Of a stretch of DNA of 64,000 bases, positions 1 through 64,000 are shown one piece after another. The stretch is taken from NCBI GenBank assembly GCA_041690595.1, contig JAWLHB010000005.1, positions 62,001-126,000 of the forward strand, read 5' to 3'. This DNA is from Lentisphaeria bacterium. GTDB taxonomy: Bacteria > Verrucomicrobiota > Lentisphaeria > JABSQK01 > JAWLHB01. The notes under the pieces are model-generated. The model searched no databases. It saw nothing but the letters and a program-made list of their open reading frames with translations, and was not told the origin of the DNA. Position 1 is the first letter of the stretch; every line of letters starts with the position of its first letter. Both the position numbers and the translations under genes were made by a program.

Positions 1-1
1 G

Positions 2-736
2 CAGGGCGGCGGTCTCGCCCTCCGGCAGGTCCGGGCCGGTGTAGGCGATCACCTGGAGGCGGCTGTCGCCGTCGGGCTTCTTGACCCGCACCTTCCAGGG
101 CTCGCCCGTGCTCGAGTCGATCATGCAGGCGTAGCCGTCCCGGATCGTTTCGCCGCTGGCGTTCTCGATCAGCAGCCGGGGCGCGTCGTTGACCGGAAAA
201 TGCACGACCGCCCACTTCTCGCCCGTTCCCGCCTGCTTCCAGAGGATGCGGCAGGAACCGGTCCAGCCGCTGCGCTGTTTGGCGGTCAGGGTCGGGTTGG
301 GATCAGCGTAGTCGTGTGCCTCGACCGTGACGTCGAGCTTCACCGGCGTCACGCCGAAGAGCATGGCGTGGCCGACCTTGCCGTCCTTCAGCGGCTCCTG
401 GAGCACCACGTAGCGGCACTCGTGGCGATTGGCGACGGCGATGTCGGCAAAGAGCTTCACGTCGAAGACGGGCGCGCGGGTGCGGAAGCGTTGCTCGCTG
501 GCGGGATCGTCCGGGCGGATGGCCAGGTCGTCGATCCACAGCGTCGAGAACTGGTTCTGGTCGGCCCCGGACTGGTTGCGCACCAGGACGATGCCCTGCC
601 GGTAGGTGCTCAGCATAGACCGCGCGCCGAAGCTGTTCTGGCGCTGGCGATGGTCCATGGCGGCATCGACGAAGGCATTCCAGTCATCGGCCCGGGGCCG
701 GAAGCTCTGTCCGCTGGCGACTTTCTTGAGGGTCAT
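2..736 (-). CDS. Phage tail-region protein, partial (runs off left edge)
   Basis: ATG at 736 with AGGAGG upstream; frame MTLKKVASGQSFRPRADDWNAFVDAA... stays open to the window edge; follows tape measure and 750-1559. Confidence 0.7.
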   Translation of the reverse strand, partial: MTLKKVASGQSFRPRADDWNAFVDAAMDHRQRQNSFGARSMLSTYRQGIVLVRNQSGADQNQFSTLWIDDLAIRPDDPASEQRFRTRAPVFDVKLFADIAVANRHECRYVVLQEPLKDGKVGHAMLFGVTPVKLDVTVEAHDYADPNPTLTAKQRSGWTGSCRILWKQAGTGEKWAVVHFPVNDAPRLLIENASGETIRDGYACMIDSSTGEPWKVRVKKPDGDSRLQVIAYTGPDLPEGETAAL

Positions 737-749
737 GGCCGCATCCTCC

Positions 750-1559
750 TTATATCCCCAGGCTGCCGAAGTTGGTGCCGTAGTAGACCTTCTCGATGTA
801 GACGGCCACCGGCTTCTTCACGACCTGCTTGACGGTGTCGTCCACCTCGTCGGCATAGCGGACCCACATGTAGTCCCAGCCCAGTTTGGTGGCGACGGAG
901 ATGCCGCCGACGGTGAAGCTCGAACGGTTCGGCGAGACGGCGAAGCGGTAGGTGATCTCCCAGAGGTCGTCGCGACCGTCCCCGCGGCGGACGCCGCTCG
1001 CGCCGAGGAACAGGACCTCGCCGGGATCGAAGCCCCGGAACGCGTCGTTGTTGTACATGCCGGTCTTGCGGGCCAGGCGGGCGCGGAAGGTCTCGGTCAC
1101 CGTCGTGCGCGGCAGGAAGTGGGTCTCGGTGAAGTTGTAGACCGGCTGGATGATATCGACGCCCACCACGTTGTCGCCGTCGTAGCCGACGGCCCCCTCG
1201 TAGTCCGGAGCGCTGGCCGGGTAGCGGTTGCGGGTCGAGATCGACTGGGTGATGTGCTGGGTGCCGCCGCCGGTGTCGAAGGTGTAGACCGTCTCGGGAT
1301 CGTCGCCATCCTCGGTGGTGTTGTGCTGCTGGTAGCGGACGATGACCTTGAAGGTGTCCTCGTTGATCCGCTCCTCGACCTCGACGGCGTCCCGGCGCAG
1401 GCCGCTGAACCACTCGCTGCTGGTGCCGTGAACGGCCAGGATCGCATCGTCCTCGTCCAGCGCGTCGAAGACGAAATACGGCACGTCGGCGGTGACGTAG
1501 TTGCCGTAGTTGTTCATCGACTGCGTGCGGTCGAAGAATGCCTGTTCCACTCGGGCCAT
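750..1559 (-). CDS. Phage tail protein (distal-tail/baseplate position)
   Basis: 269-aa beta-rich ORF directly after the tape measure gene. Confidence 0.6.
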   Translation of the reverse strand: MARVEQAFFDRTQSMNNYGNYVTADVPYFVFDALDEDDAILAVHGTSSEWFSGLRRDAVEVEERINEDTFKVIVRYQQHNTTEDGDDPETVYTFDTGGGTQHITQSISTRNRYPASAPDYEGAVGYDGDNVVGVDIIQPVYNFTETHFLPRTTVTETFRARLARKTGMYNNDAFRGFDPGEVLFLGASGVRRGDGRDDLWEITYRFAVSPNRSSFTVGGISVATKLGWDYMWVRYADEVDDTVKQVVKKPVAVYIEKVYYGTNFGSLGI

Positions 1560-1573
1560 CGTTCACATTTCTC

Positions 1574-4081
1574 CTACAGGAAGGCCAGGCCGGAGTCGTT
1601 CTGCTCGTCCAGCTTCTGGTTGGTTCGTTTCTGCTGCCGGACCATCTCGGCGGTGTTGGCCGCGACGGTGTCCGAGGCACCGGCGGCGGCCAGGGCCCGC
1701 AGGTCCGACAGGTTGAATGCGCCCTGTACCTCGATCCTGCCGCCCGCCCCGGCAACGGCGGGCGCGGCGGCCCGGACGCGGTCGATCAGGGCTTCGATGC
1801 GGCTGGCGTCGGGCTTGCCGGATTCCCCGTCGCGAGCCTCGCCCCGCTTGCGAGAGGCCTCGGCAATGGCCGCTTTCCACTCGCCTCTGGCGTCGGCCAG
1901 CGCCTGTGCGGAGGCCTTCAGATCGGCGGCGGCCTTTTCGTCGAGCGCGGAACGCTCGGCTTCGGCGGCCGCATCCGTGTCATGTCGCGCCTGCTCCATC
2001 TCGGCCAGGCGACCCTGGTTGCCGATGGCCTCCTGGCGCTCCAGTTCGGCCACGCGTTCGCCCTGGCGGTCGACCAGCGCGGAGTCCTCGGCTTGGTGCC
2101 GGTCCCGCATGGCACGGCGGTCCGCTTCGAGCTGATCCTGCATCGCCGCCATCTCGGCATCGAGCTGGCCCTGTTCCCCGGCGTAGTCGTCGCGCAGCAT
2201 CTGCTTGGCGGCATCAGTGTCGAGGCCCTCGTCGAAGTAGCCCATCACGTCGATGGCGATCTCGCCGATCCACTGCTGGGCGCTCTTGATGCCGGACTGC
2301 ACCCGGTTCCAGGCCTTGAAGATCAGGCTGACCAGCTCCATCCACATCTGGCCCATGGCCTGGGTGACCTTGAGCCAGCCGAACTCGATCAGGTGAAATC
2401 CCTCGAGCAGCGGCTCGGCGATGCCGGTCTTGATGGCGATTTCCTTGAGCGCGAACCACAGCGTCTGCCAGGTCTTGAGCAGCGCGGCCTTGGCGCTGAT
2501 CCACACATTCAGGATGCCGTTTTTCAGGTCGAGCCAGATCGCCAGCAGGCTGTTCGCGCCCTTCTGGAAGACCAACTTCAGCGACAGCCAGAGGATGCGG
2601 GCGGCAAGCTGCATATCCCCGGCAGCCAGGGCGTCGCCGATCCCCTTGAACGCGGCCCGGGCGGTCTCGCTCAGCCAGGCGAAGTGCTCCGCGAGCCAGG
2701 CGATGGCTTTCCCGCCGATGCCGGAGGCATAGACGAGGTAGCCGCCGAGCGCGACCACCGCGACGGAGACCAGGCCGATGGGAGTGATGAGTGCGCCGAT
2801 GACGCTGCCGATGACGCCGATGGCCGTGCCCACCGCCGAGGCAATGGAGGCCAGCCCACCGAGCGCAAACGCCAGGACCGCCGCTGAAGAGCCCACCGCC
2901 ACCAGGATCGCGCCGACGGCTCCGACCGCCGCCACGACTTTCAGGGCGGTGAGCACCATGCCCTTGTTGTTCTGGATCAGTTCGCGAACCATCTTGGCGT
3001 AGCGGGTGACCGCCTTGGCCGCCTTGCCGACCGGCTCGGCCAGCGCTTCGCCGATCACCGACAGCACCGAAAGCGCCGCCTGCTTGAGCTGGTTGAAGCT
3101 GTGCGTCAGCGTCTTGGTCATCTTGCCGTAGGCTTCGCCCGTCGCTCCGGCCCGGCCGCCCATGGCCGCCAGGTCGTTGCCGAAGCCCTGCATGTTCTTG
3201 AGCGCCGGAAGCACACCCCGGAGGGCGCGCACGTTGGGGAAGAGCTTGGCGATGGCGTCCGGCGGCAGCTGGCCGATGCGCTTGAACACACCCACCAGCC
3301 CCTCGGATTCGAGGGTCGCCGAGGACATCTCGAAGCCGAGACTGCGGGCGTACTCGGCCGCCTCGGAGGTGGGCTTGAGAAAGCTGGAGACGATGGCGTT
3401 GAGCGCGGTGACCGCGTTCTCGGTCTTGACACCGTTGCGGGTCATGGTCGCCAGCGCCGCGCCCATCTCGTCCATGGACACCCCGGCGGTCGAAGCCGTG
3501 GTGGCCACCATGCCGATGCTGGGCGCGAGTTCGGCGAAGGTGGTTTTGCCGCGCTTGACGATGGTGAACAGCCAGTCCGAAACGTCGGAGGCCCGCTCCG
3601 CGCCCAGACCGTAGGCATTGAGGATGGTGGTGATCGCGTCGGCCGCGACGCCGGTATCGGTCAGCCCGGCCTTGGCCGCGCGGGCGGAGGTTGCGAGCAC
3701 ATCCAGCGCCTGCTCGGCGGGCACCGAGGCGGACAGGATATCGTAGAGTCCCCTGGCCAATGTCTCGGTGCTCTCGCCGAACTCGACCGACATGTCGCGG
3801 ATGCTGTCGCGGAAGCCGGGCATGTGCTTCTCGGGTTCCGAGAGCATGGTCGAGACGTTCGCCATCTGCTGCTCGAAGTCCGCATACACTTTCACCCCGC
3901 CGACGAACGGCATGGCCATCATGCCGCTCATCAGCATCATGCGCTTGCCCACGGCGGTGACCGAGGAGGAGAACCCCTTCAACCGCCGCTGGGCTGCCTT
4001 CAGACCGCGCACCAGCGCGGAGTTGTTGACGGACAACTCCACGTAGGCGGCTCCGGCTCGAATGTCGGCACTGGACGGCAT
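1574..4081 (-). CDS. Tail tape measure protein (TP901 family-like)
   Basis: 835 aa, Ala-rich helical; N-terminal FEQQMANV...LYDILSA core; hydrophobic middle; follows chaperone genes. Confidence 0.92.
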   Translation of the reverse strand: MPSSADIRAGAAYVELSVNNSALVRGLKAAQRRLKGFSSSVTAVGKRMMLMSGMMAMPFVGGVKVYADFEQQMANVSTMLSEPEKHMPGFRDSIRDMSVEFGESTETLARGLYDILSASVPAEQALDVLATSARAAKAGLTDTGVAADAITTILNAYGLGAERASDVSDWLFTIVKRGKTTFAELAPSIGMVATTASTAGVSMDEMGAALATMTRNGVKTENAVTALNAIVSSFLKPTSEAAEYARSLGFEMSSATLESEGLVGVFKRIGQLPPDAIAKLFPNVRALRGVLPALKNMQGFGNDLAAMGGRAGATGEAYGKMTKTLTHSFNQLKQAALSVLSVIGEALAEPVGKAAKAVTRYAKMVRELIQNNKGMVLTALKVVAAVGAVGAILVAVGSSAAVLAFALGGLASIASAVGTAIGVIGSVIGALITPIGLVSVAVVALGGYLVYASGIGGKAIAWLAEHFAWLSETARAAFKGIGDALAAGDMQLAARILWLSLKLVFQKGANSLLAIWLDLKNGILNVWISAKAALLKTWQTLWFALKEIAIKTGIAEPLLEGFHLIEFGWLKVTQAMGQMWMELVSLIFKAWNRVQSGIKSAQQWIGEIAIDVMGYFDEGLDTDAAKQMLRDDYAGEQGQLDAEMAAMQDQLEADRRAMRDRHQAEDSALVDRQGERVAELERQEAIGNQGRLAEMEQARHDTDAAAEAERSALDEKAAADLKASAQALADARGEWKAAIAEASRKRGEARDGESGKPDASRIEALIDRVRAAAPAVAGAGGRIEVQGAFNLSDLRALAAAGASDTVAANTAEMVRQQKRTNQKLDEQNDSGLAFL

Positions 4082-4084
4082 CGG

Positions 4085-4380
4085 TTATGTGGTTCCTCTG
4101 TTTGGTTCGCGGTTGACGAAGATGTCCCGGAGGATGCGCAGGCCCTTGCCCTTGATCACGGTCTTCGGCTTCTGCTCGTGCGGGTTGAAGTCCTCCGGCT
4201 TGAAACGGCGGTTCTTGCGCGGATCGCGGTTGACGTTGGCGATCAGCGCCAGGACCGCCGCCGTATGCCGCCACGCATCGCGGCTGCGGGACTCGGACAT
4301 CCAGAGCAGCTCGCGCAGCGTGTGCGGCCCCGGGTCTACTCCGACGACGGCGGCAAGCTCGAAGAGAGATCGGTAGGCGA
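4085..4380 (-). CDS. Tail assembly chaperone GT-like C-terminal part (-1 frame of upstream gene; 5' limit uncertain)
   Basis: VDPGPHTLRELLWM...LIANVNRDPRK in the -1 frame between chaperone G and tape measure. Confidence 0.6.
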
Positions 4381-4803
4381 GTTCAGCGCGGCCTCGATCC
4401 GGCGGTCCAGTTCGGGGTCCTCCAGTCTCGCCTGGGCGTACTCCACCGCCCTCGCTTCCACCGCCTGGAGTTTCGCAAGCGCCTTGTGGAGCACCCGGCG
4501 CTTGCCCTGGGGGAAAAAATCGACCAGTTCCTCCAGTAGCGCGGTGGTGGCGTGCTCGATGGCATCGCCCGCCATGGCCCGCCCGAAATCCTCGTCGCTC
4601 ACGTTCTGCGCATCGGCCTCCGGCTTGCACACCACGTAGATCACGTCGCAGAGCAGCACGGGGTCGGAGGACAGCCGCTCGAGCAGATCGCCCTCGACCG
4701 CCTCCATCAGGTTCACATCCAGCGCGGTGCGGGCGCGCTTGATCGCGGCCACGTTGACCGCCACGGTCCAGGTGCGGCCCGCGTTGTCGTTGAAGGTCTT
4801 CAT
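4336..4803 (-). CDS. Tail assembly chaperone (gpG-like)
   Basis: 155 aa between tail tube and tape measure; slippery T TTT TTC at 4513-4519. Confidence 0.7.
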   Translation of the reverse strand: MKTFNDNAGRTWTVAVNVAAIKRARTALDVNLMEAVEGDLLERLSSDPVLLCDVIYVVCKPEADAQNVSDEDFGRAMAGDAIEHATTALLEELVDFFPQGKRRVLHKALAKLQAVEARAVEYAQARLEDPELDRRIEAALNSPTDLSSSLPPSSE

Positions 4804-4885
4804 TGGTAAGCACTCCTTCCGTTGGTTCGGGAATTAGGCGGCGGGACGGGCGGCCGGATAGACAGCCCGCCCCGCCAGGTACGGG

Positions 4886-5311
4886 TTACGGGGTCGGTTC
4901 CACCCACGCAGGGGCGCGGGTCGAGTAGGTCGGCTTGGCCGTGACCGACACGGTGATCGCCTCCTCCAGCGCCTCCTTGCGGCTGAAGCTGGTGATCGAG
5001 AAGTCGGCGTCCAGGCCCTCGCCGCCCGCTTCGTCGAGGATCGCCAGGGCAATCGGCTCGTTGTTGAAGTAGGCGTCCTTGATGGCGGTGAAGCCCGCGT
5101 CGTCCGAGTCCCAGATCATCTCGAACTCGACCGAGCCGGTCTTCAGCGTGCCGACGGTGGCCCGCCATCCGGCGTTGGCGCGCGTGGTCACGTCGGCCTC
5201 GCCGGACTCCAGGTTGAGGGTGACGTCCTTGACGTTGGTCAGCTCCGAGGTGGCGGTCGCGCCCGCCACGCCGTAGTAGAGCTTTGCTTCCATTCCGAGT
5301 TTGATCGACAT
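4886..5311 (-). CDS. Phage tail tube (major tail) protein
   Basis: 141 aa; ELTNVKDVTLNLESGEADVTTR...GW...TLKTGSVEFEM pattern; position. Confidence 0.8.
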   Translation of the reverse strand: MSIKLGMEAKLYYGVAGATATSELTNVKDVTLNLESGEADVTTRANAGWRATVGTLKTGSVEFEMIWDSDDAGFTAIKDAYFNNEPIALAILDEAGGEGLDADFSITSFSRKEALEEAITVSVTAKPTYSTRAPAWVEPTP

Positions 5312-5376
5312 TGTTCAGGTCTCCTGTTGCTGGGGTGTTGGTGGCCGGGCACCTGCCCGTCCGGTTGAATCGGTTC

Positions 5377-5772
5377 CTATGCCTTCACGGAGTCGGCCCA
5401 CAGGCGTGGGAGCCTGCTCCTGATCTTCTCGAGCGCCGGGCCCATGAGCGGCCGCTTGGGATACACCTGCCGCTTGTAGCGGCCGCCGAACTCGTGCGCT
5501 CTTGCCGACCGGCCCACGACCGTGTAGGTCGGGCCGATGAGCACGCGCTCGCGTTCCTTCTCCACCGCGTAGCGCAGGGCCCGCTTGAGCTGCCCGCGAC
5601 GGGTGTGCGGCGGCCGCCCCGGCCGCGAGGGCTTCCCGGATCGCCGGATGCTCCGCCTGGCGGTCAGGCGCAGCGCCGCTCCGGCGTGACCCAGGGAGCG
5701 GATCGAGCCCTCGGCGACACGCCGCCGGACTTTTCTCCGCTCGAATCGGCTGGTTGACTTCATGCGGATCAT
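5377..5772 (-). CDS. Tail completion/neck protein (HK97 gp10-like)
   Basis: Basic 131 aa; PPHTRRGQLKR...HEFGG...PKRPLMGPAL. Confidence 0.65.
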   Translation of the reverse strand: MIRMKSTSRFERRKVRRRVAEGSIRSLGHAGAALRLTARRSIRRSGKPSRPGRPPHTRRGQLKRALRYAVEKERERVLIGPTYTVVGRSARAHEFGGRYKRQVYPKRPLMGPALEKIRSRLPRLWADSVKA

Positions 5773-5774
5773 GA

Positions 5775-7418
5775 TCAGCCTCCGATGGCCGTGCCGAAGT
5801 GGAGGGCCAGCGCAGAGGCGATCCGGTCGATGGCCGCCCCGTATGTCGTCGGGGCACCTCCGGCCCAGGCACTGCCGCCCTCGTAATCGGTGCCGTCGGC
5901 GTAGGGAGCCAGGGCAAGCGGACTGCCCGCGCCGCCAACCAGGCCGGTACCGGCCACGGCGGCCGCGAGCTGGGCCGCGCCCACACCCTCATCGGCAACG
6001 CGAATGGGCCCCGCGCCGGTGCCCAGCGTGACGGTGGGCGTGCCGGTGCCGTGCCGGGCGGCCGCGAAGGTCGCCGCATCCGCCGGAGAGTCGCCAGCGT
6101 CGGTCGCGGCGGTGAAGTGGGCTTCCGCCTCGGCCACGCCCATGGTGGCGGGCTGCATCCACTCATCGAAGGTCAGGCCGACCGGGGAGGTGGATTCCGG
6201 GACGGTCGTGGACGCCGTGCCCATGTCCATATCGCCTTGCCAGACTTTCCAGGTCGTGCCGTCGTGGCAGATGGTGGTGAGGTCGGTTCCGGCGGCATCC
6301 CCGTAAATCCAGGTGCCGTTGTAGTGAACGCCGACCCGCTTCCAGGTCAGGTTGGCGGTCAGGCCCGAGGCATCCGGCAGATAGAACCGGTCGGGGAAGA
6401 AGGCATTGTCCGCACGCAGCATGGTCGGCACCGTGGAGACGCTGGTCGGCGGCGTGACGCCCATGCCTTCCGTGGCGTCTTCCCACGCGCCGGTGAGTCC
6501 GGGCAGGCCGATAGTCACAGCCCGGAACATGATCCCGCCGAACATATCGTCCTCGAACACCCAGCGGTCGGTGCCGCTGTCGAACCGGATGCGGTGACCG
6601 GCGAACGTCCCGGCCTTCGAGTACACCGCGTCGGCCTGCAGGTGCGTGCCCGTGTGCAGCAGGTGAATGCCGTTGACCTGATTCGGGCCGATCTGGAAGT
6701 TGTCGCCACCCTCGATCTGGATGCAGTCCATGTCGCCGATGAGCGCGGGAACCCGGTCCGTCATCCACCACTGCTTGAGGGCCGTGCTGATGTCGAAATG
6801 GACCAGGTTCAGGCTGACGCCGTCCGGCGACCAGACGGATTTGCCGCCGAAGTCTTCGCCGGTGTCCTGGTACTCCGCGTTCGCTTCAGCCGGAGACACC
6901 GCACCGGCCAGAGTGACCAGCGTGTCGCCGCTGCCGATATCCAGCGTGGCGTTGTCCAGGCGTGCGGACCAGACCCCGGCATTGTCCTCGAGGCCGTCTC
7001 CGGCGACGGGAGTACCCTGGGCGGCGATCTCGTCGACCGCTTCCTGGACCGTCGTGCCGGTCAGACCGGACGCGGCGTTGTCGTACGGCACCTCGTCGGC
7101 CTTTTGGAGATTGAGGCTGTCGAGGAACGCCCACGCGGCGGGATCGCCCTCGACGCGATAGAGGCCGTTGCCGTTCGGAGCGCCAGTGTCCTGGCGGACG
7201 ATGTAGAGGGAGTTCGCGGGCAGCGTGGACGGGGCGGGCAGCTCGGCATAAGTGTCGACCGCGCCGCTGATGCCGTAGCCTGCCGCTGCGACTTCGGAGC
7301 TGAGGGCAAGGGACCGGCCCTGCGGGTCGGTGACCCGGTCGCTTTCGGCCCATTGGCCCTGGTGGTGGACGACCATTCCATTCTGAAGGTCGCCGATGAG
7401 GATCTTGTGGTCTGCCAT
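5775..7418 (-). CDS. Fibre/decoration-like virion protein
   Basis: 547 aa Gly/Thr/Ala-rich; YDNAASGLTGTTVQEAVDEI fibre-like motif; within the morphogenesis operon. Confidence 0.6.
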   Translation of the reverse strand: MADHKILIGDLQNGMVVHHQGQWAESDRVTDPQGRSLALSSEVAAAGYGISGAVDTYAELPAPSTLPANSLYIVRQDTGAPNGNGLYRVEGDPAAWAFLDSLNLQKADEVPYDNAASGLTGTTVQEAVDEIAAQGTPVAGDGLEDNAGVWSARLDNATLDIGSGDTLVTLAGAVSPAEANAEYQDTGEDFGGKSVWSPDGVSLNLVHFDISTALKQWWMTDRVPALIGDMDCIQIEGGDNFQIGPNQVNGIHLLHTGTHLQADAVYSKAGTFAGHRIRFDSGTDRWVFEDDMFGGIMFRAVTIGLPGLTGAWEDATEGMGVTPPTSVSTVPTMLRADNAFFPDRFYLPDASGLTANLTWKRVGVHYNGTWIYGDAAGTDLTTICHDGTTWKVWQGDMDMGTASTTVPESTSPVGLTFDEWMQPATMGVAEAEAHFTAATDAGDSPADAATFAAARHGTGTPTVTLGTGAGPIRVADEGVGAAQLAAAVAGTGLVGGAGSPLALAPYADGTDYEGGSAWAGGAPTTYGAAIDRIASALALHFGTAIGG

Positions 7419-7436
7419 GGTTCTGTTCTCCTGTGC

Positions 7437-7697
7437 TTACGGGTTGGGTTCGCTGTAAACGCCGACATGCTTGGCCAGCAATACTGCCAGCTTCGAAACG
7501 GCCTCGCCGAGAGTCTCGGGGGGATCGCTGTTCCACAGCGCTTCCGTCCCCGGCGGGATCGTGAACGCCCCGTCCAGCGAGGCGCGTTCGGCTTCGGTGA
7601 TGACCGCCCCGCTTCCGGCGTTCTGCAGGGCGTCGAGCACGGCCTTGTTGGCGTGCTGGTGCCCGGCAGTGCCGGAGGGAACGGTGAAATAGCCCAT
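7437..7697 (-). CDS. Small virion protein
   Basis: MGYFTVPSG... 86 aa; start overlaps upstream stop; C-terminus resembles that of 5775-7418. Confidence 0.6.
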   Translation of the reverse strand: MGYFTVPSGTAGHQHANKAVLDALQNAGSGAVITEAERASLDGAFTIPPGTEALWNSDPPETLGEAVSKLAVLLAKHVGVYSEPNP

Positions 7698-7951
7698 TAC
7701 CAGGTCCCTCCGATCACGGTGACCTGGTCGCCGGGCGTGCCCTTGATCAGGATGCGCGACAGGTCGACCCGGTAGACGGCGTGGTACTCGCCGGGCATCC
7801 ACGGCACGTCGCTGCCGTCGTCACCCTGGAAGAACACGGTCGCCGCGTTGGTCGGCAACGCGCTGATCTCGAAAGAACCGACCAGCGGCGTGTCGGACAG
7901 GGGGCGGTAGTCGGCCGTGACCTCGATTCGGCGCATGATGGTGCTGTTCAT
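7697..7951 (-). CDS. Hypothetical phage protein
   Basis: MNSTIMRRIEV... 84 aa; overlapping stop/start coupling on both sides. Confidence 0.65.
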   Translation of the reverse strand: MNSTIMRRIEVTADYRPLSDTPLVGSFEISALPTNAATVFFQGDDGSDVPWMPGEYHAVYRVDLSRILIKGTPGDQVTVIGGTW

Positions 7952-8373
7952 CGGATCACCTCGAAGGTCAGGGTCACGACGCTGGTGAACTGCCGGTACT
8001 GGTCGATGTGCTCGGGTGCGTAGACCGGCTCGTTCTCGATCTCCACACACAGCGCCTCCGGGTAGTCCGGCAGTCGCTTGCCGATGCCGAAGCACAGGGT
8101 GATTTCCTCGACCAGCTCGAGGAGCTGCTCGATATCGCCGTCCTCGCCGAGCTTGCGCTGAACGCCGATGTCCACCTGCACCAGGCGCGAACTGGCCTGG
8201 CGGCTGGCGCGCTCGAAACTGACCGCGCGCGGCACGACCGAGACCTTCAGGGTCCGCAGGTTACGCAGGTCGAAGATCGGTCGGAACACGACCTCGGCCT
8301 CGAACTCCTCGGAGAACTCGGTCGCGTTCAGCTTGGCGGCGACGGCATTGGCGATGGCGGTGACGGTGGCCAT
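7948..8373 (-). CDS. Putative tail terminator protein
   Basis: 141 aa acidic; VQVDIGVQRK...FTSVVTLTF; position in neck module. Confidence 0.6.
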   Translation of the reverse strand: MATVTAIANAVAAKLNATEFSEEFEAEVVFRPIFDLRNLRTLKVSVVPRAVSFERASRQASSRLVQVDIGVQRKLGEDGDIEQLLELVEEITLCFGIGKRLPDYPEALCVEIENEPVYAPEHIDQYRQFTSVVTLTFEVIR

Positions 8374-8384
8374 GTTCTGTTACC

Positions 8385-8630
8385 TCATTTCAGTACGCTC
8401 GCGACGATGGAGCCGATGGCCGCCAGCAGGGCCAGCAGCGAAGCTCCCGCAGCCGCGAGGATGGTTTTCTGCACTTCATGCACCTGCACGCAGGGCGGGC
8501 GGTGGTGGATGCTCGGATCGCTCATGTGCAGCTTGAGCATCCCCTTCATCTCCGCGACGTCCTCGCGCATCTCGTTCACCACGATCCACAGGTCGCGGCT
8601 GTCCGGGTTGTTGATGGTGCCGTTCGGCAT
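8385..8630 (-). CDS. Small membrane protein (coiled coil plus C-terminal TM helix)
   Basis: MPNGTINNPDSRDLW... 81 aa ending in hydrophobic ILAAAGASLLALLAAIGSIVASVLK. Confidence 0.55.
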   Translation of the reverse strand: MPNGTINNPDSRDLWIVVNEMREDVAEMKGMLKLHMSDPSIHHRPPCVQVHEVQKTILAAAGASLLALLAAIGSIVASVLK

Positions 8631-8635
8631 CGGGT

Positions 8636-9001
8636 CTATTCCTCGTCGATTTGCTTGGTGTGGATGCGCAGCGTGCTGCGGTTGACGTCCGACCAGCGCC
8701 ACTCGGGCTCGCCCGCGGGCGACATCACCTCGTAGTGCAGGTCGGCCTCGATGATCAGGTCGCCGGGCCGGGGAAGGACCGCCGTGCCGTCGATCACCAG
8801 ATCGGCGGCCCGGACCAGGAAGTCGCGGGACTCGGTGTGCAGCACGCGGCCATACTCGTCGGTGCTCTCGAACCGGGTCCTGCCAATCGTGGCCTGGAGC
8901 CCGATGCGCTTGCCATCGCGCTCGAACCACACGGCGGTGGTCAGATGCTGATGGCGCTGGCGCTCGAGCCATTCGGCGGCCTTCCCCAGGAGGTTGCTCA
9001 T
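8636..9001 (-). CDS. Head-tail joining protein (lambda FII-like position)
   Basis: 121 aa; RDFLVRAADL...PRPGDLI; follows the DUF2190-like gene. Confidence 0.6.
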   Translation of the reverse strand: MSNLLGKAAEWLERQRHQHLTTAVWFERDGKRIGLQATIGRTRFESTDEYGRVLHTESRDFLVRAADLVIDGTAVLPRPGDLIIEADLHYEVMSPAGEPEWRWSDVNRSTLRIHTKQIDEE

Positions 9002-9351
9002 TGATGGAGCCTCACCTGGACGGTTTCGTCGTCGTCCCCGGCGGCGAGAATGCTCTTGCCGAGGTAGGGGTAGGCTGTGGGCGGCGTGCCGCCGTCGTCC
9101 GCGTCGGGCGTGACGACCGCGCCGCTGGCGTTCCAGTGGAGCTTCACGCCCGCGTCGATGGCGGTTCCGGCCCCCGTCGCCTTCGGGATCGTGTAGACGC
9201 CGGTCAGCGCCAGCGCACCGCGTTCTCCGGCCTTGATGTCGAGCTTGGCGATGCCCGCCAGGTCGTTCTGGACCACCACGTCACCGGCGTTCACGTCAGA
9301 AACCGGGATGTAGTCGATGGCGTCGCCGCGTTGTCTGAAAACTGCGTTCAT
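8998..9351 (-). CDS. DUF2190-family capsid cement/decoration protein
   Basis: F.Q.GDAIDY.P..DV.AGDVVV...GIAK.DI.AG..GAL...GV...PK motif directly after the capsid gene. Confidence 0.85.
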   Translation of the reverse strand: MNAVFRQRGDAIDYIPVSDVNAGDVVVQNDLAGIAKLDIKAGERGALALTGVYTIPKATGAGTAIDAGVKLHWNASGAVVTPDADDGGTPPTAYPYLGKSILAAGDDDETVQVRLHQ

Positions 9352-9384
9352 GTCTCGTATCTCCTGTGGGTTGCGTGGGTTGGG

Positions 9385-11304
9385 TTACTCGCCCTTGAAC
9401 TTCACCATCCCCCGGAAGTCCTGTTCACGGACGCCGAGGTCGAAGTAGACGCGGAACTTGATGCCGAGCGTGTCGAAGTCCGCGTCGCCCTTTTCCACGT
9501 TGGGCATGCGGCGGCCCTTGAGGTACCCGATCTCGAACGTGTCCACGACCGCCGGGTCGGCGAACAGGTACCAGGCAAGGCTGGATGCGCCCTGGTAGTT
9601 GGCGTTCGAGAGGTAGGGAGAGCTGATGACCTCCAGATCCTCGTCCGCCAGGGCGTTGTAGGTCGGGATGCGCTTCTTCTCGGTCGTGCCCGTGGCGATG
9701 TAGAACGTCGAGTTCAGCAGCTCGCGCGCGGTCATCTTCAGCGCCGTCGGAACCAGCAGGAATCGCGGGCTGATGTTGATCGGCTGACCGTCGGCATCGA
9801 CCTGATCCAGGAAAAGCTGCACCGCGAGCCCGAGGCTCTCGCCGGAGAGCGCGGTATCGGTGCCGTCCCGGAAGTTCTTGTGGGCGGTACTGAACAGGTT
9901 GCCGGGGTTGCCGAGCAACCGGGTGAAGAAGAGCTGGTCGATCTTCCGGGCCGCGCGGGCACCCATGCCGTCGGGCACCTTGAGGAAGGCCCCGAGGTCG
10001 TCGTTGTAGATCATCTGCCGGGTCAGGGCGAAGATCTTCCCGAAGGTCCCGAGCTGGTTGGTGGCCTTTTCTTCGGTCAGGCCGCCGTGCTTGATCTCGC
10101 CGTCCGGGGCCACGGGCTCCAGGTCGCCGACGTCGGTCAGGCGGTAGCGCTCAGACTCCTTGAAGTCGTTGAGTTCGCCTTCGCTGCACAGGCGGGTGGC
10201 GATCACCGGCTGCGCCTGGAAGCTGCGCAGCAGACGCTTGTTCGCCACGCTGTTGAGGATCCCCGGCAGCGACACGGTGCTGAACGCCGCCCGGATGGTG
10301 TCATTGCCGAAGCTGCGTGGCACCGTGATCCCCTCGAGGCGGGCGCATTCGACAAAGAGCTGGTGCAGGCTGAGGTCGCGGCTGCGGCTTGCGCCGGACA
10401 GGACCTCGTCGCCGTAGTGGCGCACCAGTTCGTCCTCACCGATGTTTGCGCGCAGGCACAGGGCGGCTTCCAGCACGCGGCATTCGAAGGCCGGACCGGG
10501 ATCGCGTCGGACCGAGATGTTCACGTCGGCCACGGGCCGCGCGGTACGGATGGCGGCGAGCACCTTCTGGCTGGCATCGTGAATCGACCAGCCCGCATTG
10601 ATGGCTTCGCGCTCGATCTCGGCGAACTCTCCGGCGCAGACGCGCTGGATGCCCGCGATACGCTCGCGCTCGGCGGCCACAGCCTGAGCGGCGGCGATGC
10701 CTGGATCGGGGGTTGCGTTGCCGGGTTGAGCACGCTGAGCGGGATCAGCAGCCGGGCGAGCAGGCGGAGGATTGCGGCGAGTGTTTTCATCCTGCATGGG
10801 TACCTCTCCGGTGAGAGTGAAGGAGGCAGCGACCTGCATGCGGGTGCCCTGGTCGGCACCGACGGCGACGACCGAGACCTCGCGCAGGACGGAGGCGGTG
10901 ACGTGGTAGAAGGGAGCGGCGTGTTCCTGGCCGTTGACCACGCGCGTGCCGGTCTTGACCAGGTCGGATTGCTTGACCTCGGCCCCGATGGAAAGCTGCC
11001 AGTCAGCCCCGGCTTCGGCCTGCTCGACGATGCCCGCCGCCTGGCCGTTGCCGGAGACGATCTCGCCTTCGATGTGCAGGCAGTCGTCCTCAACGCGCGC
11101 GGCAACCATGCCGACGCGCGAACCGGTGCGGTTCTCGTGGTTGGTGAGCAACGGGACCGTGTCGGGGATTTCCATGCCGGACAGGTCGACGACGACCGGA
11201 TGCTTCCAGCCGGGCAGATTCATCTTGCCGCCCGAATAGGCCACACCCTTCACTTTCGGCTTCCCGCCCTCGGCGGCGGCTTCGATGGTGACGAACTCAT
11301 TCAT
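9385..11304 (-). CDS. Prohead protease-scaffold-major capsid fusion (Mu gpT-like capsid domain)
   Basis: N-terminal GVAYSGG...PLLTNH...WQLSIGA...LREVSVVAVGAD protease; C-terminal TFGKIFALTRQMIYNDDLGAF capsid. Confidence 0.88.
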   Translation of the reverse strand: MNEFVTIEAAAEGGKPKVKGVAYSGGKMNLPGWKHPVVVDLSGMEIPDTVPLLTNHENRTGSRVGMVAARVEDDCLHIEGEIVSGNGQAAGIVEQAEAGADWQLSIGAEVKQSDLVKTGTRVVNGQEHAAPFYHVTASVLREVSVVAVGADQGTRMQVAASFTLTGEVPMQDENTRRNPPPARPAADPAQRAQPGNATPDPGIAAAQAVAAERERIAGIQRVCAGEFAEIEREAINAGWSIHDASQKVLAAIRTARPVADVNISVRRDPGPAFECRVLEAALCLRANIGEDELVRHYGDEVLSGASRSRDLSLHQLFVECARLEGITVPRSFGNDTIRAAFSTVSLPGILNSVANKRLLRSFQAQPVIATRLCSEGELNDFKESERYRLTDVGDLEPVAPDGEIKHGGLTEEKATNQLGTFGKIFALTRQMIYNDDLGAFLKVPDGMGARAARKIDQLFFTRLLGNPGNLFSTAHKNFRDGTDTALSGESLGLAVQLFLDQVDADGQPINISPRFLLVPTALKMTARELLNSTFYIATGTTEKKRIPTYNALADEDLEVISSPYLSNANYQGASSLAWYLFADPAVVDTFEIGYLKGRRMPNVEKGDADFDTLGIKFRVYFDLGVREQDFRGMVKFKGE

Positions 11305-12703
11305 GGTCCTGGTTCTCCTGCGTTGTTGGGGTGATGTCGGGATCGATGAGGCCAAGCTCCCGCATGAGGGCCTTTTCACGGGCGCGCTGGCGAAGCTCGG
11401 CTTCCCAGTCCAGGCCCTGGCGGGCGTATTCGTGCGAAAGGGTGGTCGTGTTGCTCTCCAGCCTGAGGCGCTGGGCGTTGGCTTCCTTGTAGGGATCGAC
11501 GTGCTCGAGCCCGTCCCAGAACCACTGGTGCGGACCGTCGATTTCCAGGTCGCGCGACAGGGCATACTCGCGGAGCCAGGTGGCCAGGATGCGGTCGAGC
11601 ACACGCGCGGCGATGAAGGCCTGGTCCACACGGATGGCCTTGTAGTAGGTCTGGTGGTCCAGGCGGCCGGAGGCGTAGTTGTAGCCGGAGGAGTTTCCGG
11701 CGGCGATGTTGTAGGGCAGGTTCAGGCAGCGGGCGATCTCGTTGAGGATCTCGCGCTTGAACTCGGCATAGGTGGTCGAGGGGTGCTTCGGATCGAGCTG
11801 CGCCATCTTCCAGCCGCCGGGCATTGTGAGCAGCATGTTGCGCTCGAGCTGCACGAGGTCCATCGGCTCGACGGCATCAGCTTCGCCCGACGCGGGCGCG
11901 TCCGTATAGAGAATCCCCGCGAAATCCGCGGCCGCTTCGGCGGCGGACAGGACCGCGAGGGTGTAACGGCGCAGCTGGGCGAAGAGGGGCAGCGCAGGCG
12001 TGATCTCGGGAATGCCCCGGTGCAGTTCCGGGCGGTCGGCCCGGTAGATGTGGATCATCGCCTGCGCGGGAACGTCGACGGCGTTCCGCCCGTAGTCGAA
12101 CTGCGAACCGCCTGGATGCTGCTTCAGCACCCGGTAGCTCGTGGGGTTGCCGTGTGCATCGAGGCGAATGCCGTCGACTTCGTCGCTGCGCCCGATGACG
12201 CTCAGGTCGCTGGTCACGCGGTCGGCCTCGACCAGGCCCAGATCGATCTGGATGTCGTGCTCGACGGCGGGGTTCTCCACCAGCATGGCGAAGGACTCAC
12301 CATCCTGGCAACGGGACATGCGCATGGTGCGCAGCTTCTCGGGGAGGCGTACGGCCTGGGACCAGGCGCTGAACTCGCGCTCGATGTCCCGGTTCAGGTC
12401 ATCGTCGTCGGTGAGCATCTGCAGCCGGGGGCCGGTGCCGATGGTGTCGTTCGCCAGCGTCAGGACGATGCCCTTGGCATAGCTGTTGTTGGCCACCTCG
12501 TATCGGGCCCGCTCCCGGAGCGCCTTGCGCACATCTGGACTGGCTTCCGCGTCGGCGGAATGCCCGTCGGCAGCGGCCCAGTGTCTGCGGTTTTCCGGGG
12601 TGGTCTGCGCGGCGTCGAAGCGCCCGCGCACGATCCGGCAGCTTCGGGGCTGCCGGGATCGGTCCGGGGAGCGCCTGAACAGGTTGGAGAGGATGGTCAG
12701 CAT
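11297..12703 (-). CDS. Portal protein, lambda family
   Basis: LRERARYEVANNSYAKG...DGESF...RGIPE...NYASGRLD motifs. Confidence 0.92.
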   Translation of the reverse strand: MLTILSNLFRRSPDRSRQPRSCRIVRGRFDAAQTTPENRRHWAAADGHSADAEASPDVRKALRERARYEVANNSYAKGIVLTLANDTIGTGPRLQMLTDDDDLNRDIEREFSAWSQAVRLPEKLRTMRMSRCQDGESFAMLVENPAVEHDIQIDLGLVEADRVTSDLSVIGRSDEVDGIRLDAHGNPTSYRVLKQHPGGSQFDYGRNAVDVPAQAMIHIYRADRPELHRGIPEITPALPLFAQLRRYTLAVLSAAEAAADFAGILYTDAPASGEADAVEPMDLVQLERNMLLTMPGGWKMAQLDPKHPSTTYAEFKREILNEIARCLNLPYNIAAGNSSGYNYASGRLDHQTYYKAIRVDQAFIAARVLDRILATWLREYALSRDLEIDGPHQWFWDGLEHVDPYKEANAQRLRLESNTTTLSHEYARQGLDWEAELRQRAREKALMRELGLIDPDITPTTQENQDHE

Positions 12704-12707
12704 CGCG

Positions 12708-12905
12708 TCAGCAGGCCCCCGGTGGGATCATCTTGCCGACGCGAATGCCCATCCCCTTGCGCTTCGCGGCTTCCTTCGAGGCCAGGTAGCGGTCGGCCGC
12801 CATCTGGTCCTGAAGGGAATGCTGCTCAACAGAACCCGAATCGCCGCTGGCCCGGCGCGGGCCTTGAGCGTTCTCGCGAATGTTCTGGTCCAGCGGCTCG
12901 GTCAT
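12708..12905 (-). CDS. Head-tail joining protein (gpW-like)
   Basis: 65 aa MTEPLDQNIRENAQGPRRASGDSGSVEQHSL...; between terminase and portal as in lambda. Confidence 0.7.
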   Translation of the reverse strand: MTEPLDQNIRENAQGPRRASGDSGSVEQHSLQDQMAADRYLASKEAAKRKGMGIRVGKMIPPGAC

Positions 12906-12940
12906 CGGCGTCTCCAAAATGGGCGGTTTCTGCGCATACC

Positions 12941-12973
12941 CATTTCTTTCACCGCGATTCGGCGAACTGGCGG
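12941..12973 (-). promoter_or_regulatory. Conserved motif CCGCCA-N14-GGTGAAAGAAATG, copy 1 (head/tail operon)
   Basis: Same bipartite motif and spacing at 19319, 28650 and 32348. Confidence 0.75.
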
Positions 12974-13145
12974 AGATGTCGATGCTTTCCTTGCGGAATG
13001 GTGCGCGGGTCACGCACGAGTGAGTTAAGCGATTGGTGTTGCCCCATCTTCCCCAAAGGCTATGTTATTGAGTCGCCGCCGGAGGGAACTGCCTGCGTAG
13101 GATCAATCACCTGCGGCGCGTAACGCCAATCAGGACTGCCCCCCT

Positions 13146-14225
13146 ATGGAGAGAACCTACAGAAAACTGAAGCTCGTGTTCTGTGGAGCTTCCGATGTCG
13201 ATGCGGAGAAGGAAGCTGCAAGGCGCGTTGCCGGAGAGTGGAACGACTGCCAGTCGGATGCCTACGGGATCGTTCTGCATTTCCAGCACTGGTCAACAAA
13301 CACATTCCCGGAAATGGGGGATCGACCGCAGGGCGTGATCAACCGGCAGATGGCCGATCAGGGCGACCTCATCGTTGCCGCTTTCCGTGGCAGGTATGGC
13401 AGCCCGACGGGCGTCTGCGGTTCCGGTACCGAGGAAGAGATCAAGCGGGCAATTGCGCAGAACAAGCTCGTGATGGTGTATTTCCATGAGCATCAAGGCG
13501 ACCCAGGGGTGAAGACGGGGCAGGAAGGTCAAGTCGCAGCGTTGCGGGCGGAGCTTCGGTCCCAGGGTCTCTATGCAGATTTCGGATCGACCTCCGAGTT
13601 TGAGAACGCATTCCGCAGGCACCTCGCCGCCGCAGTTCAACGCCAAGTGTCCGCAGCCATCTATGCACAGACTGCCCCCGCCCCACAGCCGAGTCAGACC
13701 ATTACGGGAGACAACAACATCCAGGCGGGGAGAGACGTTCACGTTCACGAGAAGCCCCCTGTAGAAAAGCCCGTAATCGAGCGACGACCGGACGGGTTGT
13801 CGCCAGCACAGGCCCGTGAGGTCCAGAGCTTGATTGAAGGGCTCGTCGAAGAGACTTCAGACATGTCCCGTGACGATGCATTCGAGATGTGGTGGAGCCG
13901 GTTCTACAACCGCTACAAGGTCAACAAGTACGAAAACCTGACGCCCAATAAGCTGCCCGATGTTCGAAAGTGGCAGAAACAACAGGTCGGAATTCTCAGA
14001 AACAGCCCCAAGACTAGGGATCGCGACTCTCGGCGACACAACCTGTATGGGGTGTGTAAATCCGCCATGCGCACCATGGGAGTCACCGAGGACGAGTATT
14101 ACCCGCAGGTCGCAGCCCGACTGAAAATGCGCAAGCCGTTCACGTCGCTGACGAAGCTGACGATGCACGACCTTAAGCGGGTAGTGGATCTCATGCGTCG
14201 CGACTCTAAGCCGAAGCGGTCGTAG
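13146..14225 (+). CDS. DUF4062 (TIR/NDT-like) domain protein with helical C-terminal domain; moron
   Basis: SDV..EKE...EWN...HW...P.MG.RPQ.VIN...D......RYGSPTG...SGTEEE...VMVYF; opposite strand to the late genes. Confidence 0.75.
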   Translation: MERTYRKLKLVFCGASDVDAEKEAARRVAGEWNDCQSDAYGIVLHFQHWSTNTFPEMGDRPQGVINRQMADQGDLIVAAFRGRYGSPTGVCGSGTEEEIKRAIAQNKLVMVYFHEHQGDPGVKTGQEGQVAALRAELRSQGLYADFGSTSEFENAFRRHLAAAVQRQVSAAIYAQTAPAPQPSQTITGDNNIQAGRDVHVHEKPPVEKPVIERRPDGLSPAQAREVQSLIEGLVEETSDMSRDDAFEMWWSRFYNRYKVNKYENLTPNKLPDVRKWQKQQVGILRNSPKTRDRDSRRHNLYGVCKSAMRTMGVTEDEYYPQVAARLKMRKPFTSLTKLTMHDLKRVVDLMRRDSKPKRS

Positions 14226-14236
14226 CTTCGAGGACG

Positions 14237-16522
14237 TCACCTACCGCCAACTCCAGAGCGTGACTGCCGCCTCAAGTCCGACAACTTGATGCGCTCGCGC
14301 TTGGGCGGGGCGATTTCCTGGGTGCCGGGCAGCACGGCCCCCTCGATACTGGCGGCCACCGCACAGCCGACGATCCCGTCGAGCCAGTGGTTGTCGTGTG
14401 CATCGGGCCGGAGCTTCCACTCGTCCACCACTCTTCCGCGCCCCTCGGTCTTCACCCGATACTCGGCGGTGAGGTGTTCGGCGAAGAGTTGATGCGCAAC
14501 CGGGTCGCGCCCATACAGCGAGAGGCAGCCCCGGTCGCCCATGGGCACGGCCAGGCGGGCGTGGATGAAGCTCTTCCAGTAGTTGGTGTCGTAGAGCACG
14601 TGCCGGATCGCCCGCTTGCCGCGCACGTTCGGGATGCGCCAGTTGTGCCCGACCCGGTCGCCGCGCTTCTTCTTGTACTCGGCGAACGGGGTGCTGGACG
14701 CGCCCACGTAGCGTCCGTGGCTGGGGAAGAGAACTGCCGCGTGGGTGCTCTGACGGCAGAACTGGTAGACCACATCGGTTGACGTGCCCCAGTTGGCGTC
14801 GATCAGGCAGCGCCCGATCTTGAGCATGGCCCCATCATCGCGCTGCCACTCGCGGACGAGGAGCTTGCCGGTCAGAGTTTCGAGCCCGGCGTAGATCGAG
14901 CCTTCGAGACCCGCGCCCGCCTTGACCTCCAGCAGCGTCGGACTCGCGTCGCGCAGTGTGTAGTAACGCCGTCCTTGGTCGGGAAACGCCCCATAGTCCA
15001 CCAGGTAGCCGGTGAAGTCCGACTCCCAGGCGCACACCGCCCAAAACAACAGTTTGCCCTGCACATCGATGAACATGGTCAGGTGGTTGCAGCCGATGGG
15101 GACCTCGCCGCGCTTGTGGCCGTTCAGCTTCTGGGCGATTTCATCAACCGTAAGCTGTTCGTCTTCACCGAGGTCCTCGGGCAGCGGTTCGTTCTGGTAT
15201 TCGGCCCAGAACGCCGCCTCGTCCTGCAACTTCAGGTTCATGGCATGCTGCAGCGCCGATGCCTCGTCGTGGTTGAAGCGCGCCGCCCACGCCACGTCCG
15301 AGCCCTCGTCCATCTCATCCCGGTGGGCGACATAGAACGCCGTGGCATCACTGAGATCGCCGTGCTGCCTCAGACTGTCCGCCCGGATCTCAGCGTACTT
15401 CTCCCAGAGCTTCTCGTTCTCGGGGAAGGCGTACACCATCTTCGTGCGCTCGCCGTTCCACTCGGGGTGCTTTTCGCGGTCGAGAATGCGGTCGGCCATG
15501 TCGCCGGGACGGATCACGGTGCAGGGCATGATGCCCGAGATCTTCTTTCCCGGTCCGGCCAGACCGAGGACCGCCCCGGCCAGAATGCGCTCGCGGTTGG
15601 CGCACTGAGACAGCGACCGGGCCGACTCGTCGGTCTGCGGGTCGTCCAGGATCACCAGCGACGGGCGCACGGTCTGCCCATCAGGCCGCTTGAACTTCAT
15701 CCCGCGAATCCGACCGGTGATCCCGGCGACGCGGATGATCGCGCCGGACCCTTCGCTACCGGCAATGGTCGGCAGGACGATCTCGTTGGCCGTCCAGCCG
15801 ATCTGTGTACGGTCGCCCTTGTAGAGCTGGCCCGAGCAGCGGTTGGCGATGCCCTCCAGAGAATGGATCGGGTAGCACACCGCCGGGAAGTCCTCGAGCA
15901 GCAGGTCGTTGGATTCCAGCTCAGTCTTGATGGAGTCGAGCATGCCAAGGGCGTGTCCCTCGTCGGAACCGATCAGGGTGACGAAGTCCCGGTGTCCGTA
16001 CAGCATCGCCCACAGACATGCACACTCCGCCAGGCTCGACTTTCCGCTGCCGCGCGGCATGGCCATGGCGAACAGGCCGCCATGCAGAACCGCCTGCTCG
16101 ATCTTGGCGATCACGCGCAGGTGATCGTCGGACCACTCCAGGTGGAAGGTCTGCGGGAAGTAAGCATCGCAGAACTCCCGGAAGCTGGTCCGGCACTGCT
16201 CGCGGCGTTCGGGATCGACTACTTCCGGCAGTTCCCCAATGTCCCGACCGGCGGCGGACAGCGCCGCGTTCCGGGCCCGAGCCGCCTCCTTCATCGCCTC
16301 GTAGTCGCGCGCGGTCTGCTCGGGTTGCGGGCCGTGGCGCTCGTCCACGAGCCACGCCAGGTACTTGAACAGATTGACGGTGCGGCCATCCGGCGAGATG
16401 CGGAAGCCCGCCCGCTGCCGGTGCCGGTAGAGCTGGCGGTCATCGATCACCGTGCCCAGCGACGTCGAGTTCAAGAGCCGCGTCAGGTCGGATGGTTTGA
16501 GTTTGGAGGGATCAATCGCCAT
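14237..16522 (-). CDS. Terminase large subunit (lambda GpA-like)
   Basis: Walker A MPRGSGKSS, Walker B VILDDPQ, nuclease FIDVQ...IDANWG...DNHWLDG. Confidence 0.92.
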   Translation of the reverse strand: MAIDPSKLKPSDLTRLLNSTSLGTVIDDRQLYRHRQRAGFRISPDGRTVNLFKYLAWLVDERHGPQPEQTARDYEAMKEAARARNAALSAAGRDIGELPEVVDPERREQCRTSFREFCDAYFPQTFHLEWSDDHLRVIAKIEQAVLHGGLFAMAMPRGSGKSSLAECACLWAMLYGHRDFVTLIGSDEGHALGMLDSIKTELESNDLLLEDFPAVCYPIHSLEGIANRCSGQLYKGDRTQIGWTANEIVLPTIAGSEGSGAIIRVAGITGRIRGMKFKRPDGQTVRPSLVILDDPQTDESARSLSQCANRERILAGAVLGLAGPGKKISGIMPCTVIRPGDMADRILDREKHPEWNGERTKMVYAFPENEKLWEKYAEIRADSLRQHGDLSDATAFYVAHRDEMDEGSDVAWAARFNHDEASALQHAMNLKLQDEAAFWAEYQNEPLPEDLGEDEQLTVDEIAQKLNGHKRGEVPIGCNHLTMFIDVQGKLLFWAVCAWESDFTGYLVDYGAFPDQGRRYYTLRDASPTLLEVKAGAGLEGSIYAGLETLTGKLLVREWQRDDGAMLKIGRCLIDANWGTSTDVVYQFCRQSTHAAVLFPSHGRYVGASSTPFAEYKKKRGDRVGHNWRIPNVRGKRAIRHVLYDTNYWKSFIHARLAVPMGDRGCLSLYGRDPVAHQLFAEHLTAEYRVKTEGRGRVVDEWKLRPDAHDNHWLDGIVGCAVAASIEGAVLPGTQEIAPPKRERIKLSDLRRQSRSGVGGR

Positions 16523-16724
16523 CGGCCATCCTCTGCACGAGCCAGGCGGCGTACTCGATGAGGTTCACGGTCCCGTCGTCGTTGACCGGAGCGCCTGCTT
16601 CGAGGTCGGCCTGGATGGTTTCGGGCGACACGTGCCGGGCCCCGGCGCGCTGCAGCACATCGCTGATCTTTCGAGGCTGCATGGCCGTGATCCGGGGTTC
16701 GTTGGCGTGATTCTGGGAAGTCAT
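16512..16724 (-). CDS. Small HTH protein, candidate terminase small subunit
   Basis: 70 aa overlapping the terminase start; GAPVNDDGTVNLIEYAAWL resembles Nu1-type winged HTH. Confidence 0.6.
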   Translation of the reverse strand: MTSQNHANEPRITAMQPRKISDVLQRAGARHVSPETIQADLEAGAPVNDDGTVNLIEYAAWLVQRMADGD

Positions 16725-16858
16725 CGAAGAATCTCCAGAATCATCGAGGAATTCTGCTCGACCCGACTTGCTGAGGGCGCGATGAGGCCGCTTAATGAGT
16801 GTCGTAAGATGTTCTCGTTGAGCGAGAACCTAACCAGACAACGCCAACGGAGGCCAAG

Positions 16859-17122
16859 ATGAAGACGACCGCGAAACAGACCGCCAGAGAGACCTACGAG
16901 ACCCGCCAGCGCGAGATCGCCGCGATGCTCGAGTTCCTGAAGTGCGAACTCGAAAGCCACGCCGACAAAGCCAAGGCCGATGGCCTGCATTGGGGCCACG
17001 TTGGCGATCTCGGGCACATACGCGAAAACCTGAAAGAGACACTGGTCTTCGTGATGGGCGGCCGCGACGAGGAGGCCACCGGGAAGATGATCGAAGACGC
17101 CGTCGCCGACGCCTTGGCGTAA
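16859..17122 (+). CDS. Hypothetical protein
   Basis: 87 aa; GGAGG RBS; HWGHVGDL motif. Confidence 0.7.
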   Translation: MKTTAKQTARETYETRQREIAAMLEFLKCELESHADKAKADGLHWGHVGDLGHIRENLKETLVFVMGGRDEEATGKMIEDAVADALA

Positions 17123-17149
17123 ACGCACCAACACAAGGAGAACAGGACC

Positions 17150-17347
17150 ATGGCCGCCAACCAACGCCTCCAGAAGAAGCTCGAGGAGATCGCGAAACAA
17201 CACCTCGACGTCGAGACGCTCGCGGAACGGAAGAGCGACCGACTGGATTTCACCGAATGCTCCGTGTGGGGCATTCAAGCAGCGCTCGAGGCGGCCTACC
17301 GCCTTGGGCTGGAACAGGGACGCAGGGCCAAGCGCACAGAGCGCTGA
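17150..17347 (+). CDS. Small hypothetical protein (DUF6900-like)
   Basis: LEEIAKQHL.VETL..RKSD.LDF...SVW.I..ALEAAY..G. Confidence 0.7.
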   Translation: MAANQRLQKKLEEIAKQHLDVETLAERKSDRLDFTECSVWGIQAALEAAYRLGLEQGRRAKRTER

Positions 17348-17371
17348 GCCGCAACACAGGAGACAGACACC

Positions 17372-17887
17372 ATGCGCAACGAAGACATCCACATCGGGAC
17401 CGCCTACACCTGCAAGGTCGGGCGCAACACCATCCGCGTGACCGTGAACGAGGTCCTGCCGGACGGCGGCTGGCTGGTCGAGACGCACACGGGCCGGACC
17501 ATGACCATCCGCAGCGCGGAACGGTTCATCGAACCGGCGGACGCGCCGGAGGTCGCCACACCGCGTGCCGATCAGGTAGAGGCGGAGCCAACCCCGGACC
17601 AGGGAACGGAACGCGACACGAGCGAACAGGGCGCGGACACGGGCGAAACCGGAGGGACCATGAGCCTGCTCGACGCGGCTGCCCACCTTCTCGGGCAGGC
17701 CGACGAAGCGACGCGCTGCAAGGATCTTGTCGAGAAGGCGCGCGAACAGGGGCTCTGGGCCCCGAAGCGCGGCGGCAAGACTCCCGACCGGACGCTCTAC
17801 GCAGCGATCCTGCGGGAGATCAACACCAAGGGCGACGCCTCCCGCTTCCGCAAAGTCGAGCGGGGACACTTCACCCTGAACGCCTGA
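17372..17887 (+). CDS. HARE-HTH (HB1/ASXL) winged-helix protein
   Basis: C-terminal MSLLDAA..LL...GKTPDRTLYAAILREI...SRF.KVERGHF. Confidence 0.8.
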   Translation: MRNEDIHIGTAYTCKVGRNTIRVTVNEVLPDGGWLVETHTGRTMTIRSAERFIEPADAPEVATPRADQVEAEPTPDQGTERDTSEQGADTGETGGTMSLLDAAAHLLGQADEATRCKDLVEKAREQGLWAPKRGGKTPDRTLYAAILREINTKGDASRFRKVERGHFTLNA

Positions 17888-17917
17888 TCGGGACACACAG
17901 AACACATCCATCCTCTC

Positions 17918-19261
17918 CTACGCCTCGGCATCCGCCGGGGCGTTCTCTCTCGGGGTCAGGGATTCCCAGTCGCAGCCCTCGCCGTGAACGAACTCGGCCC
18001 AGCGCTTCCGGATGACGTCGCAGTACAACTCGTCGATCTCCATCAGGAAGCCGTGCCGCCCGGTCTGTTCACAGCCCATCAGGGTCGAGCCGGAGCCGCC
18101 GAAGAGGTCGAGGACGTTCTCGCCACGCTGGGAACTGAACTGGATCGCCTGGACCGCCAGCGCCACCGGCTTCTCGGTGAGGTGGATCATGCTTTGCGGA
18201 TTGACCTTCTTAATGTGCCAGAGGTCGGTGGCGTTGTTCGGCCCGAAGAACCGGTGGGCCGCGCCTTCCTTCCATCCATAGAAGCACCACTCGTGCGCGC
18301 CCATGAAGTCTTTCCGCGTGAGAACGGGGTGCTGTTTGTCCCAGATCACCGCCTGGCTGAAGTAAAGCTTGTGCTTCTTCAGGAACGGCGGGTAGTTGCC
18401 GCAGTTGGCGTAGCCGCCCCAGATGTAGAAGCCGTGGCCGGGCAGAAGCACGCGCGCGATGTTCCCGAACCAGGCGTCCAGGAGCCGGTCGAACTCCTCG
18501 TCGGTCACGAAGTCGTTTTCCAGGGGACGGTCCTTCGGGCGGAGTTGGGCGTGGGTGGCGTGTGCTTTCTCGGGGTGTCGCTCGACGTCCAGCTTCTGAT
18601 GGTGGGTCTGGGTGAAGCTCGACAGTCCGGCGGCGATGGCGTTGTTGCTGCGCGGCTCGACCTTGACGTTGTACGGCGGGTCGGTGTTCGCCAGGTGGAT
18701 CGGCTGGCCGCCGAGGAGCTTGTCCAGGTCGCCGGGGTCGGCGGAATCCCCGCACATCAGGCGGTGCTCCCCGAGCTGGTAGATCGCACCGCGCACGCTG
18801 ACCGCCTCGTCGGGCGGCTCCGGGACACTGTCCGGGTCGGTCTGGCCGTCGGTCACCACGGCGTTGTCGCCGCCGAGAAGGCGGGTCAGTTCGTCATCAT
18901 CGAAGGCCAGGAGATCGAGGTCGAAGTCCGCGCCCTGCAGGTCGGCAATCTCGATGCGCAACTGGTCGAAGTCCCACTCGGCCAGCTCGGCGGTCTTGTT
19001 GTCGGCGATGCGGTAGGCCTTCACCTGCTCGGGCGAGAGATCGGTGGCCACGTGGACCGGAACCTTGGCGAGCTGCAGCTTCTTCGCCGCCTTCCAGCGG
19101 GTGTGGCCGCAGATGATCACGCCATCGCCATCCACCACGACGGGCTGGCGAAAGCCGAACTCACGGATGCTCTCCGCGACGGCGTCCACGGCGGCGTCAT
19201 TCAGGCGGGGGTTCTTCTCGTAGGGGGTGATGCTGTCGATGTCGCGCAGTTCGATTTGCAT
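17918..19261 (-). CDS. ParB-N domain plus N6/N4 DNA methyltransferase
   Basis: PYEKNPR...FGFRQP...ICGHTR...YRIADNK; TDPPYN; H.TEKP; VLDLFGGSGST. Confidence 0.92.
   Translation of the reverse strand: MQIELRDIDSITPYEKNPRLNDAAVDAVAESIREFGFRQPVVVDGDGVIICGHTRWKAAKKLQLAKVPVHVATDLSPEQVKAYRIADNKTAELAEWDFDQLRIEIADLQGADFDLDLLAFDDDELTRLLGGDNAVVTDGQTDPDSVPEPPDEAVSVRGAIYQLGEHRLMCGDSADPGDLDKLLGGQPIHLANTDPPYNVKVEPRSNNAIAAGLSSFTQTHHQKLDVERHPEKAHATHAQLRPKDRPLENDFVTDEEFDRLLDAWFGNIARVLLPGHGFYIWGGYANCGNYPPFLKKHKLYFSQAVIWDKQHPVLTRKDFMGAHEWCFYGWKEGAAHRFFGPNNATDLWHIKKVNPQSMIHLTEKPVALAVQAIQFSSQRGENVLDLFGGSGSTLMGCEQTGRHGFLMEIDELYCDVIRKRWAEFVHGEGCDWESLTPRENAPADAEA
17920..17950 (+). terminator. Intrinsic terminator of the counter-oriented 3-gene operon
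   Basis: ACGCCTCGGC-ATCC-GCCGGGGCGT hairpin followed by TCTCTCT. Confidence 0.55.
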
Positions 19262-19318
19262 GGGTGCCGGTCTCCGGTGTGGTTCAAGAGCTGGTCGGGC
19301 GATCAACGCGCCCATGTC

Positions 19319-19351
19319 CATTTCTTTCACCACACCCCGGCAAACTGGCGG
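19319..19351 (-). promoter_or_regulatory. Conserved motif CCGCCA-N14-GGTGAAAGAAATG, copy 2 (methylase/terminase operon)
   Basis: Exact match of both boxes and spacing to copy 1. Confidence 0.75.
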
Positions 19352-19927
19352 GAGCGGACGTCTCCGATTCCTTCGGACACGGAAAACAAACTGTGCTCTA
19401 CAAGGCGACTGGTTCCCGCGCGGAGCCGGGCCTGCTTCGCCCGGAAGTACCTATCGCCTCGGCCTGCTCCCTCCCTCCTGGCCGACCGCCCCGGGCCCCT
19501 GGCCGAAACCCCACACCTCGCGCACGTGATACGCGCTCAGCGGCGTGAGGGGGTGGGCGTGTGGAGTTGTGGAGTTATGGGGTAGAAGATGTGTATCTCT
19601 CTATTATATTGTGATTTGCAGCTCGAAATAACTCCACATTAACTCCGCAGAACTCATCACGGAGCTGGCCCGAGTCGCGGAGTTTTCGGCGAAAATTGCC
19701 GTGGCGAGCGGCCGAACCCCACAGATGTGGACCGTTTGTGGAGTTTTCTGTGGGGTTTCTTAAGGGCTTGATCAGTGCCACACGCGCATGCGGTCTTGAA
19801 GTTCTGATGCCATGGCTTAGCTTAAACTTGCCGCTCGGACACCCGCATTGGCGGAGCTTTTACTTTTAGCGGATTAACACTGACGCGCACGCACTGTGTC
19901 CGTCTGTTTTTCACGAAGGAGGAGCTG

Positions 19928-21106
19928 ATGCTCAAAGTCTACCTCGATCAGAGCGCAGCCAGCCGTCTCATCGACAAAGGCTCAATCGCGCGTTCTGACC
20001 TCTACAACGGACTTCTCGATCTGCAATCACAAACGAAGATCGAGGTCTGGGCGAGTCCCCACAACGCCGTCGAGTTAGCCATTTGGTCAGACCGTCCGCG
20101 CAGACAAGCGGTCAGCCTCGCTCTTGAAGAATTGACAGAAGGCAGGAGGATGCTCGCGAGTCACGAGTTCATTCTCCTTTACGAGGCACTTGGGTTGATC
20201 AATGTGGCATGGCCGGGTGCCAGCGTTCGCTTCGAGAAGTTCCAGAGCTTGGCGCAGGACAACCAAAGGCTCTACTCAGGCCTCGTCGCCCATATGGCTG
20301 CGCTGCAAGAATACGACACCAGTAGAGGAGCATGCGAAATCATTCGGACGAAACGACTGAGCCAGCTTCGACAGCTTCGTTTGCTCGTCTCGGCAAAGGA
20401 CTGCTTGGAGCTGCTTATTAACAACCCCCAACTGACAGCACAGACGGAACCTGCCTTTGACGCCTGCCACGAGAATCTCCCCATTGAGGATATCGACCAG
20501 GAAATCGATACGTGTCGCACAAAGCTCAAGCAAGTCGGAAAGCAGAAGAACATCGCTCAGAAGCTGGAGAAGAACCGCGCCCAAGTTGTGCAGCGCTTCA
20601 TGGGATCCATTGCTATCCCGGCGATTGGCGTGGCAATTGGTGGGTTCCACAACCTCCTTGAGTTGTGGGACTACTCGGCACTTGTAACAGAATGGGATTC
20701 CCCAGAAGAGGGGATCGGGAGCCACATGGACTGCACGGCACTTCCGGACGATCTGGCGGGCCGCTTCTCGTCATCGTCGGCAAAGCCGGACGACTACTGG
20801 GCGCTAGCAAACCTGACACTCCAACGCATTGTGCCTTTGCAGTGGATGCCCTCGATCATGCTTGATTTCCTGTCGCGAGAAATGGAGAAGGCCTTCAAGA
20901 CTGCGACTGAACCCACCGAGGGATTGACTATCGATGTGGATCACATCTCCGGGCTGTTCTACTGCGATGTGCTTCTGACCTACGACAACAAGCTCAAGGC
21001 GTGCGTCGATACCTGGTTGCGTAACAACAGCCCGCGATACGGCTTACCGGATCGGCACTGCGTCGGTAGTTTGGCTGCCTTGATGAGGCTGGCAGGGAAT
21101 GCATGA
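19928..21106 (+). CDS. PIN-like domain protein; moron
   Basis: KVYLDQS at N-terminus and DVDH...YCDVLLTYD at C-terminus; GAAGGAGG RBS; opposite strand, more AT-rich. Confidence 0.6.
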   Translation: MLKVYLDQSAASRLIDKGSIARSDLYNGLLDLQSQTKIEVWASPHNAVELAIWSDRPRRQAVSLALEELTEGRRMLASHEFILLYEALGLINVAWPGASVRFEKFQSLAQDNQRLYSGLVAHMAALQEYDTSRGACEIIRTKRLSQLRQLRLLVSAKDCLELLINNPQLTAQTEPAFDACHENLPIEDIDQEIDTCRTKLKQVGKQKNIAQKLEKNRAQVVQRFMGSIAIPAIGVAIGGFHNLLELWDYSALVTEWDSPEEGIGSHMDCTALPDDLAGRFSSSSAKPDDYWALANLTLQRIVPLQWMPSIMLDFLSREMEKAFKTATEPTEGLTIDVDHISGLFYCDVLLTYDNKLKACVDTWLRNNSPRYGLPDRHCVGSLAALMRLAGNA

Positions 21107-21147
21107 GACCTGCATTACTGGCCCATCAGATCACATTTTGAACGTGC

Positions 21148-23790
21148 CTATCGCCGCATGCGGTACTGGGGTTTCATCGGCCCGCGTTGCGGCATCTGAA
21201 CCTCGATCAGATCTTGGGCCACGAGCGACTCGCGTACTTCCTCGATCTTCTTCTCCGGCCATCGCAGCCGTCGGCTCAAGTCCCAGTGGGACATGAACTC
21301 GCCGGGCTTCCGGTTGGCCCACCGCGAGAGAATCTCGATGACCTTCTTGCAGTCGGCCTCGAACTCGCTGTCCGCCACGTAGAGGTCGGCCATGTAGAGC
21401 ATGCGCTTCGTCTGGTGCTCGACCATCGCCCACGCCCAGTCGATCCCGGCGACGGTGATCTGCGGATTCTGGTGGTTCTCGCTGCAGGCGTAGAGCAGCG
21501 CCAGCTTGCGGACCTTCTCGTAGGCGCGTGCCCAGATCGCCATCTTGGTCTCGTCGCCCTGGCGCTGGGCCTCCTCGTAGGCGTCGTCGGTCAGCGCCCA
21601 GATCGCTTCGCTCCTGGTCGTGGCATCGGGTGTGTCCGGGATGGTCGCCGGTTCCGGATGGAAGCCGGACAGGTTGCCGCTGTGAACGCCGCCGGGATTG
21701 TAGTTCACCCACCAGGAAGCGATGTCGATGATCGGCTGTGGAACGGGCGTGGCCACGGGCATGCGGCCGCGACTGCGCGGTCCGGCATCGAGGACCAGCG
21801 TCCGGGCAAAGAGCCCGTTGTTGAGCATGCGCCCGCTCAGGGCTTTGTAGAAGTACTGTGGGACCGCCGTCCCGAAGAGCGTAAGCGACGGTTGCTGGAT
21901 GACCAGCGGCTCGGTCTGCCCAGCCTTCTTGCGGAGCGGATAGCGGGTGCGCGACGATCCGTACATCTTCAGCAGGATCTGCATGATCATCTCGTTGCGG
22001 CCGTCCCTGGCGCGGTTGATACTGCCGAGGATGGCGTCGATCTCGTCGGTCTGGAAGAGCATCGTCTGGTGCAGGAACATGGCGTCCTCGATGCCCTCGC
22101 CGGACGCGAAGGCGTCGCCGATCCCGCGCAGCGCCCCCGCCTGGTAGGCGATCTCGGAGTTGACCTGACGCGGATGGTCTTTGCCCACCCCGGAGTTGGC
22201 CAGCGCCACGATGTAGAGGTTGCTCCGGTTACTGAGCTGGTCCTGAACCCGGCGGGCGGCCAGATAGGATTGCAGGCAGAGCGCGCCGCAGAAGGCCAGC
22301 GTCGGGTTCGGGTACGGCGCGGTCGACAGGCAGTAGTCCATGACCTGAGCGATGAAGCCGGGGACATGCAAGAGAGTGTCCGGGAGCGGCCCCGGGTCGG
22401 CGGGGCGCTCGGAGATGTGTGCGTCATCGGCGGAGACCTCCGAACTGTCGGCACTGTCCGACCGAGAATCCCCACATGTCCGTTCGTTGGCCGACATGTT
22501 TGAATTGTCGGCATCATCGGCGGAGATGTCCGAGCTGTCGGCATTGTCCGACCGAGAATTACCACATGTCCGCCTGGTGCCCGACATCTCTGAATTGTCG
22601 GCGTCATCGGCGCGGTGTGCGCCGCACATCGCCATGATGCCGGAGATGTCCACGTCATCGGTCGGAGATTCCGCACCATAGCCGTTCTCGGCCAGAGATG
22701 CGGACGCGGCCGCATAGTCGCCGCCATGTTCGAGCATGGTGTAGACCGCAAACGGAGAATAGCCCGTGTTCGCCTCGAACGGCGCGGCGGCGGAGCTGAA
22801 CACGTAGAAGGTGCGCCCGTCGAAGGTGGCGGAATGGTTGCAGGTGGTCTTGCCGGGCCTGCGCCAGAGCTGGTTGCCGCCGGATTCGCCGATCCGCTGC
22901 CAGCCGTGGTTCTTCAGGAGCGGTCCGATCTCGCCCCGCTGGTTGAACTCGTCGCCAGGTCGGGTCGAACTGTTTCCATTCTGGAAAGCGTTGTCTCTCC
23001 CAGGCACGGGATTCGCCGAATGTTGGCCACAGGGCGCGGCGTGGCGTGTCTCGGGCCGAGGCGCGAGCGTGGCCGCCAGCGCCTCGAGCAACGCGACCGT
23101 GACGACCTGTGGCGATCCTGGCGCATCCATGATCTCCGATGGCCGGTGCGGGCGATCCTGCATGTCGTCGCCCTTGCGGTTCCAGGTGCCGGGCAGGCGG
23201 CAGATGCGCGACGGGTTCGCCACCGAGAGATCGATATGCACACGCTCGTCGGCGACCGGCTGCAGCGCCTGGATGCAGCGATGCACCAGGCCGCCGTCAT
23301 CGGCAGGCAGATCGACCCGATAGAGGAGGTAGTAGCCGTTCCCGGAATCGACCACGACCGGCGCTGGCCAGCCCATGGACGACAGTCCCTCACTGACCTC
23401 CATCGCCTTGTCGAACGCCAGTTCTTTCTCGGCATCCGTAGCGCTGATCCCCGCCGGGCGCGCCGGATCGATGTCGATCAGCAACCAGCGACGACAGACG
23501 ATGTCCGTGTCGCTGGTGGTCTCGTTGCGGCGCGCGGTCTTCAGCCGATTGGCCGACCGCGCCAGCAGGGCCGGATTCACCGGGTTCATGGTGATGTAGA
23601 CCCCCATTGCCGTGGTGATCTCGGCCAGAGTCTGCGGCACATCATCGATGTGCGCGTAGTCGAAATAGCCCGATTCGATGTGCGGACGACGGAAGCCCGG
23701 GCGCTCGGCATCGAGCACCCGGGTTTCGAACACATCGCCCGGCTGGTAGAGCAGCTTCAGAGCGGAGATGATTGCATCGCTGTTGTCCAT
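21148..23790 (-). CDS. Primase-polymerase fused to DUF3987 (YfjI-like) helicase domain
   Basis: LLIDIDP and DSGNGY prim-pol motifs; RICRLPGTWN; Walker A ANSGVGKD; QTDE. Confidence 0.82.
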   Translation of the reverse strand: MDNSDAIISALKLLYQPGDVFETRVLDAERPGFRRPHIESGYFDYAHIDDVPQTLAEITTAMGVYITMNPVNPALLARSANRLKTARRNETTSDTDIVCRRWLLIDIDPARPAGISATDAEKELAFDKAMEVSEGLSSMGWPAPVVVDSGNGYYLLYRVDLPADDGGLVHRCIQALQPVADERVHIDLSVANPSRICRLPGTWNRKGDDMQDRPHRPSEIMDAPGSPQVVTVALLEALAATLAPRPETRHAAPCGQHSANPVPGRDNAFQNGNSSTRPGDEFNQRGEIGPLLKNHGWQRIGESGGNQLWRRPGKTTCNHSATFDGRTFYVFSSAAAPFEANTGYSPFAVYTMLEHGGDYAAASASLAENGYGAESPTDDVDISGIMAMCGAHRADDADNSEMSGTRRTCGNSRSDNADSSDISADDADNSNMSANERTCGDSRSDSADSSEVSADDAHISERPADPGPLPDTLLHVPGFIAQVMDYCLSTAPYPNPTLAFCGALCLQSYLAARRVQDQLSNRSNLYIVALANSGVGKDHPRQVNSEIAYQAGALRGIGDAFASGEGIEDAMFLHQTMLFQTDEIDAILGSINRARDGRNEMIMQILLKMYGSSRTRYPLRKKAGQTEPLVIQQPSLTLFGTAVPQYFYKALSGRMLNNGLFARTLVLDAGPRSRGRMPVATPVPQPIIDIASWWVNYNPGGVHSGNLSGFHPEPATIPDTPDATTRSEAIWALTDDAYEEAQRQGDETKMAIWARAYEKVRKLALLYACSENHQNPQITVAGIDWAWAMVEHQTKRMLYMADLYVADSEFEADCKKVIEILSRWANRKPGEFMSHWDLSRRLRWPEKKIEEVRESLVAQDLIEVQMPQRGPMKPQYRMRR
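22422..22611 (-). repeat. ~90-bp in-frame tandem repeat (2 copies plus partial) in the primase linker
   Basis: ADDADNSEMSGTRRTCGNSRSDNADSSDIS / ADDADNSNMSANERTCGDSRSDSADSSEVS. Confidence 0.85.
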
Positions 23791-23803
23791 CGGCCGCCTT
23801 TGC

Positions 23804-25543
23804 TCAGAACGGGATATCGTCGTAATCGTCCCAGGCGACGGCTGGCGCGAGTCCGGGTTCTTCGTCGCGACAGTCGTTCCAGCCTGGCTCGGGGTAGTAT
23901 TCGGGCCTCTCTCCCATTTCGTAAGCAATGACCCGGTCGAATCGCTCCCCGGAAACGGCACGCACCGTGACCGTCCGGGTTTCCGCCAATGCGCCGTCTT
24001 CGGCCAGGCGAACTGCTTCAGCGGCGCTGGTCGGCGGTGGCATCATCGACCGTTCCGTCCACCACTGCACGAACTTCTGCCGGGCCCAGCCCGTGTGTTC
24101 GGGGCAGACCCACTCGCTGACGTAGTGCTGCCAGCCGGTGCGGTACTCGATGCGCATGGTCTTGGGATGGTCGTCATCCGCGCCGCGCTTGGTGTGGACG
24201 GAGTAGTAGACCGCGTGGACATCGTACTCGGTGTCGGTGATCTCGCCGGAGAGGATAGCCGATCCGTCCGCCTGCGCTTCATGGGGCTGCCGGTCCGGCG
24301 GTGGAAACTCCGCGCCGCACTCGGGACAGAGCTGGTAGGCCGCATGCACCAGCGCCCCGCACTCGGGACATTCCTTGGCGGGCGCTTCGCCGTCGCCGTT
24401 GCCCTGCGTGTTCACCTGCACCGCGTCAACCGGGCCGTGACGCATGACGTTGCCGCCGTAGTCCAGGACCAGGCAGTCGTCCTTGCCCGGATGCAGGCGG
24501 GTGCCGCGCCCGACCATCTGGACATAGAGCCCGGTGGACATGGTCGGCCGCAGCAGCACGACGCAGTCGACGTTGGTGGCATCGAATCCGGTGGTCAGGA
24601 CGTTGACGTTGGCCAGGAACTTGAGCGGCGGCTTCGGCTCGAAGAGCGTGTCCGGCACCGGCTCCCCCCGAAATTGGGCGATGGTCTCGGCGCGTTCAGC
24701 GGACGGGGTGTCCCCTGTGACAACGCCGCATTCCCGACCGGAGATGCGGGTAATCTCCGTTGCCACGTGCTGGCAGTGCGCCACGCTCGAGGTGAAGATC
24801 AGGACCGAGTTCCGATCACGGGTCAGTTCGACGATTTCCTGGCAGGCCGAACGCACCAGGTCGTCCTGGTCCATGGCCGCCTCCATCTCGCTGGCGACAA
24901 ACTCGCCGCCGCGAACATGCACACCGGAAAGGTCGGCCCGGGCGCGACCGCCGCGCGAACGGAGTCGGCACAGGTAGCCTTGCACGATCATCTCGCGGAT
25001 GCCTGCCTCGTAGCAGACCTGATTGAGGATGTTCTCGGGACGGCAGATTTCGCCGCCCTTGAGCCGGTACGGCGTCGCGGTCAGCCCGATCACGCGGACG
25101 TTGGGGTTCACCACCTGTGCCTCTTCGAGGAAGGTGCGGTATCGGCCCTCGCCGTCGACGGGGATCAGGTGCGCCTCGTCGACGATGATCAGATCGAACG
25201 GACCGAGTTCGCAGGCCCGGCGATAGACGGACTGAATGCCCGCCACGAGGACCGGCGTGTCGGTGTCGCGGCTGTTGAGACCGGCGGAGTAGATGCCGAT
25301 CTCGAGGTCCGGGCAGAGCCTGCGGATCTTGTCGGCATTCTGCTCGAGCAGTTCCTTGACGTGGGCCAGGATCAGCACCCGTCCGTTCCACACGGTCACG
25401 GTATCGGTGGCGATCTGTCCGAGCACCAAACTCTTACCCGTTCCGGTCGGCAACACGACGCAGGGGTTGTCGTCATGGTTCCGCAGGTGCTCATAGACCG
25501 CCGCCACCGCTTCCTCCTGGTAAGGTCGCAGTGTCATTCTCAT
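23804..25543 (-). CDS. SF2 DEAH helicase with zinc finger (RadD/YejH-like)
   Basis: LRPYQ, PTGTGKS, DEAH, TATP, QMVGRGTR, CPEC x2. Confidence 0.9.
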   Translation of the reverse strand: MRMTLRPYQEEAVAAVYEHLRNHDDNPCVVLPTGTGKSLVLGQIATDTVTVWNGRVLILAHVKELLEQNADKIRRLCPDLEIGIYSAGLNSRDTDTPVLVAGIQSVYRRACELGPFDLIIVDEAHLIPVDGEGRYRTFLEEAQVVNPNVRVIGLTATPYRLKGGEICRPENILNQVCYEAGIREMIVQGYLCRLRSRGGRARADLSGVHVRGGEFVASEMEAAMDQDDLVRSACQEIVELTRDRNSVLIFTSSVAHCQHVATEITRISGRECGVVTGDTPSAERAETIAQFRGEPVPDTLFEPKPPLKFLANVNVLTTGFDATNVDCVVLLRPTMSTGLYVQMVGRGTRLHPGKDDCLVLDYGGNVMRHGPVDAVQVNTQGNGDGEAPAKECPECGALVHAAYQLCPECGAEFPPPDRQPHEAQADGSAILSGEITDTEYDVHAVYYSVHTKRGADDDHPKTMRIEYRTGWQHYVSEWVCPEHTGWARQKFVQWWTERSMMPPPTSAAEAVRLAEDGALAETRTVTVRAVSGERFDRVIAYEMGERPEYYPEPGWNDCRDEEPGLAPAVAWDDYDDIPF

Positions 25544-25887
25544 TGTCGCCCGATCCTCACGACTGCTTTGCCGTCGGGCGGCAAGGGTTCACACATGCGG
25601 CAGGCGAAGTCCTTGATCTGCGAGTCGTCGCGGTACAGCCCGCCGTGCGCCAGCGCATCCCACAGCCCCTTCTGGGCGTTGTCGAGATCGCGGCGGCGAC
25701 GGTCCGGCGGATACAGCTCGAGGTCCATGGTCAGATGACCGTCCAATTCCGGGACGGACAGGGCGCGCAGAATGGCGCAGACCCGTTCGCGGTACCGGCG
25801 TCCCTGGCGGCTGATCAGCGTCCGGGGTCCGACACGGCGATAGTAGTGATTCACGCTCGGTGGATATGGCAGTTCGATTTGAAGCAT
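25540..25887 (-). CDS. rusA: RusA-family Holliday junction resolvase
   Basis: LPYPPSVNHYYR...PPDRRRRDLDN..K...DAL......DDSQI. Confidence 0.9.
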   Translation of the reverse strand: MLQIELPYPPSVNHYYRRVGPRTLISRQGRRYRERVCAILRALSVPELDGHLTMDLELYPPDRRRRDLDNAQKGLWDALAHGGLYRDDSQIKDFACRMCEPLPPDGKAVVRIGRQ

Positions 25888-25977
25888 CGAGGACGCCTCC
25901 GTGGGCAAAGAGGGGGAACGGGGCGCGGGCCAAGGAGCGAAACCCGGCATCCCCGCTCCCCCGGTGGGTTTTCGTTT

Positions 25978-26466
25978 CTACCGCTGCCAGGGCGGCGTGG
26001 ACTTGGTGGCCTGCGGCGCGGGCGCGGAAGGCGACGCGCCGGGCATCGGCACGGGCTTGGAGAAGGCGGCTTCCTTCTTCTCGTAGCCCTTGATCTCGTT
26101 GGTGATCTCGCCGGTGTCCTCGCGTTTCTTGCAGGCGACCTTGACCGACAGCGGCAGGTTGTGCAGCTCGCAGGAATCCTTGGGCTGCAGCACGCCGACC
26201 GCCCGGCAGATGGCGGAGAGTTCGCCACGGGCGATCTGCACCGCCTGCTGGTTCGGGTTGTCGAGGTTGAGCCGGGCCCAGAGCTTGCGCCCCTTGCACG
26301 GCCCATCGCCGATCTCGAAGGTGAGTTCGAGGTAGTGGCCGTTTCCGGCCTTGGTCGGCTTCATCTCCGATTCGGTGATGACGGCGACATACTTGCCTGC
26401 GGGTACCGGGTCGAAGGACGAGGCGGGGTCCACTTGGTTGGCATCGAATCCGTTCAGGTTGGCCAT
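25978..26466 (-). CDS. DUF669 single-stranded DNA-binding protein
   Basis: FDPVPAGKY...TKAGNGHYL...NEIKGY; Pro-rich tail ending PPW. Confidence 0.85.
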   Translation of the reverse strand: MANLNGFDANQVDPASSFDPVPAGKYVAVITESEMKPTKAGNGHYLELTFEIGDGPCKGRKLWARLNLDNPNQQAVQIARGELSAICRAVGVLQPKDSCELHNLPLSVKVACKKREDTGEITNEIKGYEKKEAAFSKPVPMPGASPSAPAPQATKSTPPWQR

Positions 26467-26468
26467 GA

Positions 26469-26651
26469 TTATTCTCCTTGGTTCTGGTTCAGTTCATCGA
26501 GTTCGAAGGTCTGCGGCAGGACGGTCACGGTCAGCTTGTAGGCTGTCCGGCGGCCGCCGCTGACGGCGAAGACGAAGCCGTCCTTGCGGGCTTCATCGAG
26601 CAGCGCTTTCAGGCGCGCCGCGTAGTCACGGGCTTTCTGGTCGTGGTTCAT
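26469..26651 (-). CDS. Hypothetical protein
   Basis: 60 aa MNHDQKARD...; ATGA overlap with upstream gene. Confidence 0.55.
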   Translation of the reverse strand: MNHDQKARDYAARLKALLDEARKDGFVFAVSGGRRTAYKLTVTVLPQTFELDELNQNQGE

Positions 26652-27385
26652 CGGGATTGCTCCTCTGTTTGCGGGAACTGGTGGGCAAGGCCGTCGACCA
26701 CCGCGCCGGTGAACGAGGACCAGTCGAAGGGGATGGTCTCGGGCATGCCGTAGCGGTTCTTGGCCAGAGCCCGGGGAGTCTCGCGGGTGACCAGGACGCG
26801 GTTGCCGTCGCCGTCCATGCGGGCGAGGCAGACGAAGTCCGACCACTCGACGAACACGTTCAGGTAGCCGTCCGGCAGTTCGGCAGTGGTCTTCTCCGTG
26901 GTGATGCCGTCCACGTCGGTGATCTCGCTGCGCTTGGCATGCGCCAGCAGGATCACGGCGATCCCGCGATTGACGATGCGGTCAAGCTGCGGCAGCAGGA
27001 CCTGGTAGACGTGGTTCTTCATCACCTGCTTGCCGTTCCCGTAGCCGCCGTGGGAGCGGTTCAGGGTTTGGTCGAGCTTTCCGGCGGAACCCGCGACCTG
27101 TTCTTCCACACGTCGCAGCAGCCAGTCGATGGAGTCGATCACCAGCGTCTGGTAGGGATGGTCCTCGCGTTCGATGGCCGTCAGCCATTGGCTGATCTCG
27201 GGCCAGGTCGAGAGGTACGGCGTGCGGTTGGATTGGATCGCGCCCGCGCCATTCTCGCAGTCGATGATCAGCGAGTCGGTCGCGGTCGCGCCGAAGGTCG
27301 TCTTGCCGATCCCCGGCGGACCGTAGACGATGCCCTTCGGGGCCGAGGGCGTGGGTTTGACGATGATGGTTTCGAGCAGAGACAT
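26648..27385 (-). CDS. AAA_24/Sak4-like ATPase (phage recombinase)
   Basis: YGPPGIGKTT, LVIDSIDW, GYGNG, LLAH, AKNR. Confidence 0.85.
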   Translation of the reverse strand: MSLLETIIVKPTPSAPKGIVYGPPGIGKTTFGATATDSLIIDCENGAGAIQSNRTPYLSTWPEISQWLTAIEREDHPYQTLVIDSIDWLLRRVEEQVAGSAGKLDQTLNRSHGGYGNGKQVMKNHVYQVLLPQLDRIVNRGIAVILLAHAKRSEITDVDGITTEKTTAELPDGYLNVFVEWSDFVCLARMDGDGNRVLVTRETPRALAKNRYGMPETIPFDWSSFTGAVVDGLAHQFPQTEEQSR

Positions 27386-27412
27386 GTGTGGTTTCTCCTT
27401 GTGGGTTGGGGT

Positions 27413-28210
27413 TTACACGCAGTCGAAAACGCGGACGGTTTCGTAGCCGGTCGGCCACGTCGATGTGGCCAGGCATTCCTTCAGCCGCTCGATGGCGGCG
27501 GCATTCTCGGCATCGGCAAAGTCCAGTGCGGACTCGGCAACCAGCCAGACGCCGACGCGGAACGGCTCCTTTTTCTCCACGGCCACGATGTGGACCGGGA
27601 AGTTGGTGCCCGAAGCAGCGCGCAGAACGGCGCGGTAGAAGGCCACCTGGTGCAGGTAGCTGTAGCGCCGGGCGTCCGCCTCGAACCAAGTCAAGTCGTC
27701 GCAGGTCTTGAGATCGACGATGCCATGGTCGGCATGGAAGTAGTCGGGACGGACCTGGCAGGGGATGCCGCAGTACTCGGCCCGGCAGACACCTTCGGCC
27801 ACGCCCCATTTCAGCAGTCCCGGTGCGACCGGGTGTGACTGGACCGCTTCCTGGAGCCGCTCGACAAACGCGGCATCTTCGTCGGTGAGCACAGCCTTGT
27901 TCTGAGCGTCGGCCCATTCCTGGAAGGCCTTGGTGGCCTTGCCGAACGGCATGCCGGTCCGGGGATTGATCGGGCCGCCGACCGCATACTCCGACTCGAA
28001 CGTCTCGCGACCTTCGAGGATCAGTGTGTGGGCGGCGCGGCCGAGGAGGTAGGCGGGAGTGTCCTTGTCCTCGATCAGCCCGAGTTGCTTGCGGTGAAAC
28101 AGCTCCGGGCATTTGCGGAAGTCGCCCAGACGATGGCTGCTCAGATAGCTGTGCGCCTGGGCGTGGTAGACGGCCGCATCTTCGGTGATCAGGAAGTCGG
28201 GGCGGATCAT
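27413..28210 (-). CDS. PD-(D/E)XK exonuclease (DUF3799/RecE-like)
   Basis: YH...LSS...GRAAH...RPD...IVDLKT...Y.HQ.AFY. Confidence 0.88.
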   Translation of the reverse strand: MIRPDFLITEDAAVYHAQAHSYLSSHRLGDFRKCPELFHRKQLGLIEDKDTPAYLLGRAAHTLILEGRETFESEYAVGGPINPRTGMPFGKATKAFQEWADAQNKAVLTDEDAAFVERLQEAVQSHPVAPGLLKWGVAEGVCRAEYCGIPCQVRPDYFHADHGIVDLKTCDDLTWFEADARRYSYLHQVAFYRAVLRAASGTNFPVHIVAVEKKEPFRVGVWLVAESALDFADAENAAAIERLKECLATSTWPTGYETVRVFDCV

Positions 28211-28602
28211 GCTTCCACCCCCTTCCCGCAGGCGGCGCAGGCACCGGCATCGCACCCGTTGCAGCGGCCATTGCCGCGACCGCCGGACGTCGGTTTGCCG
28301 TTGCCGGGGACCGGGCGCTCGGCGCGGTCGTCCTTCGAGATCAGCGTCACCTGGAAGGCGTCTTCGCCGAACTCATGGATCAGGAACTGGGTGAAGATCA
28401 GGACAAGCTGACGGGTGACCTCGTTGTCGCCGTCGATCACGCAGGCGTGCTTTTCGTCACCGAAGAGGTAGCGCATGGAAAGCCGTACTTCGGCCTGACC
28501 GTGCAGTGCCTCGGCGGCAATGATGGCCATGATCAGGGTCGCTTCCGCCTGATCCAGCGGCACCTCGTCCTCGAATTGGTATCGGTAGACAGTCTTACTC
28601 AT
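28207..28602 (-). CDS. Hypothetical phage protein
   Basis: MSKTVYRYQF...EALHG...EFGEDAFQV; GGAG RBS. Confidence 0.7.
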   Translation of the reverse strand: MSKTVYRYQFEDEVPLDQAEATLIMAIIAAEALHGQAEVRLSMRYLFGDEKHACVIDGDNEVTRQLVLIFTQFLIHEFGEDAFQVTLISKDDRAERPVPGNGKPTSGGRGNGRCNGCDAGACAACGKGVEA

Positions 28603-28649
28603 TTGTGGTCTCCATTGGTTGGGGTTCTCTGCGAAGCACCGGCGCTGTT

Positions 28650-28682
28650 CATTTCTTTCACCGCCGGGCATCCGATTGGCGG
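28650..28682 (-). promoter_or_regulatory. Conserved motif CCGCCA-N14-GGTGAAAGAAATG, copy 3 (replication operon)
   Basis: Immediately downstream of the sigma gene; matches copies 1-2. Confidence 0.75.
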
Positions 28683-28701
28683 GAATGACGGCTCGTTCCG
28701 C

Positions 28702-29292
28702 TCATCGCCAGTCGTCATATCCGGCCTCACGGAAAGCCTGCCGAATCGGCACGATCACGCGGTCGTAGAAGGTCTTGCGGGGGATGCCCTCGGTGCGCGC
28801 CAGATCGCTGATGGAGCGTCCCTCCATGATCCCGCTGCAGCAGGTGCGCAGGCATTCGGGAAGGCGACCGACCACGGCATGCACATCCATGCGCAGGATG
28901 GTCTCGTCGTGCCGTGACCGGTTGCGGCGGCCGAGGTGGATGTCGATCTCGTCGGCACCCAGCAGGTCCTGTAGCGTGCCGGTTTCCCCGTCGGTCTCAT
29001 TGCGATGTCGCGCGTCGAGGGATTCGGCGTCCCGGTGACAGCGGCGCTTCTGCCGGGACCGGTCGCGCAGAATGCGCCTGGATTTCCCATCAACCACGAG
29101 CTGGATGAAGGTGGTGAGCTTGCCGCGCCGGGCGTTGTAGAGGGGCAGATGCTCGAGCAGGTCGAGCGTGAGTTCGGAGATGACGTCTTCGAGATTGGCC
29201 GGACCGAGCCCGGACTTGCCGATCATGTTCTGCGCGGTTACTTCGATGTTCGTGCGTGCATACTCTGTGAATCCGGGATGGTTGGCATCCAT
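28702..29292 (-). CDS. Phage-encoded sigma-70/ECF-like sigma factor
   Basis: Region-2-like EDVISELTLDLL...YNARRGKLTTFI; SLD; region-4 HTH LPECLR...GRSISDLARTEGIPRKT. Confidence 0.8.
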   Translation of the reverse strand: MDANHPGFTEYARTNIEVTAQNMIGKSGLGPANLEDVISELTLDLLEHLPLYNARRGKLTTFIQLVVDGKSRRILRDRSRQKRRCHRDAESLDARHRNETDGETGTLQDLLGADEIDIHLGRRNRSRHDETILRMDVHAVVGRLPECLRTCCSGIMEGRSISDLARTEGIPRKTFYDRVIVPIRQAFREAGYDDWR

Positions 29293-29353
29293 TGGGGAGC
29301 CTCCTTGTCGGGCCAGGAGGCGGAGGGGGGACGGATGCCGACCGAATGCGGGC

Positions 29354-29420
29354 AAAATGAAAGCGGAGGGAACCGCAGGGACGCCGTTGTTTCGGCGGCA
29401 CCTACGACTCCCTCCGCTTC
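29354..29420 (-). terminator. Long GC hairpin with U-rich tail upstream of the sigma gene (terminator/attenuator)
   Basis: AAGCGGAGGGAGUCGUAGG...CCUGCGGUUCCCUCCGCUU followed by UCAUUUU on the minus strand. Confidence 0.6.
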
Positions 29421-29526
29421 GCGGCTGGGGTTGATAATCGTCCGATACCTGAATGGTCGCTTACTTGTGGCGGGAGCCTACCCCGTGGTCAGGCGTGGTT
29501 GTCCTCTTCGGCTGTGCCGTTTCCGG

Positions 29527-29958
29527 CTATGCGTTGGTGGTCTCGTTCCCGTTGCTGTCGAGCTTCTCTTTCTTGATCTCCACCCACAGCTCGCGCTGCC
29601 GGTTCCAGTCCGGGACGCGGGTCAACGGCTCGATGTACTTCTGGCTGATCGGGAAACGCCTGCCGTCGGTCTTGGGGAAAAACAGGATCTCTTCCTGGAT
29701 ATCGGGTGCGAGCATGATCAGGTCCATGATCTGGGTCATCCGCGGTCGGGTCACCTGTTCCCGACGGGCGAGTGTCGCCATGTCGCGCACCTCTCCCTGA
29801 CGCAGCATCTCGTCGTAGGTGATGGCCAGCGCCATGAGTCGGCTCAGGCGCGGGATGCGCCCCTTCGGCCGCTTGGGGGGCTTTCCCCGGCGCAGGTGGT
29901 TGTGAAACTTGCGGCCACGCTTGAAGTGGACGCTCCTGGTGACGGTGTACGGTTTCAT
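29527..29958 (-). CDS. Recombinase-associated HTH-like protein
   Basis: RIPRLSRLMALA...LARREQVTRPRMTQIMDL..LAPDIQEEIL. Confidence 0.75.
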   Translation of the reverse strand: MKPYTVTRSVHFKRGRKFHNHLRRGKPPKRPKGRIPRLSRLMALAITYDEMLRQGEVRDMATLARREQVTRPRMTQIMDLIMLAPDIQEEILFFPKTDGRRFPISQKYIEPLTRVPDWNRQRELWVEIKKEKLDSNGNETTNA

Positions 29959-29963
29959 GGCGT

Positions 29964-31511
29964 CTATGCCTCCTTGGCAGCGCGCTCTTCGTTGAGCGCC
30001 TTGATTCCGTTGGGATGAAAGGTGATGGACACGGTGCCTTCATTGGCATCGTACTCGACCCGCTCGATGACGAGCATGAGCAGACGCCATTGTTCCTTGC
30101 TGGTGAGGGTGTCCCACACGGGGTTGAACTCCCGGCAGGCGGTCGTGATCTCGTTCTCCGTCAGAATGCCCTCGCGCAGGTTCTCCAGTTCGTCGGATGC
30201 CGTCTCGAAGTCGCGGGTGGTGGCGTCGATGCGTTCGTGCAGCGCGGCCAAGTGGGACGTCGAGGTCGGCAGGTTGGCGCTCAGGGACAGGGATTCCATC
30301 TCCTTCTTCGTCGCGTCCAGGTCCTGGCGCAGAAGGCGGCAATGCTTGTCCTTCTCGACGATCTCCGCCGCCCGGACCCGCTGGCTTTCCTCGACCACCC
30401 GGCGGACCAGTTCCTCGTCGCGACCGACGGCGCGAATCTCGTCGATCACGAAGCTCTCTATCTCGTTGGCGGGCAGTGACGGCTGCGGACATTTGGCCCA
30501 GCCGCGTCTCTGGGCATGGGTGCAGACGTAGTAGCGGTACCGCCGGTTGTTGCTGACCGAGTAGCTGTGGATCATGCGTGTCCCGCACGCCTTGCACCAG
30601 AGCAGGTGGCTGAGCATGGACCCGGAGCGGTTGCGCAGTTCGCCGCCGCAGCGTCTGTTCCGGGCGAGCAGGCGCTGCACTTGTGCGAACGTATCCTCGT
30701 CGACGACGGGCTCGTGCTGGCCGGGATAGACCTTCCCGTGGTGGCGCACCTTGCCGAGGTAGATGGGGTTGGTCAGCAAATTGTGCAGCGAGGTCTTCAT
30801 GAACGGTTTGCCCTGGTGGACCTTCCCCGAGCGGGTGACCCAAGTCTTGTTGGTCCAGCCCCGGCTGTCGAGTTCGTCGAGCACCTTGCGCAGTGTGCCG
30901 AGTTCGAGGTACATGGCGAAGATGCGGCGGACGTGATCCGCCTCGGTGGGGTTGACGCGGATCTTCCCGCCCTGCGGCACCACGTCGTATCCGAGAACCG
31001 GGGAACCGCCCGACCACTTGCCCTGCTTGCGCGCCATGTGAATCTTGTCGCGCGTGCGTTCGGAGATGACCTCCCGCTCGAACTGCGCGAACGAAAGCAG
31101 GATGTTCAGCGTCAGCCGCCCCATGCTGTTGGCGGAGTTGAAGCTCTGGGTGACCGAGACGAAGGCGACGCTGTGTTCTTCGAATACACCCATGATTCTC
31201 GCGAAGTCGAGCAGAGAACGGGAGAGGCGGTCGACTTTGTAGACGACCACGCAATCGATCTCTCTCGCTTCGATGCGTTTCAGCAGGCGTTGGAGCGCGG
31301 GCCGGTCGACATTGCCGCCGGTGTAGCCGCCGTCATCGTAGCGGTCGATGAGGCATTCCCATCCCTCGCCGACTTGGCTGGCGATGAAGTTCTCGCCTGC
31401 CAGGCGCTGGGCATCGAGCGAGTTTAATTCCTGGTCCAGTCCTTCATCCGTGCTCTTGCGCGTGTAGATCGCGCAGCGCACGGGCTTCTGTGCGTCAGTC
31501 GTTGTTGCCAT
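29964..31511 (-). CDS. Large serine recombinase
   Basis: CAIYTRKS, DDGG, RPALQRL, YKVDRLSR; recombinase domain NPIYLG; Zn ribbon CKAC...C...C; coiled coil. Confidence 0.93.
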   Translation of the reverse strand: MATTTDAQKPVRCAIYTRKSTDEGLDQELNSLDAQRLAGENFIASQVGEGWECLIDRYDDGGYTGGNVDRPALQRLLKRIEAREIDCVVVYKVDRLSRSLLDFARIMGVFEEHSVAFVSVTQSFNSANSMGRLTLNILLSFAQFEREVISERTRDKIHMARKQGKWSGGSPVLGYDVVPQGGKIRVNPTEADHVRRIFAMYLELGTLRKVLDELDSRGWTNKTWVTRSGKVHQGKPFMKTSLHNLLTNPIYLGKVRHHGKVYPGQHEPVVDEDTFAQVQRLLARNRRCGGELRNRSGSMLSHLLWCKACGTRMIHSYSVSNNRRYRYYVCTHAQRRGWAKCPQPSLPANEIESFVIDEIRAVGRDEELVRRVVEESQRVRAAEIVEKDKHCRLLRQDLDATKKEMESLSLSANLPTSTSHLAALHERIDATTRDFETASDELENLREGILTENEITTACREFNPVWDTLTSKEQWRLLMLVIERVEYDANEGTVSITFHPNGIKALNEERAAKEA

Positions 31512-32010
31512 TATCAGTGCTCCTCTTCTTGCTCCTGAGTCCGAAAAACGCGCGGCCATTCCAGTGCGAGCCGGTCACGGCCTTGGCCACTCCGGAGAGG
31601 GAGCCGTACAAATCGCCTTCCCAGCGGACCCCGTTCTCGACGATCTCCGCCAGGATCAGCCGCCCCTTGTAGACGCGCTCGAGTTTCGTGCCCGGCAGAA
31701 TGTCCGTCTCGTGATCGAGGATGGCGGCGGGTGCCGGTCGGGTGACGACTTCCCCGTCTCCGCGCGGCGGCAGTTTGGGTGCGGTCAGGCGGACATCCGA
31801 GTCCCTGGCCAGCTCGATGGCCCGCTGCCGGGCGCGGTAGGAGATACCCCCGCGGGCATTCGCCTGCATGCGCCAGATGATCCGCTTGATGAGGTAGGGC
31901 TTATGCTTGGTGGTGTTGGTCTCGTGAAAGACCTGCTCGTACCGCTCCTGCAGCTCGGGGATGGTCATCCCCTGCAGGTCGGCCAGTTCGCGTTCGACAT
32001 CGATTCGCAT
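31495..32010 (-). CDS. DUF2924 domain protein
   Basis: L.ERY..VF...LIKRIIWRMQ...PGT.L.RVYKG...SLS.VAKAVTGSHWNG.AFFGL. Confidence 0.88.
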   Translation of the reverse strand: MRIDVERELADLQGMTIPELQERYEQVFHETNTTKHKPYLIKRIIWRMQANARGGISYRARQRAIELARDSDVRLTAPKLPPRGDGEVVTRPAPAAILDHETDILPGTKLERVYKGRLILAEIVENGVRWEGDLYGSLSGVAKAVTGSHWNGRAFFGLRSKKRSTDNGNND

Positions 32011-32037
32011 GGTTGTCCTCCGTTGGTTTGGAACTCG

Positions 32038-32235
32038 TTACCGGACAACCACATGAGTCGCTGAAGAGGGCGAAAGCTCAAGTCGTTCTCTCCCGGAATC
32101 CGAGAGTTTTTCCGACCTTTCTCGAAGTGCCCCCGGACGACGCGCGAGACGGACGATGGCGGAAGAGAAAAGGCGGACGATTTCCTCGCGCCGCTCTTCG
32201 GCGGAAGACGGGACCGGATCGGTCAGATACGACAT
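32038..32235 (-). CDS. Small hypothetical protein
   Basis: MSYLTDPVPSSAEERREEIVRLFSSAIVRL; AAGGAG RBS. Confidence 0.55.
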   Translation of the reverse strand: MSYLTDPVPSSAEERREEIVRLFSSAIVRLARRPGALRERSEKLSDSGRERLELSPSSATHVVVR

Positions 32236-32347
32236 GGCAGAACTCCTTGGTCGGGCGTTGCCGCCTACGGAATCCTGCGCTTCGCGCCGGGAATGCCGTC
32301 CGACGAATGGCTGGCGTCGAGGTGACGCGCTCTGTATGGCTCTGTTT

Positions 32348-32379
32348 ATTTTCTTCACCGTCACACTCCGGGTTGGCGG
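32348..32379 (-). promoter_or_regulatory. Variant motif CCGCCA-N14-GGTGAAGAAAAT, copy 4 (recombinase operon)
   Basis: Same hexamers and 14-nt spacer. Confidence 0.65.
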
Positions 32380-32409
32380 AAAAGCGGGGGCATTTCGGGG
32401 AGAATCCGT

Positions 32410-32757
32410 CTACCGCGAAGCCGCCCGGCGGTTATCGACCACTTCCAAGTGGCGGGGCAGTCCCGCCGTGACGATGAGCGAACAGACCGTGCCGTCGCCG
32501 ACGCGACGGAGGTGGTCGAACAGGTCGACAATTTCCCGCTTGAGTTCGGTGTCCGCCTGCACGAGTTCGCGGCGCGGGCTGTTGTCGCCGCCCCCGAGCT
32601 TGATCTTGCGGATCACGCGGGTGTCGTCGGTGAATACGGGTTCGCCATCCCGGACGAGCAGGTTTTCGATGCAGGCGTGATTGACCTCCTGCATGACCTC
32701 GACGAGATGGCGTTTCGGGGAGGAGAGCTGTGACTTGCGGATCGGGCTGGCCTTCAT
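32410..32757 (-). CDS. Hypothetical phage protein
   Basis: 115 aa; KSQLS...LVEVMQ.VN...IENL.VRDGEPVF; GGAGG RBS. Confidence 0.75.
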   Translation of the reverse strand: MKASPIRKSQLSSPKRHLVEVMQEVNHACIENLLVRDGEPVFTDDTRVIRKIKLGGGDNSPRRELVQADTELKREIVDLFDHLRRVGDGTVCSLIVTAGLPRHLEVVDNRRAASR

Positions 32758-32831
32758 GGCGTTGCCTCCCTGGCAGATTCGGTTGACCGTCTGCGCCGTC
32801 GCACCGTGCTTCGGCGTCTGCCTGGGGGGAG

Positions 32832-32946
32832 GATTTCACGAAAGACCGAGCCGTCCTGAGAAGAAAAGCGCAACCGCCGCATTTGCAGACGGTTGCGCTT
32901 TGCGATTTCACTTTGCCGATTTCACGAAAGACCGACAAGTGAAATT
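32832..32946. promoter_or_regulatory. Operator-like repeats flanking a hairpin
   Basis: GATTTCACGAAAGACCGA at 32832-32849 and 32918-32935; further GATTTCAC and inverted GTGAAAT; hairpin 32865-32901. Confidence 0.6.
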
Positions 32947-32950
32947 CGGG

Positions 32951-33865
32951 CTATCCCCGGTACTCCATAATCTGCCGGGGATTGTGGACGATCTGCCAGA
33001 GCCATTGCAGCTCGCGGTCGTCGTCTTTCAGGGCGCGATAGACAGAGGCGGGACTGGTCCCGATGAGACCGGCGAGCTGCTTCTGCTGCACCGGGGGCAG
33101 GTTGTCCTCCCAGTGACGGGACAGGAGGCTCTTGCGCGACAGGATTTCCTCGTGCAGGGCTTTCTTAAGCAGGTCGATGGCCGCCGCCCGGGGGGCGCGC
33201 TTCTTCGGCGGTGCCGGAGCGGGTTCGGTCGCTGCAACCACGCTCTCGACCTGGCCCGTGACCGCGTTGGCGTCGAAGCGAAGCCCGCCATCCTCGAGCG
33301 TGGCCAGGTGACGCACCTCGAAGACCCGGTCAGGGTCGAGCGCCGGTGGTGTTCGAGGCGTGACGCCCATGATGAACAGAACCGAAACGCCGTCCGTCGG
33401 CAGGCTCGGGTTGAGATCCTCGGTCACGCGACGCGCCAGCCACAGCGTCCGCGATTGGCGCGCGATGGCGGCGCGCCCCAGGTTCCACAGCCGGTTGGGC
33501 ACGACCTCCTGCGCCCCTCCCGTACAGGCAAACGTGTCGCCCAGCAGGGAAGCCACACGAGCATAGTCCGGCACCCATTGACGAAGCCGGTCCGGGTGGA
33601 TCGGGACGCGACCGCACTCGGGACACATGATGAACATCCGAGTGCGCCCGTCGGGATAGCTGAAGCGAAACACCTCTCCCACGGTGCCGAGGTCACACCC
33701 GTCGCATTCGGCCGACCTGGCGGTTCGCGTCGGTTTGAGAAGCCCCGCATCGATCAAGGCTTCCCGGACGGACTTCGGGAAACGCATCACGTCGTCGTGC
33801 GTGAGGACCGGGCTGTCGAGTTGCGCCAGGTCCCAGAACAATTGGAGTGCGTCAGGCTGCTTCAA
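32951..33865 (-). CDS. Zn-ribbon plus C-terminal HTH protein
   Basis: CDGC...CPEC; C-terminal QKQLAGLIGTSPASVYRAL. Confidence 0.7.
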   Translation of the reverse strand: MKQPDALQLFWDLAQLDSPVLTHDDVMRFPKSVREALIDAGLLKPTRTARSAECDGCDLGTVGEVFRFSYPDGRTRMFIMCPECGRVPIHPDRLRQWVPDYARVASLLGDTFACTGGAQEVVPNRLWNLGRAAIARQSRTLWLARRVTEDLNPSLPTDGVSVLFIMGVTPRTPPALDPDRVFEVRHLATLEDGGLRFDANAVTGQVESVVAATEPAPAPPKKRAPRAAAIDLLKKALHEEILSRKSLLSRHWEDNLPPVQQKQLAGLIGTSPASVYRALKDDDRELQWLWQIVHNPRQIMEYRG

Positions 33866-35021
33866 TGCCCCACCTCCTCAGGTATTTCTCGCCCAGTTCG
33901 CGGAGACGCTCGGGCTTGCTCTTCAGGCTGCAGGTGCGCGGACTGATGTCGAAGGTCAGCGACTTCGAACGCCCGTAGCCTTCCAGTTCCATGCAGATCC
34001 GCGCCTTTTGAACGCGCAGCAGCGTGATCGGCAGTTTCTCGTGGTTCAGGTCGTTCTCCAGGGCCACATAGATGTCCTCGGGATTGCCTTCCAGGGGCAA
34101 CTGCACGGTGATCTTCTTCTTGGGATTGCCCATGGGCGACACGCACAGCAGGCGGATGGCCACCTGCGTGATCCCGTCCTCGGGATCGGTCTCGAAGCCG
34201 AAGGCGCGGTCCGTGAGCCCGTCCAACCGGTGGGGACACTCGTCCGGGTCTTCCGGTTCGAGAGCGATATCCAGCACAGCCTTGGCGAACAGTTCCTCCA
34301 ATGGCTCCACGATCTTGCGGCCGCCCTGCGCGTACACGTCCATGGTGCCGACCTCGCGGTCGTAGACGAACACGACCTCGAACGCGTGGCACCGCTTGAT
34401 CCGCTGCCAGTTGCCTTCCTCGTCCCAGATAATCTCCGTGTCCGGGTGATCGCTCAGATACACGAAGAAGTAGTCCAGGTGGGCATTGCGCCGCAGGTGA
34501 TCGATCCGGCAGAGCTGGCCCCGCCCCTGTGCCTGCCAATAGAAGGCTGAGATGTCGGTCTGCAGCCCCTGGATCACCAGGGGCGACAGGTCCGGCGCTT
34601 TCTTGGGCAGGCCGTTGCGCTTGTGCCAGGACCGGCTCTGCAGCGTTTCTGCGTGGGCCAGGACGGCTGCCTTGTCCCACACTGCCGTGTGGTTCAGTAG
34701 CATCCAGGCCGCCTTGTCATATCGGCTGTCGAGGCGGTCGAGGTCCACGACCACGTCGAGACCATTGAACACGGCCTCCTCGATCAGGATGCGGATGCCA
34801 CTCTCGACCTGGGCCACGGTGTGAATATCCTGCAGCTCGACTTCGAAGTCGCGGCGGGCGGTCTCCGGCAGGTTCAGGAAGGCGTCATAGATGTCCTGAA
34901 CCTGACGCGGTCCGAGGTCCTCCCAGTCCGCGTCGACGGTGTGCCCGTGGTGCTCGAAGAGGTCCTTCAGCATCGTGTTGCTGATCTGCCGCAGGACGGT
35001 TTTCGGGTTGTACTGCTTCAT
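33852..35021 (-). CDS. Uncharacterised ~389-aa protein
   Basis: Long ORF with AAGGAG RBS, overlapping the next gene. Confidence 0.75.
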   Translation of the reverse strand: MKQYNPKTVLRQISNTMLKDLFEHHGHTVDADWEDLGPRQVQDIYDAFLNLPETARRDFEVELQDIHTVAQVESGIRILIEEAVFNGLDVVVDLDRLDSRYDKAAWMLLNHTAVWDKAAVLAHAETLQSRSWHKRNGLPKKAPDLSPLVIQGLQTDISAFYWQAQGRGQLCRIDHLRRNAHLDYFFVYLSDHPDTEIIWDEEGNWQRIKRCHAFEVVFVYDREVGTMDVYAQGGRKIVEPLEELFAKAVLDIALEPEDPDECPHRLDGLTDRAFGFETDPEDGITQVAIRLLCVSPMGNPKKKITVQLPLEGNPEDIYVALENDLNHEKLPITLLRVQKARICMELEGYGRSKSLTFDISPRTCSLKSKPERLRELGEKYLRRWGIEAA

Positions 35022-35104
35022 CTGTCTGTCACTCCTTGGATTGTCCCTGTTCAATAAACGCTAAACGGTGCTGCGCAAAAAAAGAGAGGTACGCTTCGCC
35101 CCCT

Positions 35105-35806
35105 TCAGAAGATCCCTCCATGCTGTGGCGGTTCGGTGTCCAGCAGCTTCAGACCCACCAGCCGTATCTGCATTGCCTGTGCCGAGACATTGAAGTACCG
35201 GGCCATTCGCTTGGCCGCTTCGCAGCTCGGGTCGAGTTCGTCGTCTGTCAGCCCGTACACGCCGCGCAGTTCGCAGATTTCCTCATGCACATTGAGCGCG
35301 CCGTCGTCACTGCCCAGTTCCTGCCACGCTTCACGGATCATGTGTTCGGGCATCAGCAGGAACCCGGCAAAGCTGTCCGCCTGCCATTCGCGCGGCTCCT
35401 TGGACTGCGATGACCGGCAGACGATGGGCGGAGGGGGTTCCCCGAGGTCGAAAAGTGTCAGTTGCTTCCGCTCGGTCAGGATCTGTGGAACGTGCAGCAC
35501 CCAGTGTCCCACTTCGTGGGCGACGGTGAAACGGTAGCGCCCCTCCCGCTGCGGGTTCTCCTCCGGGTCCAGGGACATATCGAAAACGACGCTGCCCTTG
35601 TCGATGAACGACGCGCCCAGCACATCGTCGGAGCCGAAGCGGGCGGACAGGTCGTCGAAATCCATCGCCAGGTCGAGCTGACACTCGAGGATCTCCTCGA
35701 CCGGGATGGGCGGTATGGCGATCCTGCCGTAACTCTCACCGTAGTCGGCCAGAACCTTGTACGCCGCGCGCTCGATGCGCTGGATGGGAATGAAGTCGCG
35801 CTTCAT
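35105..35806 (-). CDS. ImmA/IrrE family metallopeptidase (anti-repressor)
   Basis: RYRFTVAHEVGHW (HExxH); EWQADSFAGFLLMP; FNVSAQAM.IRL. Confidence 0.92.
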   Translation of the reverse strand: MKRDFIPIQRIERAAYKVLADYGESYGRIAIPPIPVEEILECQLDLAMDFDDLSARFGSDDVLGASFIDKGSVVFDMSLDPEENPQREGRYRFTVAHEVGHWVLHVPQILTERKQLTLFDLGEPPPPIVCRSSQSKEPREWQADSFAGFLLMPEHMIREAWQELGSDDGALNVHEEICELRGVYGLTDDELDPSCEAAKRMARYFNVSAQAMQIRLVGLKLLDTEPPQHGGIF

Positions 35807-36189
35807 GACTGCCGGTCATCCTCCTCGGACTCCACCTCCCGCCGAAGGCGCTCGGTCAGTTCCTGCAGTTTCTCGGCGGACATGCCGCGCGTGGTACGAA
35901 GGAAATCGGCCATGGCCACAGGCCGTTCCCGGATGATCTCCGTCAGCTCCGGGTCCACCTTCTCGGCGATAGCCAGCAGCTCGTCGGCATCGATCTCCAG
36001 CAGCTCGGCCATGCGGATGATCTTGTCGGCGGCGGGCGGATCGAACTCGCCCGTCTCGATCTTGCTCAGGAACGTCGGACTGATCCCCACCGCCTTGGCG
36101 AACTTGCGCAGCGAGAAATTCGGGTCGGTGCGTTTCCGCGCCTCCCGCAGATCCCGTATTCGCTGTCCGAAGACCGGGTTGCCTGACAT
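35803..36189 (-). CDS. XRE-family HTH repressor (ImmR-like)
   Basis: FGQRIRDLR...SLRKFAKAVGISPTFLSKIETG; ATGA overlap with the ImmA-like gene. Confidence 0.92.
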   Translation of the reverse strand: MSGNPVFGQRIRDLREARKRTDPNFSLRKFAKAVGISPTFLSKIETGEFDPPAADKIIRMAELLEIDADELLAIAEKVDPELTEIIRERPVAMADFLRTTRGMSAEKLQELTERLRREVESEEDDRQS

Positions 36190-36576
36190 GGTCGTGTCCT
36201 CCGTTAATGATTACTGTTTAGAATATAGTACACACCGGGCACCCGTCAATCCGCAAATGCGGAATTCCGTGTGATGGCTCGGCGACTGGCAATTCGCCTT
36301 TACCCTCGGGCTGCGCCAACGCCGTTTTCGATTATCGCGCGTCTGTGCGCATGGGGCTCATGCCTTTGATCCATTCCCTTGCGAGCTGGGCCGTGTGGAG
36401 ATTCCCACTTCTCGCCACTGCCGATACTACGGTGCCGCAGGGTAAGAACCGAGTTTCCCAGATAAGATCGAACTCACCTTGTTCCCCCAATCTCCATGGA
36501 GAGGGGGCTCTGAAAATCGCCGACATGACCTCTACAACCGACTGGTGTCCATGTTGTTGATGGTTCGCTGAGGGCT

Positions 36577-36593
36577 TTGGCAGGCCAAATGCT
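36577..36593 (+). promoter_or_regulatory. Candidate sigma-54 promoter
   Basis: TTGGCAGGCCAAATGCT has GG-N10-GC spacing, ~125 bp before the 36717 start. Confidence 0.4.
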
Positions 36594-36716
36594 AAAGGGG
36601 TTGTAGTCTCGCAAACCGGGCAGAGCACTTCCGCCCAAACATAAGGAGAAAAGACAACCAGAGGGAAGTGCGGATCGGCACCAACAGCAGCAACCCAAAG
36701 AACGGAGATTGTCACC

Positions 36717-37076
36717 ATGTTTCACCATCACCCGCACCCGCCGCCACATCACGGGGCACCGCCCCCTCCGCCCCACCATGCGCCTCACGAAGGGCCTCCT
36801 CCGCCCCCCCACTTCGTTCACCATGAGCACAACGGCCTGACGGAGGACGAACTGTGCGTTCTGGAGGGGCTGATCGATGCACCTGAGGTGATCCGCTCGT
36901 TCTCGCGGATTTTCGCCTATGCTCCGCCGGAAATCGGCGCGGTGCTGACCGCCGTGCTCCACTCGCATCGTCTGTTGGCTGAGAAGTGCGACAGGATCGA
37001 GTCACTTATCATGTCGACCAGCTTGGAGCCGGAGGGCAAAGCAGCGCAAGACCCGGAAGGAGGCATTGACCAGTGA
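36717..37076 (+). CDS. His/Pro-rich protein
   Basis: 13 His and 15 Pro in the first 38 aa, then a helical domain; GGAG RBS. Confidence 0.75.
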   Translation: MFHHHPHPPPHHGAPPPPPHHAPHEGPPPPPHFVHHEHNGLTEDELCVLEGLIDAPEVIRSFSRIFAYAPPEIGAVLTAVLHSHRLLAEKCDRIESLIMSTSLEPEGKAAQDPEGGIDQ

Positions 37077-37681
37077 TCTCGTTGTCGCCACACATTGCAG
37101 AGCTCGGGCCACTTACGGTCATCGCCACTATCAGTGATGCGCAGACCAAGAGTGGCAGGGCCACTGCAGGCGTCGGGGACGCGCTCCCCGTGGCACCTGC
37201 CACGGGGAGCGACTGCGGGGAGCGGATTCGCCAGATTCTCCGCACCGCAGTCACACAGCTTCCCGACTACCAGACTAAAACCTGTATCGTGTTTCCGGGG
37301 CCTGAGCTCGTCTTCCTCGAGGCCCTCGCGGACCTCTCCTTCCCTGGCCACGTACTGATGGTGCTGGACGGAGCTTTGGATGGGGCAACGGTTGAGCGCA
37401 TTCGGCGCAACGTCCCCCAACGGCTGGATGTGTCGGTCCACCAGCTGCCTTACGTCCCGGACTCTCTGAGTGTGACCGGTACCGTCTTCGCTGTTCCTGG
37501 TTTTGAGTGCGGTTCGGGGTATGTCCTCGTCACCAAAACCGCTGTCCGAACTCTTGGGTTGTGCCGGAGCTTCTACTTCGGCGACATTGCCTTTGTGGAT
37601 GGTGTGGGGGAACGCGTCTACGGGCGCCCGGCGACCGAGAACTGGGCCTTAGTGCCCAAGCGAACAGTATTCAATTGCTGA
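37073..37681 (+). CDS. Hypothetical alpha/beta protein
   Basis: 202 aa; GTGA overlap with the upstream stop. Confidence 0.7.
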   Translation: MISLSPHIAELGPLTVIATISDAQTKSGRATAGVGDALPVAPATGSDCGERIRQILRTAVTQLPDYQTKTCIVFPGPELVFLEALADLSFPGHVLMVLDGALDGATVERIRRNVPQRLDVSVHQLPYVPDSLSVTGTVFAVPGFECGSGYVLVTKTAVRTLGLCRSFYFGDIAFVDGVGERVYGRPATENWALVPKRTVFNC

Positions 37682-37688
37682 TTGAGGA

Positions 37689-39062
37689 ATGAGCACAATG
37701 GACGCATCACCCACCATCTACCCCGCCGCTGAGAACTCCCTCGTGTCGCGCTGCATGCTTGGCCTGAAGCAGAGCGACATTCCCTTCCTGATGATTGCCC
37801 TGGTAGGCGTCATCGCCGCACTGCTTTCGCTGGCTGGCGTGACGAACTTGACGGCAGCCATGGGCCACTACCAATGGGGCGTGTTGTGCTTCTTCATCGC
37901 ACTCGACATGTTCACAGCATTGGTTGTCGGAACCGGCGTGCTCGACAAGGTGGCTGTCGTTATTGCGGACCGATCACAGGGCAGGCCGGGCCTGGTGATG
38001 TTGTTGTTCTCTTCGATGTTATTCATCGTCTCGTCATTCCTGAACAACCTGACCGCTGTACTGGTTGTTCTCCCCGTAATCTTCGTGCTTATGGGGGCAC
38101 TCCGTCTTCCTCGCACTTACGTCGTGTCTTTCCTCTCGCTGCTACTTGCCATCTCAAACCTTGCAGGTGCGAGTACGCCTATCGGCGATTTCCCTGCGTT
38201 GATAATCATGAAATCCGGGCTGACAACATTTCAGGATTACCTTGTGCGGGCATTTCCCCTGTTCGCATTCACTGCCGCCATCGTGATAGGCCTTCACCTG
38301 GCGCTTCACAGGGCACGGAATCACAAATCCGAAACGGGAGATCAAGACGGTGAAACATGTGTTTCTCTCGCACTGCTCGAGGCGAAATACCGTTACCGTC
38401 GAGTCAACATCCGAGTCCTCTCGAGAATCGCTGTCGTGTTTGTCGCCATGTTCTTGGGATGGGCCACCGTCCCTGCGGACGTGGTTCCCCCCGAATTGAC
38501 CGCTGTTCTTGGACTCGGACTGGCAGTGACGGTAACCGGTAAGGACTTCGGAGCCGTCTATCGCCGTTTCGACATGAAACCTGTATTGACAGTGGCGATC
38601 ATGCTTTTTGTTGCCTCAATCATCCAGGAGTGCGGGGTGCTTGAGCATCTTGCGGCGCAGCTTCAAGCGAGAATCGACAACCCGGTGCATCTCTTGTGTG
38701 CCGTCATGGTGATGACTGCAATCTGCAGTGGGCTGTTCTCGGCCGGCCCCGCAGCAGCAGCGATGATGCCCCTCATTCTCGCGCTCGGGGCTCCCGGGGC
38801 GGGGCCGCTTGCAGACCACAGTGAATGGCTTGCGGTTGGGTTTGCTGCTGCCATCTGTGCGGGGTCTAGCCTGTTCGTCTGGTCGGCAACCGCCGGATTC
38901 CCGATGTCCATGAAGGTTAGTGATGCCCGGCTCGTCGACCATGAAGGTCGCCCTGTGAGCTGGGGCATTTCGGAATACCTCCGATTCGGAGTGCTTCACT
39001 CGCTGCTACAGCTCGCAATCGGCATGGCCTGGGTATTGGCGGCCATCTCAATGCAGGGATAG
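37689..39062 (+). CDS. IT-superfamily permease (ArsB/NhaD/SLC13-like)
   Basis: Multiple TM helices; SSFLNNLTAV...SNLAGASTPIGDFP. Confidence 0.85.
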   Translation: MSTMDASPTIYPAAENSLVSRCMLGLKQSDIPFLMIALVGVIAALLSLAGVTNLTAAMGHYQWGVLCFFIALDMFTALVVGTGVLDKVAVVIADRSQGRPGLVMLLFSSMLFIVSSFLNNLTAVLVVLPVIFVLMGALRLPRTYVVSFLSLLLAISNLAGASTPIGDFPALIIMKSGLTTFQDYLVRAFPLFAFTAAIVIGLHLALHRARNHKSETGDQDGETCVSLALLEAKYRYRRVNIRVLSRIAVVFVAMFLGWATVPADVVPPELTAVLGLGLAVTVTGKDFGAVYRRFDMKPVLTVAIMLFVASIIQECGVLEHLAAQLQARIDNPVHLLCAVMVMTAICSGLFSAGPAAAAMMPLILALGAPGAGPLADHSEWLAVGFAAAICAGSSLFVWSATAGFPMSMKVSDARLVDHEGRPVSWGISEYLRFGVLHSLLQLAIGMAWVLAAISMQG

Positions 39063-39072
39063 GGAGAGAGCA

Positions 39073-40878
39073 ATGAACAGCTTGTCAATCATCTGGAATG
39101 TATTCAAGCGTCTAAGGACGCATGCGCCGCAATATTGGAGGAGGCGACTGCTGTTGGTGACCCTTCTCATGATCGTTGTTGCCGCCCTTACAAGCGCGCC
39201 CCCTTTGATCGTGGGACGAATCGTGGACATGTTGTCAAGAAACGGAGCCATTCAACACACCCACCTAACCCTCCTTCTGGCGGCACTCATGGTCAGCGTA
39301 TTGCTGCGGGAGTGCCTGCAAGCGACTCGCAAGCTACTCGTAGAAGACACTGCGACGAGAATGGAAAAGAACATCCGGCATGAGGTGTCCACACACCTGC
39401 TTAAGCTGCCATTGGGCTACTATCGCCAGCACTTGGTCGGTGAGCTTCAGGGCCGACTTAACAGGGGTATAGAGGGGGCTATAAGGCTTGTCAAACTCGC
39501 GTTCCTTGATCTGCTGCCCGCCGTCGCCGTCGCCATAGCGGCGTTGATTGCTGTGTTCGCGGGAAGCCCTATGATCGCTTTTGCCATGGTCCTCGTGATT
39601 CCCATCAGCATGGTGATTGTACATCGCCAAGTCAGCAGTCAACGGGGCCTTCGTGAGGCACTTAGGACCCGAAAGGAGGAAATTGACGGGAAGGTTGTGG
39701 AGCTTTTGGGCGGGTTGGAGACGGTCAGGGCGATGCACACCGAGGATTTCGAGAGCGCACGCATCGAGACAGTCGCGGAGGATCTCCGAAGGACCGAGAT
39801 TAGACACCATCGATGGATGGCCTTCTATGATGCCCTCAAGTCCGTGAACGAGGGAGTCTTTCTCGCTGCGGTGATCGGCCTCGTTGTGTGGTTGGTACTT
39901 CGTGGGAGCGCTTCTGTTGGACAGGTATTGGCCGCAACGATGCTCTTCCAGCGGATTCTCGAGCCACTGCGGGAAGTGCACCGGATCTATGATGAGGCGA
40001 GCGAGGCGTGCGTAAATGCTGAGGGGCTTCTGGACATAGAAGAAGCTCCCATGGACGCCAGCTACCTCACCCAGCCTATGGCCATCAACTTCTCGGAATC
40101 TGCTGCAGCGATTGAGCTGGAGAACGTGGACTTCTGCTACACGAACGGAAGTACACAGGTGCTAGCCTTGCGCGGAGCCTCTATCAAGGTCCGTGAGGGG
40201 GAGTTCATCGGGATATGTGGCCCGACTGCATCAGGAAAATCGACCATTCTCAAGCTTCTTCTCCGACTCATTGCCCCTCTAAGCGGCCGCATCCTGGTTC
40301 AGGGACAGAATCTCGACTGCATCGACCGGTCGACACTCGCAGCTACGGTTGGTTACGTCCCCCAGGCCCCGTTCCTGTTCAGCGGCACGATTGCTGACAA
40401 CATCACCTATGGCGTACCTTCGGTTTCGATGGAGCGTGTTGTCGAGGCGGCGAAACGGGCTCATCTTCACCATGAGGTCGATTCCATGGAGAATGGCTAC
40501 GACACGCAAGTCAGTGAGCGAGGGGAAAATCTGTCTGGCGGGCAGCGACAGCGCATAGCCATTGCCCGAGTCTTCCTTCGTGATCCAGCCATTCTGTTGC
40601 TGGACGAAGCAATGTCAGCCCTGGACAACATCAGTGAGAATTCTGTGCAGATGGCGCTTGAGGAACTCATGCATGGGCGCACGGTCATCTCCGTTGCCCA
40701 TAGACTGTCCTCGTTGCGCAATGCCGACAGAATCGTTGTGGTGGACAATGGACAGATCGTTCAAGAAGGTGAGTTCGATGAGCTGGAATCGTGTGAAGGC
40801 CTGTTTGCCAATCTCCTATCTCATGGCAGCGGTTCTCCTGTCCCGACTCACGTTCAGCCCGTGCAGGTAGTGGCGTGA
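39073..40878 (+). CDS. ABC exporter, fused permease/ATPase
   Basis: TM domain; GPTASGKST, LSGGQRQR, LLLDEA, AHRLS. Confidence 0.92.
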   Translation: MNSLSIIWNVFKRLRTHAPQYWRRRLLLVTLLMIVVAALTSAPPLIVGRIVDMLSRNGAIQHTHLTLLLAALMVSVLLRECLQATRKLLVEDTATRMEKNIRHEVSTHLLKLPLGYYRQHLVGELQGRLNRGIEGAIRLVKLAFLDLLPAVAVAIAALIAVFAGSPMIAFAMVLVIPISMVIVHRQVSSQRGLREALRTRKEEIDGKVVELLGGLETVRAMHTEDFESARIETVAEDLRRTEIRHHRWMAFYDALKSVNEGVFLAAVIGLVVWLVLRGSASVGQVLAATMLFQRILEPLREVHRIYDEASEACVNAEGLLDIEEAPMDASYLTQPMAINFSESAAAIELENVDFCYTNGSTQVLALRGASIKVREGEFIGICGPTASGKSTILKLLLRLIAPLSGRILVQGQNLDCIDRSTLAATVGYVPQAPFLFSGTIADNITYGVPSVSMERVVEAAKRAHLHHEVDSMENGYDTQVSERGENLSGGQRQRIAIARVFLRDPAILLLDEAMSALDNISENSVQMALEELMHGRTVISVAHRLSSLRNADRIVVVDNGQIVQEGEFDELESCEGLFANLLSHGSGSPVPTHVQPVQVVA

Positions 40879-40954
40879 GCACTCAGACAACGAGTTCGTG
40901 TGGTTGCTGCTCCACATGGTTGATCATCCATTGTGACCGGCATGCTGGGTGCTA

Positions 40955-41453
40955 TTCAGCCGGGGCACGCTTCGGCAACGCCGGAATGCGGTGGGGCCGG
41001 GTTTTGCCGCTTTTCCGGTCGAATTGGGCATAGAGAATGGTGAACGGCATCACGGGGAGCGTGGCATGCTCGTGCGTGGAGGGCTCCGCCGCCGGGAAGA
41101 TGCGGGGGCGTCAGAAGCCAGCGTTAACCAGACGGCGGGCGGGATGGGTGGAATGCTGCGAACCGCTGATTCTTGGGGGGAGAGAGCCGAGAATAGAGTT
41201 TTCCGGGCCGTGGACGGCAAGAGAAAACCGAGAGTCCGGGCCAGCGACGGCGGTTCCAGGGCGGGGGTGCGCCATGAACGGGCAGGCAGATAGAGTGCCG
41301 AGACGCTCACCATCGGCCGCCGGAAGTTCGTCGCCAGAGTCACAAATCCCTTTGAGTCAACGGGATTTGTGAGCCCGAAAACAAAACAGCCCCCGCGAAC
41401 GGGGGCCGTAAACGAAAAGGCCCCGATGATTCGGGGCCGAAAAGGAATGGCTC
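40955..41453. repeat. ~500-bp element-end sequence, copy A
   Basis: Diverged direct repeat of 44716-45214 (offset 3761 at both ends); ends in AAAGGAATGGCTC. Confidence 0.9.
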
Positions 41454-41504
41454 AAAACACCGCTGACATTACTTGTGCGAAGTAGTGAACAGTCGGTTAA
41501 CGGC

Positions 41505-42866
41505 TCAATCGGCCGAGGTGCGGTCGATCTGGCCTCCGGTGATGGGCAATCGGGGATCGCAGCGGGGTTCCGCAAGGAGCTGCCTGATGGCGGCCTCGGA
41601 GAACTCGACACGGATGGTGTCGCGGCTGAACACGACCCGCTCGACGACGCTGCCGATGGCGTGATAAGGGTCGGGCACGCTCAGCCAATCGATGAGCCAC
41701 GCGACAGCCGTCAGGGCTTGACGTGACTCCGCCGTGAGCCCCGGCTCGTCTTCGGGCCCATCCGGATCGCGCATTGTGTCGAGGACGAACTTGTGTAGTT
41801 CGGCAGCGGGCACGCTGACGTTCTTACAGGGCGGGCGACCGCCAGCGTGAGAGCGACATCGGTAATGCATGTAGCGGATGTGCTTGTTGTGGCGATTGCA
41901 GATGACGTGCGGGCTCATCACTCGACCGCAGGCGGCGCAGAAGACTTTGCCCTTGAGCGGCAGGTCGTGGTCGTGGCGCTCCCGGGTCGCCGGGCGGCGT
42001 GAGTCGATCAGCGACTGGACGTCATCAAAGCGCTCAGGTTTGACGATTGCCCGGTGACGACCGGGACGGCGGCCGCCTTTTCCGTCGCGCTGGAACCCGG
42101 CGTACACCGGATTGCGCAGCAGCTCGAGGATCTGGCGGGCCGTCCACGGTTTACCACCAAGGGACTTGCCCGTGCTCCGGGAGACGTAGACCTTGGTGGT
42201 CCAGCCTCGCTTGTTGGCATACTCGGCGATCTGGCGCGGGGTCTGGCCGACCGCGGCCAACTGAAACAGCTTCCTTACCTTGCGGGCTTCGCCGTCATTC
42301 ACGACCAGCTCCTTGCCGTACTCCGGGAGGTCGTAGCCGAGCGGCGGTTTGCCGCTGAGCCGCTGGCCACGTCTGCGACGGCCTCGCACACTCTCCTTGA
42401 TGCGCTCGGAGATCAGGCCGTGCTCAAACTCCGCGAACGAGGCTAGGATGTTCAGCATGAAGTGGCTGGTCGCCGACGCCGCAAGCGACGGTGCGGTCAC
42501 GATCTTGAGATCGACCGCGTGACGCTTGAACGCGTCGAGAATCTGAACAGTGTCCGCCAACCGACGTGAGAGCCGGTCGAGACGGTAGACGATGACGTGT
42601 GAGATCGTTCCCTTCTCGATCTCGGCAAGCAGCGCCTGCAAGGCGGGACGTTCGAGATCTTCACCTGACTGTCCGGGATCGTCGTAGCGCGTGCCACACC
42701 AGGGGATGGCGCGCGGGAAGATCGCTTCGGCATGGTCGCGGCAGATCTGGAACTGGACGTCGCACGACGACAGCGTGATGTCATTGCGAACGCGCGACTG
42801 CCGGGTGTAGATGGCATACGCGAAGATGACTGAGGGCGAGTCAGCTGTGCCTGCGGAAGTGGCCAT
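41505..42866 (-). CDS. Large serine recombinase (compact)
   Basis: YAIYTRQS, RPALQ, YRLDRLSR, NPVYAG, CAAC...C...C. Confidence 0.9.
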   Translation of the reverse strand: MATSAGTADSPSVIFAYAIYTRQSRVRNDITLSSCDVQFQICRDHAEAIFPRAIPWCGTRYDDPGQSGEDLERPALQALLAEIEKGTISHVIVYRLDRLSRRLADTVQILDAFKRHAVDLKIVTAPSLAASATSHFMLNILASFAEFEHGLISERIKESVRGRRRRGQRLSGKPPLGYDLPEYGKELVVNDGEARKVRKLFQLAAVGQTPRQIAEYANKRGWTTKVYVSRSTGKSLGGKPWTARQILELLRNPVYAGFQRDGKGGRRPGRHRAIVKPERFDDVQSLIDSRRPATRERHDHDLPLKGKVFCAACGRVMSPHVICNRHNKHIRYMHYRCRSHAGGRPPCKNVSVPAAELHKFVLDTMRDPDGPEDEPGLTAESRQALTAVAWLIDWLSVPDPYHAIGSVVERVVFSRDTIRVEFSEAAIRQLLAEPRCDPRLPITGGQIDRTSAD

Positions 42867-42869
42867 GGC

Positions 42870-43835
42870 TTACTTGCCACTTCGATGGCGTTGCACGTTC
42901 AGAGCCTTCCACCGCAGAAGTGGGTGCTCCTGTATTCGCGCAGCCATCTCCGTATCGTCGGTCAGCAGGCTGGGCACGATCTCACCGTCGTCGAGAAGGC
43001 GATCCAGGAATTCGGCTTCCTCGGGCGTGAACTGCACCAAACTGGCCAAGCGTTCCCGGCAGGTCTCGGCCATCTGCTCCGCCCAACCAGACTGCAGAGA
43101 TTCCCGGACGGCGCTGCTCAAAACCGGCAGAAGATGGTTCTCCAACTCGCGAGGATCGCATCCCACGTCGTCCAGCGAAATGGTCCGCCAGTCTCGCCGG
43201 TTCATGGCCCCGTAGAGGATGAAGGCAAACCGCAATCGGTCGGGGGCGAGTTCTGCAGTGGTCAGGAGTCCGTGTGCATCGAACAGATCACGGCTGGCCT
43301 GGCGGGCGAACAGCGCCGCCAGTTTCCCCGCCGCCAGTTCATGCAGGTCGAGGACGGGGATGCCGCTGGCGGAGTATGTGCCCACGTCCACCGAATCCAT
43401 TGTTGTCACGGGCCACAGCGGGACGCGGAACATGAAGTTCAGGTCGACCTCCAGGTTACCGCTGCCACCGAGAGCGCTGCCGTAACGGAGACGCCATTTG
43501 CCGCCAGCATGGTCACTCGGAACACGCGTCACGGACAGTTCCTCGCGCTGGCAGGCGAGTTGGACCGCGCGTTCGACCTTGCCACGGTCGGAAAGCATCT
43601 CCTCCCGACCAGCCGCGCCGACGTAGTTCAGATCGATATCGACCGACAGGCGCGGCAGGTCGAAGCAGAACAGGTTGAGCGCCGTACCTCCTTTCAGCGC
43701 CAAGCGTCCGCCAAGCGCCGGATGCCGCTGGAACACGGTCAGGAGATTCAGTAGGTGGATGACTTTCTCCAGCACCTCCGGGCGGAAGCCGGTCGTCTCG
43801 GACTCAGCCATCAGACGTTCGCGTGAGAGCCTCAT
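42870..43835 (-). CDS. abiEii: AbiEii nucleotidyltransferase toxin (type IV TA)
   Basis: LKGGTALN...RLSVDIDL; KLAAL..R...RDLFD. Confidence 0.92.
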   Translation of the reverse strand: MRLSRERLMAESETTGFRPEVLEKVIHLLNLLTVFQRHPALGGRLALKGGTALNLFCFDLPRLSVDIDLNYVGAAGREEMLSDRGKVERAVQLACQREELSVTRVPSDHAGGKWRLRYGSALGGSGNLEVDLNFMFRVPLWPVTTMDSVDVGTYSASGIPVLDLHELAAGKLAALFARQASRDLFDAHGLLTTAELAPDRLRFAFILYGAMNRRDWRTISLDDVGCDPRELENHLLPVLSSAVRESLQSGWAEQMAETCRERLASLVQFTPEEAEFLDRLLDDGEIVPSLLTDDTEMAARIQEHPLLRWKALNVQRHRSGK

Positions 43836-44632
43836 ATCTCGGTCTCCCAGGCCCGGTTCAGCACCTGCTCCGGCACGATCAGGTTCCAATCGGCGACCAG
43901 GCGACCGGGTGCGCTTCGATCCATGTAGTGAGGCTGGCGCGAACGGGCTTTTCGCAGCCTGTCGAGTTGGCTGTCCTCCACCATCAACTGCTCCTGGTGC
44001 TGGTCGAGAAAGAAGCCGACCTTCGCGGCGGTCGTGGCATTCCGCAGGAGCAACGCATAGTCCACCACCTGCCGGATGTCGTAGTACTCGACTGATTCGG
44101 CGGAACGCCAGATCTCCTCCCAACCGCCCCCGAAGTCCGGGCGGTCGAGAACGTCGACCAGCGACCTTTCGAGCGATGCGACATGTATGTCTTGCCCAAG
44201 CCGGTCAACCGTCTCGATGCCGAACTGCTCCTGTTCCGTCTCCCGTATTGCCTTCGGCGGGGAGACGCGACGGAAGCTGCAGCCTCGGAACTCCTTGGCC
44301 CGCACGGGCTGGCTACTGACGAACACGTACTCGCTGGACACCGTGTATGCGCGTCCGTGGAGCTGGAACGCCGAGTGGTAGGCGATAGCGGCATCGTCAG
44401 TCAGTTTTGCGGCGACCAGCCACGGGTCGGGCACGAAGAAAGCCGGATTGCTTCCGGCGGGCACGCTGGCGTAGAGACCCCGTTGGATCTGGATCACGTG
44501 CCCGGCACGGACATGATGGGCCAGACGCGCGTTGGCGGTGTTCTGATCCGTCGAGTGGCTCGCTCGCAGTGCCGCCTCCAACTCATCCCGCGTGAAAACG
44601 GGGTGTTTCGCCAGAAATGTGCGTATGTCCAT
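43832..44632 (-). CDS. abiEi: AbiEi antitoxin/transcriptional regulator
   Basis: N-terminal wHTH (VFT..EL...IQRGLY); AYHSAFQLHG; LERSLVDVLDRP..GGG.EE; ATGA overlap with the toxin. Confidence 0.88.
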   Translation of the reverse strand: MDIRTFLAKHPVFTRDELEAALRASHSTDQNTANARLAHHVRAGHVIQIQRGLYASVPAGSNPAFFVPDPWLVAAKLTDDAAIAYHSAFQLHGRAYTVSSEYVFVSSQPVRAKEFRGCSFRRVSPPKAIRETEQEQFGIETVDRLGQDIHVASLERSLVDVLDRPDFGGGWEEIWRSAESVEYYDIRQVVDYALLLRNATTAAKVGFFLDQHQEQLMVEDSQLDRLRKARSRQPHYMDRSAPGRLVADWNLIVPEQVLNRAWETEI

Positions 44633-44644
44633 GGTGCAGCCCTG

Positions 44645-44705
44645 ACTTGATGATCTCTGCGTCAAGTGTGAGATACCTTAACACTTGAAGCGATAGGCAT
44701 CAAGT
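44645..44705. promoter_or_regulatory. Two 23-bp palindromic operators ACTTGA-N11-TCAAGT
   Basis: 44645-44667 and 44683-44705, directly upstream of abiEi. Confidence 0.75.
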
Positions 44706-44715
44706 CGAATTGCCG

Positions 44716-45208
44716 TTCAGCCGAGGCACGCTTCGGCAACGCCGGAATGCGGTGGAGCTGGTTTTTGCCACTTTTCCGGTCGAACACGGCATAGAGAATG
44801 GTGAACGGCGTTGCGGGCCACCTGTCGTGCTCGTGCGTGGCGGTCTCCGCCATCGGGATGATGCGGGGGCGTCAGAAGCCAGCGTTAAGCAAACTGCGGG
44901 CGCGATGGGCGGAATCGGGCGATCCGCTGATTCTTGGGGGGAGAGAGCCGAGGATAGAGTTTTCCGGGCCGTAGAAACGGAGAGTCAGTCGAGAGTCCGA
45001 GCCAGAGACGGCGGTTCCAGGGCGGGGATGCGCCTTGGACGGGCAGGCAGATAGAGTGCCGATGCGGTCACCGTTGGCCGTCCGAGCTTCGTCGCCGGAG
45101 TCGCAAAGCTCTTTGGCTGAGCGGGATTTGCGGCGGAGAAAAGGAAACGGCCCGCCGTTGGGCGGGCCGTTAAGTGAAGGCTCCATATATTCCGTAAAGA
45201 AAAGGAAA

Positions 45209-45214
<6 letters not shown>
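44716..45214. repeat. ~500-bp element-end sequence, copy B
   Basis: Homologous to 40955-41453; abuts the tRNA 3' end. Confidence 0.9.
45138..45171 (-). terminator. Terminator downstream of tRNA-Asn
   Basis: AACGGCCCGCC-GTTG-GGCGGGCCGTT hairpin, U-rich on the minus strand. Confidence 0.6.
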
Positions 45215-45284
<70 letters not shown>

Positions 45285-45584
45285 GCATTCGAAAGTGAGG
45301 GGTGTTTCAGGGCGTGGGGCGCCGGAAACGTGAGCAAACTTTAGTGGTGGATCGGGGGATTGCAAATGGTTCTTGTGGATATTTGAGAAAAAATGGTGAA
45401 AGGTGGTGATGAGGTGGATTTGGGGCTTGCATTGGTACTGGGGGCTGATATAGTTAATGTTTTCTTTCGCGCCATAATGTATTGGTGCGGAAGAGGTGTT
45501 TCCTAGCTCCATAGTGCGACCTGTTGCCGGCGCCCATGTGAAGCGGTGTCCGCACAAATCCTTGTTGACGAGGGAGAGTCGATT

Positions 45585-45803
45585 TTGAACGATAAGTACC
45601 TGCAACTTGCTTGCGAGAAGATTCCGGACCGAAATATTTTGGTAAATGTAGCATCGCGGCGAGCCAAGGAGTTGGCGCGTGGCGCGAATCCGCTGGTGCC
45701 GGTGGACAGGAGCAAGGCGATCAGTCATCTGGATATCGCACTTCAGGAGATTGCCGAAGGCAAGCTCTATTATGAGGCGGCCGTGGAAGAGGATGACGAT
45801 TAG
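45585..45803 (+). CDS. rpoZ: RNA polymerase omega subunit
   Basis: LVNVASRRAKEL..GA.PLV...IALQEIAEGKL; TTG start after AGGGAG. Confidence 0.85.
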   Translation: MNDKYLQLACEKIPDRNILVNVASRRAKELARGANPLVPVDRSKAISHLDIALQEIAEGKLYYEAAVEEDDD

Positions 45804-45934
45804 CCTTCGAGGCTGAACTAGCTTTCGTGTTTTGATGTGACAGCCCAATCCGTGCCTTGCTCCGTCTGTGGACGGGGCGCTTGGCACGATTGGGCTGGTT
45901 CGTTTTGTGGGGAGGAGCTCCGGCAGTAGTTAAC

Positions 45935-45961
45935 CGCAGAGATCGCAGAGATCGCAGAGAT
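45935..45961. repeat. 9-bp tandem repeat CGCAGAGAT x3
   Basis: Read directly from the sequence. Confidence 0.85.
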
Positions 45962-46068
45962 CGAGCGGGGGTCATGGCAGGGGGCGGGACCGATGAGTTG
46001 GCGAGGGGAAGAGATAGGACGAGGTGGACGGGGCGAATGAGCGGGGGCAAGCGCTGGGGAGGGGCAAC

Positions 46069-46230
46069 GCGAAGGCGGCGCAGTGGCGTGCCCAGGGAGC
46101 GCGGGAGGGGTGAAGGGCGTTGGGAAGGGGCAATGCGAAGGCGGCGCAGTGGCGTGCCCAGGGAGCGCGGGAGGGGTGAAGGGCGTTGGGAAGGGGCAAT
46201 GCGAAGGCGGGCCCACTCGGGCGAGTGGCG
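46069..46230. repeat. 66-bp tandem repeat (2 copies plus partial), related to the 78-bp unit at 52-53 kb
   Basis: Units start at 46069, 46135 and 46201; share AGTGGCGTGCCCAGGG with the 78-bp unit. Confidence 0.85.
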
Positions 46231-46288
46231 CGGTTTGCCATGATCTGTGGGAAAAAGTACCAAGTGTTTCCCACAGGTCAAGGGGGCG

Positions 46289-49200
46289 TCAGGGGGTGAT
46301 GAGGCGATGGTGGAGACGGAGGTCGGCGATGCGGCCGATGAAGGGGGCGAAGTTGCTGGTGGCGCGTTCGGCGATGGCGAGACGATAGTCGCCGGGGAGG
46401 ATTGGACCGCGGTTGGGATGGAGGGCTTCGGCCTGAAGTTGGCCGTTGAGGTGTATGGCTCCCCCACCCTTCCCATCGTAGGTGAAGAGGAGATGCTGCC
46501 AGGTGTCGGGTTCGAGGCGGAGCGGGCTGGTGGTGTAGCGGGAGATGCCTTCTTCCTGGCCGAAGCCGAGGGTGACTTCGAGGCGATGGAGGCCGTCGCC
46601 GGCGGGGCTGAGCATGATGCGGTAGTCGCGCATGCCGTCGGGCTGGGCGGCGGCGACGGCCATCTTGTCGAGGAGATAGCCGCCACGACCGATGAAGTCG
46701 GACTTGAGGTTGAAGCGCATCTCGATGCTGAATGGGCCCTTGGGGGAGAGGTTGGGGTGCGAGGCGATCACGGCGCCATGAGCGCCTTCGCCGAGGGTGG
46801 TTTCGAGGTAGTTGCCGGTCGTCTCATCGGGGACGACGATGGTGTTGCCCTGGAGCTGGAGGCGGGGGGTGTAGTCGGCGGGTGGAAGGTCGGGGAGGAA
46901 GTTCCAGCTCTGGAGGACGTCGAGGGCATCGACGATGGTCTGGCGGACGGTGGGGTCGTCATCGGCGAGTGCCTGGAGGAGTCGTTGGCGGGGAAGTGCG
47001 TCCATGGTATGGAGTGCGGCGAGGGCGATGCCGCGGCTTTCGGGATCGAGGGTATCGAGGGCTTCGAGCAGGACTGGGGCGGCGGTCTGGCCGATGCGGC
47101 CGAGGGCCTGGACGGCGGTCTGGCGCACGGATGGGTCGTCACCGGCGAGGGCCTGGCGCAGGAGGGGGATGGCGGCGGCACCAGTGGGGATGGCCTGGAT
47201 GATTTCGGCGCGCTGGCGGGCGGGGGTTCGGGGGGCGGTCTGGTCGTCGGCAATGGGGGCGCTTGTCCAATCGGGCCATGGGAGGGCTGCCTGGCCAGCG
47301 TCGAGGGGCTCAGGGGAGATGCGATAGCGGATGGTGACGCTGGGCAGGGGCGCGGGGCGGCGGTTGCCGGGGAGGAGATCGACGAGGAGGTTGCGGGTGG
47401 AGGCGTGGCTCATGTAGGTGGTTTCGAAGGGGCGGTCGGCGAGGCGGACGCGCTGGGGCTGCTGGAAGGTGATGGAGAGGGCGCCGTTGAAGCGTTCGAC
47501 GCGGACGGCGGTGACGTCGTCCTGAAAGTCGGCGGTTGCATCGAGCCAGTTGTCGCCGGAGCGGAGCTGAATGCGGTGGGGGATATCGTCGAGGTTCTGG
47601 ACTTCGCCGAGGAAGAGGGGGATGACTTCGTAAAGCTCAGCAACCTGGTCGGCGCCGTCGGCGATGAGGCTGGATTCGATGAGGATGCCGCGTTCTTCGA
47701 AGAGGAGGCGGCGGCGGAACTCGACGAGGCCCTCGATGGAGTTGTTGTGGGCGGCGCGGCTGCTGTCGTAGCGGGCGCCGATGGGGCCGCGAATCTCGGC
47801 GCGGGCCCAGCCGTCGCCGCGGGTGATGTCGACTTCGGCAACGTTGCGGCTGAGTCGGGCGGAGGAGAAGGCGCCGCCGGTTGGGGTGACGCCGCTGAGG
47901 GCGTGTACGGGCCAGATGCGCCAGTCTTCCCAGCGGTTGTCGGTGTCGGCGCGACCGCCGCTTCGGCCGAGGATCATGGATCCGCCTTCGGGGGTCCAGA
48001 ATGAGCTGAGGGTGCCGCCGCTGAATCCGGTGAGGCGCTGCGGCTTGTACCAGGTGAGAGGGGCGGCATCGAAAGTGGCGCCGTAGTTCTGGAAGCGGAC
48101 GATGAGGAAGGTGTTGCGGTCACTTTCGGCGAGGTCGGTCCTGGCGGGATCGGGGAAGATCCGCATGTAGCGGGCATCGGGGCGGGCAACGGGCGGCAGG
48201 GTGAGCGGATCGTTGGTCTGGTGGAGGTGGACGAGGCGGTCGTAGAAGCCGGGGGTGTAGTAGTCGTGAGCCCAGTTGGCCATGGTGCTGCCCCAGTGGC
48301 GACGAACCCAGGGGGTGAGGCGCCGATCGGATGGGGTCAGGAGGGCGTTCATCTGGTCGATGCCCTGTTGCACCGCGGTGAGCATGGCGTCGGGACTGGG
48401 TGAGGCCCACGGTCCTTGCCGGCCGCGGCGGCCGCCGAACATGAGGTAGAGGGCTTCGTCGCGGATCATGGCGGCGGCGATGTCGCGCTGCACGTAGGAG
48501 TGCTGATCGTTGGGGTAGCCGGGGGAGGTGCGGAGGGAGAAGTTGGAGGGGCCGTAGACGTTTTCGCCGTCGGGCTCGGGGAGGGTCATGTGGGCCTTGA
48601 GGTCGCTCATGCGGCCGAGGGCTTCGCTGAGTTCGGGCCAGCGGGAGGCAGCGGTGGCCATGACGAGGTACTGAAGGGCGATGCCGCTGTAGGATGCCTC
48701 GATGCCTCCGGCGTCGCGAATGATGCCGGCGGGATGAACGATGCGGTCGAGGTTTCGGCGGACGTAGGCCCTGGCCTTGTCGACGATGGGGCCGTCGTCG
48801 ACGGCTTTGACGAGGTAGACGAGGGCGGCGCAGGCTTTCATGTCCATGTTGTCGTTGACGGCGGTGGGGCCCCATTCGGTGAGGCGGTCGACGAACTTGG
48901 CGAGTCCGGTTTCGAAGGCTTCCTGGACGGGTTTGGGGAGGTCTTTCCTGACGATATGGTAGACGTAGGCGAGCCAGATCATGTTGCCGCCGAGGAAGTC
49001 GGAGCGGCGTCCATTGGCGACCCAGTCGGTGCCGCTTTCGTGGAGGTGGTCTAGCATGATCATGTCGACGGCGACGGCGGTGAAGGCGCGATTGCGGAGG
49101 GCCTTGGACTGGTAGAAGGGGTTGCCGGGATAGTCCCAGTTGGACCACCAGGCATTGTCGGCGGGAAAAGCGCCGGGCTGGCGATCCCAGCCGACATCCA

Positions 49201-49564
49201 TGACGATGCCTTCATCGCTTTCGATGTTGGCGAGGAGGAAGTTGTCGGCGGCGATGGTGATACCGCGCATGCTGGGGAGGGAGGTGAAGCTCTTGTCGAA
49301 GCGATTGTACTCGGGTATGCCGAAGAGGAGCCAGAGGCGGTGCAGGTCGTTGTTGCCGGAGACCCAAGTGGGGTCGAAGGTGATTTTGTCGAGGGGGATT
49401 TCGAAGTCGGCTTCCTGGAGTTGGGCCAGGTGATCACGCAGGACGACTTGATAGGAATGATCCTGGGGGAGCATCTCAGCGGCCTGGGTGGGGTGGAAGG
49501 GGCCAGTCATCAGGAAGATGGCGATGGCGATGGCGGCGAATTTTGGGTGCGTCGAGGTGTTCAT
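46289..49564 (-). CDS. Large secreted protein with HEAT-like repeats and a C-terminal LamG-like domain
   Basis: Signal peptide; LRQALAGDDPSVRQTAVQALG repeats; WQHLLFTYDG...LNG...F.GRI.DLRL. Confidence 0.75.
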   Translation of the reverse strand: MNTSTHPKFAAIAIAIFLMTGPFHPTQAAEMLPQDHSYQVVLRDHLAQLQEADFEIPLDKITFDPTWVSGNNDLHRLWLLFGIPEYNRFDKSFTSLPSMRGITIAADNFLLANIESDEGIVMDVGWDRQPGAFPADNAWWSNWDYPGNPFYQSKALRNRAFTAVAVDMIMLDHLHESGTDWVANGRRSDFLGGNMIWLAYVYHIVRKDLPKPVQEAFETGLAKFVDRLTEWGPTAVNDNMDMKACAALVYLVKAVDDGPIVDKARAYVRRNLDRIVHPAGIIRDAGGIEASYSGIALQYLVMATAASRWPELSEALGRMSDLKAHMTLPEPDGENVYGPSNFSLRTSPGYPNDQHSYVQRDIAAAMIRDEALYLMFGGRRGRQGPWASPSPDAMLTAVQQGIDQMNALLTPSDRRLTPWVRRHWGSTMANWAHDYYTPGFYDRLVHLHQTNDPLTLPPVARPDARYMRIFPDPARTDLAESDRNTFLIVRFQNYGATFDAAPLTWYKPQRLTGFSGGTLSSFWTPEGGSMILGRSGGRADTDNRWEDWRIWPVHALSGVTPTGGAFSSARLSRNVAEVDITRGDGWARAEIRGPIGARYDSSRAAHNNSIEGLVEFRRRLLFEERGILIESSLIADGADQVAELYEVIPLFLGEVQNLDDIPHRIQLRSGDNWLDATADFQDDVTAVRVERFNGALSITFQQPQRVRLADRPFETTYMSHASTRNLLVDLLPGNRRPAPLPSVTIRYRISPEPLDAGQAALPWPDWTSAPIADDQTAPRTPARQRAEIIQAIPTGAAAIPLLRQALAGDDPSVRQTAVQALGRIGQTAAPVLLEALDTLDPESRGIALAALHTMDALPRQRLLQALADDDPTVRQTIVDALDVLQSWNFLPDLPPADYTPRLQLQGNTIVVPDETTGNYLETTLGEGAHGAVIASHPNLSPKGPFSIEMRFNLKSDFIGRGGYLLDKMAVAAAQPDGMRDYRIMLSPAGDGLHRLEVTLGFGQEEGISRYTTSPLRLEPDTWQHLLFTYDGKGGGAIHLNGQLQAEALHPNRGPILPGDYRLAIAERATSNFAPFIGRIADLRLHHRLITP

Positions 49565-49744
49565 GTTCGTCCTTCATGATGGTCCTTGCATGTCCGATAG
49601 AGGGTGGGGTCGATGGCCGCACCATACAGGTTCACTATAGTTGCCATGAGGGCGCTTGGCGAGCGGAGGAACGGCTTTCAAGATTCGGGTGGCGGTCGGC
49701 TTGACGGCGGGTGGCGGGCGGGTATCGTTGGGGGCGCGTCGGGA

Positions 49745-51598
49745 ATGGACGCCTCGGGAGCAATGACGATGGAAGAGATTAAAGACGATCCGCGGATGCA
49801 GCAGGCGACGCAGGGTCTGGTGCAGGTGGTCAGGAAGGCGGGGGCGCCGTCGGTCTGGTCGCTGGTGTGGCCGATGATGCGTCCGTGGCGCTGGTGGATG
49901 GTGCTGGCGCTGGGGCTGAACGTGCTGCACGGGCTGTCGATCACGTATCAGAATCTGGTGCCGAAGTGGTTGATCAGCGACGTGCTGATGCCGCCGGGCT
50001 ATACGGTGCGGGAGCGGATGGTTCGGGTGGCCGGGCTGGCGGTGATCTACCTGGCGGTGTCGAATGTGGGGCGGATGCTGGTGTGGCACACGGGTTACCG
50101 CCTGTTTACGGCGGTGCGGGAGCGGATGGTCTTCGCGCTGCGCAGCTTCTTCTTTCGGCACGTCAATCATTTGTGTCTGCGCTTTCATGGGCAGACGCCT
50201 TCGGGGGAGCTGTTCAACTATCTGTTCGGGTCGCCGCTGGCGACGGTGATGCAGTTCTACCAGCATTCGTCGATGGCGGTGGTGGGGGCGGTTTTCACGC
50301 TGGTGACGACGCTGTTGCTGATCGGTCTTTGGGACTGGGTGCTGACGGTGGTAATGCTGGTGACGGTGGTGGTGAGCGTGGCGGTGATGCGCAGCTCGAT
50401 GGCGGAGGTGCGGCGGCTGACGCGGGAATTCCAGGAGACGGAGAGCAAGGTGTCGGGGCGGGTGGCGGATGTGCTGCGGGGGTCGACGGCGGTGAAGCTG
50501 TACGCGATGGAGAGCCAGGTGGAGATGGCGTTCGAACAGGATGCGGCGCATCTGTGGCGGATGAGCTACAAGCGGGATGTGCGGACGCATGTGCAGTGGA
50601 TGAAGCAGGAGTCGGTGAACTATTTTGCGTACGCGACACTGATTGTGGTGGCGACGTGGCGCTATGTGAACGGTCATGTGGACGAGGGGATGGTGGCGGC
50701 GTACCTGACGGCGTTCGGGGGGCTGACGGGGCCGTTGTCGCAGATTTTTGCCTCGGTGACGATGTGGGGCGGCGCGCAGGCGTCGATTCAACGGATCGGG
50801 GCGGTGCTGAAGACAGCGAGCACGACGCCTGACCCGGTGGGGCCGGTGGTGACGATGCCGAGGAGTGGCGATATTGTCTTTGACACGGTGACGTTCGGCT
50901 ATGAGGAGTCGCAGCCGCCGGTGCTGAAGGGGCTTTCGCTGACGATACCGTATGGGCAGAAGGTGGCTTTGGTGGGGCCATCGGGAGCGGGGAAGACGAC
51001 GCTGACGCAGCTGCTGCTGCGGCTGTATGATCCGTGGGAGGGGAGAATCACGATCGGCGGGGTGGATCTTCGACATGTGCCGGGGACGGAGTTGCGCCGG
51101 CGCTTCGGCATTGTGCCGCAGGATCCTTTCATCTTTCGTACGGATATCCGGGAGAATGTGCGGGTGGCGTGCGCGGAAGCGACGGATGAGCAGCTGATCG
51201 ATGCGTGCAGGCGGGCGAACGCGTGGGAGTTCATTCAGTCGTTGCCGGAGCAGTTGGGGGAGCGGGTTGGCGAGGGTGGCTCATCGTTGAGTGGGGGTCA
51301 GCGGCAGCGGCTGGCGATCGCCCGGGCGCTGCTGGCACAGCCTGGCTTTTTCATCTTCGACGAAGCGACAAGCGCGCTGGATACGCTGAGCGAGCAGTTG
51401 ATCCAGCAGACTCTCGAGCGGGAGTTGCAGGGGCAGACGGTCTTTTTCATCGCGCACCGGCTGTCGACGGTGAAGCATTGCGATCGCATTCTGGTGATGC
51501 GGGAGGGGCGGGTGGAACAGGATGGGAGCTATGCGCAACTGGTGAGCGAGACGGGTCTCTTTGCGGAGCTGGTGCACGGTCAGCAGCTGGCGCAGTAG
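49745..51598 (+). CDS. ABC exporter, fused permease/ATPase (start uncertain)
   Basis: GPSGAGKTT, LSGGQRQR, FDEATSALD, AHRLS. Confidence 0.9.
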   Translation: MDASGAMTMEEIKDDPRMQQATQGLVQVVRKAGAPSVWSLVWPMMRPWRWWMVLALGLNVLHGLSITYQNLVPKWLISDVLMPPGYTVRERMVRVAGLAVIYLAVSNVGRMLVWHTGYRLFTAVRERMVFALRSFFFRHVNHLCLRFHGQTPSGELFNYLFGSPLATVMQFYQHSSMAVVGAVFTLVTTLLLIGLWDWVLTVVMLVTVVVSVAVMRSSMAEVRRLTREFQETESKVSGRVADVLRGSTAVKLYAMESQVEMAFEQDAAHLWRMSYKRDVRTHVQWMKQESVNYFAYATLIVVATWRYVNGHVDEGMVAAYLTAFGGLTGPLSQIFASVTMWGGAQASIQRIGAVLKTASTTPDPVGPVVTMPRSGDIVFDTVTFGYEESQPPVLKGLSLTIPYGQKVALVGPSGAGKTTLTQLLLRLYDPWEGRITIGGVDLRHVPGTELRRRFGIVPQDPFIFRTDIRENVRVACAEATDEQLIDACRRANAWEFIQSLPEQLGERVGEGGSSLSGGQRQRLAIARALLAQPGFFIFDEATSALDTLSEQLIQQTLERELQGQTVFFIAHRLSTVKHCDRILVMREGRVEQDGSYAQLVSETGLFAELVHGQQLAQ

Positions 51599-51789
51599 GG
51601 GAGACGCGGGGACGCGGGGACGGCAGGCAGGCCGCTGGGGCAGCGGCCTGAACGGAACCCATGGTGGAGGCGACGGCGGGGAGAATTTGGCGCGTTGACT
51701 TGACTTTTGAGTTATATATGATACCTTATGGATTGGATACCGGTTCTTTCGGTAAGGTTTTTGACCGAGGTTTTCTGGGGAGCAAGATG

Positions 51790-53410
51790 CACACGGACAG
51801 ACACGGGCGAACACGGACAGAGACACTACGGGAGACATGCTCGAACCGAGGTTTTGGACCGAGGTTTTGGACCGAGGTTTTGGACCGAGGTTTTGGACCG
51901 AGGTTTTGGACCGAGGTTTTGGACCGAGGTTTTGGACCGAGGTTTTGGACCGAGGTNNNNNNNNNNNNNNNNNNNNNNNNNNNNNNNNNNNNNNNNNNNN
52001 NNNNNNNNNNNNNNNNNNNNNNNNNNNNNNNNNNNNNNNNNNNNNNNNNNNNNNNNTTTGGCGGGGGTTTTGGCGGGGAGGGACAACCGGTCGCCGCTCA
52101 AGAGCGGCTTCGTCGCGGTTCGGAGAAATTGAGCGTACGCGGGGAGGGGGCAATGGCCGTTGGGNNNNNNNNNNNNNNNNNNNNNNNNNNNNNNNNNNNN
52201 NNNNNNNNNNNNNNNNNNNNNNNNNNNNNNNNNNNNNNNNNNNNNNNNNNNNNNNNNNNNNNNNGGGGAGGGGCAGCGTCCAACGCCGGAGCCACTCAGG
52301 CGAGTGGCGTGCCCAGGGTGCGCGGGGACGGGGTTGAGCGTTGGGGAGGGGCAGCGTCCAACGCCGGAGCCACTCAGGCGAGTGGCGTGCCCAGGGTGCG
52401 CGGGGACGGGCAACGGCCGGAAGGGGACTCCCACATTGCCGGGCTTGTCAAGGCGAAGCGCATGGAACACACCTCACGAAGGGAGTTGGCAAGGGAACCG
52501 AGGTTTGGACCGAGGTTTTCTGGCGGGGAAGGACAACCGGTCGCCGCTCAAGAGCGGCTTCATCGCGGTTCGGAGAACCCCTCCTACATTGCCGGGCTTG
52601 TCAAGGCGAAGCGCATGGAACATACCTCACGAAGGGAGTTGGCAAGGGAGATGAACACGGACAGACACGGACGAGCACGGACAAACACTACGGGAAGGCA
52701 TGCTCGGACCGAGGTTTTGGACCGAGGTTTTGGACCGAGGTTTTGGACCGAGGTTTTGGACCGAGGTTTTGGCGGGGAGGGACAACCGGTCGCCGCTCAA
52801 GAGCGGCTTCGTCGCGGTTCGGAGAAATTGAGCGTACGCGGGGAGGGGGCAATGGCCGTTGGGGCAATGGCGGGAACGGGACCAATGGGGTGGCAAGGGG
52901 ATATGAAGGGAGCCAAGCGTCGGGGAGGGGCAGCGTCCAACGCCGGAGCCACTCAGGCGAGTGGCGTGCCCAGGGTGCGCGGGGACGGGGTTGAGCGTTG
53001 GGGAGGGGCAGCGTCCAACGCCGGAGCCACTCAGGCGAGTGGCGTGCCCAGGGTGCGCGGGGACGGGGTTGAGCGTTGGGGAGGGGCAGCGTCCAACGCC
53101 GGAGCCACTCAGGCGAGTGGCGTGCCCAGGGTGCGCGGGGACGGGCAACGGCCGGAAGGGGACTCCCACATTGCCGGGCTTGTCAAGGCGAAGCGCATGG
53201 AACACACCTCACGAAGGGAGTTGGCAAGGGAACCGAGGTTTGGACCGAGGTTTTGGCGCGGAGGGACAACCGGTCGCCGCTCAAGAGCGGCTTCGTCGCG
53301 GTTCGGAGAACCTCTGCCACATTGCCGTGCGTTTCGAGGCGAAGCGCACGGGACATACCTCACCAAGGGAGTTGGCAAGGGAACCGAGGTTTCGACCGAG
53401 GTTTTGGGAG
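51790..53410. repeat. Composite intergenic repeat region (13-bp, 78-bp and longer modules) with two assembly gaps
   Basis: (ACCGAGGTTTTGG)n; 78-bp units at 52265, 52343, 52922, 53000, 53078; N runs at 51957-52056 and 52165-52264. Confidence 0.9.
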
Positions 53411-53518
53411 TGGCGGCAAGCTTGACAGGGGGGGCTGATTCGAGTACTATCGTTACGCTCCGTCACGGTCATGCGTTGCCGGGACGTGGACGTCAAACAT
53501 TCAAGGAGAAATACTGTC

Positions 53519-55999
53519 ATGCCCGGTTCGCAAGCTGATCGCTCCCCCACCCTATCCGGCTTTTCCTTCATAATCTTCGTGGTAACCATGCTCTCCTCTA
53601 TCTCCCTACCCGCCGCGACTTTCATCCGTAATGGCAAAGCGCTCGGAAAGATCTACATTCAGGGGCCAACGCCGCTGGAGATGCCGGTGCTGAAGCGGGG
53701 CGTAGCGCCGGATCTGGCGCTCCAGGCGCGGGTGCATGCGGTTCAGGAGCTGCAGTACCACCTGGAGAAGATGACAGGCGTCCGGCCGGAGGTAGTGGTC
53801 GTGGAGGATGGTGGCGCCATCGGGCAGCCGGCGATCGTGCTTGGGCAACTGGCGGTGGAGTTGGGGGCAGTGCCGACGCGTCTGGCGGAATCCGAGGAGG
53901 GATATCGTCTGCTCTTGCGGGATGGTCGCCTGCTGATCGGGGGGCAGAGCGATCAGGCGATGCTGCACGGGGTTTACCATGTGTTGCGTCTGTGGGGATG
54001 CGACTGGGTGATGCCGGGGGAAATCGGCGAGATCATTCCGCGGCGGGCGACGGTGGATCTTCCGGGTGTCGATGCAGCGGAAGCGCCGGCATTTCTCATG
54101 CGCCGGCTGTGGTATCGCGGGTATCCTCAGCCCCGCCTGGCTGAGGAGCGGGAACGCTACAGCACCTGGCAGCGGCGGCATCTGGGAGGCACTTGGAGTT
54201 CGCCGATGAATGGCGCGGCGGGGCATTTCTGGGACAAGTTGACGAAGAAGTATGCGGCGGAGTTTGCGGCCGATCCTACCATGCTGGCGCTGGTACGCAT
54301 GCCGGACGGGAGCATGCAGCGGCGTGGACCTCAGGTGGAGACGACGCATCCGCGGGTCATCGAGCTGATCGTTCAGGAGATTCGCGGGGCCTACGAGAAG
54401 AATATCGCCAATGGGAACTGGACGCGGGAGACGGTCGCGGCCTTTCCGATCGGTCCGGCTGATGGGCTCGGCTATTCGCAGAGCCAGGAGTCGCTGCAGG
54501 TGGGCGCGGGGCGGATCGATCCGATTGTGGGGGAGCCAGATCGTACGGACGAGCTGGTTCTTCTGGGCAACCGGGTGCTGGAGCAGGTGCTGCCAGAGTA
54601 TCCGAACGCTCATGTGGGATGCTACTCGTATTCGACGCACGCGGATTATCCGGCGCGGTATCGGCCGCACCCGCACTTCGTGCAGATCTTCGCGCCGATC
54701 AACTTTTCGCGCTTTCACGGGCTTACGGAATCAATCAGCCGTACGCAACGCTACTACCGCAATGTGGTGGAGCAGTGGGGCCGCCTCAGCCGTGAGCAGG
54801 GCAACCCGCTGATCTACCGGGGGTATAACTGGAATCTGGCCGACAACTACCTGCCCTACACCAAGGTGCGGATCTGGGGCGAGGAGCTGCCCTTCTACCA
54901 CCGCCAGGGGATTATCGGCCTGAATGTGGAGGCGACGAAGCAATGGGGGACACTCGCACCCTCGGATTACATCTTCATGCGCATGGCCTGGGATCCGACG
55001 CTGGAGTGGCGCCAACTGCTGACCACGTGGTGCCGCCATGCCTTTGGCGACGGGGCCGGCGCCCCGATGGAGAGGTTCTTCCTGCGCTTTGCCGACCGCC
55101 AGAGCCGGGCCGGCATGGAAGCTGGGTCGTATCACGCGTATCACCTGATGTATGGGCGGGCGTGGATCGCGGACAGTCAGCAGCTGTTGAAGGAGGCGAT
55201 GGCCGCCGCAACGACGGATGCCGACCGCACCCGTATCCGCTGGCTGGGCCAGGTGCAGTTGGATTCCCTCTCGCTCTATCTCGATTATCATGAGGCGACG
55301 CGGCGCTTCGACTTTGTGGCGGCGAAGCGGGCGTATGAGGCGATGCATGCCCAGTGGCAGGCGGTGTACGACGAGAATACGGACCTGGTGGCCAACGAGG
55401 CGCCGGCCTACTTCCGGCGCTTCCTCGAGAAGTTCGTCACGCAGTCGGTGATGTATTCCAGCGCGCCCTATCGGATGGTGTACGCGATTCCGGATGAGCT
55501 GCCGACGATCTTCGATCCGCATGCGGTCGGTCATCGGCTCGGGTTCCACCAGGCGGAGGTACCGGATCATACGACGATCCCCACGCGCACCTGGTCGTCG
55601 ACCTGGGATGCGCAGGGGCTGGCCACGATGCGGGACACCGCGACGTGGTACCGAGTCCGCTTCAAGCTTCCCGGCGATGTGGAGGGTCAGCCGATCGGCC
55701 TCTTCATCGGCGGCGTGGAGGACGAAGCGCGGGTATGGATCAACGGCAAGGCAATCGGCACGTCGGGGCGCGGTTTCAGCGTGCCCTTCGTGTTCGATCT
55801 GACCGACGGCATCGACTACAAGGGGACGAACCTGCTGGCGATCCAGGTCATGCGCAACTCGAAGGCCAATGAGATCGGGCTGGGCGGGATCATCCGTCCG
55901 AGCTTTGTTTTCACGGGTCCGCGCCTGGAGAGCCCGGCGCCGAAGGCGCTGGAGCTGCGTCGTGTGCTTCCCGGCGGCGAACTTGGGGAGCTGGAGTAA
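53519..55999 (+). CDS. DUF4838-like protein with C-terminal sugar-binding (GH2 N-terminal-like) domain; start uncertain
   Basis: ELQYHLEKMTG...EGY...GVY..L...GC.W; WYRVRF...GGVEDEARVWING...NLLAIQV. Confidence 0.75.
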   Translation: MPGSQADRSPTLSGFSFIIFVVTMLSSISLPAATFIRNGKALGKIYIQGPTPLEMPVLKRGVAPDLALQARVHAVQELQYHLEKMTGVRPEVVVVEDGGAIGQPAIVLGQLAVELGAVPTRLAESEEGYRLLLRDGRLLIGGQSDQAMLHGVYHVLRLWGCDWVMPGEIGEIIPRRATVDLPGVDAAEAPAFLMRRLWYRGYPQPRLAEERERYSTWQRRHLGGTWSSPMNGAAGHFWDKLTKKYAAEFAADPTMLALVRMPDGSMQRRGPQVETTHPRVIELIVQEIRGAYEKNIANGNWTRETVAAFPIGPADGLGYSQSQESLQVGAGRIDPIVGEPDRTDELVLLGNRVLEQVLPEYPNAHVGCYSYSTHADYPARYRPHPHFVQIFAPINFSRFHGLTESISRTQRYYRNVVEQWGRLSREQGNPLIYRGYNWNLADNYLPYTKVRIWGEELPFYHRQGIIGLNVEATKQWGTLAPSDYIFMRMAWDPTLEWRQLLTTWCRHAFGDGAGAPMERFFLRFADRQSRAGMEAGSYHAYHLMYGRAWIADSQQLLKEAMAAATTDADRTRIRWLGQVQLDSLSLYLDYHEATRRFDFVAAKRAYEAMHAQWQAVYDENTDLVANEAPAYFRRFLEKFVTQSVMYSSAPYRMVYAIPDELPTIFDPHAVGHRLGFHQAEVPDHTTIPTRTWSSTWDAQGLATMRDTATWYRVRFKLPGDVEGQPIGLFIGGVEDEARVWINGKAIGTSGRGFSVPFVFDLTDGIDYKGTNLLAIQVMRNSKANEIGLGGIIRPSFVFTGPRLESPAPKALELRRVLPGGELGELE

Positions 56000-56003
56000 G
56001 CGC

Positions 56004-57029
56004 ATGAAAGCAGAGAGTGATCTGATGCGCCATTTTCAGGCGCTGCAATCGACGCTGGTGCCGAAGCTGACGTGGCAGGCGGAAAGCCGCGAGGAGCATC
56101 AACGGTGGCGCCGGCGCTTTGGGGCGCGGCTTCGGCAGCTCGTAGGACGCGAGCCGGAGCGGGTTCCGCTTCGGGTGGCATGGGGGGAGAAGGTGGAGAC
56201 GGAGGGTTTCACGCGGCACAAGATCCATGTGCAGTCGGAGGCGCATTACTGGGTGCCGGCCTACTACTTCGTGCCCAGGAAGCGGGTGGCGCGGGTGCCG
56301 GCGATCGTCTGCCTGCATGGACACAGCGGGATTTTCCCCTATATCCGGGAGGGAGACGAGCATCAGCGGGAGAAGTGCCGGGAGCTGGCGCTGGATTTTG
56401 CCCCTTTCCTGGCGGAACAGGGGTACGTAACTATTGCGCCGATCCAGCGGGGCTGGAACGAGACGGCTGAGAGCGTGGACTCCCATGAAAGCGGCTGCCA
56501 GCGGATGGTGATGAACAGCTTTCTGGCGGGGATGACACCGATTGGGCTGCGATGCTGGGATGTGTCGCGGCTGGTGGACTTTCTGGAGGGTCGGGACGAG
56601 GTGGATGGTAAGCGGATCGGTGTGGCGGGGCTGTCCGGGGGCGGGATGGTAGCCTTGTTCTCGGCGGCGCTGGAGCAACGGCTGCGGTTCGCGATGGTGG
56701 GGGGATACTATTGCACCTTCCAGGAGTCGATCTACTCGATCTATCACTGCCTCTGCAACTGTGTGCCGGGGATGCTGGAATGGGGAGAGATGCGTGAGAT
56801 CGCGGCGCTGATCGCGCCCCGCCCGCTGCTGGTGATCAGCGGCGAGAAGGATCCCATCTTTCCGATTGCCGCGACTCGCCGGGCGTATGCGGAGCTGGAG
56901 AAGGTCTATGCCTGCCTCGGGGCCGCGGGAAATCTGGAGAAGGATTTCTTCGATGGCCCTCATGCCTGGAGCAACCGTAAGAGTGTCGGCTTCGTGAACA
57001 GCCACGCGCCGCTGGAGCAGCCGTTGTGA
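56004..57029 (+). CDS. Alpha/beta hydrolase (esterase-like)
   Basis: PAIVCLHGH; GLSGGG nucleophile elbow; IAPRPLL...D.IFP; GPH. Confidence 0.85.
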   Translation: MKAESDLMRHFQALQSTLVPKLTWQAESREEHQRWRRRFGARLRQLVGREPERVPLRVAWGEKVETEGFTRHKIHVQSEAHYWVPAYYFVPRKRVARVPAIVCLHGHSGIFPYIREGDEHQREKCRELALDFAPFLAEQGYVTIAPIQRGWNETAESVDSHESGCQRMVMNSFLAGMTPIGLRCWDVSRLVDFLEGRDEVDGKRIGVAGLSGGGMVALFSAALEQRLRFAMVGGYYCTFQESIYSIYHCLCNCVPGMLEWGEMREIAALIAPRPLLVISGEKDPIFPIAATRRAYAELEKVYACLGAAGNLEKDFFDGPHAWSNRKSVGFVNSHAPLEQPL

Positions 57030-57092
57030 GGGTGAGTGGAGGCGGCAAACAGGAAGACGCCGGGAAGGTGTACTTCCCGACATGGAGGTGAG

Positions 57093-58214
57093 ATGTCGTT
57101 TTTTGGATCGGTGCTGACCAGCCTCGTGACGCTGCTGCACGTTTATGTCGTTGTGCGGGCGGGGACGCTGCCGTATTTCAGGCGGGGTTTGCCGCGAAAG
57201 ATCGTGATCGGCCTGGGCGTGGGGCTGTGGCTGCTCTTCTTCCTCGGGCGGGCTTACGGGGGAAACGAAGGGGCGTTGAGCGTGGCCCTGGAAGTGGTCG
57301 GTATGCACTGGATGGCGAGTGTTTTTCTGATGGCGGTAGGTGTCTTTGTCGCGGACCTGGCGTGTGGCTTCGGCTTCTTCTTTCGTGGCGCCTCGACCCG
57401 GATTCGGCTGGCGGGGCTGGGTGTCGGGGCGGGCATGGTTCTCCTTGCTCATATCCAGGGGCTTCGGCCCCCGGCGGTGGTGCATTACGATGTGCCGATC
57501 GCCGGCTTGGCTGAGGAGTTGGATGGCATGACAATCGGCATGATGTCGGACATGCACGCGGGGGAGATGCTGATCGGTTCGCGCTGGCTGAAGGCGCGGG
57601 TCGAGCAGCTGCAGGAGCTGGAGCCCGACAGCATTGTCCTGGTGGGCGACCTCTTCGAGCGCGGCTGCGATCCGGAGGAGATGGCACTGGTTCTGGCGCG
57701 TCTCTCGGCGCCGCTGGGCGTATGGGCGGTACGAGGAAACCACGATTCGCTGCGTCCGAATCGGCAGGACGTGACGGGGGAGATCCTCGCCGGCGCGGGT
57801 GTTCGCCTGCTTTCCAACGAGTGGAGCGAGATGCAGGCAGGCGTCGTGATCGCGGGTATCGATGACTTGACCTCGTCACGTCGGCGACCGGGCGAAGGGG
57901 AGGCCAACGTGGAACTGGCGCTGGCGAATCGTGGCGCGGGCGCAACGGTCTTCCTGTCGCATACACCCTGGATGACGGATCTCGCGGCGGCGGCTGGGGT
58001 GGATCTGATGCTTTCCGGGCACACGCATAACGGGCAGATCTGGCCTTTCAACTTCCTGGTCGGCACCCGGTATCCGTACGTGGGCGGCCACTACCAGATC
58101 GACGGCATGTCGCTGATCGTCACCCGCGGCACTGGTACGTGGGGGCCGCGCATGCGCCTCTGGCTACCGGGCGAGATCTCCCTCATCCGGCTGACGCGGA
58201 TAGATGGCGATTAG
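57093..58214 (+). CDS. Membrane metallophosphoesterase (YkuE-like)
   Basis: TM N-terminus; SDMH, GD, GNHD, SH.P, SGHTH.GQ. Confidence 0.9.
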   Translation: MSFFGSVLTSLVTLLHVYVVVRAGTLPYFRRGLPRKIVIGLGVGLWLLFFLGRAYGGNEGALSVALEVVGMHWMASVFLMAVGVFVADLACGFGFFFRGASTRIRLAGLGVGAGMVLLAHIQGLRPPAVVHYDVPIAGLAEELDGMTIGMMSDMHAGEMLIGSRWLKARVEQLQELEPDSIVLVGDLFERGCDPEEMALVLARLSAPLGVWAVRGNHDSLRPNRQDVTGEILAGAGVRLLSNEWSEMQAGVVIAGIDDLTSSRRRPGEGEANVELALANRGAGATVFLSHTPWMTDLAAAAGVDLMLSGHTHNGQIWPFNFLVGTRYPYVGGHYQIDGMSLIVTRGTGTWGPRMRLWLPGEISLIRLTRIDGD

Positions 58215-58227
58215 CCCACCGGGGAGA

Positions 58228-60435
58228 TCATTCGTGCTTATGAGAGCCAGGGGTATGGAGAAGACGCAGGGCATTGAAGATGACCAGGAGGGAGGCCCCC
58301 ATGTCGGCGGCGATTGCCATCCAGAGGGTCGCCAGGTGAAGCAGGGCGAGGGTCATGAAGATGGCCTTTATGGCCAGCGCGAAGACGATGTTCTGGCGGA
58401 TGACGGCGAGGGAGCGGCGCGCATGGCGCACCAGCCAGGGGAGGCGCATGAGGTCATCGGACATGAGGGCGATGTCGGCGGTTTCGATGGCGGCGTCGCT
58501 GCCCGCGGCACCCATGGCGATGCCGACCCTGGCGGTGGCGAGGGCCGGAGCATCGTTGACACCGTCACCCACCATGGCGACGAGGCCGTAGTCGCGTTCG
58601 AGGTCGCGGATGGCCTGCATCTTGTCTTCGGGCAGGAGTTCGGCGCGCACCTCATCAACGCCTATGGCGCGTCCCACGGCGTCGGCCGTGCCGTGGTTGT
58701 CACCGGTGAGCATGACAACGCGGGCGATGCCGGCGGCCTTCAGTCCGGCAACGAGGCTGGCGGCCTGTGGACGGATGGAATCCGCGACGCTGATCAGGCC
58801 GGCGATGTGCCGGTCGCTGCCGATGGCGATGACGGAGTGGCCGGCGTCTTCCATGCGCTGGACATGCTCGGGAACGCTCTCGTTGTCGACGCCTTTCTCG
58901 TGCAGGAGCCGGTCGCTTCCCACCCAGTAGCGGCGGCCGGCGATGGTGGCTTCCGCGCCGCGTCCGGGGAGGGAGCGGAAGTCTTCGGCCGGCAGGGGGT
59001 CGATAGTTGCAGCGCGGGCCTTTGCCAGAACAGCGGTAGCGAGAGGATGTTCGCTGTGAGCTTCGAGCGCGGCGGCGAGGGCGAGAAGGTCGTCCTGGGA
59101 ACGGTCGTCGAGGGGAACGAGCTGCTGGACCTCGGGGAGGCCCCTGGTCAGGGTTCCGGTCTTGTCCATGGCGAAGAGGCGGACGCGCCCCATGGCTTCG
59201 AGGAAGACACCACCTTTGATCAGGACTCCGGCGCGGGCGGCGGCAGTGAGAGCCGCGACGATGCTGACGGGGGTGGAAATCACGAGGGCGCAGGGGCAGG
59301 CGATGACCAGCACGACCAGCGCCTCGTAGAACCAGCGGCCCCATTCACCGCCAAAGAGGGGCGGGATGACCGCGACCAGGATCGCTACCGCGATCATGGC
59401 GGGCGTATAGTAGCGGGCGAAGGTCTCGACCCATTGCTCAACCGGCGCGCGCCTGGACTGGGCCTGCTCGACCATGCGGATGATGCGCGCGAGGGTCGTG
59501 TCGGCGGCAGCCTTGGTGCTCTGGAATTCGATGGCGCCGTCGATGTTGATCGTGCCGGCAAAGAGTTCGTCGCCTTCGTTCTTTTCGACGGGGATGGATT
59601 CACCGGTGATGGGGGCCTGGTTGACGGAGGTGCGGCCCTTGGTGAGGCAGCCGTCCAGCGGAATCCGTTCACCGGGGCGCACGAGGATGGTGGCGCCGGC
59701 GGGGATTTCGGCGACGGGCTTCATCATGATGTCGCCGTCGTGGGGGCAGAGGTAGCGGGCGGTGGGCGGGGTGAGGTCGACGAGGGTGCGAATGGCGCGG
59801 CGGGCGCGGCCCACGCTCCAGGATTCGAGGAGCAGAGACAAGGCGAAGAGGAAAGCGACGGTTCCAGCCTCGAACCACTGGCCGATGAGCATGGCGCCAA
59901 GGACGGCCAGGCTCATGAGCAGATTCATGTCGGCGCGCAGTCGACGGAGCGCAGCCCAGGCTTTGGGGGCGACAAACCAGCCGCCGGTCACCACGGCGGC
60001 GGCATAGAGGATGATCACGGGCAGGGGGAAGATGTGATGGTCGGTGCCTTCGCCGCCAAGGAGGGCATGGAACAGACTGCCGTGCAGGATGGCATGGGCC
60101 AGCAGCCCCAGGAGGACGAGGAGGCCGGAACTCCAGCAGAGGATCGCCCGCTGACGCCGTTGCCACCAGCTCTCTCCCGCGGCCCCGCCGGTTATGGCCT
60201 GGGGATCGACAGCATCGACGGCGAGCCCGGCGCGGCGAACCGCGGCGTGTATCTCCGGCTCGCCGATCCGGCTGGCGTCGTAGTCGACCGTCATGGTGGC
60301 ATCGAGGAGATTGCAGTCGAGGTTGTCGACGCCGGGCAGCTTGCCGACGGTGGAGCGCAGGGCGTTGACCTCCTCGCCGCAGCACATGCCGCGTATTCTG
60401 TAGGTGCGCCGCTGGTGATGTTCTGGACTTTCCAT
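58228..60435 (-). CDS. Heavy-metal P1B-type ATPase (Zn/Cd/Pb, ZntA/CadA-like)
   Basis: GMCCGEE metal-binding domain, TGES, CPC, DKTGT, SEHP, GDGVNDAP, ADMG. Confidence 0.93.
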   Translation of the reverse strand: MESPEHHQRRTYRIRGMCCGEEVNALRSTVGKLPGVDNLDCNLLDATMTVDYDASRIGEPEIHAAVRRAGLAVDAVDPQAITGGAAGESWWQRRQRAILCWSSGLLVLLGLLAHAILHGSLFHALLGGEGTDHHIFPLPVIILYAAAVVTGGWFVAPKAWAALRRLRADMNLLMSLAVLGAMLIGQWFEAGTVAFLFALSLLLESWSVGRARRAIRTLVDLTPPTARYLCPHDGDIMMKPVAEIPAGATILVRPGERIPLDGCLTKGRTSVNQAPITGESIPVEKNEGDELFAGTINIDGAIEFQSTKAAADTTLARIIRMVEQAQSRRAPVEQWVETFARYYTPAMIAVAILVAVIPPLFGGEWGRWFYEALVVLVIACPCALVISTPVSIVAALTAAARAGVLIKGGVFLEAMGRVRLFAMDKTGTLTRGLPEVQQLVPLDDRSQDDLLALAAALEAHSEHPLATAVLAKARAATIDPLPAEDFRSLPGRGAEATIAGRRYWVGSDRLLHEKGVDNESVPEHVQRMEDAGHSVIAIGSDRHIAGLISVADSIRPQAASLVAGLKAAGIARVVMLTGDNHGTADAVGRAIGVDEVRAELLPEDKMQAIRDLERDYGLVAMVGDGVNDAPALATARVGIAMGAAGSDAAIETADIALMSDDLMRLPWLVRHARRSLAVIRQNIVFALAIKAIFMTLALLHLATLWMAIAADMGASLLVIFNALRLLHTPGSHKHE

Positions 60436-60554
60436 GCCACCTACGATACGGATGCCAGGGGCCTTGTGCAACAGCAGACGGTGGCTTTCGAGGGCGCGAG
60501 CTTTTTTGCGAAGTGGGACTTGAAGGCGCAATAAATCTATGATAGCATAGATGC

Positions 60555-61637
60555 ATGAAAGGATCTCGGAAGGCGATGAAGAATTCTGGCAGCGAGTTGG
60601 TGGCCGCGTCGCTTCTCAAGCGTATCTTGAGGGGCGAGTGGGAGATTGGGGAGCGTATCCCTTCGGTGGACCATTTGGAGAAGGTCTTCCCGGTAAGCCG
60701 GGTGACGATCAGCAAAGGGATCCAGAAGCTCTGCCGACAGGGCTATCTGCACAGTGCCTGGCGGTCGGGGACGTTCGTGCGCAGCATAGAGCCGATCCGG
60801 CGCATCCTGCTGCACGTGGGGGGCGATCTGGGAGTGATCCGGACGTATCCCTTCAGCATGGTGGTGACGCGCAAGCTGGAAGAGCTGCTGACGCAAAACG
60901 GGATGCAGGCGGAGATTCACTGGGAGGCGCGGCAGCCCCTGGCGGGCAGCCGCCTGGCGGCGGACCTGACGGACGATCGCTTCGAAGGGATCATCTCGGT
61001 GCAGTCGAACCTGCCGGCATGGATCGAGAACGACCTGCCCACGCTGCTTGGCCGCCTGCCGATTGTTCACGTCGGGATCCATCACAATGTGCCGTGGGTC
61101 TTTGTCGACATGGTAGCCTTCAACCGTCATGCGCTTGCCCACTGTCGCCAGATGGGCTATCGGAACGCCTTCTACTTCAGTCCGCCCGATTCGTCGACGG
61201 AAGGTTTCACGGAGACGGGGGCGATGGAGGTACATGGCTGGTCACCGTCGGATGGGGATTGGCCGCAGGAGCCGACCGAGGATCGTGCCTATGCTTTGTT
61301 TCTGGCTGCCTGGAGTCGGCTCAACGGCAAGGTGGATGCCGTAATCGTGCCGGATGACGTTCTGGCGAAAGGGATCGTGCAGGCGCTGCTTTCGCTGGGT
61401 GCGGATGTCGCCAACCGGGTTGAGGTCATTGCCCTGACCAACAAGGATTCCGGTCTCTTTTATCCATTGGCGGTTAGAGCGATCGAGATCGATACGAATG
61501 AAGTTGCCCAGCACGCTGTGGCGCTGCTGGCGGATCAGTTCACCCACGGTGTCAGGAAAACGAGCAGCGGGATAGCCGTTGCCCCCTGCCCCGTCGAAGA
61601 GTTTCACACAACGCTACATACACAGGAGACTTGCTGA
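60555..61637 (+). CDS. GntR-family regulator with LacI-type sensor domain
   Basis: GERIPS...L...FPVSRVTI.K....L...G.L.....[13 protein letters not shown]. Confidence 0.82.
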
Positions 61638-62383
61638 TGAAGACACGAGGCATGGTGAACGCACGGCTGAAGGGATTCACCCTGATCGAGCTACTGGTCG
61701 TTATTGCGATAATATCCATCCTGGCGTCGCTGCTGCTGCCGGCGCTGCAGTCGGCCCGTGAGATGGCGCGACAAACAAGCTGCGCCAACCAGCTCAAGCA
61801 GGTAGCGTTATGCAATGTCATGTATGCCGATGATTTTGACGATTTTCTGCCGACGCGCAGCATGCCCAACCCGATCCGGCCGGCGCAGCCCCTGGATTCG
61901 GTGGTCTACCTGGGAACAAATTACAGCGGCGGCGGGACGAAGACGAGCTCATGGAAGGTATGGAATTGCCCGGTGGACAACATCCCGCCAGTCTATTATA
62001 TCCGCTATACCTACAGCCAGGTGACGGGGAATAACAGCATACACCTGAGCGCGTGGAACGGCGTCTTTCCCCTCTTCAAGACGAACTTCAGCATGACCGT
62101 GTGGAACTACAGCACACGCCAGTACGATGCATTTCGTCTATCGGAGGTGGACAGCCAGTCGATGACTAACAGCGAGCTCTACAGCAATGTGAATGTCATC
62201 AACGTGAATCCTGCCAGCTCGGCCTATGGGCAGGGCGTCTATGGTCGTGAAGTGGCACAGAACATGACTTTTGCCCACCGCGGCTACAAGGCCAATTTTG
62301 CCTTTGCGGATGGCCATATCGAGGCTCTGCAAAGGCAGAAGGCCATACTTGATCCCCGCGGCAACCGCTGGGAAGGCCGCTGA
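61637..62383 (+). CDS. Prepilin-type N-terminal/DUF1559 protein with H-X9-DG motif
   Basis: [29 protein letters not shown]....C.NQLKQ; H...ANFAFADGH. Confidence 0.9.
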
Positions 62384-62442
62384 TTGCCGCCAAGCTCAAG
62401 TCCTCCACGTCTTTTCGCTCATCATTCAGGAGAGCATCCACT

Positions 62443-63558
62443 GTGAAAGTAGCTGTACTTGGTGCCGGCGGCATGGGCCGCGGCGTTTCGCTTGCCACCG
62501 CCCGACATGAGCTGGTGGAAGAAGTCATCGCGGTCGACATCGTGGCGGAGCAGCTCGTTCCGCTGCAAGGGCGAGAGAAGATTCGTACGACGACACGGCT
62601 GGCGGATGCCCTGGACGATGACGCCGTGAAGCTCTGCCTGGTGACGGCGTCGAACGACGCGCATTATCCGCTGACGATGGCGGCGCTGGCGGCGGGCAAG
62701 GCGGTGATGTGCGAGAAGCCTATCGCCACGACACTGCGCGAGGCGCGGGAGATGGTGGAGACCGCGGAGCGGCTGGGGCTCTTCTTTCAGATCGGCTTTG
62801 AGTTGCGCTATTCCAAGCTCTACACCCGGGTGAAGGAATGGATCGACGCGGGGTACCTTGGCGAGGTCGTCAACACGCAGTGCACCTATATCTGCAGCGA
62901 GTTTCACCAGAAGGGGTCGTGGCGCAATCTGAAGGCGACGGGCGGCAGCATGTTCGGCGAGAAGCTCAGCCACTACGTGGATCTGCCGCGGTGGTGGGTG
63001 GGCTCGCCGGTGGTGGATGTCTTCTCCGCCTGTGCCCCGAATGTGGTCCCCTACTATGAGGTGCGCGACAATTACCACACCCTATACCGCTTCGCCAACG
63101 GCGCGGTGAGTCAGCTGACCTTCATCATGTATCTCGGTCAGACCTTCGATGGCGATCCGCTGCAGAATGTGGTGACTCAGCAGCAGGGGGACGGGCACCA
63201 GCTCACTTACCTGATCACCGGCACACGCGGGGGAGCTGCCACCGATGTCTTCAACCGCACGCTCAAGCGTTGGGAATTTGGCGATTCGGAGAAATCGATG
63301 ACGAGTCGCCTCGTCGAGGAGATCAGCTGGGATTCAAGCGAGGACGGCATCTACTTCCACAATGGGACGGATCAACACCTGGATATCCTTCGACGGGTGA
63401 ACGAAGGATTGCCACCGGCAACGCCAGCGCGCGACGCCTACGAAACGATGAAGCTGGTCTTTGCCGCGGAGCAGTCCGCGGATAGCGGGCAGATCGTACG
63501 GCTCGATACGCTGGAGCGTGCCGAGTGTGAAGCGAAGCTGGCTGGCGCCCTGCCATGA
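62443..63558 (+). CDS. Gfo/Idh/MocA oxidoreductase
   Basis: GAGGMG Rossmann motif; CEKP; GFELRY; GG. Confidence 0.9.
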   Translation: MKVAVLGAGGMGRGVSLATARHELVEEVIAVDIVAEQLVPLQGREKIRTTTRLADALDDDAVKLCLVTASNDAHYPLTMAALAAGKAVMCEKPIATTLREAREMVETAERLGLFFQIGFELRYSKLYTRVKEWIDAGYLGEVVNTQCTYICSEFHQKGSWRNLKATGGSMFGEKLSHYVDLPRWWVGSPVVDVFSACAPNVVPYYEVRDNYHTLYRFANGAVSQLTFIMYLGQTFDGDPLQNVVTQQQGDGHQLTYLITGTRGGAATDVFNRTLKRWEFGDSEKSMTSRLVEEISWDSSEDGIYFHNGTDQHLDILRRVNEGLPPATPARDAYETMKLVFAAEQSADSGQIVRLDTLERAECEAKLAGALP

Positions 63559-64000
63559 AGGTGGCGTGGTTGATCAGTGTGCTGGTGCTGCTTCTGACAC
63601 CGGCCATGCTGGCCTTGGAGATCGTCGCGGACGGCAAGAGCGCGCATGTCATCGTGGGCGAGGCGCAGAATCCCGCTGTTCAGGACCTGCGGCTTTATAT
63701 AGCCAGGATGACTGGCGTGGAACTGGAGATACTCGATCCTGGCATGCTCACGCTGCCCGAACAGGTGATTCTGGTGGATCCCAGTGTCGACGAACGGCTG
63801 CAGCCGCAGGAGTACCGGCTGCGGGTGGTTGGGCAGCGCGTGGAGATTCGTGCCGGTGGCGCCGATGGCCTGTCGCATGGTGTGTACGGGCTGCTCGATG
63901 ACCACTGGGGCTGCCGATTTCTGACGCGGCAGGAGGATTACGTACCGGAGCGGGCGAGGCTGTCGCTGCCCGATGAGCTGGACGAGAGCCGCGGCCCCTC
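63555..64000 (+). CDS. Secreted DUF4838-like protein, partial
   Basis: MKVAWLISVLVLLL...DLRLYIARMTG...GVYGLLDDHWGCRF; ATGA overlap; runs off right edge. Confidence 0.75.
   Translation, partial: MKVAWLISVLVLLLTPAMLALEIVADGKSAHVIVGEAQNPAVQDLRLYIARMTGVELEILDPGMLTLPEQVILVDPSVDERLQPQEYRLRVVGQRVEIRAGGADGLSHGVYGLLDDHWGCRFLTRQEDYVPERARLSLPDELDESRGP

Follow-up and report, generated by a model that had tools for sequence, protein, structure and literature searches.

A probable accretion array of serine-recombinase elements sharing a long non-coding end at the tRNA-Asn gene of a Lentisphaeria genome

Three DNA elements lie head-to-tail behind the tRNA-Asn gene of this Lentisphaeria genome, and each starts with a conserved non-coding end of about 500 bases. 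The 64,000-nucleotide stretch that we analyzed (the window) holds the mini-element next to the tRNA and part of the prophage that follows it. The order after the tRNA is a 3761 bp mini-element, a prophage with a DUF2924-recombinase module, and a decayed second mini-element, with the core GAGCCATT present at each junction. Site-specific accretion, with the shared end a likely attachment arm, is in our judgment the probable explanation of the whole arrangement. A large serine recombinase likely joins the arm to the tRNA within GAGCCATT, a crossover core that we infer from 25 junctions. A circular element would recombine at this core; because every element appears to bring a similar arm, the site would be regenerated and elements would accrete.

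Organization of the array

The array features are as follows (positions in the window).

45209..45284, minus strand: tRNA-Asn(GTT), target gene, contributing the core GAGCCA from its 3′ end
45207..45214, minus: core GAGCCATT, tRNA-side junction, with the predicted crossover inside it
44711..45214, minus: conserved non-coding end, copy 2, with which the mini-element starts
44644..44706, no strand: nested inverted repeats GACTTGATG...CATCAAGTC and TCAAGTGT...ACACTTGA, upstream of abiEi and outside the shared end
43832..44632, minus: abiEi antitoxin, 266 aa (Pfam AbiEi_4; PADLOC AbiEi, 3e-103)
42870..43835, minus: abiEii nucleotidyltransferase toxin, 321 aa (Pfam AbiEii; PADLOC, 2e-108)
41505..42866, minus: large serine recombinase, 453 aa (PF00239, PF07508, PF13408)
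41454..41504, minus: far (P) arm of the mini-element
41446..41453, minus: core GAGCCATT, mini-element/prophage junction
40950..41453, minus: conserved end, copy 1, with which the 88.4-kb prophage starts
36717..40878, plus: cargo beside the end (119-aa and 202-aa ORFs, a CitMHS-family transporter, an ABC transporter)
1..36189, minus: in-window prophage (tail, capsid, portal, terminase, helicase, regulators)
29527..32010, minus: integration module of the prophage
31495-32010, minus: DUF2924 gene
29964-31511, minus: prophage large serine recombinase
29527-29958, minus: 143-aa ParB-like helix-turn-helix protein

An earlier note on this DNA described diverged direct repeats with the same offset at both extremities, and these are clear: 401 of 505 bases match without gaps between 40950-41454 and 44711-45215 (BLAST identity 81.5%), with a local alignment score of 537, where 200 shuffles reached at most 30. 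A 1-base deletion and a 1-base insertion offset each other, which keeps the spacing at 3761 bp at either end. Both copies terminate in AAAGGAA(A)TGGCTC, the reverse complement of which, GAGCCATT, overlaps the tRNA 3′ end, as the earlier note also had it. ARAGORN finds one tRNA-Asn in the whole assembly.

The successive serine-recombinase integrations with a long cis-acting end that the note proposed are supported, but its count of two elements overlooked a third copy of the end (copy 0, G000:C5:14579-15083), 88,371 bp left of copy 1, and there are therefore three elements behind the tRNA. BLAST and nhmmer searches of the 8.1-Mb assembly found no further copies, so the repeat is confined to the tRNA-Asn array and not scattered genome-wide. 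Identity between copies is 79-85% in a mosaic pattern, the proximal part of copy 0 resembling copy 1 more closely and its distal part copy 2. The far end of the prophage, whose left att the note proposed to find beyond the window, is a far arm followed by copy 0 at G000:C5:15083. We looked for the left boundary of the third element and did not find it.

The mini-element encodes only abiEi, abiEii and the recombinase. Adjacent abiEi and abiEii (DUF1814 nucleotidyltransferase) genes identify an AbiE system by both Pfam and PADLOC. The abiEii gene overlaps the abiEi stop by 4 bp and the recombinase starts 3 bp past the abiEii stop, in what is apparently one operon. The recombinase frame is open, with YTRQS and RLDRLSR motifs that align to TP901-1 integrase. 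The nested inverted repeats (9 bp and 8 bp, the outer pair retained in copy 0) are a likely AbiEi operator, through which AbiEi would repress the operon, and AbiEii would penalize loss of the element. We predict that the mini-element is likely a minimal self-integrating addiction/anti-phage cassette, in line with the minimal defense element suggested by the earlier note. No relaxase was detected by Pfam domains; as the element has no replication or transfer gene, its spread would need a helper or co-excision with the neighboring prophage.

The recombinase stop is 52 bp from the core. In the far arm, GTTCACTA (41483-41490) lies at offset -36, the same as GTTAACCA of the tRNA anticodon loop, and there is a second GTTAACCG at 41494-41501.

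In the prophage, the DUF2924 gene is directly upstream of the recombinase, among phage genes, and the small subunit of the module matches ParB/Noc DNA-binding domains. Fold matches for DUF2924 are middling (Z 5.5-7), and its profile had no match among PDB sequences. This is the only DUF2924 gene in the genome. The mini-element and prophage recombinases both have resolvase catalytic, recombinase and zinc ribbon domains (PF00239, PF07508, PF13408). They are about 36% identical, the former falls in a separate clade outside the DUF2924 clade, and the far arms differ. These differences rule out the mini-element as a deletion derivative of the prophage, a correction to the relationship that the earlier note suggested. 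Recombinases of the mini-element clade also come from Planctomycetes, Acidobacteria and Acidimicrobiia.

Signals in the shared end and its occurrence elsewhere

Only the first 115 bases of the end are structured, with two covarying terminator-like hairpins; the hairpins are followed by a conserved palindrome and by CTCT boxes.

45146..45171, minus: hairpin 2 of copy 2 with T tail, terminator-like and covarying, overlapping the TTAAC motif at +41
41419-41438 and 41385-41409, minus: hairpins of copy 1
45103..45131, minus: palindrome IR3 of copy 2, CAAATCCCG-N11-GGGATTTG, one arm degenerate, candidate protein-binding site
41342-41370, minus: IR3 of copy 1
44791..45056, minus: CTCT(A/C)(T/C) boxes of copy 2 (+159, +231, +256, +268, +419)

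GAGAG blocks and GC hairpins occur in both copies, as had been noted. The inverted repeat reported at 41341-41371 is present, and its counterpart at 45103-45131 is the one with the degenerate arm. The box offsets are homologous across three subtypes of the end, and the distal 200 bases are conserved within subtypes only. Long terminal inverted repeats between the arms were rejected: alignments of 12 of the 14 far arms scored no higher than shuffles, and in the other two the match was to a coding stretch some 250 bp away from the core. The two hairpins would likely terminate tRNA read-through, and the palindrome and boxes likely serve accessory proteins of recombination as binding sites. That the prophage-encoded DUF2924 and ParB-like proteins are candidate binders of these putative sites is quite possible, though we put it forward tentatively.

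In eight other genomes of the class, the end directly follows tRNA-Asn, the tRNA-adjacent placement that the earlier note proposed to look for. The elements that start with it include prophages, defense islands, metal-uptake islands and mini-elements with three AbiE types. Its distribution is patchy (11 of 351 class genomes, and 93% identity in one genome outside the order). A phylum-wide DNA search gave, beyond G035 and G057, only 24-52-bp matches (E above 6e-5), and phage and plasmid collections gave no significant match. The matches in G336 and G072 are short and are not confirmed ends, and the fetched G072 stretch has no tRNA. Twenty-five other tRNA-Asn loci (L012-L035, L037 and L036, judged by eye) run into unrelated sequence; L013 and L033 may carry distant variants of the end after tRNA-Asn.

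GAGCCA lies 83-85 nt upstream in 25 of the 27 palindrome-bearing ends at the loci examined (duplicate rows included; 22 are distinct), 11 of them after tRNA-Asn and 14 after a non-tRNA arm. The far arm of the prophage recurs in L051 (98%), L087 (96%) and G067 (80%), stopping at the core each time with different DNA beyond. The mini-element architecture recurs with three AbiE types in G035, L092, L096, L097, L051 and L060; the G035 recombinase is internally deleted, with the same far arm. The mini-element is not a fixed part of the prophage, an arrangement that would have told against the earlier note: in G067, a prophage relative of 85.5 kb lies immediately next to tRNA-Asn and a mini-element is absent; the same holds for G057 over the fetched part of its contig.

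DUF2924 genes occur in 45 of 151 class genomes, and also in phages WO and AcaML1. None was found in G035, G009, G068, G070 or G090, which keep their ends; this may reflect recent inheritance or another cause. At 11 other DUF2924-recombinase loci (two of them near-identical copies), the median palindrome score after the tRNA is 7.1, versus -0.7 for 71 controls (p=0.0016); an exploratory set of 7 loci gave p=0.063. The CTCT density, by a pattern widened after the exploratory set had been seen, is reached at 3 of the 11 loci and the box pair at 2 of the 11. On these scores, recurrence of the palindrome and boxes at other DUF2924-recombinase element ends is weak, and the family-wide signal is modest.

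Sequencing runs showed no excision circle, empty site or transcript; none contains more than 0.15 of the words of the region, and the runs consist of contigs throughout. Four runs mapped at 80% likeness show only relatives, with no reads from this strain. A 3766-bp skip (one contig, depth 3.3) was rejected as excision, as a related end fits both copies.

Weighing other explanations

The end could be a structured non-coding RNA co-transcribed with tRNA-Asn, as the covarying hairpins (two-sided changes in 6 of the 8 pairs of hairpin 1 and 4 of the 10 of hairpin 2), the fold z-score of copy 1 (-2.5) and a weak suhB/MmgR match (E=0.26) might suggest. However, the covariation is confined to these hairpins, within 70 nt of the core, and but for 5 scattered pairs the consensus fold does not extend past column 113 of 323. 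The covariation check proposed by the earlier note thus bears out the two hairpins and not the rest of the end. With their T tails, both hairpins look like terminators; the fold z-score of copy 2 is -1.45, and no Rfam family, suhB included, exceeds its gathering score apart from the tRNA. In the palindrome, the spacer sequence is conserved and mismatches are tolerated (two-sided changes in 1 of 10 pairs). As z-scores and consensus fold do not support structure across the whole end, we regard this as very improbable. Least probable of all is a small protein gene. A 114-codon frame starting at the repeat edge is open in copies 0, 1 and 2, with slightly more variable third positions (21/25/36), but pN/pS is 0.65-1.38 over the six frames (abiEi, 0.21), -1/+1 indels fall within the frame in the G009 copy, other subtypes lack the frame, and it has no Pfam match. 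The pN/pS values, the indels and the missing Pfam match led us to reject a coding repeat.

Had the array arisen by duplication or homologous recombination via the 500-bp end, without recombinase action at the core, the mosaic copies and the internal rearrangements between end fragments in L051 would fit. It is improbable as the origin of the array, since every junction changes over to an unrelated arm exactly at GAGCCA, the arms being of five or more types, and the copies share only the identity given above, which is low for efficient RecA exchange; it may explain the mosaicism and some deletions, but not the junctions. It is unlikely, too, that the mini-element is a phage satellite whose long end carries a signal for packaging or replication that the helper prophage recognizes, with mini-elements and cargo islands encapsidated. 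In its favor, the end is kept on elements without phage genes, it goes beyond a usual att arm (about 50 bp) in its length and its repeated boxes, its distribution across orders is patchy, and an intact lambda-like terminase/portal prophage adjoins. The mini-element also has an integrase next to its att end, as in PICIs; PICIs are defined by their own replication genes plus packaging-redirection or capsid genes, and none of either kind occurs in the 3761 bp. Primase, terminase and capsid-related genes are absent, and the satellite half of the earlier note's reading gained no positive support. Furthermore, strong palindrome scores occur at the three ends only, with no copy near the terminase or other packaging genes, and neither relatives of the mini-element recombinase nor the distal end motif were found in a viral contig collection.

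Site-specific accretion remains our preferred reading. A broader combination, on the whole somewhat unlikely, would make the end a family-wide multi-protein platform. DUF2924 and the ParB-like protein would bind the palindrome and CTCT boxes and switch or license excision. AbiE-recombinase mini-elements and recombinase-less cargo islands would borrow these factors as hitch-hikers, travel with the prophage and form a new, cis-signal-only class. The mini-element recombinase would read the anticodon loop, mimicked by the far arm 36 bp from its crossover.

Relation to known systems and significance

Tandem serine-recombinase islands at RNA genes are already published. The Dehalococcoides ssrA-specific islands (DsiB; McMurdie et al. 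2011, PMC3146451) are described as tandem at the 3′ end of a single-copy RNA gene, with a CcrB-like large serine recombinase and varied cargo, as here, and recombinase-less islands were read as cis-mobilizable. As described there, they differ in their tmRNA (ssrA) target, 20-bp repeat, six-gene dsi module and about 85 bp conserved around the repeat; here the target is tRNA-Asn, the core measures 7-8 bp and the end 300-500 bp, a prophage is among the members, the AbiE mini-elements have three genes, and the dsi module is absent from the array. The prophage module (DUF2924, recombinase, small downstream gene) resembles that of Acidithiobacillus phage AcaML1, which has DUF2924, a serine recombinase and a "small subunit"; Wolbachia phage WO has the first two. 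Protein identity to these phages is about 28-33%. Within its first 150 bases, AcaML1 has a CCACCA core, a hairpin resembling a terminator and the box pair CTCTCTG-TTCTCTG, but no palindrome by score (-9.8). The mini-element has neither accessory gene, and its recombinase is in a separate clade.

Published accounts in part describe AbiE, a toxin-antitoxin and abortive-infection system, as stabilizing plasmids and binding promoter inverted repeats (PMC3985639), as present on ICEs, with AbiEi reported to modulate ICE excision (PMC3985639; PMC11062541), and as reclassified to type VII (bioRxiv 10.64898/2026.01.19.700257). The genes here share the abiEi-abiEii overlap, promoter inverted repeats and mobile-element location; unlike the AbiE systems on ICEs in those accounts, they are the sole cargo, are followed directly by the recombinase in one apparent operon, and come as three types exchanged in the same slot. 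Prochlorococcus tycheposons (bioRxiv 10.1101/2020.12.28.424599) and ICE/IME/CIME accretion (PMC5704250) share tRNA stacking with partial tRNA ends between elements, nutrient and defense cargo, and decayed remnants. In the portions available to us, tycheposon/cryptic elements mostly have tyrosine integrases (910 of 937; bioRxiv 10.1101/2020.12.28.424599), tycheposons and ICEs have replication, packaging or conjugation genes that the mini-element lacks, and no long shared end is described for tycheposons or ICE/IME/CIME. A search of the open-access literature, main texts only, found nothing on the end or on AbiE-recombinase mini-elements, and mentions of DUF2924, in the text available, all concern Wolbachia.

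A recombinase that targets a tRNA end with a self-regenerating site could serve for repeated genome insertion. The long conserved end is a concrete candidate DNA target for DUF2924 and its ParB-like partner, both uncharacterized recombinase companions. The mini-element defines a minimal element with an exchangeable AbiE pair as its sole cargo, apparently co-transcribed with the recombinase, and the array probably represents a complete serine-recombinase accretion series with exact junctions in a little-studied bacterial class.

The repeated end and three stacked elements at tRNA-Asn

The window contains two copies of a non-coding repeat of about 500 bp, the end, which align without gaps and are identical at 401 of 505 bases. 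Their local score is 537, against a maximum of 30 among 200 shuffles, and both are closed by the reverse complement of GAGCCATT. We found a third copy by searching the organism's own genome, with the same core (the short GAGCCA-containing word that matches the tRNA-Asn 3′ end) at its end. Beyond these three, neither BLAST (word size 7) nor an HMM built from 21 ends gave another end in this genome. The copies are 79-85% identical in pairwise comparison, which rules out an assembly duplication. The array, read leftward from the tRNA, contains:

Window 45209-45284: tRNA-Asn(GTT), adjoining the right copy; the sole tRNA-Asn in the assembly (ARAGORN)
Window 44711-45215: right copy of the end (copy 2)
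Window 40950-41454: copy 1 of the end
G000:C5:14579-15083 (contig coordinates, own assembly): third copy, 88,371 bp left of copy 1
Element 1 (the mini), 3,761 bp: end, abiEi, abiEii, large serine recombinase, 52-bp far arm (the sequence before the core at the other extremity), core
Element 2 (the prophage), 88,371 bp: end, transporter genes as cargo, regulators, DUF2924, recombinase, the gene for a 143-aa protein, genes for replication and for a lambda-like head and tail, defence genes (type I restriction, ABC-three-component), far arm, core
Element 3: end, abiEi, a remnant of abiEii about 33 codons long, an unrelated gene, and another type of abiEi, again with a stump

The abiEi region of element 3 has 90% nucleotide identity to that of element 1, and no left boundary was found for element 3. 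At G000:C5:8690-9620 (locus L004) lie the remains of a fourth unit: AbiEi of a second type, a shortened abiEii, and a piece similar to the distal part of the end type found in G057, a relative's genome.

Inside the prophage end, a defence cluster (G000:C5:15290-40747, L004-L006) encodes type I restriction-modification, the ABC-three-component system, a PLD-domain protein, and a Schlafen/Fic protein. Compared with G066:C30 (95.6% identical) and G067:C6, about 57 kb of prophage interior runs in the opposite orientation (G000:C5:40845-98270, with the right break close to window 36270). The breaks showed no inverted repeat, and the cause may be either a genuine inversion or an assembly error. The G057 orientation also differs from that of the second element in G035. 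The prophage recombinase module (window 29527-32010) sits inside the element, with over 9 kb between it and the nearer end (about 25 kb in G067), unlike other DUF2924 modules of the class, which lie within about 1.5 kb of a tRNA. Clustered 13-bp tandem repeats (GGACCGAGGTTTT), 66-78-bp GC-rich repeats, and assembly gaps at window 46023-46200 and 51804-53407 are unrelated to the end.

Relatives and the mini-element

Among titled relatives, a Victivallales genome and Oligosphaera ethanolica have the closest recombinases, which makes Lentisphaeria the likely host class. The end matches 11 of 351 genomes of the class, including this one. It directly follows tRNA-Asn in eight others (G009, G035, G057, G066, G067, G068, G070, and G090); the matches in G072 and G336 are short and unconfirmed. 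Exact-pattern scanning added 11 metagenome contigs and one viral contig. Among 27 palindrome-bearing ends listed (22 distinct), 25 carry GAGCCA at a distance of 83-85 nt upstream; 11 of these follow the tRNA and 14 follow a non-tRNA arm. tRNA-Asn loci elsewhere in the relatives, read by eye, run into unrelated sequence, except that L013 and L033 may carry distant variants.

The contents behind the end vary: a prophage (G067, G057), defence genes (G035, G057), TonB/Feo/methyltransferase cargo (G066, G009, G068), and minis. In G035 the tRNA is followed by the end, abiEi (72%), abiEii (86%), a recombinase that breaks off after 69 codons, the far arm also seen in our mini, the core, and the next end. 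Loci L051, L060, L092, L096, and L097 have end-abiE-recombinase or recombinase-arm-core-end layouts, with three AbiE types. The earlier note's second refuting condition, that related genomes always have the 3.76-kb block as a fixed part of the prophage, does not hold: in G067 an 85.5-kb prophage relative begins at tRNA-Asn, reaches a far arm of 80% identity, and lacks the mini.

Cargo islands behind the same end (L076-L077, L044, L047, L081) have TonB/ExbBD, FeoB, metal-dependent regulator, and pilin-like genes common to distant genomes; some of these names we presume from the sequence. At L051:7778-8230 an end is broken just past the core by a short insertion that contains a palindrome and a small ORF, and an insertion-sequence-like block (L040:4216-5000), which we take to be IS66, splits a mini recombinase after 8 codons.

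The mini recombinase is about 36% identical to the prophage enzyme. In a midpoint-rooted FastTree phylogeny (95 sequences, 356 columns, 15 of the 120 homologues listed) it groups with L051, L092, L096, and homologues labelled Planctomycetes, Phycisphaerales, Acidobacteria, and Acidimicrobiia, separate from the DUF2924-linked enzymes (support 1.0). Upstream of abiEi and outside the shared end, nested inverted repeats resemble the AbiEi operators described in PMC3985639. The recombinase starts 3 bp past the toxin stop, so AbiEi would also govern the recombinase.

The anticodon-loop word of the tRNA occurs at the tRNA's own offset, -36, in all four mini far arms. This motif was found post hoc; it matches at 8 of 8 positions in G035, L092 (one type with G035), and L096, at 6 of 8 in our mini, and at 0-4 of 8 in six other arms. 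Its mirror is at +40/41 inside the end. The word may serve as a distal recognition site, or it may be left over from a tRNA.

Nature of the end

Protein coding was rejected: pN/pS is 0.65-1.38 in six frames (six sequences) versus 0.21 for abiEi, and G009 has a -1/+1 indel pair. In 21 ends, two hairpins with T tails covary (two-sided change in 6 of 8 pairs of hairpin 1 and 4 of 10 of hairpin 2), with a shuffle control that overstates the signal for such related sequences. The palindrome has two-sided change in 1 of 10 pairs and a conserved spacer. Just five scattered pairs are predicted outside the three stems, which argues against one long RNA. The hairpins are probably terminators. CTCT boxes sit at homologous offsets in three end subtypes; they and the palindrome are putative accessory-protein sites, a tentative assignment. 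Read on the opposite strand, CAGAGAGTTTT(C)CGG at -43 in the far arms of L047, L090, and L094 gives the CCGGAAAACTCT box of the conserved end, a hint of a candidate binding motif shared by both arms.

Similar palindromes and boxes recur after other tRNAs beside DUF2924-recombinase modules (p=0.063, 7 exploratory loci). In 11 further loci, those of 40 fetched with a tRNA or tmRNA within reach, the median palindrome score is 7.1 versus -0.7 in 71 control tRNA flanks (p=0.0016), with two loci near-identical and several at background. CTCT density, under a pattern widened after the exploratory look, is found in 3 of 11 versus 0 of 71, and the box pair in 2 of 11 versus 1 of 71. Phage AcaML1 has the core, hairpin, and box pair; the palindrome score is absent.

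Candidate binders of the end are DUF2924 and the 143-aa protein. The latter is similar to the DNA-binding domains of ParB/Noc (profile E 3e-4; Foldseek E 0.04-0.2, TM about 0.5). DUF2924 has a predicted small helical domain like the T4 endonuclease VII C-terminus and Rho N-terminus (middling Z, 6.5-7.0), and a second like the CcrM C-terminus and MPND (middling Z, 5.5-6.0), presumably RAMA.

Accretion at the core

Very likely, serine recombinases would accrete elements at the core, with the end serving as an attachment arm. The end could instead be the packaging signal of a satellite, an improbable reading; a search of the mini for satellite hallmarks found none. The mini is probably an addiction or defence cassette that would need help to pass from one cell to another.

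The array works like the Dehalococcoides ssrA islands (PMC3146451), of which it is not a member, and like ICE/IME/CIME accretion (PMC5704250); it resembles tycheposon arrays (bioRxiv 10.1101/2020.12.28.424599). It is not a member of the PICIs. PMC11476347 reports tyrosine integrases at tRNAs, whereas PMC11062541 and bioRxiv 10.64898/2026.01.19.700257 deal with AbiE systems, the latter reclassifying AbiE as type VII. The prophage carries a WO/AcaML1-type module. The literature searched has no description of the end or of AbiE-recombinase minis, although one could exist in closed-access papers or in supplements, large recombinase catalogues among them. The stacked array is real and its limits are well drawn, with known principles accounting for most of it; its new details are the minimal AbiE-recombinase element and the long shared end.
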